A stretch of 32,000 nt of DNA from Desulfobulbus propionicus DSM 2032 (lineage in GTDB: Bacteria > Desulfobacterota > Desulfobulbia > Desulfobulbales > Desulfobulbaceae). Position 1 is the first letter of the stretch; every line of letters begins with the position of its first letter. The stretch covers positions 90,001 to 122,000 of the forward strand of contig NC_014972.1 of assembly GCF_000186885.1 (NCBI RefSeq), in the 5' to 3' direction. The translations under genes and the position numbers were made by a program. The notes under the pieces were generated by a model that saw only the letters and a list, made by a program, of their open reading frames with translations, was not told the origin of the DNA and made no database searches. This document shows positions 1-32,000 of the stretch, piece by piece.

Positions 1-366
1 TGCGGTCGCACCATGAAGCGGATGGAGCGGGTGATGGGCCGCAGCGATGACATGCTGATCATCAAGGGGGTCAACGTGTTCCCCATGCAGATCGAGAAGG
101 TGCTGTTCGAGGTCGAGGGCACCGAGCCCCATTACCAGATCCTTGTCGAGCGGGAAAACCATGCCGACAAGATCACCGTATTGGTCGAGGTGGTGGAATC
201 GATCTTCTTCGACGAGATGAAGAAACAGCGGATGGTGATCGACCGGATCAAAAGCCGGCTGGCGTCGGAAGTGGGGATCAGTGTCGAGGTCAAACTGGTG
301 GAGGAGAAAACGCTAGAGCGTTCGGAGGGCAAGGCCAAGCGGGTTATCGATCGCAGAAAATTGTAA
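1..366 (+). CDS. C-terminal fragment of a phenylacetate-CoA ligase-like (PaaK family) adenylate-forming enzyme; the 5' end lies outside the window
   Basis: Frame 1 is open from nt 1. The tail RSDDMLIIKGVNVFPMQIEKVL...GKAKRVIDRRKL looks like the conserved C-terminal subdomain of PaaK-type ligases (recognised from memory). Confidence 0.7.
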   Translation, partial: CGRTMKRMERVMGRSDDMLIIKGVNVFPMQIEKVLFEVEGTEPHYQILVERENHADKITVLVEVVESIFFDEMKKQRMVIDRIKSRLASEVGISVEVKLVEEKTLERSEGKAKRVIDRRKL

Positions 367-590
367 AAAATGGCCGGTGGCCGTGAAAAGAGTGGACACC
401 GAGCCAAAAAGGGTGATTAGCTGTAACCAGTAGTGAATAAACGCATTCCTGCCCGATGGACGCAGAGGCCTGTTCGTGGGCGCTTCTGTTTGCCATCAGG
501 CGACCCGTGGCGTCATGGCCCAGATGGGATGACCTTCCCGATCGAAGCCTGCCGCCTTCTGTTTTCTCAATCACCGTAAAGGAGAAGTGT

Positions 591-1319
591 ATGAAGTTGC
601 ATGTTGTTGGTCTGATGGTCCTGCTGGTGGCAGCGAGGACAGTTTGTGCGGCCGATCAACCGATGGAGTTGAAAAACGACGAACAGAAGCTGAGTTATGC
701 CATGGGCCTTGATCTTGGGGAGTACTTCAAGGGGCTGGAGGATAAATTTGATTTGCAGGCCCTCAACCAAGGCATTGTCGACAGCTACAATGGCAACAAA
801 CCGTTGCTCAGTGCCGCCGATGCGGCCGCGATTCAGCAGAATTTCGCCAAAAAGCAACAGGAGAAGCAGATCCAGAAGACCGTGGCCATGGTGCAGAAAA
901 ACCGCAAGGCCGCCGAGGAGTTTCTCAAGGCAAACAAGGGCAAGGAAGGGGTGACCGAAACCAAGTCCGGGTTGCAGTACAAGGTGGTGAAAAAAGGGCA
1001 GGGCGCCAAGCCGGCGCCGACCGACATGGTCAAGGTGCAATACAAGGGCACGCTGATCGACGGCAAGGAATTCGACAGTTCCTACAAGCGCAATGAGCCG
1101 GCGGAGTTTCAAGTGAATCAGGTGATCGCCGGCTGGCAGGAAGCCCTACCGCTGATGGAAGTCGGGTCCACCTATGAATTGTATATCCCACCGGACCTTG
1201 CGTACGGCGACCGCGGCGCTCCTCCGGTGATCGAGCCTGGCTCCATGCTGATTTTCCAGGTCGAGCTGCTCGAGATCCTGCAGCCGGCAAAAGAGAAAGA
1301 AAAGGAGAAAAAGGAATAA
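591..1319 (+). CDS. Periplasmic FKBP-type peptidyl-prolyl cis-trans isomerase (FkpA/Mip-like)
   Basis: ATG at 591 is preceded by AAGGAG. Signal peptide MKLHVVGLMVLLVAARTVCAAD, then an FKBP_N-like helix region and the FKBP core (GLQYKVVKKG...VKVQYKGTLIDGKEFDSS...VIAGWQEALPLM...YELYIPPDLAYG). The upstream part of the 456-start ORF has no coding character. Confidence 0.85.
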   Translation: MKLHVVGLMVLLVAARTVCAADQPMELKNDEQKLSYAMGLDLGEYFKGLEDKFDLQALNQGIVDSYNGNKPLLSAADAAAIQQNFAKKQQEKQIQKTVAMVQKNRKAAEEFLKANKGKEGVTETKSGLQYKVVKKGQGAKPAPTDMVKVQYKGTLIDGKEFDSSYKRNEPAEFQVNQVIAGWQEALPLMEVGSTYELYIPPDLAYGDRGAPPVIEPGSMLIFQVELLEILQPAKEKEKEKKE

Positions 1320-1432
1320 CCCCCTTTGCAACCCGTGACGTCAACCCTATCGTTCATGCATGCGGCATGATATGCACCTGGAACCTCGATCAGGAATGAA
1401 TGTGTTGTTGGCCACTGCGCAGGAGGCGGACC

Positions 1433-1594
1433 ATGGGGAAAGACAAGAAGAAAAAAAAAGACAAATGCTGCGGGGCCTACTTGAAGAAAGGCAAGATGTG
1501 CAGCAATTGTCCTTTGCAGGATAAAGAAAAGAAAAAATCGAAGGAAAAGAAAAAGAAAAAGAAGGACAAGAAGAAAAAAGACAAGAAAAAGTAA
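1433..1594 (+). CDS. 53-aa lysine-rich microprotein with a CC-x9-C-x2-C motif
   Basis: AGGAGG lies 7 nt upstream of ATG 1433. 28 of 53 residues are Lys and there are 4 Cys. A strong intrinsic terminator follows directly. It is an A-rich island in a GC-rich genome, so it is unlikely to be a random ORF. Confidence 0.5.
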   Translation: MGKDKKKKKDKCCGAYLKKGKMCSNCPLQDKEKKKSKEKKKKKKDKKKKDKKK

Positions 1595-1631
1595 AAAGTA
1601 GGTTCGTCTTTTTCCCCTTCCCTGGAGCCAG

Positions 1632-1667
1632 GCCGGCCATCGCATCGCGATGGCCGGCTTTTTTTTT
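1632..1667 (+). terminator. Rho-independent terminator
   Basis: Perfect 12-bp stem GCCGGCCATCGC / GCGATGGCCGGC with a 3-nt loop, followed by nine T. Confidence 0.85.
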
Positions 1668-2346
1668 ATCCCTGAAGAGGAGCCGCTGCCTCCGGTTGCG
1701 GGCGTTGCGGGGTGGCAAGCAGCCCTTCGAGCAGGACAAATCGACCCAGCGGGTGAACCTGGCAGGGAAAGCTGGCCACAAACAGGGGATTGTCGCACAG
1801 CCCTCCAGAGAGATAAAGCTCCTGGGGTTCCTGGGCAAAACGGTAGGCGTTGAGGGCGATGCCGCGGACAAACTGGGCGACTGCGGTGGCCTCCGGCACG
1901 CCGGACACCACCGCGTCGAAGATGTGGCTCATGCCAAGCACTCCGCAGGTGATGGAAAAGCCGGTGGAAGGGACCGGCAGGGCCGCGTAATCAAGCTGGT
2001 AGTAAGTGGCGAGCAGTTCGATGGTGAAGCCCATGGAGGCACCGCATTCGGCATTCCAGCCCATGTCCATCACCTCTCCATGGCGAAAACGGACGTACTT
2101 AATGTCCCGGCTGCCGCAATCGAGCAGGACAAAATCGGACCGGTTGATGAGACGTCCTCCGCCCCTGGCCAGGGCCGTCAATTCGTTGATGCTGCGTTTG
2201 CTCCTGCGGGCGGCGTTGTGGCCGGTGCCGAGATCGGCAAGGAAATCGGGAGGCAGATCCCGGGTGGCGATGATCCGGGGAGCGTTGCTCTCCGCAGTAT
2301 CGAGAATCTTGCAGTAGGAGGTGCCGAAATCCGCCAGCAGCATCAA
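1666..2346 (-). CDS. BadF/BadG/BcrA/BcrD-type ATPase (acyl-CoA dehydratase activase-like)
   Basis: N-terminal LLADFGTSYCKI (acetate/sugar-kinase phosphate-1 motif), NAECGASMGFTIELLA (activase NxxCAAGTGxFLE-like) and LYLSGGLCDNPLF near the C-terminus. The start overlaps the upstream stop by 4 nt. Confidence 0.6.
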   Translation of the reverse strand: MMLLADFGTSYCKILDTAESNAPRIIATRDLPPDFLADLGTGHNAARRSKRSINELTALARGGGRLINRSDFVLLDCGSRDIKYVRFRHGEVMDMGWNAECGASMGFTIELLATYYQLDYAALPVPSTGFSITCGVLGMSHIFDAVVSGVPEATAVAQFVRGIALNAYRFAQEPQELYLSGGLCDNPLFVASFPCQVHPLGRFVLLEGLLATPQRPQPEAAAPLQG

Positions 2347-3095
2347 CCGTTCCCCCGTTGCGGGTCAATGCCGGAGAGTTCGAGAAAGGCCTCGATCTTG
2401 GCGCGGGTGGAACTGGACACGCTGACGTCGCAATCAATGGCCAAGGCACGGGGATGCTTGGCCGCCAGGTGTTTGGCCAGCGCCGATTTGGCGCAAAAGG
2501 ACTGGGAGAAAAAGACGGTGGGGATGGTAGGATCGACCACCTGCTCCAGCGCAAAATCAGACGGCGTCTTGTTCTCCATGCATCGGGTCCAGCCGAACAC
2601 GTGGGTGGTATCGGGAAAGGGGGCAAGCAGCGAGAAATCGCGGGGCGGCACGCCCCAGAAGCCGCAGCTCGGTGGGCATGGTTCCAATGGCGGGTAAGCG
2701 GCTGCGGATTGCACGCCCTGGGTGATCCTGCTGAACTTTTCCATCAGCGGCATGCGGCTGGTGCAGAGCGGGTTGCCAAAGGGACGGGTATCCTGATTGC
2801 GGGTGCGGATGACCGGGATGGGGAGCATGTCGGCGAGTATTTCGGCCACGTGCAGGGCGCAATCGCACTTGCCCGGTCCGACATCGATGTACACCCGGTC
2901 CAGGGCGAGATGCAGGCAGTTGAGCACCACGGTTCGGAGAATGGCGCAGTAGACCCGTGGGATGCGGGAGGCCGTCTGATCGATGGGCGCCCGCACCTGC
3001 GGCTCATCCAGGTCGACGATGTGGTCGCCTTGTCGGTTGATTTCTTCAATGACCGCCAGCGGCGGCACGCCGACAATGCCGATCCGTCGAGTCAT
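2343..3095 (-). CDS. Putative 2-hydroxyacyl-CoA dehydratase-family (HGD-D-like) protein
   Basis: Start chosen at the internal ATG 3095 (MTRRIGIVGVPP...), which overlaps the LptF/G stop (TGATG). Cys-rich, and adjacent to and coupled with the activase-like ATPase. The family call is weak and made by eye. Confidence 0.4.
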   Translation of the reverse strand: MTRRIGIVGVPPLAVIEEINRQGDHIVDLDEPQVRAPIDQTASRIPRVYCAILRTVVLNCLHLALDRVYIDVGPGKCDCALHVAEILADMLPIPVIRTRNQDTRPFGNPLCTSRMPLMEKFSRITQGVQSAAAYPPLEPCPPSCGFWGVPPRDFSLLAPFPDTTHVFGWTRCMENKTPSDFALEQVVDPTIPTVFFSQSFCAKSALAKHLAAKHPRALAIDCDVSVSSSTRAKIEAFLELSGIDPQRGNG

Positions 3096-4177
3096 CAGAC
3101 ATCCTCGCGCAGCAGCAGGAAAAAACCGACACAGCCCACCAGCAGATGGACCGAAATGGCGGCGGCCAGCGGTGGAATATAGCTGGCCTTGGCCAAGGAT
3201 TGCAGGGTGGTGTAGACGCCCCAGCAAAGAAAGGCCATGCCGCAGCTCACCGGGATGGCCAGGGACAGATCCCTGCCCCATTTGCGATAGACCAGCAGCA
3301 GCAACGGCAGGCCCAGAAGAAGCAGGGGCAGGCCAAGGAGGGTGTAGGAGATCCGGCCGTAGAAATCGGCCCAGGCCTTGCTGCGCTCCTCTTCGGAACG
3401 GGTGTGCTGGGTTTCTTTGTACAGCTGCACCAGGGAAAGCTCCATCGATCTGTACGCGGGCACGAAAAAGTCATCGGGAGTTTCCGGGAAATTGATCCTG
3501 CGATTGGTGAAGACCTGGGTCGCGAAGCGGTCGCCGCCGGCTGCTTTCTGAATTTGACCGTTGCGCAGTGTCCACACCCCCTTGTTCCATACGGCGATTT
3601 CCGCGGCAATCAAGGTGTTGGCGGCATGTTCCTTGTCCCAAACCGTGTAGGAAAAATTCTTGAAAAGATTTTTCTGCGGATCAGGGCGGGAAAATGAATA
3701 AAAACCCTCCTGACCGCGATAGTAGTATCGGCCGTTTCGATATATGCCCAGCGGTACCTTACCCTTGATCTCCTTGTTCCAGATTTGGTTGGTGACGGCG
3801 ATGGTCTTGGGAAGAACGTATTGATCCATGGCCAGAAACAACAGGGTGCAGGCCAGGGCCGCGCCGATGATCGGCACGGTGATTTTTTTCAAGGGAATGC
3901 CGCAGGCCTTGAGAGCGATGAGTTCGTTGCTGTGGTTCAAGACCCCCAGGGTCACCACGCCGGCGAGGAGAATGCAAACCGGGCTCATTAAGTCGATGAT
4001 AAAGGGGATATTGGCGAAGAAGAAGGTGGCGATCAGGCTGAACGATTTCCCTTTTTCCAGAAAATTGTCAATTTTTTCAAAGAAATCGATCAGCAAATAG
4101 AGGGTGATGAAGCTCGCCATGATCATGCCGAGGTTGCGGAGAAAATGGGCGAGAATGTATCGGTAGAGCAGTATCAT
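3095..4177 (-). CDS. LptF/LptG-family (YjgP/YjgQ) LPS export permease
   Basis: 360 aa. MILLYRYILAHFLRNL... N-terminus, three N-terminal TM helices, a periplasmic beta-jellyroll-like middle section and three C-terminal TM helices, as is typical for the family. Confidence 0.8.
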   Translation of the reverse strand: MILLYRYILAHFLRNLGMIMASFITLYLLIDFFEKIDNFLEKGKSFSLIATFFFANIPFIIDLMSPVCILLAGVVTLGVLNHSNELIALKACGIPLKKITVPIIGAALACTLLFLAMDQYVLPKTIAVTNQIWNKEIKGKVPLGIYRNGRYYYRGQEGFYSFSRPDPQKNLFKNFSYTVWDKEHAANTLIAAEIAVWNKGVWTLRNGQIQKAAGGDRFATQVFTNRRINFPETPDDFFVPAYRSMELSLVQLYKETQHTRSEEERSKAWADFYGRISYTLLGLPLLLLGLPLLLLVYRKWGRDLSLAIPVSCGMAFLCWGVYTTLQSLAKASYIPPLAAAISVHLLVGCVGFFLLLREDV

Positions 4178-4624
4178 GGGTGATTATGGCAAGGAATCCG
4201 GAAAATTGCCCTGGCTTGCGGCAGACGTTGCATGTGTTTCTTCCCTCATGGCGGAAGAAAAGGAAGTGTCGTGCTTGACGTAGTACCCGCTGCCGTTGTT
4301 CCAGTCAAGGGCAACCGGATATCGACCGGCAGTCCCGGGCAGGGGCAAAGTTCCGGAAAAACGGAGCTTGCACTTCTTTGTGTCTGTGGTAAGTTGTCGC
4401 CTTGGTTTGATGCGTTATGAGTTGTCGTCAAGGGCGCGACAGGGAAAATGCGTGCACGAAGCAGGAAACGTCTGCTTTCCCCTTGTGTTTCCCGAGAGGT
4501 ATTGGTCCGGAACAAGTCGGCCATGAGCGGATGATGGCCGTTGTCCATTGATAAAGCGGCGGATAAGTTCTTTGCTGTGACGCTCTCCCGAGCAAACGGC
4601 AGTGTTTTTTTCTAATCCCGGTCT

Positions 4625-5656
4625 ATGCAGAAACGACTCGAGAAGATTGCCGACAACAACATAACCCGCAGCGCCAGCAAAAACTCGGCCGTGGCCCGCC
4701 TCAACGGCCTGTGGGCCATTTTTGAGAAGAGCGACAATGTCCTGATCGTCATCAGTGCCGATCCGGACGCCATCGCCTCGGCCATGGCGCTCAAGCGCCT
4801 GCTCAGCTACCGGGTGCACAGTGTCACCATCGGCTATCCCAATGAAATTCGGCGCCTCAACAACCTGACCATGGTTGAGCGCCTGAAAATCCCGCTGGAA
4901 CGGCTGCACACCCTGTCGATGAAGGACTACTCCAAGAAAATCCTGCTCGATTCCCAGCCCAACCACTTGGCCTGCTTCGAGAAGATGACCTTCAACGCGG
5001 TGATCGACCATCACCCCGTCACCACGGGCTGGGATGCGGCCTTTATCGACATCCGCCCGGAATATGGCGCGGTTTCCTCAATGATGGTCGAATACCTGCG
5101 CGCTGCCGGCATCAAACCCTCGGTGGCCCTGGCAACCGCTCTGTTTTATGGAGTCAAGGTCGACACCCAGAACTTCCAGAAGCAGAACATGCAGGCCGCC
5201 GACGGCATCTGTTTTCGCTATCTGTTCAACATCGCCAATCTGAACCTGGTGCGCAAATTCGAGCTCACCGAACTGCGGCGTTCGGAGCTGCGCTATTTCC
5301 GCACCGCCCTCAACGAGGTCAAGGCTAGCAAGGGACGGGCCTATGTGCACCTAGGCAAGGTCGGCACCCCGGACATCCTGGTGATCATCGCTGATTTTTT
5401 CAATCGCGTCGAATCGTTTGATTGGGTGATTGTCTCCGGTGTCCATGGCGAGAAGCTGGTGGTTATCTTCCGTTGCGATGGGTATCGGAAGAATGCCGGC
5501 AAGCTGGCAAAAGCCACTTTTGGCCGTTTCGGTCCTGCCGGCGGGCACAAGGAGGCCGCCCGGGCCGAATCGCCGCTGAAAAATTTACCGTTGCGCGAAA
5601 ATCAGGAATTCACCACCAAAACCCTTATCCGCCTCATCACCCAGCATATCAAATAG
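4625..5656 (+). CDS. DHH/DHHA1-family phosphoesterase (NrnA-like)
   Basis: SADPDAIASAMAL (motif I/II region), AVIDHHP (the DHH motif) and a C-terminal GPAGGHKEAA (DHHA1 GGGH-like motif). Confidence 0.8.
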   Translation: MQKRLEKIADNNITRSASKNSAVARLNGLWAIFEKSDNVLIVISADPDAIASAMALKRLLSYRVHSVTIGYPNEIRRLNNLTMVERLKIPLERLHTLSMKDYSKKILLDSQPNHLACFEKMTFNAVIDHHPVTTGWDAAFIDIRPEYGAVSSMMVEYLRAAGIKPSVALATALFYGVKVDTQNFQKQNMQAADGICFRYLFNIANLNLVRKFELTELRRSELRYFRTALNEVKASKGRAYVHLGKVGTPDILVIIADFFNRVESFDWVIVSGVHGEKLVVIFRCDGYRKNAGKLAKATFGRFGPAGGHKEAARAESPLKNLPLRENQEFTTKTLIRLITQHIK

Positions 5657-5844
5657 CCGCGTTCGTCCCAATCGGTTCTGCCGCCGGTTTTCCCGTGGCC
5701 TTTTGCCCCGTCAAGGCCAGATATTGCTTGCGCCTGTACGGAAGTTGGGCATATTATGGCTTGAATATCCATTTCCATTGGCGCCTTGCATCAAGGCCCT
5801 TGCCCTGAACAACGGGCGCCGATATTCCATCCGCACGGTGTTCT

Positions 5845-7101
5845 ATGTACAGACCCTCGACCTTGGCGATGATCCTGGCAGGTGGCCGCGTCGATGAATT
5901 AGGTGTGTTGACGCATTACCGACCAAAATCCGCTGTTCCCTTCGGCGGGTTTGCCCGGGTCATCGATTTTCCCCTGTCCAATCTGCTCCATTCGGGCATC
6001 GAGCGCATCGCCATCCTCAGTCAGTACCGCTCCTATTCCCTGATCAACCACATCGGCACCGGTGCTGCCTGGGACATGATTGGGCGCAACCGGGGCATTT
6101 CCATCCTGCCGCCGTTCAAGGATTACGACAACCCTCACTGGTACAGGGGGAGCGCCGATGCAGTGTATCAGAATATCGATTACATGCAATATTATGGTCC
6201 TTCGGTCATCCTCATCCTCTCCGGCGATCACATCTATCAGATGGATTATCGCAAGATGATCCGCTACCACAACGAACTCGATGCCGACCTGACCGCCGCT
6301 TTTATCGAGGTGCCCCAGGAATCGGCTTCCCGCTTCGGTGTGGCTGAGATCGCCGATGATTTCGAGGACGGGGGCCGCATGCTTTCCTACGAGGAAAAGC
6401 CGGCGGAGCCCAAGGGGCGCTGGGCTTCGTTGACCGTGTTCTGTTTTCGGCCCTCGGTCCTGTTTGAGGTGTTGAAACAAAATCAAGCCGGTGACTCCTA
6501 TGAGTTCGGCCGGGACATCATCCCGATGATGATGCGGCAGCAATACAAGGTGCATGGCTACAAGTTCCGGGGGTATTGGGGCTATACCCGGACTATCGAC
6601 GAATATTGGCAGACCTCGATGGATCTGCTCGGACCGGAACCCAAAATCGATCTCGAGGCCTGGGGTATCCGCACCAACCTGGCCCACCGTAACATCGCCG
6701 ACCGCCAGCCGGTGAAGATCGGTACCCACGGCAGCCTGGACAATTCCATGGCCTACAATGGCTGCATTATTGAGGGCACGGTGCGCAACTCGATTCTCTT
6801 TCCCGGGGTCCATGTGATGGCTGGGGCGGAAATCAACGATTCCATCCTTTTTTTCGACAACATTGTCCACCAGGACGTCCATCTCAACCGGGTGGTCAGC
6901 GACGTCAACACGGTGTACAGCCGTAACGTTCGGGTTGGCGCGCCTCAATGCGATAAAAACAGTCGAGTGAGTGTCATCGGTTGGAACAACAGCGTGCCGG
7001 AAGGGTTTAATGTCGGCTGCGGCTGCCGGGTGGCGCCGCGGATTGCCATGGAGAAGTGGCCGTCCACCAATCGACTCGAAGACGGGGAGGACCTGCAATG
7101 A
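5845..7101 (+). CDS. Glucose-1-phosphate adenylyltransferase paralogue 1 (divergent glycine-rich loop; possibly a regulatory GlgD-like subunit)
   Basis: AMILAGGRVDELGVLTHYRPKSAVPFGG..RVIDFPLSNLLHSGI, WYRGSADAV, and a C-terminal left-handed beta-helix region. The start could instead be ATG 5869. Confidence 0.8.
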   Translation: MYRPSTLAMILAGGRVDELGVLTHYRPKSAVPFGGFARVIDFPLSNLLHSGIERIAILSQYRSYSLINHIGTGAAWDMIGRNRGISILPPFKDYDNPHWYRGSADAVYQNIDYMQYYGPSVILILSGDHIYQMDYRKMIRYHNELDADLTAAFIEVPQESASRFGVAEIADDFEDGGRMLSYEEKPAEPKGRWASLTVFCFRPSVLFEVLKQNQAGDSYEFGRDIIPMMMRQQYKVHGYKFRGYWGYTRTIDEYWQTSMDLLGPEPKIDLEAWGIRTNLAHRNIADRQPVKIGTHGSLDNSMAYNGCIIEGTVRNSILFPGVHVMAGAEINDSILFFDNIVHQDVHLNRVVSDVNTVYSRNVRVGAPQCDKNSRVSVIGWNNSVPEGFNVGCGCRVAPRIAMEKWPSTNRLEDGEDLQ

Positions 7102-8366
7102 GAGAAAGCGGCGATGCGCTTGTTCTGCTTCTCGCCGGCGGGATTGGCAGCCGGCTGAACCTCCTGGTCGGCCATCGGGCCAAGCCGGCGGTGCCCTTTG
7201 GCGGTATTTACCGGATCATCGACTTCAGTCTGTCCAACGTCATGAACTCCGGCCTCACCCGAGTGGGGGTGCTCACCCAATACAAGCCGCTTTCCCTGAT
7301 GGCCCATATCGGCAATGGCGCGGCTTGGGATTTCACCGGTCGCACCCGCGGTATCAAGATCCTGCCGCCGCGAACCGGAGAAAAGGATTCCGATTGGTAT
7401 AAGGGAACCGCCGACGCCATCCGCCAGAACATCGATTTCATCCTCGCCAACCCCTCGGAGCAGGTGGTGATTCTTTCCGGCGATCATATCTATCGCATGG
7501 ATTTCGATGCCATGCTCTCCTACCACCAACACAAGCGAGCCGATATCACCATCGGCATGATGGTGGTGCCCAAGCGGGACATCCACCAGTTCGGCGCCGG
7601 CATCATCGACAACGAGAACCGTATCGTCGACTGGGAGGAAAAACCCAAGGTGCCGCGAACCAATCTCGCCTCCATGGGCATCTATGTCTTTGACACCCAG
7701 TATCTGCTCCGTGCCCTGGCCCGGGATCGGAAGGAGGTGGATTTCGGCATGGATATCATTCCCCGGGCGATCAACGAAGATCGGGTCTATGCCTACCCTT
7801 TTTACGGTTACTGGCGCGATGTCGGCACCATTCAGTCATATTGGGAGACCAACATGGATATTATCCGCGAAAATTCGGGGATATCTCCAGAGGGATGGGA
7901 AATCCGCCCCAATCCCGAGTACGGCGGTCGCCGCATGGATCGTGCCCCGGCCCGCTTTCTGCCGGGCAGCAAGGCCAGTTCGTCGCTGATTTCCGCTGGC
8001 TGCGTCATCGAAGGCACAGTGATCAATTCGGTGCTGTCGCCGGGCGTGCGGGTCAAGAAAGGGGCCGTGGTCACCAACGCGGTCATTTTTGATGACGGGG
8101 TCATCGAGGATCGGGCCGTGGTGGATCTGGCGATCCTGGACAAACGGGTACGGGTTGGCTCCGGAGCCGTGGTGGGGCACGGCACTAACCTTACCCTGGC
8201 CAACAAACAATTTCCCAAGCACCTTTACACCGGTATTTCCCTGGTGGGCAAGGAGGCCGTTATCCCTGCCGGATCGACGATCGGCCGTAACTGTATCGTC
8301 AATTTCGGCTATTGTGATGAAACATTCAGTGGTCTGGATACGCTGGCCGATGGGGAATCTGCTTGA
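7098..8366 (+). CDS. glgC: Glucose-1-phosphate adenylyltransferase paralogue 2 (canonical GGxGSRL loop)
   Basis: Start at ATG 7098 overlaps the upstream stop (ATGA). LLLAGGIGSRLNLLVGHRAKPAVPFGGIYRIIDFSLSNVMNSGL, WYKGTADAI, ILSGDHIYRMD. Confidence 0.85.
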   Translation: MRESGDALVLLLAGGIGSRLNLLVGHRAKPAVPFGGIYRIIDFSLSNVMNSGLTRVGVLTQYKPLSLMAHIGNGAAWDFTGRTRGIKILPPRTGEKDSDWYKGTADAIRQNIDFILANPSEQVVILSGDHIYRMDFDAMLSYHQHKRADITIGMMVVPKRDIHQFGAGIIDNENRIVDWEEKPKVPRTNLASMGIYVFDTQYLLRALARDRKEVDFGMDIIPRAINEDRVYAYPFYGYWRDVGTIQSYWETNMDIIRENSGISPEGWEIRPNPEYGGRRMDRAPARFLPGSKASSSLISAGCVIEGTVINSVLSPGVRVKKGAVVTNAVIFDDGVIEDRAVVDLAILDKRVRVGSGAVVGHGTNLTLANKQFPKHLYTGISLVGKEAVIPAGSTIGRNCIVNFGYCDETFSGLDTLADGESA

Positions 8367-8473
8367 AGGCTGTGTCTGCAAAAGAAAGAATAAGAAAGCC
8401 TTGCGTGGAACAGGACAGGTGGTGTATTTTTCCCGCCTGCAACCCATTCTTTCGCCCAAAAAGTCAATGCTCC

Positions 8474-8550
8474 GCTCCAGTAGCTCAGGTGGATAGAGCG
8501 CAGGATTCCTAATCCTGGTGCCGCAGGTTCGAATCCTGCCTGGAGCACCA
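8474..8550 (+). tRNA. tRNA-Arg, anticodon CCT, with encoded CCA
   Basis: Hand-folded cloverleaf: acceptor GCTCCAG/CTGGAGC, D arm GCTC-AGGTGGATA-GAGC, anticodon arm CAGGA-TTCCTAA-TCCTG, variable GTGCC, T arm GCAGG-TTCGAAT-CCTGC, discriminator A, CCA. Confidence 0.9.
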
Positions 8551-8556
8551 TTAAAT

Positions 8557-8602
8557 AAAGGCCAAAAGCTCAAGAAGACTGAGCTTTTGGCCTTTTCTTT
8601 TT
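8557..8602 (+). terminator. Rho-independent terminator after the tRNA
   Basis: Perfect 15-bp stem AAAGGCCAAAAGCTC / GAGCTTTTGGCCTTT with a 9-nt loop, followed by TCTTTTT. Confidence 0.8.
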
Positions 8603-8662
8603 CATTGATTTTTAGCCTCGCTTGCCATAGGTTGGCCAAAACTAGCCGTCTTTTGCAAAATA

Positions 8663-8710
8663 TTGCGCCCAAAATTGCGCCCAAAACTGCGCCCGGATTT
8701 ACGCCCAAAA
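8663..8710 (+). repeat. Four direct copies of a YGCGCCC(AAAA) motif directly upstream of the integrase reading frame
   Basis: TTGCGCCCAAAA TTGCGCCCAAAA CTGCGCCC..ggattt..ACGCCCAAAA, ending at the ATG at 8710. Candidate arm-type recombinase or regulator binding sites. Confidence 0.6.
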
Positions 8711-8768
8711 TGGCAACCGTCACGAAACGAAAGAGGAAAAAAGCTTTGTTTATAAAGCGGAAATCCGA

Positions 8769-9761
8769 ATGAAAGGATTCCCCTGCCTGTCGCAAACCTT
8801 TGATCGACTGTCAGAGGCGCAACGATGGGCGGAAGATACGGAATCTCTTCTTCGGTCAGGAGGGCAGATCACCGACAATGATGTTCCCGAGGAACTGACC
8901 TTTGTGGACGCACTTGACAGGTACGAACTGGAGGTCTCAAACCGGAAGAGGCCGAACACCAAAATACGGGAAAGAACCTCAGCAAACCGCCTTCGAGAGC
9001 ATTTCTCCGGATTGAAACTAAAAGAAATCACGCCGTCGCTGGTGGCAGCTTTCCGCGACAAGAGACTGAAAAGTGTAGGTCCTTCAACCGTCCAAAAAGA
9101 TCTTGCCCTACTCTCCCATCTTTTCACTATTGCCAACGCAGAATGGGCCTTGGACATCAAGAACCCTGTCGCCACAATCAGAAAACCGGCCAAACCGGAT
9201 AGCAGGTTACGCCTTCTCAGCAAGGATGAGGCACGGCATCTCCTCGAGACCTCCAAGCAAAGCCGCAACAAAAAGCTCTATCATTTCCTGCAGCTGATGT
9301 TGCACACGGGGATGCGACCATCAGAAGCAGCAGGAATAACCTGGGGGCAAATAGATATTGATGCCCGAATTATTGACCTGACAGTGACAAAGACAAAGCC
9401 AAGGCGGGTACCGTTGACGGTAAAGGCGGTTGAATTGCTCCTGGAACTGATGCCGGATCAATACGAGAAAAATTCCTTTGTTTTCCTGCCCAACAATTGT
9501 TCGGAGACACTCCGCAGAAGACCAAACCTGTTTTTTCGACGTGCCTTCTGGAATGCCCTGAAAAAGGCAAACATCGAAGATTTTCACATGCACGATCTCC
9601 GACATACCGCAGCAAGCTACCTGCTGATGGCCGGAGTCGACCTGCGCACCCTGGCGGACATTCTCGGTCACAGTACCATGCAGATGGTTCAGCGCTACAC
9701 CCACCTTCTGGACGACCACAAGTTAAAGGCGATCGATAAAATCGAGCTCTTGGGGAGATAA
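8769..9761 (+). CDS. int: Tyrosine recombinase / phage-type integrase (N-terminus apparently frameshifted, see findings)
   Basis: Catalytic region HTGMRPSEAAG...HDLRHTAASYLLMAGVDLRTLADILGHSTMQMVQRYTHL (the R..HxxR..Y signature). It lies immediately 3' of a tRNA gene. Confidence 0.9.
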   Translation: MKGFPCLSQTFDRLSEAQRWAEDTESLLRSGGQITDNDVPEELTFVDALDRYELEVSNRKRPNTKIRERTSANRLREHFSGLKLKEITPSLVAAFRDKRLKSVGPSTVQKDLALLSHLFTIANAEWALDIKNPVATIRKPAKPDSRLRLLSKDEARHLLETSKQSRNKKLYHFLQLMLHTGMRPSEAAGITWGQIDIDARIIDLTVTKTKPRRVPLTVKAVELLLELMPDQYEKNSFVFLPNNCSETLRRRPNLFFRRAFWNALKKANIEDFHMHDLRHTAASYLLMAGVDLRTLADILGHSTMQMVQRYTHLLDDHKLKAIDKIELLGR

Positions 9762-9885
9762 CCCAAATACTCTTTCTTCCCGGCAGCATGGTCTTGGCTG
9801 ACCATCAGCCTCCCCTCCCCTTGCACACCTGAATCTGGCCTGCATCGGTCCGATTTCATTTCGACAACAAACCATCCCGCTTGTA

Positions 9886-10236
9886 TCACTCCGACGGGCG
9901 CTCCTCGACCACCCGCAAATACTCCTCGATCTCCCGGGGAGTGTAGTAGCGGAAGTGGATGCGGTGGCAGAGTTTGTCGGTGAAGTCGGAGAAGGCCATG
10001 ACGATCTCGCGTCCCTCGGCCATCAGGGCCTCGCCTTCCTCGTAGGAGATGCCGCCCATCTCGCCGAGCCGCCCCTTGAAGTTGGCATAGGCCAGATCGA
10101 ACTGGCGCAGGATGTTACACAGGGTCGCGCCCAAGGGCGAGTTGATGAGCAGCACCCGCGAGCCCCGTTCCTTGACCAGGCTGATCTTGCGCTCCTGGAT
10201 CTCCTGCGACGAGAGCCGCTGCTTTTCTTCCGCCAT
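9886..10236 (-). CDS. 116-aa hypothetical protein; last gene of the five-gene operon
   Basis: GGGAG lies 6 nt upstream of the ATG at 10236 and the gene starts 18 nt after the upstream stop. Balanced amino-acid composition. No recognisable motif. Confidence 0.6.
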   Translation of the reverse strand: MAEEKQRLSSQEIQERKISLVKERGSRVLLINSPLGATLCNILRQFDLAYANFKGRLGEMGGISYEEGEALMAEGREIVMAFSDFTDKLCHRIHFRYYTPREIEEYLRVVEERPSE

Positions 10237-10254
10237 GATGGACTCCCTGGTTGG

Positions 10255-10971
10255 TTAGGCGGTGATCCGCCGGGCGTTGCGCCGGACCCGGTACCGCTGC
10301 CAGCAATCGAGCAGGTACACCGAGCCATAGGGAAAGACCGCGGCCAGTACCATGAGCAGGGTGCTCCTGGTGGCCAGCGGCAGCAGGTGCGGCCTGATCG
10401 TCATCATCCCCTCATATATTTCCCGGGCGTGGGACATCCACCGGCTGGCCATGCGCCAGACGTTCTCCGGCGTGGCCAACCGATCCGCCAGCAGGTAGAG
10501 CACGTAGACGAGAAAGGCCTTGAGCAACAGCGACAGGGCCCGGCCGGTGAGCAGGCTGTTGACCCCCTTGCGGGTGATGTTGCCCACGAAGTAGCGGCTC
10601 AGGTAGCTGCACATGGCGGTGTTGATGATGAGCGGCAGGTAGGGGATGGCGCCGAAGAACAGCTGGCCGGACCAGTCGAGGTGCTCGAACACGAACGGCA
10701 GCAGGTAGAGGTGGAACACCGGGAACAGCAGCACCAGCGCCAACCCCTCATGAAAACCGCTCTTCACGCCGATCTTGAAGAAATCGATGGTCCGCTCCAA
10801 GGTGAGGAACTCGGCCGGGATGTTCTGGCCCTTGCTCTCGATCACGTAGAACTGCTGGATCTCGGAGATGGCGCTGAGCAGGTTGCGCGGCCGCTCGATC
10901 CGGCCGCCGTCGGTGGTGATGATCGGGGCATTGGTGTCGTTCGCGCCCCGCGACTCCCGGTCCCTGGCCAT
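10255..10971 (-). CDS. Polytopic membrane protein (about 4 TM helices), hypothetical
   Basis: Hydrophobic stretches GLALVLLFPVFHLYLLPFVF, LFFGAIPYLPLIINTAMCSYL, ALSLLLKAFLVYVLYLLA and TLLMVLAAVFPYGSVYLL. The start overlaps the upstream stop (TGATG). Confidence 0.65.
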   Translation of the reverse strand: MARDRESRGANDTNAPIITTDGGRIERPRNLLSAISEIQQFYVIESKGQNIPAEFLTLERTIDFFKIGVKSGFHEGLALVLLFPVFHLYLLPFVFEHLDWSGQLFFGAIPYLPLIINTAMCSYLSRYFVGNITRKGVNSLLTGRALSLLLKAFLVYVLYLLADRLATPENVWRMASRWMSHAREIYEGMMTIRPHLLPLATRSTLLMVLAAVFPYGSVYLLDCWQRYRVRRNARRITA

Positions 10972-12383
10972 CAGTCGCCCCTATCCTCACCGGCCCAGGG
11001 CGTGACCTTGACGATGTCGCGCAGCAGGTCCGGCTTGGCCCGTTCCATCTCGGCGATGGAGCCGAACGGCTCGGCGTGGAACGGGGTGTAGTAGCCGCGC
11101 AGTTCCTTGCCGAACCTGCGAGTGAGCAGGAAATAGCCGCCGAAGTAGCTGTCGCGGATGAGGTGGCGGGCGATCACGTCCGGTTCCTGCCGCAGTCGTT
11201 GAACAACGGCCAGCAGCACCCGCCGCATGGTCGGGTCGTCCGCGGCCATGGTGGCGATCTCCATGCAGCCGGCCCGTTCCGCCTGTTGGCGGGCCGCCTG
11301 CTCGAGCGCCTTGACCTGGAAGTAGACCAGGCCGTCAGCCATGGAGAAGGCGAGGAAACGACGACCGTCGAGCCGGTTGATGACCGGCTTGAGCAGGGCC
11401 AGGAACCCGGCGACATCGAACCAGCGGGAGATGTCCAGCGGCCGGGGTTTTTCCTCGCGCGCCACCTCCGGCCCGGTCGTCTCAGCAAAGATCTCCTTCA
11501 TCCCCTGCCGAGCTGTCCCATCCTCCACCACCGCAGTCCCTTCCTTCCCATCCACCTCCTGCAGCCCGCCGGCCGCCATGCCCTCCTCCAGTTCCTGCTG
11601 CCGTGCCAGCTGGTCCGCCTGCTTCAGCGTCTTGCCCAGCAGCCCGTCGGCCACCTTGTGGTGCAGCTTGATGGCGCGGAGGATCTCGTCCTTGCGCCCC
11701 AGCTCCTTGAAGCCGGGAACCCCGGCCAGCACCGTGCCGGCGGCCAGTGGATGCTCGCCCAGGGCGTAGAGTGTGCCACGTGCGGACGGCAGCTTTCCCA
11801 GGTCATGGGCGAGCGCAGCCACCAGGGTGTCCGGGATCACATGCCAGGCCTGGTTGTCGGCAAGCAGCCGCACCACCTGGTCAGCCACGTCCAGGGAATG
11901 ATCGAGCAGGGTGGTCTGCGCCAGCAACCGGTAGGTGTTTGCCTCCCAGGCGGCCTCGACATCACCGCGCACATCCACCACCGAGGGACAGTCGCCCTCC
12001 CGGTCGAGCAACTGCACCAGCTGCCGGCAGACCGCTCCCTGCTCGTGGCAGGTGCGGAAGAAGGGCCATTCGTCGATCTGGCGGAGAAAGGCCGCGGCCC
12101 GCGGATGGGCCACGGCGGGGGGTTCCACTGCAACACGGGCAAGCTGTTCGTCCCGCCACAGGTGGACCAGGTCGGCAATATGCACGGTCCGGTACACCGG
12201 GGACCTGGTCCAGCACGCGGCCAACTCGCCCAGGGCGATCTCCCGGGTGTCCGGCGGCGCGGTGTCCCCTTTACGGAGCAGCACCGCCCCGGCCAACCCG
12301 GCCAGCACCACGGCTAGGCCAAGGAACAGGTCCGGCCAGCCGAACACCTCCCGCAGCGCCGTGAACACGTCGTCACCGGCCAT
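10971..12383 (-). CDS. Membrane-anchored HD-domain protein (possible MOBH/TraI_2-like relaxase core or nuclease/phosphohydrolase)
   Basis: N-terminal TM LFLGLAVVLAGLAGAVLL. HD signature LLDHSLDVADQVV...AALAHDLGKLP...IKLHHK...LKQADQLAR. The C-terminal domain resembles TraI_2_C by eye only. Overlaps the upstream gene by 11 nt. Confidence 0.6.
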   Translation of the reverse strand: MAGDDVFTALREVFGWPDLFLGLAVVLAGLAGAVLLRKGDTAPPDTREIALGELAACWTRSPVYRTVHIADLVHLWRDEQLARVAVEPPAVAHPRAAAFLRQIDEWPFFRTCHEQGAVCRQLVQLLDREGDCPSVVDVRGDVEAAWEANTYRLLAQTTLLDHSLDVADQVVRLLADNQAWHVIPDTLVAALAHDLGKLPSARGTLYALGEHPLAAGTVLAGVPGFKELGRKDEILRAIKLHHKVADGLLGKTLKQADQLARQQELEEGMAAGGLQEVDGKEGTAVVEDGTARQGMKEIFAETTGPEVAREEKPRPLDISRWFDVAGFLALLKPVINRLDGRRFLAFSMADGLVYFQVKALEQAARQQAERAGCMEIATMAADDPTMRRVLLAVVQRLRQEPDVIARHLIRDSYFGGYFLLTRRFGKELRGYYTPFHAEPFGSIAEMERAKPDLLRDIVKVTPWAGEDRGD

Positions 12384-13734
12384 CCCGACTGACCGTCACC
12401 GCGGCCAGGTCCGGAAAGGTCACCCGCAGGGTGGCGTCCTCGACCGTGGCGGTCCGGCCCCGGTAGGTGCCGGAGTAGGTCACCAGAAAGAGCTCGCGCG
12501 GCGCCAGGTTGAGGATCTCGGTGTGGCGGACGCGCACCTCCTCGGTCTCGCGGATACTGAGTCCGCCGCCCACCGAGATGATCGGCGAGAACCGCCGCTC
12601 CTCGCCCAGGTGCTCGGACACGTAGCTGGCCGTGTGGGCGTCGGGCACGCGCATGAACAGCTTGGTGTTGCAGTTGTCGAGGATGGTGTTGGCCCGGTCC
12701 TCGCCCACCTCGGCGTGCAGCTGGCTGATCGACTGGCAATAGCCGTGGATGAACACGCCGGCGCCGCCGGCCTTGGCGAACAGGTCCTCGATGCCCTGGT
12801 AGAGCACGGACTGGGCCTCGTCGATGTGCAGCACCAGGGGCGGCTCGACGTTGCGGCCGCTGGAGTAGACCCGGCCGACAAAGGCCTGGATCATGGAGAT
12901 GATCACCTTGCCGGCGGTGTAGGCGGCCCGCTTGGTCAAGAGCGACCCCAGCTGCACCACCAGGATGATGCCCTGGCCCTGCTCGAGCCGCTGGATGAAG
13001 CGGTTCTCGTCGGCCTTGCCGATGATCCGTCCGACATTGCCCGAGGTCAGCTCGGTGAGCGCCACCCGCAGCGAACTGGCCACCTTGGAGTAGTAGTCCG
13101 CCGGCGTGGAGAGGATCTTCTCCATGTCCCGGGAGAGCTGCTTGGCCTCCGGGGTGTTGATGTAGTCGATCTTTTCCTTCAGCCGTTCCAACTCCTGGTG
13201 GCTGATGTGGTTCTTGATGTCGTTGAGGTTGAACGAGGGGGTTTTCCCGGCCTGTGCGGCCAGCAGGATCAGGGCCTGGACCACCACCAGGCTGACCTCG
13301 TAGGCCACGCCGAAGAAGTAGGGCTCGCGGCCGACGGCCACCCCGGCGGTGATGTGGGCGACCAGTTCCTCGGGCATACAGTAGGAGGAGAGCGGGTCGA
13401 GGATGGCGCTGTACTGGGGGAAGATCGGGGTGATGAGCATGAGGTCGGCGAGCCGGTCGGTCTCTTCGGCCAGCTGGGTGATCTTGGAGAACAGGCCGAT
13501 GTCGCCCTTGGGGTCGATGGCCACCACCGAGTAGCCCTTGCGGATATCCTGCTCGAGGATGTGCTCCATGACCCGGGTCTTGCCCACCCGGGTGGTGCCG
13601 AAGCACCAGCAGTGCCCCTTGCGGGCACTGTCGGGAAAGCCCAGTTCGAGGATCGCCTGGGGATGATCGAGATGGACGCCGGTGCCGATGTGGGTCCAGG
13701 GCTCGGGTCGGCTGTCCTGGTGGCGGGCGCTCAC
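12373..13734 (-). CDS. Soluble TraD/VirD4/TrwB-like (FtsK-HerA superfamily) P-loop ATPase
   Basis: Walker A GTTRVGKT, VVAIDPKGD, Walker B LVLHIDEAQSV, then TKLFMRV. GTG start at 13734 overlaps the upstream stop (GTGA). There is no N-terminal hydrophobic segment. Confidence 0.7.
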   Translation of the reverse strand: MSARHQDSRPEPWTHIGTGVHLDHPQAILELGFPDSARKGHCWCFGTTRVGKTRVMEHILEQDIRKGYSVVAIDPKGDIGLFSKITQLAEETDRLADLMLITPIFPQYSAILDPLSSYCMPEELVAHITAGVAVGREPYFFGVAYEVSLVVVQALILLAAQAGKTPSFNLNDIKNHISHQELERLKEKIDYINTPEAKQLSRDMEKILSTPADYYSKVASSLRVALTELTSGNVGRIIGKADENRFIQRLEQGQGIILVVQLGSLLTKRAAYTAGKVIISMIQAFVGRVYSSGRNVEPPLVLHIDEAQSVLYQGIEDLFAKAGGAGVFIHGYCQSISQLHAEVGEDRANTILDNCNTKLFMRVPDAHTASYVSEHLGEERRFSPIISVGGGLSIRETEEVRVRHTEILNLAPRELFLVTYSGTYRGRTATVEDATLRVTFPDLAAVTVSRDGR

Positions 13735-14468
13735 GGTTGCCGCAGGATGCGGACCTCGACCCGCTCGCGCAGTTCACGGTCCACGCTGAGGATGGCCGCC
13801 TTGGGCAGGCGTCGGTCGGTGACCACCAGGCTGCGGTGGCCGACGTAGCGCTTGAGGCAGTGGCACCTGATCCGGTCGGCCTGCGCGCCGAGGTGCTCGC
13901 GCAGCAGGGTCTCGACCAGGGTTTTGGCCACCCGGTCGAGCACCACCTGGACCCGGGCAATGCCGTTTCGTTCCATGGCTTCGACCCGGCGCAGGTGGAA
14001 GGCGCGGCGCTGGCCGACCTGGAACCCGCCTGCACACCGCTCATGCACGCCGATGCGGTTCAGCGGGCAGACACCAAGGACCGACTCGCCGGGGAGGATC
14101 TCCGCCGCCACGATCAGGTTGCCCTCCGCGTCGCTGCCGACGATCTCGCCCCAAAGCAGGTTGTGTTCACAGAGCTTGTAGCGCCGGACCAATTGGCAGA
14201 CCCCGGACGTCTCCAGACGACGTTCGAGAAAGTCGCTGAGCCGCGCCCTCCCCAGCAGTGCCGGCAGGTCGATGACCCGCTGGTGGACGATACCGTTCAC
14301 CCGAGCGTAGGCGACCGCTTCCAGGCACAGGTCCTGCCGGAAGTGGACCAGCACCTCCCGCCGGTACCAGCGGGAGAGCAGGGTGGAAAAGGCGGACTCG
14401 ATCTCCAGCAGCACCTCGGCCCGGGACAGGCCGTGCCGGCTGGCCAGCGACGCGATGATGGACTGCAT
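13731..14468 (-). CDS. Truncated NusA-like protein (NTD + S1-like + partial KH-like); first gene of the operon
   Basis: MQSIIASLASRHGLSRAEVLLEIESAFSTLLSRWY parallels the NusA N-terminus ([35 protein letters not shown]). A later S1-like segment is followed by RVQVVLDRVAKTLVETLL, resembling the NusA SRSxPxxLxxLF segment. Confidence 0.55.
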   Translation of the reverse strand: MQSIIASLASRHGLSRAEVLLEIESAFSTLLSRWYRREVLVHFRQDLCLEAVAYARVNGIVHQRVIDLPALLGRARLSDFLERRLETSGVCQLVRRYKLCEHNLLWGEIVGSDAEGNLIVAAEILPGESVLGVCPLNRIGVHERCAGGFQVGQRRAFHLRRVEAMERNGIARVQVVLDRVAKTLVETLLREHLGAQADRIRCHCLKRYVGHRSLVVTDRRLPKAAILSVDRELRERVEVRILRQP

Positions 14469-14775
14469 GCGAGGTGCCCCCTGGAGCGGTTAGGGATGCG
14501 GCCGGAAAGTCCGGTCTCATCCCTTTTTTCAGGGGGGAGGACATCTGGGAAATTTTGGATGAGTCCTAGGCATGCGAGGAGCGTTGTCAGACGACGAATG
14601 CTGAACCCCTGGATTCTGTCAATAGGGGAAGGAAACAGCACGGCTCGCCATGCGATTGAACGGTGTCGTTCCCGGGTACCGTTGAAAAAGCCGGGGTTCT
14701 TTGTTGGTGATGCAATTGGCCGTGTAGGAAGCGATGCCGTCTTCGGTGCGCGCCTCGTTGCTGCCTTCCTGCTGA

Positions 14776-15933
14776 TCAGGGGCCGTCGTCATCGGTAAAC
14801 ATGCCGAGGCGAACCCGGATCGGCTCGATAATCCCTATCTGGCGTGAAAAATTGTTCAGCCCCTTGAGCAGCGGCGGGGTGATGATTTGGCCCTTGGCAA
14901 CGACCAGTGTCCCGTTTTTTGCCAGCACGTCGTCCAACGCCACCATGCCGACCCCGACCTGGTCCACGTGCAGGCTCAGCACCTGTTCCGGGCTGGCTGC
15001 CCGGACCGTGGCCAGGATGTTTAATATTCTTGGATTATAGACCTTTTTTTGCGACCGCATCAAGCCAAGCGCCTCGCCCCGGCCCTTGCCCTGAAAGAGT
15101 AGGCGGTCATACTCGGTGGCCGCTTTCAGCATCTGGGCGCCAAGCAGGATCTCCTCGTACATCGTTTCCCGCATGGCATCGGTGAATTCATCGAACCGTT
15201 TGCGCTGCAGGGCGATCATTTCAGTGACATTTTCCATCCTGGGAATCCGCTCCAGCAGTTTCCTCGCCGTTTCAGGGTGAGTATCGAACAATTCGGCCTC
15301 GCCAGGGGTCAGTTCCTGACCGGTGTAAAACTTGCTCAAAATTTCGCCCGGCAGGGTGATGCAGCCGATCTGGGAGAGCAGCGCGGCCATCTCGTACTGC
15401 CAGGGCTGCGGCAGGCGCAGCGACTCGGCGATGCGGACTGTGTACTCCCTGATGCGCAGTCCGGAACTACAGGCCAGCGGGCTGGTCATGCCGAGCAGTT
15501 CGCTGAGTACGCTGACGCAGCCCTTGAGCGTGTTCTGCAGCAGTTCCTGTTCCGCGGTGATCAGGCGGTGCTGGCGCAGGGCCAGCACCAGCGAGGTGAC
15601 GAACAGGGCCGGCGGGCAGGGCTTGGCGAGAAAGCGGAAGATCTGGCCGGTGTTGACCGCGTCGATGGCGGTTTCCCGGTCGGCGTGACCGGTGAGCATG
15701 AGGCGCACCGTATCGGGGTAGAGGTCTTTCACCAGCTTGAGCAGTTCAATGCCGTTCATGTTCGGCATGCGCATGTCCGAGACAATGACCGCGAACGGCC
15801 CATCTTCCTTGAGTTGCCGCAGGGCGGCCTCGCCGCTCTCGGCGGTCCGAATTTCAAAACGCCTGCGCAGGTGCCGCTCGATGGAACTGAGGATAGCGGG
15901 CTCGTCGTCGACGAGCAGGATTTTCTCGGTCAC
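14776..15933 (-). CDS. Response regulator: receiver domain plus degenerate HD-GYP-like output domain
   Basis: REC: ILLVDDEP...VIVSDMRMPNMNG...LTGHAD...FLAKP. The output domain aligns with HD-GYP, but LHDIGK is replaced by LSQIGC and the HHE..GYP block is absent. Confidence 0.75.
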   Translation of the reverse strand: MTEKILLVDDEPAILSSIERHLRRRFEIRTAESGEAALRQLKEDGPFAVIVSDMRMPNMNGIELLKLVKDLYPDTVRLMLTGHADRETAIDAVNTGQIFRFLAKPCPPALFVTSLVLALRQHRLITAEQELLQNTLKGCVSVLSELLGMTSPLACSSGLRIREYTVRIAESLRLPQPWQYEMAALLSQIGCITLPGEILSKFYTGQELTPGEAELFDTHPETARKLLERIPRMENVTEMIALQRKRFDEFTDAMRETMYEEILLGAQMLKAATEYDRLLFQGKGRGEALGLMRSQKKVYNPRILNILATVRAASPEQVLSLHVDQVGVGMVALDDVLAKNGTLVVAKGQIITPPLLKGLNNFSRQIGIIEPIRVRLGMFTDDDGP

Positions 15934-16619
15934 GGGTCCATCCTTTTGATGTGGTTGTCTGCTCGCGAAGTTCGTTCAATGGGCCGCCCGATTCCACGCC
16001 CCCTGCCTGCGCGAGCGAGCCGGTGGGCAAGTTGGACAATGACGAACAAGCAATTTCCGGGCGCGGTCATTGCCGGGTGTATTGGTCGTGTGCATCGCTG
16101 TCGCCGCGTTGTCCGATGGCTCTGGGGCAGGCACCGCTGGGGGCAATCGCCAAAGATCGCCCCCATCCCAACAACACGGTCGGTGTGCCCTTCCTGTCGA
16201 TTGGACCTGGGACCATCCTCAGCAGACCCGGCTGGTGTTCGATGCGGGAGTGGGACAAGGCGCCACCAGGATAACATGGCTAGGCCGCCTTGGCAGGCAG
16301 TATGTCCACAGGAGCGCCAACAAGTGATGTCCCTTGCAGGGCTTGCCACCGCTGCTGGTCGCCTGGTGGCTTCTTGGCGCCGTACGCTCGGTGGCAGGTG
16401 ATCCGTGGGCAGGGCGGTTGGTTGGTCCTGGCACTGATCGAGTCCAGCAGAGAAGATTCGACGGCACACCACATCCTCTTCCCAAGTCCGACCCATCAAC
16501 TGCTTTCATCTTGCCAGCCGTTTGCTCCTGATCGCTCATATTGAGAGCCTTGGTTTTTCCTCAGTTCTCAAAATCAGAACAGAAAAATCTGTTTTTCCGT
16601 TATTTTTTTTTCGCCAATC

Positions 16620-16635
16620 CGGCACAGGATTAGCA
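16620..16635 (+). promoter_or_regulatory. Candidate sigma-54 (-24/-12) promoter upstream of the methyltransferase
   Basis: cGGCACaggatTaGCa has GG-N10-GC spacing and one mismatch in the -12 TTGC. It is preceded by an A/T-rich tract (16570-16612). Confidence 0.45.
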
Positions 16636-16714
16636 GTTAAGAATGAGTTCCGAGAAGAGTGAAAAGGGCGGAACAGGGTTGGCTCGGCGACCATTGCCGG
16701 CCGACCGCATCTGT

Positions 16715-16760
16715 GCCGACGGGCCGCTCCGGGTTGAGAGACGGCCCGTCGGTGCTTTTT
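16715..16760 (+). terminator. Intrinsic-terminator-like hairpin in the methyltransferase leader
   Basis: GCCGACGGGCCG / CGGCCCGTCGGT (11 of 12 bp) with a 15-nt loop, followed by GCTTTTT. It lies about 190 nt upstream of ATG 16951. Confidence 0.5.
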
Positions 16761-16950
16761 GGCACAAGAAGCAAAAACGGTGGCGCCCTGTCGCCACGCC
16801 GCCCGCCCCTGGCCGGACAAAGGGTCTGCCGCCGGGGAACAAAGCGCCCATTGCAGGGGAGCAAGGGCACCGCCCTCTCCAGACCACGCCTCGCCCTCAC
16901 CCGACACCAGCAGACCAGCTCGCGCCATCCATGACGAGACCACCGGCACC

Positions 16951-18462
16951 ATGATCGAGATCGACTACACCCACGGCTACTACCAAGAACTCAACCCGCT
17001 CCGGGCCAGGCTGGCGCTGCTGTTCGCGGGCCTCCATTGCCCGATCATGGACACGGCCTGCGAACTGGGCTTTGGCCAGGGGATGAGCATCAACCTGCAT
17101 GCCGCCGCCTCCCCGGTCGCGTGGCACGGCACGGACGCCAACCCGGCGCACGTCGCCTTTGCCCGCGAGATCGCGCGGGCCGCTGGCAGCGAGGCCCGGC
17201 TGGCGGCCGAACCGTTTGCCGAATACGCGGCCCGCCGCGATATGCCCGAATTCGACTTCATCGGCCTGCATGGGGTGTGGAGTTGGGTCTCGGCGGAGAA
17301 CAAGGCCCTCCTGGTTGATTTCATCCGCCGCCAGCTCAAACCGGGAGGCGTGGTCTACGTGAGCTACAACACCCTGCCCGGTTGGGCCGCGTTCGCGCCT
17401 ATGCGGCACCTGCTGGTCACGCACGCGGCGACCCTCGGCGCGGCCGGCCAGGGCATCGTCGAGCGTATCGACCAGGCCCTCGAATTTACCGAGGCCCTGC
17501 TGGCCGCAAAGCCCCTGTTCGCCGATCACCACCCCACCGCGGGACAGAAGCTGGCGCAGTGCAAGCGGCAGGATCGAGCCTACCTGGCGCACGAATTCTT
17601 CACCCGCGACTGGCAGCCCATGCACTTTGCCGAGATGGCCGCTAGCCTGGCGCCGGCCCTGCTCGACTTTGCCTGCTCGGCCCATTTTCCGGACCATCTC
17701 GACATGGTCAACCTCAACCAGGAGCAGCGGGCCTTTTTGGCGGAAATCCCGGATCCGGTTCTGCGCGAGGGGGTGCGGGACTTCTTTGTCAACCAGTGGT
17801 TCCGCCGCGACTACTGGGTCAAAGGGATGCGACGCCTACCCCCGGTCCGCCAAGCCGAACTGCTCACCGAGGCGCGGCTGGTGCTGCAGACCCCGCGCGC
17901 CGAGGTGGGCCTGCAGGTTCGAGGGGTGCTGGGGACGGCCGAGATGGACGGACGTATCTACGGACCGCTGCTCGACCAGCTGGCTGACCATCGACCGCGC
18001 AGCCTGGGCCAACTTGAGCGAAGTGTGTGCACCCCGGAGCTGACTCGAGCCCACCTGCACGAGGCGGTGCGGATCCTGGTCGCAGCCGGGCACCTGGCCC
18101 CGGTCCAGGAAGAGGCCGCAGTCAAGCGGGCGAGAAAACACACCGACCGCTGCAATGCCCACCTGCTGCACCAAGCTGGCTGCAGCGATGCGGTCGCCAT
18201 CCTCGTCTCACCGGTGACCGGCGGCGGCGTGCCGGTGGACCGTGTCGAGCAGCTGTTCCTGCTGGCCCTGACCCAGGGGCGCAGGCAGCCAGCGGAATGG
18301 GCTGCCCGGGCCTGGGAGACCCTGGTCGCGGAGGGGCGGCAACTCCTCCGCGAAGGTGTGGCCCTGGCGACCGCGGCGGACAACCTGGACGAACTCCATG
18401 CCCTGGCCGATCGTTTTGCGGCCCGGCGGCTGCCGGTCCTGCAGGCCCTGCAGGTGGTGTGA
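16951..18462 (+). CDS. Class I SAM-dependent methyltransferase with a C-terminal 'methyltransferase regulatory domain'
   Basis: Start placed at the internal ATG 16951 (MIEIDYTHGYYQELNP...). ACELGFGQGMS (SAM motif I), FDFIGLHGVWSWVS, LKPGGVVYVSYNTLPGW. The Pro/Ala/Arg-rich 64-aa upstream extension was rejected. Confidence 0.8.
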   Translation: MIEIDYTHGYYQELNPLRARLALLFAGLHCPIMDTACELGFGQGMSINLHAAASPVAWHGTDANPAHVAFAREIARAAGSEARLAAEPFAEYAARRDMPEFDFIGLHGVWSWVSAENKALLVDFIRRQLKPGGVVYVSYNTLPGWAAFAPMRHLLVTHAATLGAAGQGIVERIDQALEFTEALLAAKPLFADHHPTAGQKLAQCKRQDRAYLAHEFFTRDWQPMHFAEMAASLAPALLDFACSAHFPDHLDMVNLNQEQRAFLAEIPDPVLREGVRDFFVNQWFRRDYWVKGMRRLPPVRQAELLTEARLVLQTPRAEVGLQVRGVLGTAEMDGRIYGPLLDQLADHRPRSLGQLERSVCTPELTRAHLHEAVRILVAAGHLAPVQEEAAVKRARKHTDRCNAHLLHQAGCSDAVAILVSPVTGGGVPVDRVEQLFLLALTQGRRQPAEWAARAWETLVAEGRQLLREGVALATAADNLDELHALADRFAARRLPVLQALQVV

Positions 18463-18507
18463 CCCGTGGCCGGACCAAGCCGACGAACCCTTTGCCGTGA
18501 GACGACC

Positions 18508-18693
18508 ATGCCGACAAACACCGATCTGTCCTCCGTACCCGAGGGCGAGAACTTCCCGGCCGCGATGGCGGCGGACAGGTACCGCCAGTCCCGGCTGGGT
18601 GGTCCGCGGGTCATCCTCTACCTGCTCGCGGCCGACTTGGTGGTTGTGGCGGCCGCCATGGTGGGGGTGGTCTGCTGGTGGCTGCTGCGCTAG
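18508..18693 (+). CDS. 61-aa tail-anchored microprotein, copy 1
   Basis: ATG 18508. C-terminal TM LGGPRVILYLLAADLVVVAAAMVGVVCWWLLR. A paralogue with the same conserved C-terminal half sits at 21156-21329. The SD is weak. Confidence 0.45.
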   Translation: MPTNTDLSSVPEGENFPAAMAADRYRQSRLGGPRVILYLLAADLVVVAAAMVGVVCWWLLR

Positions 18694-18946
18694 CGGCCGT
18701 AGTGGCCTGTCATCATGACCGGGCAAGGGTTCGCCATCGGTCATTGTGCGAGCCAACGGCGTGCCAAGAATCCCCCAGAACGAGCCAGGTGGGCTGCCAG
18801 GACGCCTGGACGAAGGGTTCGTCCTGTTCGGCGGCGGCCGAGGAGCGACCCAAAAAACACTATCATGGCAAGATACGCAGCAGGCCGGATAGCCGACTTG
18901 GAGCAGAGACCGGCTTCGCGGAAAAGAACGCTTCCTCCCCCGCGAT

Positions 18947-18961
18947 TGGCATCGATCTTGG
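18947..18961 (+). promoter_or_regulatory. Sigma-54-like promoter with a degenerate -12 element, upstream of repeat gene A
   Basis: TGGCATCGATCTTGG is the paralogous site of 21588-21602 but has GG instead of GC at -12. Confidence 0.35.
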
Positions 18962-19050
18962 CCGGCCCCTGATGCTGAGGGCGAAAGTCCCCAGACGGTA
19001 CATTCGCCAGCAAACGGCGGGCCACTAAAAACAATCAAATGGAGCGAACA

Positions 19051-20852
19051 ATGAAGAAGCGATTTGTAGCCATCAGTCTCACCTTGGGCTCGCTGGCCCT
19101 GGCCGGCGGAGCCCAGGCCGAAACCCTGGTTGTCACTCAGAAGGTGACCGTGGGCAGTAACACGACCGTGACCCAGGGGGATCAGAACACTGCTGCCATT
19201 CAGGCCATGAACGCGGTCAATACTCTCGGTACGCTCAACGGGACCAGCCAGAAGGTGGAGATGGGCACCTACACCCTGGGCTTGAGCCAAACGGGGGCGA
19301 CAACAACCACTTCGTCCCAGGCCGCGAACACCGTCAAAGCCGACACCATAAGCGCAGCCTTTTCGCAGGAGGTGAACAGTACAGCCGCTGCCAGCGCCAT
19401 CGCGCTGACCCAGTCGGCGCAGGGCGTAGCGAATGTCCAGGCCCTCAACCTGGCTGGTGCAACCACGGTCGTTGGCAGTTCGGGTGCGTTCGCCCAGAAA
19501 GTGACGCCGACCGGGGCCGCTGGCGACATCACCTGACCCAGGTCACCGCCACGGGAAAGGACAGTGTGCAGGCGGCCAACGTCCTGGCCGGCACAACTGT
19601 TACCAGTGCGACGCAGGCAGTGGATAACGACACCACCGGCGCGGGGGATATCACCCTGGCACAGGCCACTGGTACCAGCAACATCTCCCAGGCCGTCAAT
19701 CACACCGAAGCAGGGACCATCACAGCCCTCAACCAGAACATCAACACCGTGGAGCTGGTGCTCGGTCAGACCGGCGGGAGCAAAAACTCGCAGGTGGGCA
19801 ACCATGCCAAGGCCCTCACCAATGTAACGACTCTCGCTCAGCAGACGAAAGCTTCCCGCAAGATCGACATGGATCAGGTCACTGGTGGCGATGGCAATCT
19901 GCAGGCACTCAACGCCGCCGAGGTGACCAAGGTCAGCGGTACGGTCTCCCAGACAGTCAGCACCGGCCTTACGAACATCGATCTCAAACAAGAACAGCAA
20001 ACAAGCAGCCAACAGACCGCCAACTACCTGACCTCTCCCGGCACCGTGGCCTCTGTCACCCAGGTCTCCTACTATAACAGCCCCAGAATAGCGACCCTGC
20101 TCCAGGACAACACGACTACCGCCCAGCAGGCCTTGAACTTCATAGAAATGACAGGTGGGGCTGATAAGCTCACCAAGGGAACCCAGACCGTGGGCCTTGC
20201 CACCCTGGACATGGGCCAGGGTGAGACGGGCGCCAACAGCGGCTCCGACCAGGCGGTGAACCTGCTCTTCTTGGACGACAACCTCGTCTTGGCAACGCAA
20301 ACAGTGACAGCGGACATTGATCTCACCCAGGCAAAAGGCGCGGATAACACCCAGGCCGTCAACTCCGTCTCCGGTAAGAACATCACCACCAAACTGACCC
20401 AGACGGTCACTGGCGTCAGCGATAACATGACCCAGGGCGGCGATGGGGCGAGCAATAACTTCCAGGCCGGCAACTTCCTGGATGTCGAGTATGCGAATGG
20501 CACCATCGCTTCCGTCCAGCAGAACTACAACGCCACCACCTTAGCGCGCATGAGGCAGGATGGGATCACTTCGGGCGTGCAGGGGCTGAACGTGATCGAC
20601 GCCTCGCGGTCGGGCGTAAAAGTGACCAGCGCGGACCAGAATGTGGTTGTACCGGCGCTGACCATGCGACAGGGGGAGAGCAAAGGGACTGCGACCAGCG
20701 TCCAGGCGGGGAACACGGTGCTCGCCGGATCCACCGCGGTTGGCGGCAAGGTTGATCAGGACGTGCTCGTCGCCACCACCCTGGCCATGACCCAGGCGAA
20801 CGCCACCACATCCACCCAGGCGGCCAACTTTACCGGCAACCGGCCGCGGTAA
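19051..20852 (+). pseudogene. Secreted Gln/Asn-ladder repeat protein, paralogue A, split by a 1-nt frameshift (frame 1 to the TGA at 19534-19536; continues in frame 0 from 19533)
   Basis: GGAG lies upstream of ATG 19051. Signal peptide MKKRFVAISLTLGSLALAGGAQA. Collinear with paralogue B throughout. ACC-TG here versus ACC-CTG in B explains the frame break. It could be a sequencing error or a genuine mutation. Confidence 0.7.
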
Positions 20853-20904
20853 CCCACTGACCAGGAGCCCGCCCAGGGGGATCGGGGCTGGCGTTGTTGT
20901 TGTC

Positions 20905-21111
20905 GTGGGCGAGAGAACGAGCGCCGACACCCTGGCGTGGCCGTTGGCGGCCCGGGCGGCCTGGGAGACCCTGGCCGCGGAGGGGCGGCAACTCCTTCGC
21001 GAGGGGGCGCCCCCGGCAATCGCGGCCGACAACCGGAACGAACTGCACACCCTGGCCGACCGATTTGCCGCCCGGCGGCTGCCGGTCCTGCAGGCCTTGC
21101 TGGTGGTGTGA
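20905..21111 (+). pseudogene. Relic of the methyltransferase C-terminus (duplication scar)
   Basis: AARAAWETLAAEGRQLLREG....AADN.NELHTLADRFAARRLPVLQALLVV parallels the last ~55 aa of 16951-18462. The rest of the gene is missing. Confidence 0.75.
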
Positions 21112-21155
21112 CCACAGCCCGGGCCGAGCCGACGAACCTCACTCGAGAGACGACC

Positions 21156-21329
21156 ATGCAGACCAATGCCGACCTGTGTTCCGTTCTTGAAAGCGAGACC
21201 GTCCCGACCGCGACGGATGGGGAACGCCGCGACCCACTGGGTGGTCCGCGGGTCATCCTTTACCTGCTGGTGGCCGACCTGTTACTCGTGGCCGCGGTCG
21301 GGGTGACCGCCTGGTGGCTGCTGCGCTAG
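21156..21329 (+). CDS. 57-aa tail-anchored microprotein, copy 2
   Basis: MQTNADL...LGGPRVILYLLVADLLLVAAVGVTAWWLLR, paralogous to 18508-18693 and in the same relative position. Confidence 0.45.
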   Translation: MQTNADLCSVLESETVPTATDGERRDPLGGPRVILYLLVADLLLVAAVGVTAWWLLR

Positions 21330-21587
21330 GGGGGCAGGGCGCGGACTGTCGTCTTGAGCGGTGGCGGAGGGAACCACCGTTCATTCTGAAAGACGGAAGC
21401 CGTGCGCAAGAACCTCGGAGCCGACCCATCAGCATCGGAGGAACGGCGATCCAGAATGCCGCACAAGTCGGAGGTGGTCGCGGAAAAGAGAAAAAATTCA
21501 GAAAAAAAGGAGGATGGGAAAGGAGCCGGCTTGTTGCCAGCGGTCTACAAGAAACTAAAAAGAAAAATGTCGTCTCTGTTCTCTGCC

Positions 21588-21602
21588 TGGCATCGATGTT
21601 GC
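21588..21602 (+). promoter_or_regulatory. Sigma-54 (-24/-12) promoter for repeat gene B
   Basis: TGGCATCGATGTTGC fits TGGCAY-N5-TTGC with exact GG-N10-GC spacing. It lies 82 nt upstream of ATG 21684. Confidence 0.6.
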
Positions 21603-21683
21603 CTTAGCGCTGACAGAGAGAAACGACAGCAGGAGTTACATCACCACAACACATAGCACCAAACCCTAAAAAAGGAGCAAAGT

Positions 21684-23474
21684 ATGAAAAAACGTTATGT
21701 CGCAATCAGCCTGACCCTGGGGTCGCTGGCCCTGGCCGGTGGAGCCCAGGCCGACACCTGGGACGTGACCCAGAAGGTGACCGTGGGCGCAAACACGACC
21801 GTGACCCAGGGGGACGGGAACACTTCCGCCACCCAGGCGATGAACGCCATCGACGTGGAGACCCTCAATGGCACCAGCCAGGCGGTTGAGATGGGGACTT
21901 TTACCTTGACCTTGACGCAAACGGGTGCGTCAACGGCTACTTCGAACCAGGCCGCCAACTATGTTCAAGCGGACACTATTTCTAAAGCCTTTTCGCAGGA
22001 CGTGAACAGTGCGGCGGCAGCCAGCGCCATCGCGCTGACCCAGTCGGCCGTCGGCACTGCCAATATCCAGGCGCTCAACATGGCCGACGGCGGAACGGTT
22101 GGCAGTACGGGAATATTCTCTCAGGAAGTCACCCCTACCGGAGCGGCAGGCGACATTACCCTGACGCAGACCACTACAATGGGCGCTGACAGTGTGCAGG
22201 CAGCGAACTATATCAACGGCACGACCATCACAAGTGCAATCCAGACAGTCGACAACGACAACACCGGTAACGGGGATATTGCCCTTGTGCAGCCGATCGG
22301 GACAGGAAGCATCACCCAGGCGGTCAACTATGCCACGGCTGAAACCATCACCTCGCTTGCGCAGAATATTAAAACCGTGGATCTCGTGCTTGGTCAGGCC
22401 GGCGGGACCAGCAATGTGCAGGTGGGGAACTATGCGCAGGCCACTACAGTCGTTGATACGCTTCTGTCACAGAAGACTGACGCTTCCGGCATGATCGACA
22501 TGGATCAGATCACCGCTGGCTCCGGCAATCTGCAGGCGGTCAATGCCGCGGATGTAAAATCGGTTACCGGCGCTGTCACCCAGGCGGCAACGACCGGCGC
22601 CACGAACATCAATCTTAACCAGAACAACCAGACTAACAGCCAGCAGTTCGTCAACTACCTGACCTCGACCGGAACGGTGGCCTCCGTCACGCAGGATTAC
22701 CTGAATAGCGGTAAGACCGCCACTCTTGTTCAGGACATGGCTACCGCCTCACAACAGGCACTGAACGCCATTGAAATGACTGGTGGCGCTGACGTGCTGA
22801 CCAAGGGAACGCAGACCGTGACCCTCGCCACCTTGAGCTTGAGCCAGGGGGAAACTGCCGATAACACGGGCTCCAGCCAGGCGGCTAACCTGCTTCTGTC
22901 GGGGAACGACATTGCTGAAGCGTCCCAGACAGTGACGGCGGATATCGATGTGACCCAAGAGCTGGGGACCGGTAACCTTCAGGCCGTTAACCTCGCAGCT
23001 GGCATTGACATAACCACCAGCCTCACCCAGACAATCAATGGTACATCCGATACTTTCGAGCAGGGCGGCACCGGCGCCGCAACCAACACCCAGGCTGGCA
23101 ACTACCTGGATGTCGGCGCAACTGGTACGGTTAAATCGGTGGTACAGGACTATAGCGCGACCGCCTCTGTCCTCATGGATCAGGATGATATCACGAGTGG
23201 CGTGCAGGGGTTGAACGTTATTGACGCCTCGGCATCTGGCGTGACGGTGACCAGTGCGGACCAGAACGTCACCGTTCCCTCCCTGACCATGCACCAGGGA
23301 CGGGACGTCGGGACGACAACCAGCGTCCAGGCCGGCAACGCGGTGATCACAGATGCCGTCGCCACCGGAGGCGCGGTCAATCAGGATGTAAGTGTCACCA
23401 CCCTGGCCATGACCCAGGCGAATGGCAACAAATCCATCCAGGCCGCCAACTATGTCGGCTCCATGCCCAATTAA
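21684..23474 (+). CDS. 596-aa secreted Gln/Asn-ladder repeat protein, paralogue B (candidate fibre or amyloid-like subunit)
   Basis: AAGGAG SD. Signal peptide MKKRYVAISLTLGSLALAGGAQA|DT. There are 15 Q-x-x-N motifs (mostly QAxN) spaced 34-43 aa apart (mean 38.2). T/Q/A/N/G-rich, no Cys. Confidence 0.85.
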   Translation: MKKRYVAISLTLGSLALAGGAQADTWDVTQKVTVGANTTVTQGDGNTSATQAMNAIDVETLNGTSQAVEMGTFTLTLTQTGASTATSNQAANYVQADTISKAFSQDVNSAAAASAIALTQSAVGTANIQALNMADGGTVGSTGIFSQEVTPTGAAGDITLTQTTTMGADSVQAANYINGTTITSAIQTVDNDNTGNGDIALVQPIGTGSITQAVNYATAETITSLAQNIKTVDLVLGQAGGTSNVQVGNYAQATTVVDTLLSQKTDASGMIDMDQITAGSGNLQAVNAADVKSVTGAVTQAATTGATNINLNQNNQTNSQQFVNYLTSTGTVASVTQDYLNSGKTATLVQDMATASQQALNAIEMTGGADVLTKGTQTVTLATLSLSQGETADNTGSSQAANLLLSGNDIAEASQTVTADIDVTQELGTGNLQAVNLAAGIDITTSLTQTINGTSDTFEQGGTGAATNTQAGNYLDVGATGTVKSVVQDYSATASVLMDQDDITSGVQGLNVIDASASGVTVTSADQNVTVPSLTMHQGRDVGTTTSVQAGNAVITDAVATGGAVNQDVSVTTLAMTQANGNKSIQAANYVGSMPN

Positions 23475-23487
23475 CCTATTTTCTGGT

Positions 23488-23527
23488 ACCAGCCCCGGGA
23501 AACCGGGGGGCTGGTGTTTCTGGTTTC
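23488..23527 (+). terminator. Rho-independent terminator after repeat gene B
   Basis: GC-rich hairpin ACCAGCCCCGG-gaaa-CCGGGGGGCTGGT followed by GTTTCTGGTTT. Confidence 0.6.
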
Positions 23528-23706
23528 GGGGAAGAGATGGCGGGCACCAGCTGGATCTGATTGAGCACCTGGCAATGGCCTGCGGAACTGAGGCCCCGTC
23601 AGTGGCTGGATTCAGGAGTATCACCGCCTCGCACCACGTGGCTCCACCGTCCTGCCCGGGATGTACAGCGGTGGGCGACAACAGTAACCGGCCGGAGGAA
23701 GGCCTC

Positions 23707-24150
23707 ATGCACAATCAGTGGCGAACACGTCCACCGGCACCACCCGTGCCTGGTCGACGCCCATGGAAAACCATCAGCCGGTTGAAGGCCTTTGCGCTCG
23801 TGGTGGCAGTCGTGCTGCTCGCACCGGACCCGGCCGCCAGCTCGATCCGCAACCGGCTGTCCCCCTCCTACCCGAGCATCCCGCCGGACTACACCGTGCT
23901 GCAGCCTGGCCGTATGGTGGCCGAGGCCAAGGTCGATTTCCCGGCCTACTACGTCGACCGCACCAACGGCTTCCGGGTGACCGCCCCGGATGGCCGACAA
24001 TTCGTGGTCGACAATGTCGAAAAGCCCAAATGCGCTTTCTACGGAACCTACATCAACAGCGAGGAGAACGCCCTCTCTAGTCCGGGCGCGGGCATGACCA
24101 TCAACAGTTCCGTCTACGTGGGGGAGGTAAATTTTGAAAACTGCAGGTAA
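23707..24150 (+). CDS. 147-aa secreted or membrane-anchored hypothetical protein (possible secretion accessory factor)
   Basis: GGAGGA lies upstream of ATG 23707. Hydrophobic segment AFALVVAVVLLAP after a basic N-terminus. Overlaps the next gene by 17 nt. Confidence 0.55.
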   Translation: MHNQWRTRPPAPPVPGRRPWKTISRLKAFALVVAVVLLAPDPAASSIRNRLSPSYPSIPPDYTVLQPGRMVAEAKVDFPAYYVDRTNGFRVTAPDGRQFVVDNVEKPKCAFYGTYINSEENALSSPGAGMTINSSVYVGEVNFENCR

Positions 24151-25165
24151 TACGTTTCGTCGATCGGCCATCAGGGCAGGCGCCGTTCTCTGTGCGCTGG
24201 CGTTTTTGTCCGGATGCGCCAGCGAGTACCGGACCAAGGTCAGCACTGATTTCAAGGAGAAGCCCAAGGTCAGCCAGACGAACATGTCCGGCGCCATCGC
24301 CTGCATGGCCAACACCCTGCAGCACAGCGACACCGCCAGCGCCTACATCCTTTTGGTGCGCGACGTCAAGGACGGCACGGTCAAGGACAGCGACCTGACC
24401 GATGGGCCGCTGTCGGACGCCGGCCGGATCATGCTGCTCAACACCCTGAGCGAGCATCTCTATCCGCACGCCGGCCTGGTACCGGACACCTTTCCCTTCA
24501 TCTACCTGGCAACCGGCCGGGAGGATGTTGGCCTGAACCGGTTCGGCCTGCCGTCGCCGGAGAACATGCAGCAGTTCCTGGGCATCTACGAGCCGATTAT
24601 CCAGGCGGCGCGCAAGAAGAAGAACCTGCCGCCGGTGGGCAACATCGTGCCGCTGGTGATCAGCGCCCAATTTTCCCGCTTCGATTCGGACAACGCCGCC
24701 CAGGACGGCATCGCGCACAATATCGGCACCCGCACCAAGCAGCTGGCGGAAAACGAGGAAGATGACCGCTGGCGCAAGTTCGCCGGCGAGGCGAGCGTGG
24801 GCCTGACCTCCTCGGCCCGGTTGATCTCACTGGTCATCAACCTGATAGACCCGCGCAACAACTTGGTGGTTGCCTCGCAGTCGTTTGACCTGATTTTCTA
24901 CCGCGACAACAAAACCTACCGCCTGCGCGCCGCGCTCGGCGAAGGCTACTACGGGTTCTCCAAGGACAACGTGGTGGTCGAAGGCGTACACAGCGCCCAG
25001 AAGCTGCTCCTCGACGCCGCCGCCCTGTGGATCCTCAACAAGGCCTACGGTGACCAGGAGCGGTTCGCGACCTGCTTCAGCCCGGAGGAACAGCAGGTGA
25101 CCCTGTCACCGGTGGAGTTCCACCAGAAGAAGGAAGAACCGCCCACCGTGGGGAAAACGAAATGA
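24134..25165 (+). CDS. CsgG/HfaB-like outer-membrane lipoprotein (candidate secretion channel)
   Basis: TTG start with GGAGG 6 nt upstream. Lipobox AFLSG|C. Family-like blocks by eye: ILLVRDVKDGT...SDAGRIMLLNTL and LVISAQFSRFDS...LISLVINLIDPRNNLVVASQSF...HSAQKLLLDAAALWILN, compared with E. coli CsgG VSVYNIQDETG...ATAMLVTAL and MVEGSIIGYES...IAVNLRVVNVSTGEIL. Confidence 0.5.
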   Translation: MKTAGNTFRRSAIRAGAVLCALAFLSGCASEYRTKVSTDFKEKPKVSQTNMSGAIACMANTLQHSDTASAYILLVRDVKDGTVKDSDLTDGPLSDAGRIMLLNTLSEHLYPHAGLVPDTFPFIYLATGREDVGLNRFGLPSPENMQQFLGIYEPIIQAARKKKNLPPVGNIVPLVISAQFSRFDSDNAAQDGIAHNIGTRTKQLAENEEDDRWRKFAGEASVGLTSSARLISLVINLIDPRNNLVVASQSFDLIFYRDNKTYRLRAALGEGYYGFSKDNVVVEGVHSAQKLLLDAAALWILNKAYGDQERFATCFSPEEQQVTLSPVEFHQKKEEPPTVGKTK

Positions 25166-25929
25166 TCGGGTGGGGCCACACCTGGTGGATGGCGGCTGTG
25201 GTGGCTCTGCTGCTTTTCGCGGACGAGCCTGCCGCGGCGGACAGCTGGACAGTGACCCAGAAGGCGACGATCGGCAGCCCGACCATCCTGGCCCAGGGCG
25301 ATAACCAGGGATCAACCCAGGCTATCAATGCCATTATGCTCGGGGACGGGGGGACGGTGGTCAAGGCGACGCAGACCGTCGAGGTGGCCGGCGGCCTGAC
25401 CCTCAGCCAGGCCGGGGGCAGCGGCAGCCGCCAGGCCGGCAACCTGGTCGAGGCGGGAACGATCACCGAGGCGTTGCAGACGCTGTCCGCCGGCGCGACA
25501 ACGATTGTGCAGACCACTGCCGGCGACGATAATTGGCAGGCCCTGAACATGGCCAATGCCACCGGAGGCGGTGGCGGTATCGGCTCGATCGGGCAGACCG
25601 CCACGGTCGAGTCGCTCAATTTCGCCCTTGCCGGCGGTGAAGGCAACCGCCAGGCCGGCAACCTCGTGACGGGATCCTCGGCCGGCAGTTCGATAACCCA
25701 GACGCTGACCTGCAGTGGCACGGTGACTTACGCCGACAACTATGTGATCGCCGGAGTGAATAACCTGCAGGCCGGAAACGCGGTGTTCGGGGGCACAAAT
25801 GTCGCCAGTGTGACCCAGGCGTTCACGGCCAACGGTGTGGAGGTGACCGCACCGCCTGAAATCGATGGAGCCAACAACATCAAGGCTGCCAATTACCTGG
25901 AGACGGGCCATGGTTCGCCCGATCCCTGA
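25162..25929 (+). CDS. 255-aa secreted Gln/Asn-ladder repeat protein, short paralogue C
   Basis: The ATG overlaps the CsgG-like stop (ATGA). The N-terminus DSWTVTQKATIGSPTILAQGDNQGSTQAINAI parallels B. Six QAxN/KAAN motifs are spaced 35-39 aa apart. Confidence 0.8.
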   Translation: MIGWGHTWWMAAVVALLLFADEPAAADSWTVTQKATIGSPTILAQGDNQGSTQAINAIMLGDGGTVVKATQTVEVAGGLTLSQAGGSGSRQAGNLVEAGTITEALQTLSAGATTIVQTTAGDDNWQALNMANATGGGGGIGSIGQTATVESLNFALAGGEGNRQAGNLVTGSSAGSSITQTLTCSGTVTYADNYVIAGVNNLQAGNAVFGGTNVASVTQAFTANGVEVTAPPEIDGANNIKAANYLETGHGSPDP

Positions 25930-25999
25930 GCTGCATCCGGTCTGGTCGGCCAAGACTCTCCGTGACACTTCGCCAGACGGCACCAAAGACAGGGGGCTC

Positions 26000-26476
26000 A
26001 TGAACAGACGCTTCCTCCTCCTGATTGTTCTGCTGCTCCTGCTGGCCAGCCAGTCCGTTCTCGCGCAGGAACCGCCGCAATCCCTGCTCGACCGGCAGGT
26101 ACGGTCGGTCTATTACGAGACCGACAGTTACGGCTCGCAGCCGCTGCGAGTCACCTTGGGTGAACTCATCAAGCACGGCCTGTTGCCTGGTGACTGGGAC
26201 CTGGTAGCGGACACGGTGTGGCACTACATCGTCCCCACCGGCGACCACGGAGGTCGTGTGCGCTTCGAGTTCACGGTGATCACCGACCCGCAATGGCGCC
26301 ACCTGTTCACTAACGAAGTAATTGTCACCGGCCTCCAGGTGGGGGGGCGGGACCTCCCCAGGCCGGAAATTTGGGCCGTTCTGCTGCCTTTGGCTGTCGA
26401 GGTGCGCGCCCGGGTACGCCTGCCTGCCGAGTCGCAGGCCTCCACTCTGGCATGGAAGGCGGTACTCAAACCGTAG
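26000..26476 (+). CDS. 158-aa secreted hypothetical protein
   Basis: ATG 26000 is preceded by AGGGGG. Signal peptide MNRRFLLLIVLLLLLASQSVLA|QE. Confidence 0.6.
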   Translation: MNRRFLLLIVLLLLLASQSVLAQEPPQSLLDRQVRSVYYETDSYGSQPLRVTLGELIKHGLLPGDWDLVADTVWHYIVPTGDHGGRVRFEFTVITDPQWRHLFTNEVIVTGLQVGGRDLPRPEIWAVLLPLAVEVRARVRLPAESQASTLAWKAVLKP

Positions 26477-26576
26477 CTTCTGCCACCGCAGTCACTGCCG
26501 CGTCAGGCATCACGAATGCTGACGGCACCTGCAAACTTCAGCCCCGGATGTCTCCGGGTCCTTGTAAGGAATCAGC

Positions 26577-27227
26577 ATGGACAAGAGCGTATTTCTGAAC
26601 AGACGCCGGCCAGAACGGCGCGTGCTCCTCTTCTTCGCCCTGCTTGCCGGCATCCTGGCCGGACCGTTTCAGGGCGAGGCGTCTGCCGCGGATGCGAAGG
26701 GCAATTTCGCGGTGCGCGGCGTTGGCTCGCTGACCTGTCCCCAGCTGGTCAGCTCCCTTACCGCCAAGGACGAACAGGCCAAGCGGGAGTCCATCCTCCT
26801 CTACATAAGTTGGATCGACGGTTATCTCAGCCACGTCAATCGGGGCGAGTCCGCTACCTTTGACATTGTCCCCTTCGTGCAAACCCAGGACATGCTGGCT
26901 GTGGTGCTCACCCAATGCCAGACGCGCCAGGACGTCCTGGTGGAAACGGTCCTCCTCCAGACCCTCGGCGCACTGGCACCGGCCCGGGTGCACACCGATT
27001 CACCCGTGGTCGCGGTGCGTGTGGGTAAACGCGAAGGCAACCTGCGCAAGGAAACCATTCTAGCCATTCAGAACAAGCTGATCGAACGAAATCTGTTCAA
27101 GGGAAGCGCCAAAGGAGAGTTCAACGACGCTTCGCGCAAGGCCCTGGCCGCTTTTCAGAAGTCGGTCAAGCTCGATGGAACCGGGTTCCCGGACGTCGAC
27201 ACCATTATTCGGCTGCTGCTCTCCTGA
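26577..27227 (+). CDS. Secreted protein with a C-terminal peptidoglycan-binding (PG_binding_1-like) domain
   Basis: AAGGA SD. Signal peptide ...LLAGILAGPFQGEASA. C-terminus ILAIQNKLIERNLFKGSAKGEFNDASRKALAAFQKSVKLDGTGFPDVDTIIRLL is typical of PG-binding repeats. Confidence 0.7.
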   Translation: MDKSVFLNRRRPERRVLLFFALLAGILAGPFQGEASAADAKGNFAVRGVGSLTCPQLVSSLTAKDEQAKRESILLYISWIDGYLSHVNRGESATFDIVPFVQTQDMLAVVLTQCQTRQDVLVETVLLQTLGALAPARVHTDSPVVAVRVGKREGNLRKETILAIQNKLIERNLFKGSAKGEFNDASRKALAAFQKSVKLDGTGFPDVDTIIRLLLS

Positions 27228-27306
27228 TTTCCCGCACCAAACTCCCCTGCCCCTCCGTCCAGCTGGTGGGGCCACCTGTCACAACCCATCTATCAAGCAT
27301 AGAAAC

Positions 27307-27804
27307 ATGAGAAATAATCTGCCCTGCGCCGGCGTCCTGATGGCCGCCATCGGACTCCTGATGGTAACCGTCTTGGTAGACGTGCAGGCCGACCCTCGCA
27401 CGCGGACTATCGAGCGCGCCGAGAGCTACCGCCTCCGTGCCGAGGCCGGCGACGTCGATGCGCAGACCGAATACGGTTTTCTGCTGCTGGAAGGCATTTC
27501 GGTGGATAAAGATACACGTCAGGGGCTGCAGTTGCTGAAAAAGGCGGCTCGAAGGGGTTCGACCCGGGCCGCAAAACTGCTGGAACGACTGGAGGCGACC
27601 GGGCGCTACAAAGGGGCGGGTACTCAAACGCCGGCCCAGGTCGAGACCCCGGTCCAGGATATTTTGGCAGACGATTGCTGTGATGCTCCGGGGCAGGGCG
27701 CCAGTCTGAACGACCTTCAGCGCCAGGCCGAGCAGGGACTGGTACCGCGGCCATCGGTCCGTGAACAGCGACCTTGGCGGCCGCTGGCAGACCGCAACGA
27801 GTAG
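27307..27804 (+). CDS. Secreted or anchored Sel1-like repeat protein
   Basis: Hydrophobic N-terminus GVLMAAIGLLMVTVLV. AEAGDVDAQTEYGFLLLEGISVDKDTRQGLQLLKKAARRGSTRA resembles a Sel1/TPR-like repeat. Confidence 0.6.
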   Translation: MRNNLPCAGVLMAAIGLLMVTVLVDVQADPRTRTIERAESYRLRAEAGDVDAQTEYGFLLLEGISVDKDTRQGLQLLKKAARRGSTRAAKLLERLEATGRYKGAGTQTPAQVETPVQDILADDCCDAPGQGASLNDLQRQAEQGLVPRPSVREQRPWRPLADRNE

Positions 27805-27939
27805 GACAACGCTTGGAAATCCATTCTCCTACGTGTGCCGGCCAACAAAAGGAGATAGTTAGCAGGCTCTTTCAGGTATGAATGGCTTCACTTTTCTGGC
27901 TGACAAGAACAAAAACCATGTTTGAAATGCTACAGCCTC

Positions 27940-28425
27940 GGGGATGACCCGCGCAACGTGGCCCGGTATAGGCAGCAGTACGGTCAGCGAGTATCTGCAG
28001 CGTGTCCGGATGGCCGGGCTCGCCTGACCTCTCCCGCAGGGGTTCTCCGACCGGGCCCTGAAACAGCTGCTCTTCCTGTGCCCATGCCGCGCGAAACTGC
28101 CTGCTTACTCTGATTTGCACCAGATCCACAAAGAGCTGCAATCACGGCGGGGCGTGACCCTCAACCTGCTGTTCTGAACAACTGGTTCTGCTCGCCCTGT
28201 AGCCGCTTCCTTCCGTGTCCTGCGAGCTGGCCCGCTGGAAAAAGCCCACGGTCTAGCTCGATTACCATGTAGAGGTTGAGGGCTACTACTACTCCGTGCC
28301 CTACCGGCTGGTGAAGAAACAGGTGGACATCCAGTACACCGCCACCACCGTGGAGTGCCTGTGTCGGGGCGAACGGGTGGCCCGATTCGCCCGTGGTCGC
28401 GGCTTTTGCCGGTAAACTCAAAGGG
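27940..28425 (+). pseudogene. IS21-family istA transposase relic (frameshifts, stops, catalytic core deleted)
   Basis: Fragments across frames: GIGSSTVSEYLQRVRMAGL.WPLPQGFSDRALKQLLF, IHKELQSRRGVTLNLL and SCELARWKK, then a direct jump to DYHVEVEGYYYSVPYRLVKKQVDIQYTATTVECLCRGERVARFAR (IstA C-terminus). There is no istB. Confidence 0.7.
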
Positions 28426-28442
28426 ACAAGCTGCGACAGGCA

Positions 28443-28615
28443 ACCGTGGTGGCTCTCCAGAACAAGCTGATCGATTGCATTCTGCTCAAAGAGAGCACTC
28501 CGGCGGATTCAAAGATGCCCGCGCGTGGTCCTGGCCGCGTTGCAGAAATGGGTCAAGTACGACGGGACTGGGTTCCCGGACGTCGATACGATCAAGCGGC
28601 TGCTACTTCCCGGGT
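28443..28615 (+). pseudogene. Frameshifted duplicate of the PG-binding C-terminal domain of 26577-27227
   Basis: DNA blocks CAGAACAAGCTGATCGA and GGTTCCCGGACGTCGA are shared with 27070-27210. Peptides LQNKLIDCILLKE and (other frame) FKDARAVVLAALQKWVKYDGTGFPDVDTIKRLLL. Confidence 0.7.
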
Positions 28616-28770
28616 CTTTCCAATCTTGCTGTCGACCTCCCGAAGCGGTACCGGTCCGTTGCGCACCGACTGGACCGGAAAGGCGACAGTTTCTTGCCAC
28701 CCTTTCCCGCCACGTATAACGATCGGCGCATCTTAAAAAAATCTAGTTCATCCGGATATTACCACTCCTT

Positions 28771-28923
28771 CTAGCAGACTGTCGGACTTTCGGGAGCGAG
28801 GATCCGTAATGCACTGATTTTAGGTGTTTTTGTGTTTTCACCCCGCCCTAAAGCCAAACCGCAAAATAACGGAAACACGGTTAGTTGCAATACTTGACAG
28901 GCCAAAGCCCGACAGACTGCTAG
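28771..28923. repeat. 15-bp inverted repeat pair flanking a 123-bp lower-GC segment
   Basis: CTAGCAGACTGTCGG (28771-28785) versus CCGACAGACTGCTAG (28909-28923), 14 of 15 complementary. CCACTCC occurs just outside both arms (28762-28768 and 28934-28940). Confidence 0.5.
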
Positions 28924-29040
28924 CATCCATTAGCCACTCCCTGTTCTTTTGCCAAATGACAATGACCAAATAAAAAGCGCCGCAGTCCCCCATCAGCCGA
29001 GCATGTCGACCTGTTTCTGCACGGTCGCCTTGATTACACC

Positions 29041-29271
29041 AAGAAGATCAAAGTCTGCGGGCCGGGATGTGCCGCCAGCGACAAGACCATGCGGGTCGTC
29101 TAGGCGGCTCTGGCCGCCATGGGCGTTGACGTTACGGTGACCAAGGTGCAGGACTTTCAGGAATTTGTCTGATTGGGCGTTTTCACCACCTCGGCTGTGG
29201 TGATCGACGGCCAAGTCAGGTGTACTGGCCGGGTCCCGAAGCAGAGCGAAGTGGAGCGGTGGATCGGCTGA
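29041..29271 (+). pseudogene. Relic of a small thioredoxin-fold 'redox-active disulfide protein 2'-like gene
   Basis: A single frame reads KKIKVCGPGCAASDKTMRVV*AALAAMGVDVTVTKVQDFQEFV*LGVFTTSAVVIDGQVRCTGRVPKQSEVERWIG. It has no start codon, in-frame TAG and TGA, and the CxxC second Cys is replaced by Ser. Confidence 0.55.
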
Positions 29272-29308
29272 CAGAGTCTTTCAACGGGCCGGGTGTCGGG
29301 ATCGGCTG

Positions 29309-29977
29309 TCAGTGGGGGAAGAGCGTCTCGGCAGCGGCGATGACCTGGCCACTGGTAAAATCGTCCAGACCGCGGATGACCGTGTTGCAGGTTTCGTGCA
29401 TCGCCTCGAGAAAACCGACGACGCTGTCACCATGAACCGCGATCAGGGCTCTCTGCACCTGAGGACAGAGGTAGTGGAGGCAGCGGGGTGACTTGAACAG
29501 CCTAAGGGAGCAGCCGCTTTCGGTGAGGCAGTGACAAGGACCCGGCGCCGGGATCATTCCCTGGCCCAGGGCATTGTCGTGCTCACGCCTTTGCAGGCCG
29601 GTGAGCACATGGGCCAGGTGGAGCGCGTCCTGCGTCGGCTGGGAAATGAGGATATCGGCCAGGGAGAGCAGGACGTGGTGTTCCCCGGTGCAGCAGCCCA
29701 CCGGCGGCCGGTCGCACTGGTCGGCACAGAGCGTGCGGATCGTCGCCTCCTGTTCCTGGATGACGTCTAACTGGCGCACGTAGAGGGAATAGCCGATGGC
29801 CGCACGGCGGATGGTGTCCGGCAGCGTGCCGAGGTGACCGCTCAGCCGTTCGATTTGGTAACCGACCTGATCGTCTTCGAGAAAGGGGCAGGGAGCGACG
29901 GCCAGAAACTCGATGTCCGGCTGCACATGCCGGGTTGAATCCTCGGGCAGACTCTTCAGAAAGGTGTCGATGGGCAT
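29309..29977 (-). CDS. Cys-rich protein, possibly of the YkgJ-type CxxCxxCC zinc/iron-chelating family
   Basis: C-ADQ-C-DRPPVG-CC followed later by GPCHCLTESGCSLRLFKSPRCLHYLC, which resembles the family pattern. Weak, by eye. Confidence 0.45.
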   Translation of the reverse strand: MPIDTFLKSLPEDSTRHVQPDIEFLAVAPCPFLEDDQVGYQIERLSGHLGTLPDTIRRAAIGYSLYVRQLDVIQEQEATIRTLCADQCDRPPVGCCTGEHHVLLSLADILISQPTQDALHLAHVLTGLQRREHDNALGQGMIPAPGPCHCLTESGCSLRLFKSPRCLHYLCPQVQRALIAVHGDSVVGFLEAMHETCNTVIRGLDDFTSGQVIAAAETLFPH

Positions 29978-30044
29978 GGGGCCTCCTGCGGTGTTGAGGG
30001 GCCAGTCTCCAGCGGCGGACAGAAATGTCGGAACCCTTCTTTCC

Positions 30045-30464
30045 TCAGGCGCTGAACACGGTGGCGTGCCGGGTCCAACCGGCCGGGCTGTCGGTTTCGT
30101 AGAGCCCGCGTTGGCCCCAGCCGTTTTTTTTTGCCAGCACCGTGCGGATCACCCCGGCATCACTTCGGATTTGGCCCCTGCTGGCCAGGATGACCGCGGT
30201 GTCGATGTCACTCACCAGCGGCGAGGCGACCCGGGCGGTGCTGTTCTGCCAGTCGCGGAAACGAGTCCACCCATCGGACTGTTCGAGCACTTCGATGGGA
30301 TAGCCCCCAGGCACGACCAGCATGACCCTGGCCTGCCGGCTCGGGCCGGAACGGATGCAGGTGCCGTACCTGGCGATGTTCTGGGCAGGGGCGGACTGGG
30401 CGGAGAGAAGCAGAAACTGGCCAAGGCCGGTGCGGAACAAACAGGATAGGCCGGTGGTCGTCAT
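30045..30464 (-). CDS. Secreted bacterial SH3-domain protein
   Basis: AGGAG lies upstream of the ATG at 30464. Signal peptide MTTTGLSCLFRTGLGQFLLLSAQSAPA. Two SH3_3-like segments (ARVMLVVPGGYPIEVLEQSDGWTRFRD; VIRTVLAKKNGWGQ). Confidence 0.6.
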   Translation of the reverse strand: MTTTGLSCLFRTGLGQFLLLSAQSAPAQNIARYGTCIRSGPSRQARVMLVVPGGYPIEVLEQSDGWTRFRDWQNSTARVASPLVSDIDTAVILASRGQIRSDAGVIRTVLAKKNGWGQRGLYETDSPAGWTRHATVFSA

Positions 30465-30991
30465 GATGCGCTCCTGTCGCAGAGGGGGCGGCATGTCGGG
30501 ATCTGGTGCGGTCGCCCAAGGTGACGAGGTTGCCCCGGCTGTGAGGTTGTTCCGCCCGGTGACAGGCCACTACCCACCTGAAGCAACTTTCGGGCCGGAA
30601 ACCGGCCTCGCTGCCGGTGGCCGGTGTCAACCTACTGTTCACAGGTCGTTTTCACTGGTTGCCAGGGAGAGGCACCACCGTGGTCGGGCCGGCAGCGGGC
30701 CGTCCACCGTCCTGCCCGGCGGGAAAATTCCTGCGCCACGCCACAGGTCGACCCGGTGCATCGGGGCGTCCTGGAGCCGGATGCGGCGGTTCTTCTTCCC
30801 TTGCCCGGGTGTGCGGCATAGGCAACCACCCCTGCCCGAAAAAAAGAAGGAGGGCTGACAGGACTCGCCTAGGTCGAGCGGAGCGGCTAAACGGCTGAAG
30901 AGAATAGCGTAAAACGATAAACGGGCCAGTTGCTATGGCAATTCATGGCCCGTTTGATGGCGGTGGGGGAGGGTTCGTCGGCGGTCGGAAC

Positions 30992-31174
30992 TCAGTCTAT
31001 GAGAATATTGTAGAGGACCACGACGGCGATGCAGACGAGGGAAGCGGCGTAGGTCAGCCAGAAGATGCCGGCGTCCGTCAGGTAGCGGCTTGGCCAAAAC
31101 CTGCTCCTATGGCGTGGACGGCCACCAAGACTCTGGTCAAAAGAATCTATCTGATTTTCCTGGGATGTCATCAT
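30992..31174 (-). CDS. 60-aa C-terminally TM-anchored hypothetical protein
   Basis: AGGAG lies 7 nt upstream of the ATGATG at 31174. TM GIFWLTYAASLVCIAVVVLYNIL. A hairpin AAACGGGCCA/TGGCCCGTTT (30919-30955) lies downstream. Confidence 0.4.
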   Translation of the reverse strand: MMTSQENQIDSFDQSLGGRPRHRSRFWPSRYLTDAGIFWLTYAASLVCIAVVVLYNILID

Positions 31175-31522
31175 GACGTGATCTCCTGGGAAGGGCTGGA
31201 GGTGCCGAGCGAGTTTTTCCGGGTTCGCCGGGCAAGTCCTGGAGGGAGGGGCAGGCGGAAACATTCCGCCCGCCCCCTTGTTTCATTCCGAAAACGCACT
31301 CTCTCAGAGTACTCCTCAACAAGCCAGTATTGTGCCAGGCCGGAATAAAAATTTTTATCCTGTTTTTTCAAGGAGATATCGCTCAGCCTGCGCTGCCTTG
31401 GACCGGATAAACTGTCTAAATGCGAGAGGTTCCCGTTCGCCAATGGTGAAAGCTCTCAATTTGAGACGAAAGAACCGCGAATCATTGCGGCGCGGCTGTT
31501 GTTCAACATGCCCCGGCAGCTG

Positions 31523-32000
31523 TCAGGTGGCCTGGGGACAATTCGCCCGCACCTGGTCGCGGCCACTCTGCTTGGCCAGGTAGAGCAGCCGGTCGGCCTG
31601 CTCGACCAGTTCTTCCGGAGTAGCCGGTCGGCCGGTGCAATAGGACTCCGCGCCGATGCTGACCGTGTTCATGTGGCTGATCGCTCCCTGCCGGACTTGG
31701 TGAGTCCGGCACTCTACAAGGATGCGCTCGGCGAGGACGCAGGACTCGCGCAGGTCGGTTCGCGGCAGGAGCACCACGAATTCCTCGCCACCGTAACGGA
31801 AGGCTAGGTCACAATCACGGATCGTCTGTTGGAGCCGGACGGCGAACGCCCGCAGCACCAGATCGCCGAAGGCATGGCCATACGTATCGTTGACCTGCTT
31901 GAAGTGGTCAAGGTCGAGCAGCAGCAGGGAAAAATCGGTGCCGTAGCGCTTGCTTTGCCGGAACTCGTGTTCAAGGGCATGCTGGAATGGCCGCCGGTTG
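31523..32000 (-). CDS. GGDEF-domain diguanylate cyclase, C-terminal part (the N-terminus lies beyond the window end)
   Basis: The frame is open to the window edge. LLLLDLDHFKQVNDTYGHAFGD...RYGGEEFVVLL...SIGA...LLYLAKQSGRDQV. Confidence 0.85.
   Translation of the reverse strand, partial: NRRPFQHALEHEFRQSKRYGTDFSLLLLDLDHFKQVNDTYGHAFGDLVLRAFAVRLQQTIRDCDLAFRYGGEEFVVLLPRTDLRESCVLAERILVECRTHQVRQGAISHMNTVSIGAESYCTGRPATPEELVEQADRLLYLAKQSGRDQVRANCPQAT

Follow-up and report, generated by a model that had tools for sequence, protein, structure and literature searches.

The window analysed here is a 32,000-nt stretch of the Desulfobulbus propionicus DSM 2032 genome (NC_014972.1, positions 90,001 to 122,000). 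Direct reading of the open reading frames places five minus-strand genes, G1 to G5, across 9886-14468 (Table 1), each at the coordinates that an earlier note on this DNA had given. The gene junctions described in that note are borne out by the sequence as well: G1 and G2 overlap by 4 nt (GTGA), G2 and G3 overlap by 11 nt (ATGGCCGGTGA), G3 and G4 share a single base in TGATG, and an 18-nt gap containing GGGAG separates G4 from G5. The extent of the G2/G3 overlap hinges on the choice of start codon because the start of G3 is called five codons later on a near-identical contig (L001). Long plus-strand open reading frames in this region (e.g., 11935-13848) are antisense artefacts of high GC content, and a choice based on GC3 and RNY favours the minus-strand genes. 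Compared with the 96%-identical copy on L001, 25 codons of G2 differ synonymously and 0 non-synonymously; in all five genes, most differences fall in third codon positions. Purifying selection acts on the genes of the operon.

Table 1. Features of the operon and its flanks (positions within the window).
Feature	Position	Strand	Description
tRNA-Arg(CCT)	8474-8550	+	ARAGORN; integration target, left edge of island
Three 16-nt direct repeats (TTGCGCCCAAAAYTGC)	8663-8714	+	Repeat search; between tRNA and integrase
Tyrosine recombinase (integrase)	8769-9761	+	Pfam Phage_integrase 4e-35; convergent with operon (faces G5)
G5	9886-10236	-	116 aa; small soluble protein
G4	10255-10971	-	238 aa; polytopic inner-membrane protein
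G3	10971-12383	-	470 aa; membrane-tethered HD protein, candidate oriT nickase
G2	12373-13734	-	453 aa, GTG start; T4CP ATPase (TraD/VirD4 family)
G1	13731-14468	-	245 aa; truncated NusA paralogue (NTD, S1, start of KH1)
Leader upstream of G1	14469-14548	-	Conserved, carried with module; 15-nt-arm inverted repeat at 14492-14524

The tRNA and integrase genes agree with the island proposed earlier, in which the operon converges on the integrase. Homologues of this integrase adjoin G5 or an HU gene in 22 loci. The GC content of the integrase gene (51%) contrasts with that of the five-gene module (63-68%), suggesting a mosaic junction between the two. The direct repeats between tRNA and integrase are possibly binding sites for a recombinase or excisionase. 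At the opposite end, DNA identity extends past G1 and stops at 14548 in comparison with L001 and at 14571 in comparison with L002, and hairpins of the GACCGG/CCGGTC type occur 24-34 nt ahead of the G1 start in several loci. The inverted repeat in the leader is a candidate operator or oriT hairpin.

The encoded proteins

G2 is the most conserved of the five genes, with 84-90% identity in many Desulfobulbales loci and 73-90% over all. Its Pfam matches above the cut-offs are TraG-D_C (1.3e-17), TrwB_AAD_bind (2.3e-15) and T4SS-DNA_transf (4.7e-9), and SXT_TraD (2e-48, under the subfamily cut-off) and TOL_TraD are its best NCBIfam matches. The protein carries the motifs GTTRVGKT (Walker A), AIDPKGD and LHIDEA (Walker B), and a hydrophobic-segment scan found no N-terminal hydrophobic helix. 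These matches identify G2 as a TraD/VirD4-family coupling ATPase that lacks the N-terminal membrane domain. The Walker A/B and DPKGD motifs that had been noted earlier in G2, as well as the HD site in G3, are present. Most of the earlier domain guesses proved right, namely those of a soluble ATPase resembling T4CPs, an HD protein anchored in the membrane, a polytopic membrane protein, and NTD and S1 segments like those of NusA.

In the PDB, the family profile of G1 matches nothing but NusA chains (best E 2.3e-4) and is collinear with residues about 10-240 of E. coli NusA, thus covering the NTD, S1 and the start of KH1. Compared with NusA, most of KH1 is missing from G1, as are the whole of KH2 and the C-terminal repeats, and the score of G1 against TIGR01953 (14.8 bits) is far under the cut-off of 253. 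On the basis of this alignment, G1 is a shortened NusA paralogue. On the plasmids pPRO1, pIAE1 and pSD, a G1 homologue immediately precedes the T4CP gene. In other relatives, putative element-encoded NusG paralogues occupy this slot ahead of the T4CP gene or the G3 gene. The protein at this position has a marginal KOW-motif match in L071, and those in L065 and L074, read from their translations and with no Pfam match, are presumably KOW/NusG-like. L076 encodes a protein that has a KH domain of the NusA type.

G3 begins with a membrane helix, and the domain behind it combines an LD.EG.CPSVV motif with an HD site of the two-metal type. A variable linker at about residues 270-315 then leads to a novel alpha/beta domain at the C-terminus, which is conserved. 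The HD site is complete (H162..H193-D194..H211..H241-H242..D257), and residues H162, H193, D194, G196, H211, H241, D257, R261 and N336 are invariant among 97 diverse members of a family that comprises 945 clusters at 50% identity. The protein matches Pfam HD (1.6e-6). No match to TraI_2, TraI_2_C or TIGR03760 was found in Pfam and NCBIfam, and both the alternative 3H motif before the first histidine and similarity to the MOBH C-terminus are missing, so that these sequence searches do not place G3 among the MOBH/TraI_2 relaxases. Profile-profile comparison aligns the HD core of G3 to MobH with 84-89% probability, a similarity confined to this core, but the generic HD model and the generic HD hydrolase 2pq7 are matched just as well. 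A Foldseek search with the AF2 model (mean pLDDT 83) returned generic HD hydrolases only, at E > 0.1, and both 3KQ5 and 2IPQ were missing. From its layout, which parallels that of MOBH proteins, G3 is a candidate oriT nickase and possibly an unrecognised relaxase.

Alternatively, within a module still linked to conjugation, G3 might be a signalling or nucleotide phosphodiesterase (e.g., for c-di-GMP or a different nucleotide, cyclic or linear) that gates the coupling ATPase or the T4SS at the membrane, the true relaxase being another, unrecognised protein. The H..HD..H..HH..D pattern is also typical of dinuclear phosphodiesterases of the HD superfamily, and the match of the HD domain to generic HD proteins points in the same direction. 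In Campylobacter iguaniorum, a GGDEF domain (6e-34) is inserted in the linker of the G3 orthologue and an HD-GYP-type protein precedes the T4CP gene. EAL, response-regulator or HD-GYP genes are found close to the module on pIAE1 and pPRO1. Owing to the GGDEF domain in the linker and the recurring c-di-GMP-type genes nearby, a signalling phosphodiesterase fits equally well as a nickase. The window also holds a response regulator gene (14776-15933), which however lies outside the shared module. Moreover, the HD-GYP signature is missing from G3 and its profile does not align to HD-GYP proteins (E 0.04-0.1). No other nuclease candidate consistently accompanies the T4CP, and the Desulfobulbales module has G3 alone. 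We regard the phosphodiesterase as an unlikely reading and retain the candidate nickase.

G4 has 3-4 hydrophobic helices and a conserved cytoplasmic N-terminal segment. Its family can be aligned from Desulfobulbales to Nitrospirota and plasmid pIAE1, and it adjoins G3 in 58 loci. No Pfam family was found for G4, and comparison with DUF4400 and the TraD N-terminus by hhalign was negative. We propose G4 as a membrane partner of G2 and G3. G5 has no hydrophobic segment and no match in Pfam, NCBIfam, PHROG or PDB. It is kept in 33 copies, always preceded by G4, and was detected only where the G3 homologues are closer (Desulfobulbales and related MAGs).

Recurrence of the module and its conjugative relatives

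The co-occurrence of the five genes extends beyond the present genome: the order G1-G2-G3-G4-G5 is repeated, far beyond chance, in >30 independent Desulfobulbales loci with mobile-element neighbours. Beyond G5 usually follow an HU gene (Bac_DNA_binding 7.6e-33), a convergent integrase and a tRNA. This tRNA is one of seven different kinds across loci, and those after the integrase in related loci are Arg, Leu (four anticodons), His, Phe or SeC. Upstream, the module is often preceded by DUF932 (6e-30) and RadC (8e-41) genes, and by genes which we take from their translations to encode SSB, a YqaJ/Cas4-like exonuclease (YqaJ alone with a marginal Pfam match, 0.0098), a Rad52-like protein, ParA and HigBA. 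Such upstream genes are typical of the leading and maintenance regions of mobile elements. The loci behave like mobile elements: many MAGs carry 2-3 copies of the module, and some copies are decayed. No mating-pair genes were found within 10 kb of the >30 Desulfobulbales loci, and the module looks like a recurrent family built without them from the outset (an IME), not like an ICE in decay. The orphan mobilisation module envisaged in the earlier note agrees well with this context once two points are amended: the HD protein does not score as a MOBH/TraI_2-like relaxase, and an IME appears likelier than a decayed ICE.

The copy in the window is minimal, comprising the tRNA, the integrase and the five genes only. 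It might be a remnant of a larger ICE or IME, stranded and past excision or transfer. The SSB, RadC, DUF932, ParA, HU and recombination genes of fuller elements are missing from it, and decayed copies of the module are known (L013, L041 and L043). The remaining genes of the window, which encode a methyltransferase, repeat-rich secreted proteins, and PG-binding and Sel1 proteins, are unrelated. Searches for an attR repeat of the tRNA end, downstream in the window as far as 32000 and over 10 kb in 19 related loci, found none, so that the limits of the element and with them the lack of a T4SS are provisional. Against a remnant speak the five intact frames and the strong selection against amino-acid change described above. 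In addition, the 4.67-kb module recurs at 96% identity on L001, at a different integrase and tRNA-His, and at 94% identity on a third contig, which argues for recent movement of exactly this unit. A stranded remnant is quite improbable.

Distant homologues of G1-G4 link the module directly to conjugation. They occur among F-type T4SS genes, both on plasmids and at ICE-like loci, in Geobacterales, Desulfuromonadales, Campylobacterota and Nitrospirota. The homologues of G2 and G3 adjoin each other on every one of the eight plasmids that bear G3, seven of which are typed as non-mobilizable, i.e., without a known relaxase. One of these plasmids, pCIG1485E, bears an extensive set of F-type T4SS genes, and no relaxase is annotated among the 111 features shown by PLSDB. 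On pPRO1, pIAE1 and pSD, the G2/G3 pair is preceded by a lytic transglycosylase gene and G1 and followed by TraF/TraH or TraN/TraU/TrbC/TraF. TraL/E/K/B/V genes are located beside G2, G4 and G3 in L071, and TraN is present in L076.

The earlier note had also considered defence against phages or abortive infection, with the NusA-like protein as a sensor or decoy. As anti-phage or anti-plasmid defence cargo, the operon would combine an FtsK/HerA-like ATPase and a membrane HD nuclease effector with a NusA-like sensor of phage factors. An ATPase, a nuclease and a membrane protein form a layout common among defence systems, and island positions near an integrase often house defence cargo. HerA-NurA, SIR2-HerA and MADS likewise pair a P-loop ATPase of the FtsK/HerA/T4CP superfamily with a nuclease-type domain. 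PADLOC gave a generic mad8 ATPase match (2e-15) and a marginal HerA match (0.034) for G2; G3 resembles the Cas3 HD domain weakly (0.002). In L034, genes beyond the element are presumably BREX-like, as read from translations and not from a family-library scan. However, the mad8 match reflects the shared P-loop fold only, other MADS genes are absent (0/7), HerA models score only 0.003-0.03, and coupling-protein models fit G2 far better. Partners of the NurA, SIR2, methyltransferase (methylase) or kinase type are missing. The conserved neighbours are instead transfer and maintenance genes (integrase, HU, SSB, RadC, DUF932, ParA and a recombination module), the distant homologues reside within F-type T4SS clusters, including those of plasmids, and no phage relatives were found. 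In this conjugative context, a defence function is very improbable.

Proposed function and comparison with known systems

Taken together, the operon probably serves as the module for DNA transfer (coupling and DNA processing) in an IME family that inserts at Desulfobulbales tRNA genes, and its genes look like part of a poorly studied family of conjugative elements. In such a module, the integrase would first excise the element, and G3, as a functional analogue of MOBH relaxases, would then cut one strand at the origin of transfer, possibly in the G1 leader. G3 and G4 might anchor the hexamer of G2, which lacks a membrane domain, at the inner membrane and dock it onto the T4SS of a co-resident F-type element, and this helper T4SS would export the single strand. 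G1 could either keep RNA polymerase reading through the operon, as might the NusG paralogues in the same position in relatives, or bind single-stranded nucleic acid at the relaxosome. G5 would be an accessory protein.

Among the closest known systems are the MOBH-TraD-TraJ/DUF4400 modules of SXT/R391, IncA/C, IncHI and related F-/G-type elements, together with TraI of the gonococcal genetic island. In these modules, too, the gene for the HD enzyme adjoins a TraD-type T4CP gene, followed by genes for a small protein and a polytopic membrane protein, and G2 is best matched by SXT_TraD and TOL_TraD. F-type T4SS, DsbC-like or thioredoxin, and phage-like recombination genes lie nearby both there and in relatives of the operon (pSDM007 was examined). 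In MOBH TraI, the catalytic domain of the HD type is followed by a disordered linker and then by a globular domain at the C-terminus, and a subset has a membrane-associating N-terminus (PMC6736028), an arrangement resembled by the HD domain, variable linker, C-terminal globular domain and membrane association of G3. However, the relaxase gene precedes the T4CP gene in MOBH modules, whereas the T4CP gene precedes the HD protein gene in the operon. G3 is half the size or less and lacks the alternative 3H motif, the large MobH insertions and TraI_2/TraI_2_C similarity. The operon further differs in the true membrane helix of G3, the NusA paralogue, a G2 without membrane domain and a G4 without detectable DUF4400 homology.

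Certain T4CPs lack a membrane domain altogether and are proposed to be recruited by a small membrane protein; examples of T4CPs that need or lack membrane parts are the TraG-TraJ pairs of the R27 type and the TMD-less TraJ of pIP501 (PMC7434980). As in TraG-TraJ and in TraJ-TraI of pIP501, where a coupling ATPase lies beside a multi-helix membrane protein of ~200 residues, G2 is accompanied by G4. In the operon, however, the HD enzyme lies between the two, the G2-G4 interaction is a prediction, and similarity of G4 to these partners was not found in the comparison with DUF4400. Some IMEs and mobilizable plasmids, e.g., the CloDF13-type MOBC1 plasmids, bring a relaxase and a T4CP of their own and do without mating-pair genes (PMC7434980). 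The operon resembles them in its tRNA integrase, T4CP and candidate DNA-processing enzyme and in the lack of a T4SS within 10 kb in >30 loci, but its candidate relaxase falls outside every MOB family. New with respect to known IMEs are the Desulfobulbales host lineage and the gene set (NusA paralogue, G4 and G5).

For the 'Hodor' gut megaplasmids, a preprint (PMC12934698) puts forward short MOBH-like HD nucleases as the relaxases; these plasmids likewise combine T4CP and T4SS genes with an HD nuclease as candidate and no standard relaxase. By description, the Hodor proteins are tied to TIGR03760 by HHsearch and structure, whereas the link of G3 ends at the HD core. A separate UvrD-type helicase, as on the Hodor plasmids, is also present on pIAE1 and pCIG1485E.

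The operon and its element

The five minus-strand genes described in the earlier note, G1 to G5, agree with the sequence in both their coordinates and their junctions. Read from the sequence, G1 and G2 overlap by 4 nt (GTGA), G3 and G4 overlap by 1 nt (TGATG), and G4 is set apart from G5 by 18 nt that contain a GGGAG ribosome-binding site. G2 and G3 overlap by 11 nt (ATGGCCGGTGA), a figure that depends on the start codon because the gene call on a near-identical contig begins G3 five codons downstream. Positions 9883-14548 of the window (4,666 bp) are 96% identical to positions 1423-6088 of the metagenomic contig L001. In each of the five genes it is chiefly third codon positions that differ; G2 shows 25 synonymous and no non-synonymous codon differences. 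G1 to G5 are real genes on which purifying selection acts. Long plus-strand ORFs across the same DNA are high-GC antisense artefacts.

Features of the window discussed in the text (nt positions)
Feature	Position	Strand	Description
tRNA-Arg(CCT)	8474-8550		
Hairpin	8557-8595		perfect, 16-nt arms
Direct repeats	8663-8714		three, 16 nt each (TTGCGCCCAAAAYTGC)
Tyrosine recombinase	8769-9761		convergent with G5
G5	9886-10236	minus	small protein
G4	10255-10971	minus	polytopic membrane protein
G3	10971-12383	minus	membrane HD protein
G2	12373-13734	minus	coupling ATPase
G1	13731-14468	minus	NusA paralogue
Inverted repeat	14492-14524		15-nt arms, 3-nt loop
Response regulator	14776-15933	minus	HD-GYP-type domain (REC + HD_5)
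Repeat-protein ORF	19039-19536	plus	
Repeat-protein ORF	19566-20852	plus	
Repeat-protein ORF	21684-23474	plus	596 aa
Lipoprotein	24134-25165		
PG-binding protein	26577-27227		

The window copy is minimal, consisting of the tRNA, the integrase and the five genes, and the remainder of the window holds unrelated genes. The GC content of the integrase is 51% versus 63-68% for the module. On L001, the same module is joined to tRNA-His and to an integrase of a different family (419 aa, Arm-DNA-binding domain), and the identity between the two copies breaks off 3 nt past the stop codon of G5 and 80 nt ahead of G1. Thus, the 4.67-kb unit has recombined between integration modules recently. Searches for exact and mismatched tRNA 3' copies, and by short-word BLAST with the tRNA-integrase spacer, covered the remaining window sequence and 19 loci (to 10 kb). 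They gave no further copy of the tRNA end, and hence no flanking att repeat, so that the limit of the window element on the attR side is provisional. The 80 bp before G1 that travel with the module (14469-14548) contain the inverted repeat, which ends some 25 nt short of G1, and similar GACCGG/CCGGTC hairpins lie at a like distance before G1 in L001 and in the loci L002, L005, L011 and L027 of the comparison set. This leader with its hairpin is possibly the origin of transfer and is our candidate oriT. A second hairpin follows the tRNA, and the direct repeats in the tRNA-integrase spacer may be recombinase binding sites.

When one genome per species was scanned, a G3 relative was located at 79 loci, and more than 30 of these, all from Desulfobulbales or close to them, preserve the order G1-G2-G3-G4-G5. 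G5 is usually followed by HU and an integrase in convergent orientation, and then by a tRNA gene for Arg-CCT, Leu (four anticodons), His, Phe or SeC. Upstream of G1, often past a few variable genes, are genes for a Rad52-like protein, a YqaJ/Cas4-like exonuclease, SSB, RadC, DUF932, HigBA and ParA with a small partner (DUF932 and RadC confirmed by Pfam, YqaJ a marginal Pfam match, the remainder recognised by reading translations). In L012, ordinary-looking non-element genes seem to come directly past the ParA end and past HU. Many metagenome-assembled genomes carry two or three module copies, some of them decayed. A site-specific recombinase at the integration site, beside tRNA-Arg in the window and seven tRNA types elsewhere, accompanies a type IV coupling protein (T4CP), and no type IV secretion system (T4SS) family was detected in the window ORFs scanned or within 10 kb of the Desulfobulbales loci, a range that may not span the whole element. 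In gene content, the Desulfobulbales loci match integrative mobilizable elements (IMEs), not defence islands and not self-transmissible ICEs.

Some loci depart from the common layout. Between G3 and G4, about 1.5-2.7 kb of extra DNA is found in L014 (11431-13155), L037 (991-3743) and L027 (11143-12707), probably as insertions into the operon. In L034 (59-1288), two BREX-like genes (BrxB/BrxA-like, by reading translations) lie just past the ParA end and are either cargo or neighbours.

The coupling ATPase and the proteins encoded around it

G2 passes the Pfam models TraG-D_C (64 bits, cut-off 22), TrwB_AAD_bind (57 bits, cut-off 20.5) and T4SS-DNA_transf (36 bits, cut-off 20.1), and the motifs GTTRVGKT (Walker A), DPKGD and HIDEA (Walker B) can be read in its sequence. 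It is the most conserved of the five proteins, with 84-90% identity in many Desulfobulbales-type loci and 73-90% overall. The nearest NCBIfam families are the TraD proteins of SXT and TOL, both below cut-off (TIGR03743, 165 bits versus 366; TIGR03754, 131 bits versus 648). There is no hydrophobic segment in residues 1-130 and hence no N-terminal transmembrane domain (TMD), and the alignment to TraD models begins past their membrane part. Judged by its sequence, G2 belongs with the recognised class of T4CPs lacking a TMD, and the module would be a natural case of a coupling ATPase separated from its membrane anchor.

The earlier note had put forward an anti-phage or abortive-infection function as its first explanation of the operon. 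The only matches in the defence library are a generic ATPase match of G2 to mad8, one to HerA that is marginal and a weak one to the Cas3 HD model. MADS is an eight-gene operon (mad1-mad8) with a methyltransferase, of which mad8 alone is matched; for mad8, the MADS paper offers no domain detail. The HerA models of HerA-NurA and SIR2-HerA stay under their cut-offs (E 0.003-0.03), none of the five proteins contains a NurA or SIR2 domain, and phage relatives were not found. Moreover, the genomic context is conjugative throughout. We therefore find the defence explanation unsupported and regard it as very improbable.

The NusA-like N-terminal domain (NTD) and S1 segment noticed earlier in G1 are borne out by profile comparison. 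While G1 scores far below the cut-off of the NusA model TIGR01953 (14.8 versus 253 bits), the G1-family profile matches only NusA chains in the PDB (best E 2.3e-4) and is collinear with NusA residues ~10-240, covering the NTD, S1 and the start of KH1. On this profile evidence, G1 is a truncated NusA paralogue, not NusA itself. Two proteins, L071 cl682 and L076 cl28, were excluded from the profile since their alignment to G1 was unconvincing. Across the order-conserving loci, G1 and G3 retain about 40-60% identity. The position of G1 is occupied in L071 by a marginal KOW-motif protein and in L065 and L074 by KOW/NusG-like proteins, the latter recognised by reading translations and without Pfam support. 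By analogy with these proteins, a role of G1 in transcription elongation is favoured, with single-strand binding as the alternative. In the literature searched, we found no description of an element-encoded NusA paralogue in conjugative systems.

G4, a polytopic membrane protein whose cytoplasmic N-terminal segment is conserved, has no family match, and its profile has no match among PDB sequences. Likewise, G5 has no match in family-model and PDB-sequence profile searches. Comparisons by hhalign of G1, G4 and G5 with the accessory proteins flanking mobH/traD on IncHI and Pseudomonas plasmids were negative in all cases, as were those with DUF4400 and the TraD membrane domain. G4 as a detached TraD membrane domain is thus unsupported. 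IncHI plasmids have a conserved hypothetical gene of 245-262 aa between mobI and mobH (L088, 1610-2829; L090, 1507-2759), which is of the size of G1, yet similarity to G1 is undetectable by hhalign.

G3 and the link to conjugation

Eight plasmids have G3 homologues, and on all eight a G2 homologue is adjacent. Seven of the eight are typed as non-mobilizable, that is, as having no known relaxase, and T4SS conjugation genes are present in four of the five plasmids inspected. Plasmids pPRO1 (Pelobacter propionicus), pIAE1 (Trichlorobacter lovleyi) and pSD (Geobacter anodireducens) encode, in this order, a lytic transglycosylase, a G1 homologue, the T4CP and the HD protein, which is followed by a small membrane protein and a G4 homologue on pIAE1 and by TraF and TraH on pPRO1. 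A Desulfosarcina plasmid continues with TraN, TraU, TrbC and TraF. At L071, G2, G4 and G3 adjoin TraL, TraE, TraK, TraB and TraV, and L076 encodes TraN as well as a protein bearing a KH domain of NusA type. The PLSDB gene table of pCIG1485E contains an extensive F-type set (TraL/E/K/B/C/H/N/U/F/G and TrbC), G2 and G3 homologues and a UvrD-type helicase, and none of the 111 features listed there is annotated as a relaxase. The data thus far establish the gene identities, the synteny, the mobile-element context and the association with F-type T4SS genes.

G3 has one N-terminal membrane helix, an HD domain, a variable linker and a conserved C-terminal domain, and belongs to a large unnamed family (945 clusters at 50% identity with E <= 1e-3; 406 with E <= 1e-30). 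A word-based search with the plasmid G3 as query returned only eight proteins. Among 97 diverse members, H162, H193, D194, G196, H211, H241, D257, R261 and N336 are invariant and Y206, H242 and an LD.EG.CPSVV motif nearly so. This overall layout resembles that of MOBH relaxases, in which a disordered linker leads to a TraI_2_C domain and some members have a membrane-associating helix at the N-terminus (PMC6736028), and the HD metal-binding site of G3 is complete (H162, H193-D194, H211, H241, D257). However, neither G3 nor ten distant homologues match TraI_2 (PF07514) or TIGR03760, even at E up to 10, or TraI_2_C. Profile-profile alignment with six MobH proteins covers the HD core alone (69-89% probability, 42-113 columns; 84-89% for the region with the HD motif), and the C-terminal domains do not align. 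Where MobH has LPASE(N/S/I)HHH before the first HD histidine, G3 has GDVE..W..NTY..LA, which contains no histidines and so lacks the alternative 3H motif (HHH). The predicted structure of G3 is confident (mean pLDDT 83; a first prediction from a shallow alignment of 12 sequences, pLDDT 54, was set aside), and searches with it of the PDB and BFVD returned generic HD hydrolases only, as did the G3 profile against PDB sequences. With single MobH sequences the G3 profile reaches 2e-5, whereas with HD-GYP proteins, used as a control, it does not align (E 0.04-0.1). Taken together, the alignment limited to the HD core, the failed MOBH tests and this control suggest that G3 is at best a distant cousin of MOBH in the HD superfamily, and we do not assign it to MOBH. 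Of the MOBH-like HD relaxase proposed earlier, the HD site stands and the family membership is unsupported. The broader proposal of a mobilisation module is supported in outline.

Short HD nucleases have been proposed as relaxases of megaplasmids without standard ones (preprint PMC12934698), and the G2-G3 plasmids pose the same puzzle. G3 is an unproven, non-MOBH candidate nickase. Tentatively, and with rather more doubt than confidence, we propose that it represents a new conjugative nickase family independent of MOBH and spanning several hundred 50%-identity clusters, in which a two-metal HD enzyme is anchored in the membrane and carries a C-terminal domain of its own. This enzyme, the TMD-less TraD, G4 and a NusA/NusG paralogue would together make up the DNA-processing module that is missing from F-type conjugative plasmids, ICEs and IMEs called non-mobilizable by current tools in Thermodesulfobacteriota, Campylobacterota and Nitrospirota. 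In the mechanism that we favour for the module, the integrase would excise the element, and G3, held at the inner membrane, would nick oriT, possibly within the 80-bp leader. G2 might be recruited by G3 and G4, in the way that TraJ-type membrane partners serve T4CPs (PMC7434980), and would pass the strand to a helper T4SS.

The main rival is that G3 is a nucleotide-signalling enzyme. The linker of the Campylobacter iguaniorum homologue contains an inserted GGDEF domain, and the T4CP gene there comes after one for an HD-GYP-type protein. On pIAE1 and pPRO1, genes for response regulators, EAL or HD-GYP proteins occur near the module. For the c-di-GMP-type genes near the plasmid G2-G3 pair and the GGDEF-bearing homologue, the positions are L092 (6755-7336 and 8701-11103) and L081 (18958-21654). 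In the window, the HD-GYP-type response regulator is the immediate upstream neighbour of the operon and falls outside the shared 4.67-kb module. Based on the GGDEF insertion and these neighbouring genes, a signalling role is possible; in that case the connection of DNA transfer with c-di-GMP-type signalling would itself be noteworthy. If G3 is instead a nickase, sulfate reducers, metal reducers, Campylobacter relatives and nitrite oxidisers contain a whole class of transfer systems that has been overlooked. Typing tools for plasmids and ICEs call mobility from known relaxase families, and the mobility of these systems would then be underestimated.

A repeat-protein locus elsewhere in the window

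At 19039-25929, in a region of strong positive AT skew (0.2-0.29), a run of plus-strand genes codes for proteins that have signal peptides and a high content of T, Q, A, N, G and V. The proteins contain imperfect curlin-like repeats (e.g. ..TQ.G..N.QA.N..) and have no Pfam match. The first two ORFs together parallel the single 596-aa ORF, so a stop or frameshift may have split one of the copies. Genes for a lipoprotein and a PG-binding protein come next. The run may be a functional-amyloid or surface-fibre locus.

Follow-up and report, generated by a model that had tools for sequence, protein, structure and literature searches.

A rare four-gene cassette of Desulfobulbus propionicus pairs a remote CsgG relative with a Gln-ladder repeat protein

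The DNA considered here is a 32-kb stretch (the window, taken at its full length) originating from Desulfobulbus propionicus DSM 2032. An earlier note described in it an 11-kb run of twelve plus-strand features, read as a CsgG-type fibre export system, and all twelve were found at the positions that it gave. The locus contains the following.

16951-18462, plus strand: SAM methyltransferase (Pfam Methyltransf_25 and MethyTransf_Reg, E 5e-30)
18309-23476, plus strand: tandem duplication of a 2.63-kb unit (eight collinear repeat families)
18508-18693, plus strand: tiny ORF with a C-terminal TM
18947-18961, plus strand: sigma-54-type element 5' of copy 1; its -12 (TTGG) is degraded
19039-20852, plus strand: repeat gene copy 1, an apparently decaying paralogue, frameshift at about 19531
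20959-21108, plus strand: relic of the methyltransferase C-terminus (82% aa identity, 50 aa)
21156-21329, plus strand: second tiny ORF
21588-21602, plus strand: sigma-54-type -24/-12 element, TGGCAT-N5-TTGC
21684-23474, plus strand: repeat gene copy 2, the major repeat subunit, 596 aa
about 23488-23526, plus strand: hairpin and T-tract (sequence read directly)
23707-24150, plus strand: two-Cys secreted protein, 147 aa
24134-25165, plus strand: lipobox protein (LSGC), 343 aa
25162-25929, plus strand: short (third) repeat protein, 255 aa, starting on an ATGA overlap
26000-26476, plus strand: secreted protein of 158 aa, no family match
26577-27227, plus strand: secreted PG_binding_1 protein (Pfam E 9e-6)
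27307-27804, plus strand: Sel1-repeat protein (E 1.5e-6, slightly under the Pfam cut-off)

The two duplicated blocks, 18309-20854 and 20958-23476, are 74-86% identical in nucleotides at a spacing of 2622-2649 nt, and each unit holds the methyltransferase 3' end, a tiny ORF, a leader and a repeat gene. Both of the repeat genes reported earlier are present, but copy 1 is frameshifted. Compared with copy 2 it lacks 1 bp in a CCC run near 19531, which leaves it in two pieces (19039-19536 and 19566-20852); the second corresponds to an annotated 428-aa fragment, Despr_0102 (100% identical). Adding one base gives back a 15-unit protein. The copy 1 N-terminus, AETLVVTQ, lacks the Asp and Trp that are invariant in the family. 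This genome sequence is finished and was polished with Illumina data (PMC3072085). Judged by its sequence, copy 1 appears to be a paralogue of the major subunit gene that is older or in decay.

The major subunit has a Sec signal peptide, a mature N-terminus DTWDVTQ and a C-terminal QAANYVG. Its 15 units (30-42 aa, mean 38.2, n=15; consensus Q..L.L.Q..G..N.QA.N) bear out the earlier description of a period of about 38 aa in which each repeat carries three Gln and one Asn. The Q..Q..Q..N pattern occurs 15 times, against 0.79 expected and a maximum of 4 in 2000 composition shuffles. Repeat-protein homologues number 29. In a set of 179 units taken from 26 proteins, conservation is 100% for the third Gln and for the Asn, 92% for the second Gln and 65% for the first; these ladder positions are the best-conserved columns of the family. 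The mature N-terminus DSWxVTQ is near-universal, signal peptides are of Sec type, and conservation along the proteins is strongest in the terminal units. The subunits are Cys-free and rich in Gln, Asn, Thr, Ala and Gly.

The AF2 model of the 596-aa subunit is an all-beta solenoid with three strands per unit (pLDDT 90.6, pTM 0.91), a confident prediction that agrees with the beta-solenoid expected earlier. Its strands begin at mature residue 3 and stop four residues short of the C-terminus, with no helices or N- or C-terminal capping elements, and its outer faces are Thr-rich. For CsgA homologues, AF2 solenoid models agreed with cryo-EM fibres, and curlin rises 4.8 Å per turn (PMC10192328); if that rise applies, 15 turns would span about 7 nm. 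The sequence is without a match in Pfam, NCBIfam or PDB, the model has no significant fold match in PDB, and profile similarity of the repeat proteins to curlin is undetectable. They match no characterised family by sequence or fold; the earlier note had recognised none. Weak fold similarity links the model to beta-helix enzymes and adhesins that are monomeric (alginate lyases, Ag43, pertactin and tailspikes).

The intact repeat gene lies 96 nt 3' of the sigma-54-type element at 21588-21602. The window contains two such matches (chance mean 0.47), and equivalent elements lie at -98, -87 and -96 of the major repeat gene in three related loci (L014, L016 and L008). In a fourth, L021, the cassette is flanked by a variant element and a gene for an NtrC-type sigma-54 activator. 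We infer that the element at 21588-21602 may serve as a sigma-54 promoter. The hairpin at 23488-23526 is GC-rich and has a GAAA loop; a T-rich tract comes next. The terminator reading of the earlier note is plausible for a GC hairpin of this stability (MFE -25.1 kcal/mol), but the structure is unexceptional for its composition (z only -1.6) and matches weakly in a terminator scan. Possibly it attenuates transcription that passes from the subunit gene into the export genes.

The 343-aa lipoprotein has zero matches among Pfam and NCBIfam models, CsgG included, and curated CsgG models match 0/53 of its distant relatives. The "CsgG/HfaB-like blocks" noted earlier are thus undetectable with curated models, but they emerge by fold and by profile-profile search. 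The AF2 model, of moderate confidence (pLDDT 65.7), has an alpha/beta core and two long hairpins. In a Foldseek search of PDB its best 25 matches are all CsgG, with the membrane form 4uv3 at the top (E 3e-9, prob 1.0), at low TM-scores (0.3-0.54) and 10-12% identity; HpaA, FlgT, GNA1162, LpoB and PelC rank below every CsgG chain. Alignment by hhalign of a 47-sequence profile of the broad family to 13 annotated CsgG/HfaB proteins gave Prob 93.7% and E 1.9e-7; the 208 aligned columns extend from the lipobox through both hairpins. With the narrow family profile and E. coli CsgG as a single sequence, the probability was only 2.4%. In the model, long paired strands occupy residues 170-197/217-239 and 244-268/271-283, and these are its lowest-confidence portions. 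They carry a conserved i,i+2 polar face (Q190, G192, N196, G198, R200; F255, R257, N259, R263, R265), as would be expected of pore-lining strands. A strongly charged insert at the hairpin tip counts against a curli-like reading. As modelled, the protein shows homology to CsgG at the profile and fold level, as a very divergent member of that superfamily, and by analogy we propose that it may be an outer-membrane secretion channel. A set of 1.84 billion proteins contains just 66 cluster representatives of its family.

The three export-side genes are coupled through overlapping start and stop codons. The stop of the first, for the two-Cys protein, overlaps the lipoprotein start by 17 nt. That protein (147 aa, about 100 when mature, ...PKCAFY...EVNFENC-end) has no relation to Pfam or PDB entries, CsgE or CsgF, and wherever a fetched locus covers that position, a homologue lies directly 5' of the lipoprotein gene. 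As reported earlier, CsgE and CsgF homologues are undetectable at the locus, and so is CsgC. The short repeat protein has about six units, some degenerate, and a distinct C-terminal motif, (I/V)KAANY(L/F). Its orthologues, which share the K-A-A-N-Y end, lie directly 3' of the lipoprotein gene elsewhere, and we propose it as a minor subunit, nucleator or anchor. Thiothrix-type loci have an extra lipoprotein with C-terminal repeat units.

The order of at least one major repeat gene, a two-Cys periplasmic protein of about 120 aa, the lipoprotein and the short repeat protein was seen in every fetched locus of sufficient length, among them contigs of Thiothrix, Leucothrix, Cocleimonas, Thiotrichaceae, Arenicella and Desulfobulbaceae. 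A distant branch keeps the first three genes in order, with a PG-binding domain fused to the lipoprotein. The conserved synteny foreseen by the earlier note exists, in several genera, for four genes of its twelve. Homologues of the methyltransferase, tiny membrane ORFs, 158-aa and Sel1 proteins are missing from all other loci, including a contig whose lipoprotein is 89% identical. The methyltransferase, proposed as a co-occurring partner, is adjacent only and was rejected as a member. The 158-aa protein, without Pfam or NCBIfam matches and without a homologue in related loci (L021 included), and the Sel1 protein are lineage-specific, and their membership is unsupported. The PG-binding gene, with its C-terminal PG_binding_1 domain, is linked to the cassette through domain fusions in distant lipoprotein homologues (C-terminal PG_binding_1 in 15/53, SPOR in 3/53). 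In L016 it is kept 3' of the cassette (51% aa identity), and it was not found in L021. Its product is proposed to tether the channel complex to peptidoglycan. Of the CsgG-type export reading, the core is supported, but the 11-kb extent, the methyltransferase link and the count of two repeat-gene copies, one of them frameshifted, are not. A predicted CsgG fold, a predicted solenoid, synteny elsewhere and repeat proteins outside known families are all findings on which the earlier note had staked that core.

Several features recall curli: an outer-membrane lipoprotein of the CsgG superfamily (by fold and profile-profile comparison), Sec-dependent Cys-free subunits predicted as uncapped beta-solenoids with conserved Gln/Asn ladders, a major and a minor repeat protein, and a small accessory gene directly 5' of the channel gene, the csgF position. 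In curli, ATP-free export via CsgG is coupled to extracellular assembly, and the genes are controlled by CsgD, whereas a sigma-54-type element is present here. The proposed D. propionicus channel, at 10-12% identity, escapes Pfam and NCBIfam detection, and CsgE, CsgF and CsgC homologues are undetectable at this locus. There is a peptidoglycan-binding partner or fusion, and a single co-directional cassette places the minor subunit 3' of the channel gene. The repeat, without profile similarity to curlin, has about 38 aa, three strands, three Gln and one Asn, whereas that of curlin has about 23 aa, two strands and a QX10Q kernel (PMC10192328).

Other systems share less. In Thiothrix and Leucothrix, rosettes form through holdfasts. 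Both genera are among several cassette hosts described as rosette formers (PMC3368414). In Caulobacter, a CsgG/HfaB-type lipoprotein is reported to be needed for surface placement of curlin-like anchor proteins (PMC6707917). HfaB and CsgG are annotated as a single family, whereas the present lipoprotein matches no curated model. Holdfast polysaccharide genes were not noticed beside the cassette in the loci examined. In Fap, too, one operon is devoted to a secreted repeat subunit rich in Gln and Asn, and FapC repeats are about 37 aa, as given in the earlier note. FapF is a beta-barrel outer-membrane protein, whereas the exporter fold here is that of CsgG, and FapC has three repeats separated by linkers against 15 contiguous units. 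In keeping with the earlier note, which saw no fap-type genes, no locus gene has a Fap-related Pfam or NCBIfam match. PelC, HpaA, FlgT, LpoB and GNA1162 are lipidated outer-membrane or periplasmic proteins with the same alpha/beta core, but they rank lower in fold than all CsgG chains and are not known to have the two long hairpins.

We consider it fairly probable that the locus is a cassette for type VIII (curli-like) secretion and assembly whose parts are very divergent or unrelated. Pore, polymerisation and fibre or amyloid formation are inferred as follows. The major subunit would be strongly transcribed, probably from a sigma-54 promoter, while the hairpin would curb read-through into the export genes. 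Sec would carry the subunit over the inner membrane, and it would be kept unfolded in the periplasm. The lipoprotein would oligomerize, as CsgG does, into a narrow outer-membrane beta-barrel pore formed from the two conserved hairpins and tethered by the peptidoglycan-binding partner, whose fusion to the lipoprotein is seen in many distant relatives. The two-Cys protein, translationally coupled to the channel gene, may be a periplasmic or surface accessory factor in the functional slot of CsgE or CsgF, though unrelated to both. Subunits would traverse the pore unfolded and fold outside as an uncapped three-sided solenoid, with stacked ladders to which each turn of about 38 aa adds one Asn and three Gln. 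Head-to-tail docking of the conserved first (DSWxVTQ) and last (QAxNYxG) units would give a fibre. The short repeat protein, made in step with the channel, may be the cell-proximal nucleator or anchor, in the slot of CsgB.

An alternative of some weight, though unlikely, is that the CsgG-like channel exports repeat proteins that remain monomeric or cell-bound beta-helix adhesins or a coat, with no polymer or amyloid-like fibre. The weak fold neighbours are monomeric parallel beta-helices, 15 turns (about 7 nm in all at the curlin rise) would already form a stalk of some size, Thr-rich outer faces typify binding surfaces, and the Thiothrix-type lipoprotein with repeat units could be a simple anchor. 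Monomeric solenoids are normally capped, whereas this model is not; the terminal units are the best conserved; the conserved major/minor pair with distinct C-terminal motifs follows the logic of nucleated polymerization; and in curli, CsgG export is coupled to assembly outside. It is quite improbable that the lipoprotein is instead a non-pore, periplasm-facing, PG-associated outer-membrane scaffold or regulator of an envelope structure, with no more than the core fold in common with CsgG (as in PelC, HpaA, FlgT, LpoB and GNA1162), the repeat proteins being periplasmic or otherwise exported. HpaA, FlgT, GNA1162, LpoB and PelC do follow CsgG among the fold matches, the hairpins are the least confident regions, and PG_binding_1 or SPOR domains in many members would suit a periplasmic envelope protein (curli CsgG is not known to carry such domains). 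Yet the best 25 matches are all CsgG with the membrane-inserted form first, the profile alignment spans both hairpins, these are long paired strands of alternating conservation, and the cassette conserves no other exporter gene. A horizontally acquired, decaying and non-functional remnant, as suggested by the copy 1 frameshift, methyltransferase and PG-binding gene relics inside and beside the locus, and an upstream integrase and TraD/TraG-like gene, is very improbable, since copy 2 is intact, as are the three export-side genes, with family-invariant residues and coupled overlaps all retained, and near-identical intact proteins occur in independent metagenomes.

The four-gene cassette is rare and unannotated, and pairs a remote CsgG relative with a novel Gln-ladder repeat protein. 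This pairing probably makes surface fibres by a curli-like route from unrelated subunits. D. propionicus is non-motile, and fimbriae have been described (PMC3072085). If the proposed mechanism is true, the product would be thin adhesive fibres, and the cassette, its fibres still presumptive, would be a variant of the type VIII (curli-like) principle with a new kind of repeat protein.

One gene order is found in every related locus long enough to show it, among those fetched from other genomes and metagenome contigs. One or more genes for a major repeat protein are followed by genes for a secreted protein with two conserved cysteines (the two-Cys protein), a lipoprotein, and a short repeat protein. 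This four-gene cassette occurs in Ca. Thiothrix moscowensis, T. fructosivorans, Leucothrix pacifica, Cocleimonas and several Thiotrichaceae MAGs, as well as in Arenicella xantha and several Desulfobulbaceae-like metagenome contigs. Conserved synteny elsewhere, which the earlier note had suggested looking for, is thus present. On a Thiomargarita contig the lipoprotein gene is present only as a fragment. The MAG Thiotrichaceae S015_18 has two paralogous cassettes (L010 and L011), with lipoproteins 46% and 34% identical to that of the window.

All twelve features originally described in the window were found on the plus strand, at or near the positions first assigned to them. The features referred to here are as follows.

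Features of the locus in window coordinates
16951-18462, plus strand: methyltransferase (class I methyltransferase and MethyTransf_Reg domains)
18508-18693 and 21156-21329, plus strand: tiny ORFs with a C-terminal transmembrane segment
18947-18961 and 21588-21602, plus strand: sigma-54-type -24/-12 elements, TGGCAT-N5-TTGC/G
19039-20852, plus strand: major repeat gene, copy 1
21684-23474, plus strand: major repeat gene, copy 2 (596 aa)
23707-24150, plus strand: two-Cys protein (147 aa)
24134-25165, plus strand: lipoprotein (343 aa)
25162-25929, plus strand: short repeat protein (start in an ATGA overlap with the lipoprotein gene)
26577-27227, plus strand: peptidoglycan-binding protein (PG_binding_1 domain)
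27307-27804, plus strand: Sel1 protein (Sel1 domain)

In Pfam and NCBIfam scans of ten of the proteins, neither the repeat proteins nor the lipoprotein, the 147-aa protein or a 158-aa protein had a match. The view of these eleven kilobases as one twelve-gene system survives in part: the four-gene order is conserved and the peptidoglycan-binding gene is linked to it, but the methyltransferase, tiny ORFs, 158-aa protein and Sel1 protein have a counterpart in no related locus, including L021, whose lipoprotein is 89% identical to that of the window. Co-occurrence of the methyltransferase with the repeat family and lipoprotein, also proposed, fails in every related locus, and for this reason a role of the enzyme as a modifier of subunits within the system is rejected. 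The tiny ORFs are likewise excluded as conserved parts; their proteins are only 56% identical while their DNA is about 77% identical, and with no counterpart in the related loci they may not be genes.

The link to peptidoglycan comes from domain fusions. Among 53 distant lipoprotein homologues, 15 are fused to PG_binding_1 and 3 to SPOR, which ties the separate PG_binding_1 gene of the window to the system; that gene is kept in the related locus L016 and absent from L021. Such a fusion is seen in a distant branch (L019, 3099-6601; L020, 3529-7032), where a 185-aa secreted protein that shares the QAANxI units precedes a 115-aa two-Cys protein ending NVNCN and a lipoprotein fused to PG_binding_1. 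Genes for DUF4384, OmpA-family, sigma-factor (Sigma70_r2) and Peptidase_C14 (caspase-like) proteins lie 3' of the lipoprotein gene in this branch. Thiothrix-type loci (L002, 9716-10393; L004, 4815-5513; L018, 12063-12752) have an extra lipobox lipoprotein, not found in the window, that carries one or two C-terminal repeat units and ends ...HA(M/V/I)NY(L/M)G. A possible role for it is that of a lipid-anchored seed of the repeat proteins.

The mature 596-aa repeat protein splits without remainder into 15 units, which are 30-42 aa long and average 38.2 aa. Its Q..Q..Q..N pattern occurs 15 times, compared to an expected 0.79 and a maximum of 4 in 2000 shuffles. An HMM of the unit detects 179 units in 26 proteins, 15-16 in the largest and 5-8 in most of the short ones, with the consensus QxxxxxxxLTLxQxxGTxNxQAxNxxxAxTxx. 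The third Gln and the Asn occur in 100% of these units; conservation falls to 92% for the second Gln and to 65% for the first. A Sec signal peptide is found in nearly all members of the family, most of which begin the mature chain with (D/G)(S/T)W-x-(V/I)-x-Q. The C-terminus is Q-A-x-N-Y-x-G in most major-type proteins and mostly (I/V/T)-K-A-A-N-Y-(L/F/Y) in the short proteins encoded just 3' of the lipoprotein gene.

Structure prediction, one of the checks proposed earlier, gave the expected beta-solenoid with confidence. The AlphaFold2 model of the 596-aa protein, built from an 18-sequence alignment, has pLDDT 90.6 and pTM 0.91; it is all-beta, with three strands per unit and neither helix nor cap, and its strands cover the chain from mature residue 3 to a point four residues short of the C-terminus. 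The subunit is therefore confidently predicted to be an uncapped all-beta solenoid, in which the conserved Gln and Asn positions would form inward-facing ladders. A Foldseek search of the PDB with this model found no significant match (best E 0.16); parallel beta-helices make up the weak neighbors, and CsgA of curli first appears at rank 47. Export of the repeat proteins as monomeric surface beta-helices is the rival to fiber formation that these neighbors bring to mind, to be set beside the missing caps and the conserved terminal sequences.

Whether monomeric or polymeric, the repeats have no detectable relation to curlin. The curlin profile PF07012 (CsgA/CsgB) matches neither the two major copies, nor the short repeat protein, nor nine homologues at E <= 1. 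None of nine distant repeat homologues has any Pfam match, including an Arenicella protein whose UniRef name, 'Curlin associated repeat-containing', thus lacks Pfam support. Alignments by hhalign gave 0.5% for the repeat family against CsgA and 1.7% for the 179-unit profile against 10 E. coli curlin repeats, and the family profile retrieved nothing relevant from the sequences of the PDB. Each curlin unit spans about 23 residues and has a strand-arc-strand form and a QX10Q kernel (PMC10192328), whereas the unit here is longer, three-stranded, and built on three Gln and one Asn. Because no curlin relation is detectable by sequence or profile, the description in the earlier note of an unrecognised Gln/Asn-ladder repeat family stands.

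The lipoprotein has the lipobox AFLSGC (LSGC), and its Cys is nearly invariant across a small family. Only 45 homologues were found by word-indexed search, none of the 45 with a Pfam domain, and an exhaustive HMM search through 1.84 billion proteins retrieved no more than 66 cluster representatives. The CsgG/HfaB profile PF03783 and the NCBIfam CsgG models do not match the window protein at E <= 1, none of 53 distant homologues matches CsgG at E <= 0.01, and CsgG was not found by a PDB sequence search with the family profile. With a narrow profile against E. coli CsgG alone, hhalign reached 2.4%. This negative result was overturned only once broad alignments stood on both sides. A 47-sequence alignment of the lipoprotein family, distant representatives included, was compared with 13 annotated CsgG/HfaB proteins (E. 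coli and plasmids from ten further genera). The outcome was Prob 93.7% and E 1.9e-7, with 208 aligned columns that begin at the lipobox and take in both hairpin regions of CsgG.

The AlphaFold2 model of the lipoprotein is of moderate confidence (pLDDT 65.7) and has an alpha/beta core and two very long hairpins (paired strands 170-197/217-239 and 244-268/271-283; loops at pLDDT < 50). As judged by Foldseek, ranks 1-25 in the PDB are all CsgG (4uv3, 6l7c, 7brm, 6si7, 4q79, 4uv2), with E 3e-9 to 1e-5 and prob 1.0, at TM of only 0.3-0.54 and 10-12% identity. The best match, 4uv3 (E 3e-9), is the membrane-inserted form of CsgG. Conservation alternates along the hairpin strands on a polar face (Q190, G192, N196, G198, R200; F255, R257, N259, R263, R265), which is what pore-lining strands would show. 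The rival reading, that this is a non-pore envelope lipoprotein, finds its counterparts lower in the same search, where HpaA, FlgT, GNA1162, LpoB and PelC follow CsgG. From fold and profile-profile comparison we conclude that the protein belongs to the CsgG superfamily as a very divergent member, one that the curated family models do not reach; by analogy it would function as a pore. The CsgG identity first suggested for 24134-25165 thus holds at the superfamily level but fails with the curated CsgG/HfaB profiles.

Members of the two-Cys family are secreted proteins of 115-147 aa that end ...EVNF(E/D)NC(Q/R). The 3' end of this gene and the 5' end of the lipoprotein gene share 17 nt, an arrangement that recurs in L002 (7010-7026). 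In the window, NFENC-stop and the TTG start of the lipoprotein (MKTA...) share nucleotides 24134-24150 in two frames. Gene position is all that this protein has in common with CsgE and CsgF. Against the E. coli proteins, hhalign gave 0.1% for CsgE and 0.2% for CsgF; a 16-sequence alignment of the 147-aa family reached 8% with nine sequences of the CsgF family, and its profile had no relevant match among PDB sequences. The absence of CsgE/CsgF-like sequences noted earlier is borne out.

The two major repeat genes stem from a 2.63-kb tandem duplication (18309-20854 and 20958-23476, nucleotide identity 74-86%), which also accounts for the second tiny ORF and for a relic of the methyltransferase C-terminus (82% amino acid identity). 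Two copies of tiny ORF plus repeat gene had been described; the duplication is confirmed, but copy 1 is frameshifted. Alignment to copy 2 shows that a CCC run near 19531 is one C short in copy 1, which encodes a 15-unit protein once that base is restored. ORF 19566-20852 is Despr_0102 (100% identity over 428 aa), and the DSM 2032 genome is finished and Illumina-polished (PMC3072085). Copy 1 also has a degraded sigma-54-type -12 element and a mature N-terminus, AETLVVTQ, in which the invariant Asp and Trp are replaced, and on its sequence it is decaying. The rival that the whole locus is a decaying remnant describes copy 1 well, and is to be weighed with a copy 2 that divides fully into units and a cassette order kept in other genomes and contigs. 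At the locus edge, a second partial tandem duplication has left a relic of the C-terminal part of the peptidoglycan-binding gene at 28382-28607, 1387 nt downstream (73-80% nucleotide and 43% amino acid identity).

Expression may involve sigma-54. The pattern TGGCAY-N5-TTGS has only two matches in the window (chance mean 0.47), which precede the two major repeat genes by 92 and 96 nt. Similar elements occur at -87 to -98 in L014 (about 7564), L016 and L008. L021 has a GG-N10-GC variant upstream of its major repeat gene, and an NtrC-type sigma-54 activator gene adjoins its cassette. A GC hairpin with a T-tract lies 3' of the major repeat gene, its stability ordinary for the composition. Scans for sigma-70 promoters and for terminators did no better than chance, and Rfam found no riboswitch or other RNA in 14000-29500. 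Upstream of the locus are genes for an integrase, an HD-domain protein, a TraD/TraG-type coupling protein and a response regulator (8769-9761, 10971-12383 and 12373-13734 on the minus strand, 14776-15933 on the minus strand); the regulator, with an HD_5 (HD-GYP type) domain, is directly and divergently upstream. These genes hint at horizontal acquisition and second-messenger control. Two adjoining paralogous nucleotidyltransferase genes (5845-7101, 7056-8366; NTP_transferase and hexapeptide left-handed beta-helix domains, GlgC/GlmU-like) are unrelated to the cassette.

Remote homology and fold likeness of the lipoprotein to CsgG, a predicted uncapped solenoid, and tight, conserved gene linkage are the elements from which a mechanism can be proposed. 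By analogy with curli, the subunit would be exported by Sec and would then pass unfolded through an oligomeric lipoprotein pore tethered to peptidoglycan. Outside the cell it would fold into the Gln/Asn-ladder solenoid and dock head-to-tail, with the conserved terminal units as the interface. The short repeat protein, coupled to the channel, would be the nucleator or anchor, and the two-Cys protein could fill the CsgE or CsgF slot, though unrelated to either. D. propionicus is non-motile, and fimbriae have been reported (PMC3072085), which fits the fiber proposal and proves nothing.

The working principle proposed is like that of curli/type VIII secretion and the Hfa anchor. At the family level the likeness ends: curated CsgG/HfaB profiles, curlin repeats, CsgE, CsgF and Fap all fail, and only the CsgG superfamily level is passed. 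For Fap, no FapC/FapF-type or other Fap-related profile of Pfam or NCBIfam matched the ten proteins, in agreement with the earlier view that fap-type genes are absent here. Searches of the literature that paired CsgG and Thiothrix, D. propionicus and amyloid, or CsgG-like proteins and Hfa turned up no account of such a system. Apart from the one UniRef 'Curlin associated repeat-containing' entry, the cassette proteins are 'hypothetical' where named at all, and have therefore been unseen by annotation pipelines and by curli surveys with Csg profiles.

As a rare and deeply divergent cassette of type VIII-like character, with a predicted subunit of new structure and a putative peptidoglycan tether, the system is rated as well supported computationally. 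A further reading is tentative and on balance rather doubtful: a third independently built dedicated bacterial fiber system beside curli and Fap, in which an ancient CsgG offshoot exports a three-sided Gln/Asn-ladder solenoid of 38 residues per turn, and the polymer forms the D. propionicus fimbriae and possibly the attachment or rosette fibers of Thiothrix and Leucothrix. Curli serve as the reference model for amyloid assembly under control outside the cell, and CsgG doubles as a workhorse nanopore. So divergent a CsgG branch, differing in accessory proteins, peptidoglycan tether and subunit architecture, would reveal the essentials of type VIII secretion. If the proposal is true, the peptidoglycan-tethered pore would be a new feature of type VIII-like secretion, and the predicted solenoid would supply a new Gln-ladder scaffold for fiber engineering. 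Both the fimbriae of D. propionicus and the surface fibers of filamentous sulfur bacteria have a candidate in this cassette.

What the first reader, a model, noticed from the sequence alone, without database searches (positions are those of the whole stretch)
21684..23474. Repeat architecture: 15 units with a 38-aa period, each carrying three conserved Gln and a QAxN signature
I counted directly from the translation. The Asn of the Q-x-x-N motif falls at residues 54, 92, 132, 175, 215, 249, 287, 324, 361, 402, 436, 473, 511, 552 and 589, with spacings of 34-43 and a mean of 38.2. Examples are SNQAANYV, NIQALNMA, SVQAANYI, ITQAVNYA, NVQVGNYA, NLQAVNAA, SQQFVNYL, SQQALNAI, SSQAANLL, NLQAVNLA, NTQAGNYL, GVQGLNVI, SVQAGNAV and SIQAANYV. 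Each unit also has a hydrophobic-x-hydrophobic-x-Q segment about 9-10 residues before the motif (LTQ, LVQ, LGQ, MDQ, LNQ, LSQ, MHQ, MTQ) and another Q about 15-19 residues after it. That gives three Gln-bearing segments per ~38 residues, as expected for a three-sided beta-helix turn (inference). There is no Cys, there are few charged residues, and the signal peptide looks cleavable. Paralogue C (25162-25929) has six such units with Asn at 56, 94, 129, 167, 206 and 244.
Basis: seen in the sequence. Interest (0 to 1): 0.75.

Follow-up and report, generated by a model that had tools for sequence, protein, structure and literature searches.

The report
Curli-like fibre subunit with new repeat
The repeats are real: this Desulfobulbus gene encodes a secreted, glutamine/asparagine-laddered beta-solenoid protein in a conserved four-gene cassette with a very divergent relative of the curli secretion channel CsgG, so it looks like an undescribed cousin of the curli amyloid fibre system.

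Summary
ORF 21684-23474 (Desulfobulbus propionicus Despr_0105, 596 aa) has a Sec signal peptide followed by 15 units of 34-43 aa. Each unit carries three in-register Gln and a Q-A-x-N motif. A unit model built from units 2-8 finds all seven later units. Family-wide conservation sits almost only on Gln, Asn and one Trp.

AlphaFold2 gives a confident all-beta model (pLDDT 90.9) with three strand segments per unit and no significant PDB neighbour. No Pfam or NCBIfam family matches, including the curlin repeat.

The context explains it. In 13 loci (12 independent) from Desulfobulbus-type contigs and Thiotrichales-type Gammaproteobacteria the gene order is the same: major repeat protein, small two-Cys secreted protein, lipoprotein, shorter repeat paralogue. 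The predicted fold of the lipoprotein matches only CsgG strongly (Foldseek E 1e-8), and a profile comparison weakly supports homology.

Best reading: a curli-like (CsgG/HfaB-type) export and assembly system for a new class of beta-solenoid surface fibre or adhesin. Polymerisation is inferred, not shown. I rate it a new variant of a known kind.

The parts
21684..23474 (+). CDS of the major repeat protein (Despr_0105, 596 aa). It has 15 Q/N-ladder units and no Cys.
   Evidence: ORF list. Exact match to ADW16299.1 / WP_015722847.1. 29 homologues in the word-indexed search and 200 clusters at 50% identity.
21673..21677 (+). Shine-Dalgarno-like AGGAG, 6 nt upstream of the ATG.
   Evidence: Read from the sequence.
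21684..21752 (+). Sec-type signal peptide, aa 1-23, with predicted cleavage AQA|DTW.
   Evidence: Sequence pattern. Residues 1-22 have pLDDT below 50. In family members the conserved D-S/T-W-x-V/I-T-Q follows the signal directly.
21756..21845 (+). Unit 1 (aa 25-54), N-terminal and shortened. It carries invariant W26, Q30, Q42, Q51 and N54.
21846..21959 (+). Unit 2 (aa 55-92): Q66, Q79, Q89, N92.
21960..22079 (+). Unit 3 (aa 93-132): Q105, Q120, Q129, N132.
22080..22208 (+). Unit 4 (aa 133-175): Q147, Q162, Q172, N175.
22209..22328 (+). Unit 5 (aa 176-215): Q187, Q203, Q212, N215.
22329..22430 (+). Unit 6 (aa 216-249): Q227, Q238, Q246, N249.
22431..22544 (+). Unit 7 (aa 250-287): Q263, Q275, Q284, N287.
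22545..22655 (+). Unit 8 (aa 288-324): Q300, Q313, Q321, N324.
22656..22766 (+). Unit 9 (aa 325-361): Q337, Q350, Q358, N361.
22767..22889 (+). Unit 10 (aa 362-402): Q377, Q388, Q399, N402.
22890..22991 (+). Unit 11 (aa 403-436): Q415, Q425, Q433, N436.
22992..23102 (+). Unit 12 (aa 437-473): Q449, Q460, Q470, N473.
23103..23216 (+). Unit 13 (aa 474-511): Q488, Q500, Q508, N511.
23217..23339 (+). Unit 14 (aa 512-552): Q527, Q538, Q549, N552.
23340..23450 (+). Unit 15 (aa 553-589): Q567, Q578, Q586, N589. It is followed by the conserved C-terminal Y-V-G tail (aa 590-596, nt 23451-23471).
23707..24150 (+). CDS of a small secreted two-Cys protein (Despr_0106, 147 aa, about 100 aa mature). It lies directly upstream of the lipoprotein gene and overlaps it by 17 nt, which is the position csgF holds in curli operons.
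   Evidence: Start and RBS. Present in 12 of the 13 cassette loci that I scored, L010 being cut at its 5' end. Invariant C64, C101, G43 and D57. No Pfam, PDB, CsgE, CsgF or CsgC similarity.
24134..25165 (+). CDS of a CsgG-like outer-membrane lipoprotein (Despr_0107, 343 aa, lipobox FLSG|C, TTG start with GGAGG 7 nt upstream).
   Evidence: AF2 model. The Foldseek top 22 PDB hits are all CsgG, E down to 1.1e-8, prob 1.0. hhalign against 15 CsgG/HfaB proteins gives P 8.3e-5 over 146 columns. No Pfam or NCBIfam hit.
25162..25929 (+). CDS of the short repeat paralogue ('paralogue C', Despr_0108, 255 aa). It has a signal peptide, the DSWTVTQ start, four good and two degenerate units, and a divergent C-terminus ending ..KAANYLE...
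   Evidence: In an unsupported NJ tree of the C-terminal 80 aa, the downstream short paralogues of other loci fall outside a cluster that holds all the major subunits.
19039..20852 (+). Paralogue A, a second major-subunit gene that is split by a 1-nt deletion near 19532 into ORFs 19039-19536 and 19566-20852 (Despr_0102). Restoring one C gives 604 aa with 15 units.
18401..23476 (+). Tandem duplication of about 2.63 kb (18401-20854 and 21050-23476, 74-88% nt identity). Each copy carries a methyltransferase 3' end or remnant, a 57-61 aa TM ORF and a major-subunit gene.
   Evidence: The close relative L016 has a single copy.
26577..27227 (+). PG_binding_1-domain protein downstream of the cassette. 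It is a possible lineage-specific accessory.
   Evidence: Pfam E 9e-6. Conserved downstream only in the Desulfobulbus-like loci L015 and L016.

Best explanation
Despr_0105 is the major subunit of a curli-like (CsgG/HfaB-type, 'type VIII') surface-fibre or adhesin system built from a previously undescribed repeat. Proposed mechanism, step by step. (1) Sec exports the precursor, and signal peptidase cuts after AQA, so the mature chain starts at D-T-W-D-V-T-Q. (2) The Cys-free, low-charge, Thr/Ala/Gly/Gln/Asn-rich chain stays unfolded in the periplasm, perhaps held or guided by the small two-Cys protein Despr_0106. (3) It crosses the outer membrane through an oligomeric channel of the CsgG-like lipoprotein Despr_0107. 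(4) Outside the cell it folds into a beta-solenoid in which each ~38-aa unit forms one coil of three strand segments. The three invariant Gln and the Q-A-x-N Asn of successive coils stack into ladders that hold the core together. (5) The mature protein starts with a 'c'-type strand and ends with a 'b'-type strand, so it is a whole number of coils. Subunits can therefore stack head to tail, and the short paralogue Despr_0108, with its degenerate last units, acts as nucleator, cap or cell anchor. Shown here: the repeats, the family-wide Gln/Asn/Trp conservation, the confident all-beta model, the conserved four-gene cassette, and the CsgG-like fold of the lipoprotein. Inferred: transport through that lipoprotein, extracellular folding, polymerisation, and the roles of the small protein and the short paralogue.
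For: Repeat architecture. Invariant columns among 28 homologues are almost only Gln and Asn, plus M1, W26, S87, A471, A550 and G592. In 127 more distant members the columns at or above 90% are only W, Q and N. In 875 distinct units, Q1 is about 100% and Q2 is 93%. AF2 gives pLDDT 90.9 and pTM 0.91, all-beta, with three strand segments per unit. The PDB hit listed first, although not significant, is Pontibacter CsgA 8c50, followed by beta-helices. The cassette order major - small - lipoprotein - short paralogue recurs in the window, L001-L009 and L011. L010 and L012 are partial. L009 is the same contig stretch as L002, so there are 12 independent loci. They come from Desulfobulbus-type contigs and from Thiothrix, Leucothrix, Cocleimonas and other Gammaproteobacteria. 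Lipoprotein: lipobox Cys; Foldseek top 22 hits all CsgG (E 1.1e-8 to 1.8e-5, prob 1.0, TM by target 0.35-0.59), with the next folds (HpaA, FlgT, LpoB, PelC) weaker. hhalign against 15 CsgG/HfaB proteins gives P 8.3e-5 with the lipobox and core strands in register, against P 0.26-0.53 for unrelated control pairs. UniProt already labels a Thiothrix orthologue 'Curli production assembly/transport comp...'. The small gene occupies the csgF position. Precedent for CsgG-type channels that export amyloid-like surface proteins: curli (PMC10192328) and Caulobacter HfaA/HfaD via HfaB (PMC6707917).
Against: No experiment exists, and no paper mentions these genes. There is no sequence similarity between the repeat and curlin repeats. 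The small protein shows none to CsgC, CsgE or CsgF. The lipoprotein model is only moderately confident (pLDDT 72.7). TM-scores to CsgG are modest. Pfam and NCBIfam CsgG models do not hit, and the hhalign probability is only 61%. The putative first transmembrane hairpin carries an acidic insert (ENEEDDRWRK), and channel formation was not modelled. AlphaFold tends to give confident solenoids for any regular repeat, and I could not inspect the coordinates. With 15 coils the protein could work as a monomeric rod, so polymerisation is not required by the data. UniProt's automatic name for the target is 'S-layer protein'.
Confidence: 0.58

Rival explanations
1. Monomeric surface rod or coat protein. 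The protein is exported by the same CsgG-like channel and folds into a beta-solenoid about 7 nm long. It stays a monomer or forms a two-dimensional layer (adhesin or S-layer-like coat), tethered through the short paralogue, and does not grow into an amyloid-like fibre.
For: Fifteen coils already make a long rod. UniProt's automatic name is 'S-layer protein'. Caulobacter HfaD, exported via the CsgG-like HfaB, is described as having limited similarity to S-layer proteins and adhesins and acts as an anchor rather than a long fibre (PMC6707917). Family members vary widely in unit number, from 1 to 15, as adhesin stalks do.
Against: No SLH or other S-layer or adhesin domain is detected. There is no tip or binding domain, and the whole mature chain is repeats. 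The N- and C-terminal edge motifs (DSWxVTQ ... QAxNYVG) are strictly conserved, and the chain is a whole number of coils. Both fit a conserved subunit-subunit joint. A dedicated short paralogue is conserved in the operon, as CsgB is in curli.
Confidence: 0.24
2. The lipoprotein is not a translocon. It shares only the common alpha/beta lipoprotein fold of CsgG, HpaA, FlgT, LpoB and PelC and acts as a periplasmic or outer-membrane scaffold. The repeat proteins then stay in the periplasm or leave by another route.
For: HpaA, FlgT, LpoB and PelC also appear among the Foldseek hits. Pfam and NCBIfam CsgG models do not match. Model pLDDT is 72.7, and the hairpin regions score 47-64. A PG-binding protein sits downstream in Desulfobulbus-type loci.
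Against: CsgG hits are about 1000-fold better in E-value than the other folds and cover 250-318 columns, including the long hairpins. Profile similarity to CsgG/HfaB runs in the correct register. The lipoprotein gene lies between two secreted Q/N-repeat genes in every locus. No other secretion component is conserved nearby.
Confidence: 0.1
3. It is an ordinary, merely divergent curli operon. On this reading Despr_0105 and Despr_0108 are true CsgA and CsgB orthologues, and the system is already covered by the known curli family.
For: The CsgG-like lipoprotein. Q/N ladders. UniProt names of two relatives mention curli or curlin. Sleutel et al. describe 'degenerate' CsgA classes with long insertions (PMC10192328).
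Against: No member of the family (17 + 127 proteins scanned) matches Curlin_rpt. The unit profile against E. coli curlin repeats scores no better than the reversed control. The unit is 38 aa with three strand segments, against 23 +/- 5 aa and two strands (PMC10192328). No CsgE, CsgF or CsgC homologue is present. The Dueholm curli survey lists only one deltaproteobacterial system, in Desulfovibrionales (PMC3521004).
Confidence: 0.05
4. Chance or compositional artefact: a low-complexity Thr/Ala/Gln-rich ORF without true repeats.
For: Composition is biased (T+S+A+G 48%, Q+N 16%). Ungapped autocorrelation is weak.
Against: The cross-validated unit HMM scores 55 bits against -22 +/- 7 for shuffles of the same composition. 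Self-alignments reach E 5e-40. Homologues occur in two phyla with position-specific Q/N conservation.
Confidence: 0.01

Closest known systems
Curli system of Enterobacteria and others (CsgA/CsgB subunits, CsgG channel, CsgE/CsgF/CsgC accessories; type VIII secretion)
   Same: Sec-dependent, Cys-free subunits made of imperfect repeats with stacked Gln/Asn. The predicted fold is a beta-solenoid. A major and a shorter minor paralogue share one locus. The outer-membrane lipoprotein has a CsgG fold, and a small secreted protein is encoded directly upstream of it, where csgF sits.
   Different: The repeat is 34-43 aa with three strand segments and three Gln plus QAxN, instead of about 23 aa with two strands and the N-x-h-x-h-x-Q kernel. 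There is no Curlin_rpt match. The lipoprotein is about 10% identical to CsgG, about 65 aa longer, and missed by Pfam and NCBIfam. No CsgE, CsgF, CsgC or CsgD homologues are present. All genes lie on one strand in one cassette (PMC10192328).
Caulobacter holdfast anchor HfaA / HfaB / HfaD
   Same: This is a second known case in which a CsgG-like lipoprotein (HfaB) is needed to place amyloid-like, SDS-resistant surface proteins (HfaA, HfaD) on the cell (PMC6707917). Thiothrix and Leucothrix, which carry the new cassette, are known from general microbiology to attach by holdfasts and form rosettes. That point rests on my own knowledge.
   Different: I had no Hfa sequences, so I made no direct comparison. 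NCBIfam gave no hit. HfaA is a small curlin-like protein, whereas here the subunits are large 38-aa-repeat proteins. D. propionicus is not known to make a holdfast.
Pseudomonas Fap functional amyloid (FapC subunit, FapB, FapF channel)
   Same: Secreted Q/N-rich imperfect repeats, a major plus a minor subunit, and a dedicated outer-membrane exporter in one operon. FapC repeats are longer than curlin repeats (own knowledge and the abstracts listed).
   Different: Fap uses a trimeric beta-barrel (FapF), not a CsgG-like lipoprotein. FapC has three repeats separated by linkers, not a continuous 15-unit array. No Pfam family matched any cassette protein.
Right-handed parallel beta-helix proteins (pectate-lyase fold, autotransporter passengers such as pertactin and Ag43, TpsA/EtpA)
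   Same: Three strand segments per coil and long rod-like solenoids. They fill most of the non-significant Foldseek list.
   Different: All hits have E at or above 0.59 and TM at or below 0.26. Those proteins lack a strict sequence repeat and invariant Gln ladders. They are exported by type V systems, which are absent from the cassette.

Membership tests
Curlin (CsgA/CsgB, Pfam Curlin_rpt PF07012) | Significant match to the curlin repeat profile | tested here: not met
   No Curlin_rpt hit for the target, its paralogues or 8 + 127 family members, even at E up to 10 or 0.1. PDB sequence search, which includes CsgA entries, finds nothing. hhalign against E. coli CsgA and CsgB gives P 0.1-0.14. 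The unit profile against 10 E. coli curlin repeats scores the same as the reversed control.
Curlin (CsgA/CsgB, Pfam Curlin_rpt PF07012) | Repeat of about 23 +/- 5 aa forming one strand-arc-strand arch with the kernel N-$-h-$-h-$-Q-X-G-X-X twice (PMC10192328) | tested here: not met
   Units are 34-43 aa, with a family median of 38. There are three strand segments per unit in the AF2 model. The consensus is h-T-x-h-T-Q-T-V ... h-T-L-T-Q-x-x-G-x-x-N/S-x-Q-A-x-N-x-h.
Curlin (CsgA/CsgB, Pfam Curlin_rpt PF07012) | In-register conserved Gln/Asn (ladder residues), a Sec signal, no Cys | tested here: met
Curlin (CsgA/CsgB, Pfam Curlin_rpt PF07012) | Forms extracellular amyloid fibres (SDS-insoluble, binds Congo red and ThT) | not testable with these tools
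   This needs experiments. No literature exists on these genes.
CsgG/HfaB outer-membrane lipoprotein family (Pfam PF03783) | Lipoprotein signal peptide with a lipobox Cys | tested here: met
   The window protein has ...ALAFLSG|CASE, and the Cys is nearly invariant in 33 homologues. It aligns with the CsgG lipobox Cys.
CsgG/HfaB outer-membrane lipoprotein family (Pfam PF03783) | Match to the family's sequence models | tested here: not met
   No Pfam or NCBIfam hit at E up to 1. No precomputed Pfam domain in any of 58 homologues. HMMER profile against PDB finds no CsgG.
CsgG/HfaB outer-membrane lipoprotein family (Pfam PF03783) | Profile-profile similarity to CsgG/HfaB proteins | tested here: inconclusive
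   hhalign of 33 homologues against 15 CsgG/HfaB proteins gives probability 60.7%, P 8.3e-5, 146 columns and a sensible register. Unrelated control pairs give P 0.26-0.53.
CsgG/HfaB outer-membrane lipoprotein family (Pfam PF03783) | CsgG fold (alpha/beta core plus two long beta-hairpins) | tested here: met
   The AF2 model has pLDDT 72.7. The Foldseek top 22 PDB hits are all CsgG, with E 1.1e-8 to 1.8e-5 and prob 1.0. Moderate model confidence is a caveat.
CsgG/HfaB outer-membrane lipoprotein family (Pfam PF03783) | Oligomeric (nonameric) 36-strand pore with a constriction loop | not testable with these tools
Curli accessory proteins CsgE / CsgF / CsgC | Sequence similarity of the small cassette protein to any of them | tested here: not met
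   hhalign against E. coli CsgC, CsgE and CsgF gives P 0.2, 0.63 and 0.078. Against a 7-sequence CsgF profile P is 0.16, and against a 3-sequence CsgE profile P is 0.56. No Pfam or PDB match. Only the gene position matches csgF.
Caulobacter Hfa holdfast anchor (HfaA/HfaD) | Homology of the repeat proteins to HfaA or HfaD | not tested
   No Hfa sequences were reachable with the tools. NCBIfam gave no hit, but I do not know whether it holds Hfa models.
S-layer proteins (UniProt automatic name of the target) | Recognisable S-layer or SLH domain | tested here: not met
   No Pfam or NCBIfam family of any kind matches. The name appears only as an automatic UniRef label.

The most novel reading that the evidence does not exclude
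This is a third, previously unrecognised class of CsgG/HfaB-dependent extracellular polymer, besides curli and the Hfa anchor. The fibre would be a functional-amyloid-type beta-solenoid whose coil is a 38-aa, three-strand, triple-Gln-ladder unit, arranged in alternating pairs. It would have its own accessory protein and nucleator, and it would be shared by horizontal transfer between Desulfobulbaceae and filamentous or attached sulfur oxidisers (Thiothrix, Leucothrix, Cocleimonas, Thiomargarita). There it may be the proteinaceous attachment or holdfast fibre.
Probability: 0.45. Interest if true: 0.78.

Novelty: new variant of a known kind. Interest (0 to 1): 0.68.

Why it matters
Only two well-characterised dedicated secretion-assembly systems for functional amyloid are known in Gram-negative bacteria, curli and Fap, plus the little-understood Hfa anchor. 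A system that keeps a CsgG-type channel but uses an unrelated repeat would make several questions testable. The repeat here has three strand segments per coil and a different accessory protein.

- What does the channel actually recognise?
- How far can beta-solenoid amyloid design vary?
- How are nucleation and periplasmic safety solved without CsgB, CsgC, CsgE or CsgF?

The system would also give environmentally important sulfur-cycle bacteria (Desulfobulbus, Thiothrix and Leucothrix, known for attachment, rosettes and bulking) a candidate adhesion fibre. It offers a new, highly regular, Cys-free solenoid scaffold and a divergent CsgG-like pore for materials and nanopore work. Finally, it shows that HMM-based curli surveys miss whole branches of this secretion type.

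Tried and rejected
- **Ungapped autocorrelation of the protein.** It gave only a weak peak (z 2.9 at lag 38) because unit lengths vary, so I replaced it with HMM cross-validation and hhalign self-comparison. The first script timed out.
- **Family and structure libraries for the repeat protein.** Pfam, NCBIfam and PDB sequence searches found nothing.
- **Foldseek of the repeat model against PDB.** No significant hit.
- **Sequence searches of the lipoprotein.** The single sequence and the profile against PDB found no CsgG. hhalign against E. coli CsgG alone was not significant. Only the 15-sequence CsgG/HfaB profile gave a moderate signal.
- **Profile re-search of the large protein database with the lipoprotein alignment.** It found no bridging sequences carrying a CsgG Pfam domain.
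- **The small protein.** Comparison with CsgC, CsgE, CsgF, PDB and Pfam found nothing.
- **Regulatory elements.** The Rfam scan, aimed for example at a c-di-GMP riboswitch in the 350-nt leader, found only a tRNA. The sigma-70 promoter and terminator scan was uninformative.
- **tblastn of the lipoprotein against plasmids.** No match.
- **Literature searches.** Searches for the locus tags and for CsgG-like systems in Desulfobulbus or Thiothrix found nothing relevant.
- **Ice-binding or antifreeze solenoid (T-x-T faces).** I considered and rejected this. It has no support from the context, and the conserved residues are Gln and Asn rather than surface Thr.


Full report
**What the window is.** ORF 19566-20852 is 100% identical to Despr_0102 of Desulfobulbus propionicus DSM 2032. 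The finding's ORF, the lipoprotein ORF and 'paralogue C' are exact matches to Despr_0105 (ADW16299.1), Despr_0107 and Despr_0108. All are annotated 'hypothetical protein'. UniRef's automatic names are 'S-layer protein' for Despr_0105 and 'Lipoprotein' for Despr_0107. No paper in the searchable library mentions these locus tags or accessions.

**Checking the observation.** I aligned the units and found three columns in which all 14 full units have Gln:
- Q1 lies 15-19 residues after the previous motif Gln.
- Q2 ends an h-x-h-x-Q strand, 8-11 residues before the next motif Gln.
- Q3 is the Gln of Q-A-x-N.

Forty-five of the 51 Gln occupy these positions. The repeat is not a composition effect:
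- An HMM built only from units 2-8 finds all seven units of the C-terminal half in register. The full score is 55.1 bits, against -22 +/- 7 (max -0.5) for 300 shuffles of that half.
- A profile self-comparison with hhalign, used as a stand-in for HHrepID, gives off-diagonal alignments with E from 5e-40 to 3e-7.
- In 168 family proteins the spacing between successive QxxN motifs peaks at 37-41, with a median of 38.

The protein has no Cys. Charged residues make up 9.9%, but the net charge is -33. The N-terminus is a standard Sec signal (MKKRYVAISLTLGSLALAGGAQA|DTW).

The significant self-alignments fall at offsets of about 75, 157, 233, 307, 386 and 458 residues, which are multiples of two units. 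Unit-to-unit alignment scores are also higher at even than at odd unit distances (difference 7.9, permutation p 0.006). The array is therefore built from alternating unit subtypes, a super-repeat of about 76 aa. Traces of four-unit block duplications remain, for example units 9 and 10 against units 13 and 14.

**The family.** A word-indexed search of 5.8 billion proteins found 29 relatives. An exhaustive profile search of 1.84 billion cluster representatives found 200 at E <= 1e-3 and 81 at E <= 1e-30, with listed lengths of 104 to 868 aa. By the unit HMM, 165 of the 168 family proteins I scanned carry 1 to 15 units.

Conservation is striking. In 28 homologues the invariant columns are Gln and Asn, apart from M1, W26, S87, A471, A550 and G592. 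In 127 more distant members the columns conserved at 90% or more are only W26, Gln and Asn. Over 875 distinct units, Q1 is about 100%, Q2 is 93%, and Ala follows Q3 in 80%. The consensus is x-x-G-T-I-T-S-L-T-Q-T-V-T-x-x-G-x-L-T-L-T-Q-x-x-G-x-x-N/S-x-Q-A-x-N-Y-A.

Mature proteins begin with D-S/T-W-x-V/I-T-Q right after the signal peptide and end with Q-A-x-N-Y-V-G plus a few residues. No family member matches any Pfam family consistently, and none matches Curlin_rpt. NCBIfam and PDB sequence searches are also empty.

**Structure.** AlphaFold2 with the 28-sequence alignment gives mean pLDDT 90.9 and pTM 0.91, and the five models range from 86 to 91. Only the signal peptide is disordered, and the rest is all beta. 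Mapped onto the units, each unit has three strand segments in the order b (x-Q-A-x-N-x-h), c (h-x-x-h-x-Q-x-h) and a (h-x-h-x-Q), with short arcs and a 5-9 residue Gly-containing a-to-b loop.

**Surroundings.** The gene lies in a co-directional cassette:
- the major subunit (21684-23474);
- a 147-aa secreted protein (23707-24150, Despr_0106);
- a 343-aa lipoprotein (24134-25165, Despr_0107), overlapping the small gene by 17 nt;
- the 255-aa short repeat paralogue (25162-25929, Despr_0108), overlapping the lipoprotein gene by 4 nt.

HMM searches of six-frame ORFs from related contigs show the same order in every locus with enough sequence: the window, L001, L002 (identical to L009), L003-L008 and L011. 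L010 and L012 are partial. L015-L017 show it from their called genes.

These loci come from Desulfobulbus-like metagenome contigs and from Candidatus Thiothrix moscowensis, Thiothrix fructosivorans, Leucothrix pacifica, Cocleimonas, Thiotrichaceae and other gammaproteobacterial MAGs. Candidatus Thiomargarita nelsonii contributes a fragment, and an Arenicella xantha protein belongs to the repeat family. Some loci add a third family member. In L003 and L008 this extra member has a lipoprotein-type signal, a long low-complexity linker and only two or three terminal units, which looks like a membrane-tethered anchor or nucleator.

In an NJ tree of the C-terminal 80 aa, all the major subunits (plus the extra L006 member) cluster together and the downstream short paralogues fall outside that cluster. 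The tree carries no support values. This pattern recalls the CsgA/CsgB split.

**The lipoprotein.** It has a canonical lipobox (FLSG|C) and 58 homologues without any Pfam domain. The AF2 model (pLDDT 72.7) is an alpha/beta fold with long beta-hairpins. Foldseek against the PDB returns CsgG for all of the top 22 hits (E 1.1e-8 to 1.8e-5, probability 1.0, 242-318 aligned columns, TM by target 0.35-0.59, about 10% identity). Weaker matches to HpaA, FlgT, LpoB and PelC follow.

Sequence methods see almost nothing. HMMER against PDB is empty, and hhalign against E. coli CsgG alone gives P 0.02. I therefore collected 14 diverse 'CsgG/HfaB family' proteins from plasmid records. Against that profile, hhalign gives probability 60.7%, P 8.3e-5 and 146 columns. 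The lipobox Cys, the first core strand (VRDxxDGT against VYxFxDxTG), the following helix and the strand before the first hairpin all fall in the expected register. Unrelated control pairs score P 0.26-0.53. UniProt already names the Thiothrix fructosivorans orthologue 'Curli production assembly/transport comp...'. I conclude that it is a very divergent CsgG/HfaB-superfamily lipoprotein. The fold evidence is good, the homology evidence is moderate, and pore formation is untested.

**The small protein.** About 100 mature residues are conserved: P-S-Y-P-S-I-P..Y near the N-terminus, G-Y-x-V-x-x-P-D-G-x-x-F-x-V-D-N, P-K-C-A-F-Y, and a C-terminal S-N-V-Y-I-G-E-V-N-F-x-N-C-Q. Two Cys are invariant, presumably a disulfide. 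It has no Pfam or PDB relative and no profile similarity to CsgC, CsgE or CsgF. Its gene position, directly upstream of the CsgG-like gene, is where csgF lies in the canonical operons I fetched. That is a lead for function and not evidence of homology.

**How it most likely works.** The unfolded, Cys-free, low-charge chain is exported by Sec and passes the outer membrane through a CsgG-type diffusion channel. Outside the cell it folds into a solenoid that is stabilised by three Gln ladders and an Asn ladder per coil.

The mature chain begins with a c-type strand (W-D-V-T-Q-K-V fits h-x-h-T-Q-x-V) and ends after a b-type strand (I-Q-A-A-N-Y-V). It is therefore a whole number of coils with strictly conserved edges. 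This is what one expects if subunits stack head to tail as CsgA does (PMC10192328). The short paralogue with degenerate terminal units would then nucleate, cap or anchor the fibre. The small protein would act in the periplasm or at the channel.

Transport, polymerisation and these roles are inferences. I give the whole scheme 0.58 and the monomeric rod or coat variant 0.24.

**Comparison with known systems.** The system works like curli, but it fails the membership tests for the curlin repeat on profile match, repeat length and strand number, and it fails them for CsgE, CsgF and CsgC. Sleutel et al. give 23 +/- 5 aa per curlin repeat and the kernel N-$-h-$-h-$-Q-XGXX twice. Dueholm et al. found curli in only one deltaproteobacterial order, Desulfovibrionales.

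The Caulobacter holdfast anchor is a second precedent for a CsgG-like translocon (HfaB) serving amyloid-like surface proteins (HfaA, HfaD). Many carriers of the new cassette are attached or rosette-forming sulfur bacteria, so an attachment role is attractive, but this is speculative. Fap differs in its exporter. I found no description of this family or cassette in the literature. I therefore rate it a new variant of a known kind: CsgG/HfaB-type secretion with a new subunit class.

**Other features of the window.**
- The major-subunit gene is tandemly duplicated together with about 630 bp of upstream sequence (18401-20854 and 21050-23476, 74-88% identity).
- The upstream copy (paralogue A) has lost one C near 19532. 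It is therefore split into a 165-aa and a 428-aa ORF, and restoring the base gives 604 aa with 15 units. A close relative has a single copy.
- A tRNA-Arg (8474-8550) followed by a phage-type integrase (8769-9761) and a rise in G+C suggests an island boundary upstream.
- HD-GYP-type and HDOD regulators lie upstream in the window and in related loci.

Noticed in passing
window 18401-20854 and 21050-23476: Tandem duplication of about 2.63 kb (74-88% nt identity). It copies the 3' end of the methyltransferase gene (remnant ORF 20905-21111), a small TM ORF and the major-subunit gene. The close relative L016 has only one copy.
   Followed up: yes
window 19039-19536 and 19566-20852 (shift near 19532): Paralogue A (Despr_0102 plus the upstream 165-aa ORF) is one gene broken by a 1-nt deletion (ATCA-CCTGACC against ATTACCCTGACG in the target). 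Adding one C restores a 604-aa protein with 15 units. It could be a pseudogene, a sequencing error or a slippage site.
   Followed up: yes
window 18508-18693 and 21156-21329: Two copies of a 57-61 aa ORF with one TM helix and the conserved motif LGGPRVILYLL..ADL...WWLLR. They lie between the methyltransferase gene and each major-subunit gene. The ORF is also present in L016. Function unknown.
   Followed up: partly
window 8474-8550, 8769-9761, then 10000-19000: tRNA-Arg(CCT) is followed directly by a phage-type integrase, and G+C rises from 0.52 to 0.64-0.69. This may be the edge of a genomic island that contains the cassette. That would fit its patchy distribution in Desulfobulbus and Thiotrichales.
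   Followed up: no
L003 4701-5510 and L008 7688-8479: These loci carry an extra family member with a lipoprotein-type signal (..VSAC / ..TTAC), a long Thr/Ser/Asn-rich linker and only two or three C-terminal repeat units ending ..AVNYMG / ..SWSYVG. It is a candidate membrane-tethered nucleator or anchor.
   Followed up: partly
window 14776-15933 (-); L001 1-1398; L015 2444-3541; L016 262-1419: Response-regulator proteins with HD-GYP-type (HD_5) or HDOD/HD domains lie a few kb upstream of the cassette in the window and in related Desulfobulbus-type contigs. This hints at second-messenger control, as for other biofilm matrix systems.
   Followed up: no
window 26577-27227 (also 28471-28716), 26000-26476, 27175-27804: Downstream secreted proteins: one with PG_binding_1 (conserved in L015 and L016 only, with a second weak copy at 28471-28716), a 158-aa secreted protein with no family, and a Sel1-repeat protein. 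They are not part of the cassette in Gammaproteobacteria.
   Followed up: partly
window 21330-21683: An unusually long (about 350 nt), purine-rich leader lies upstream of the major-subunit gene. It has no Rfam match and no sigma-70-type promoter hit.
   Followed up: partly
window 16759-18462: A 567-aa methyltransferase with the PF10119 regulatory domain lies immediately upstream of the duplicated block. The same neighbour occurs in L016.
   Followed up: no
Database labels of relatives (P0029, P0248, P0214): Automatic UniRef names disagree: 'Curlin associated repeat-containing protein' (Arenicella family member), 'Curli production assembly/transport comp...' (Thiothrix lipoprotein orthologue) and 'S-layer protein' (the target). 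None of them is backed by a Pfam hit here.
   Followed up: partly
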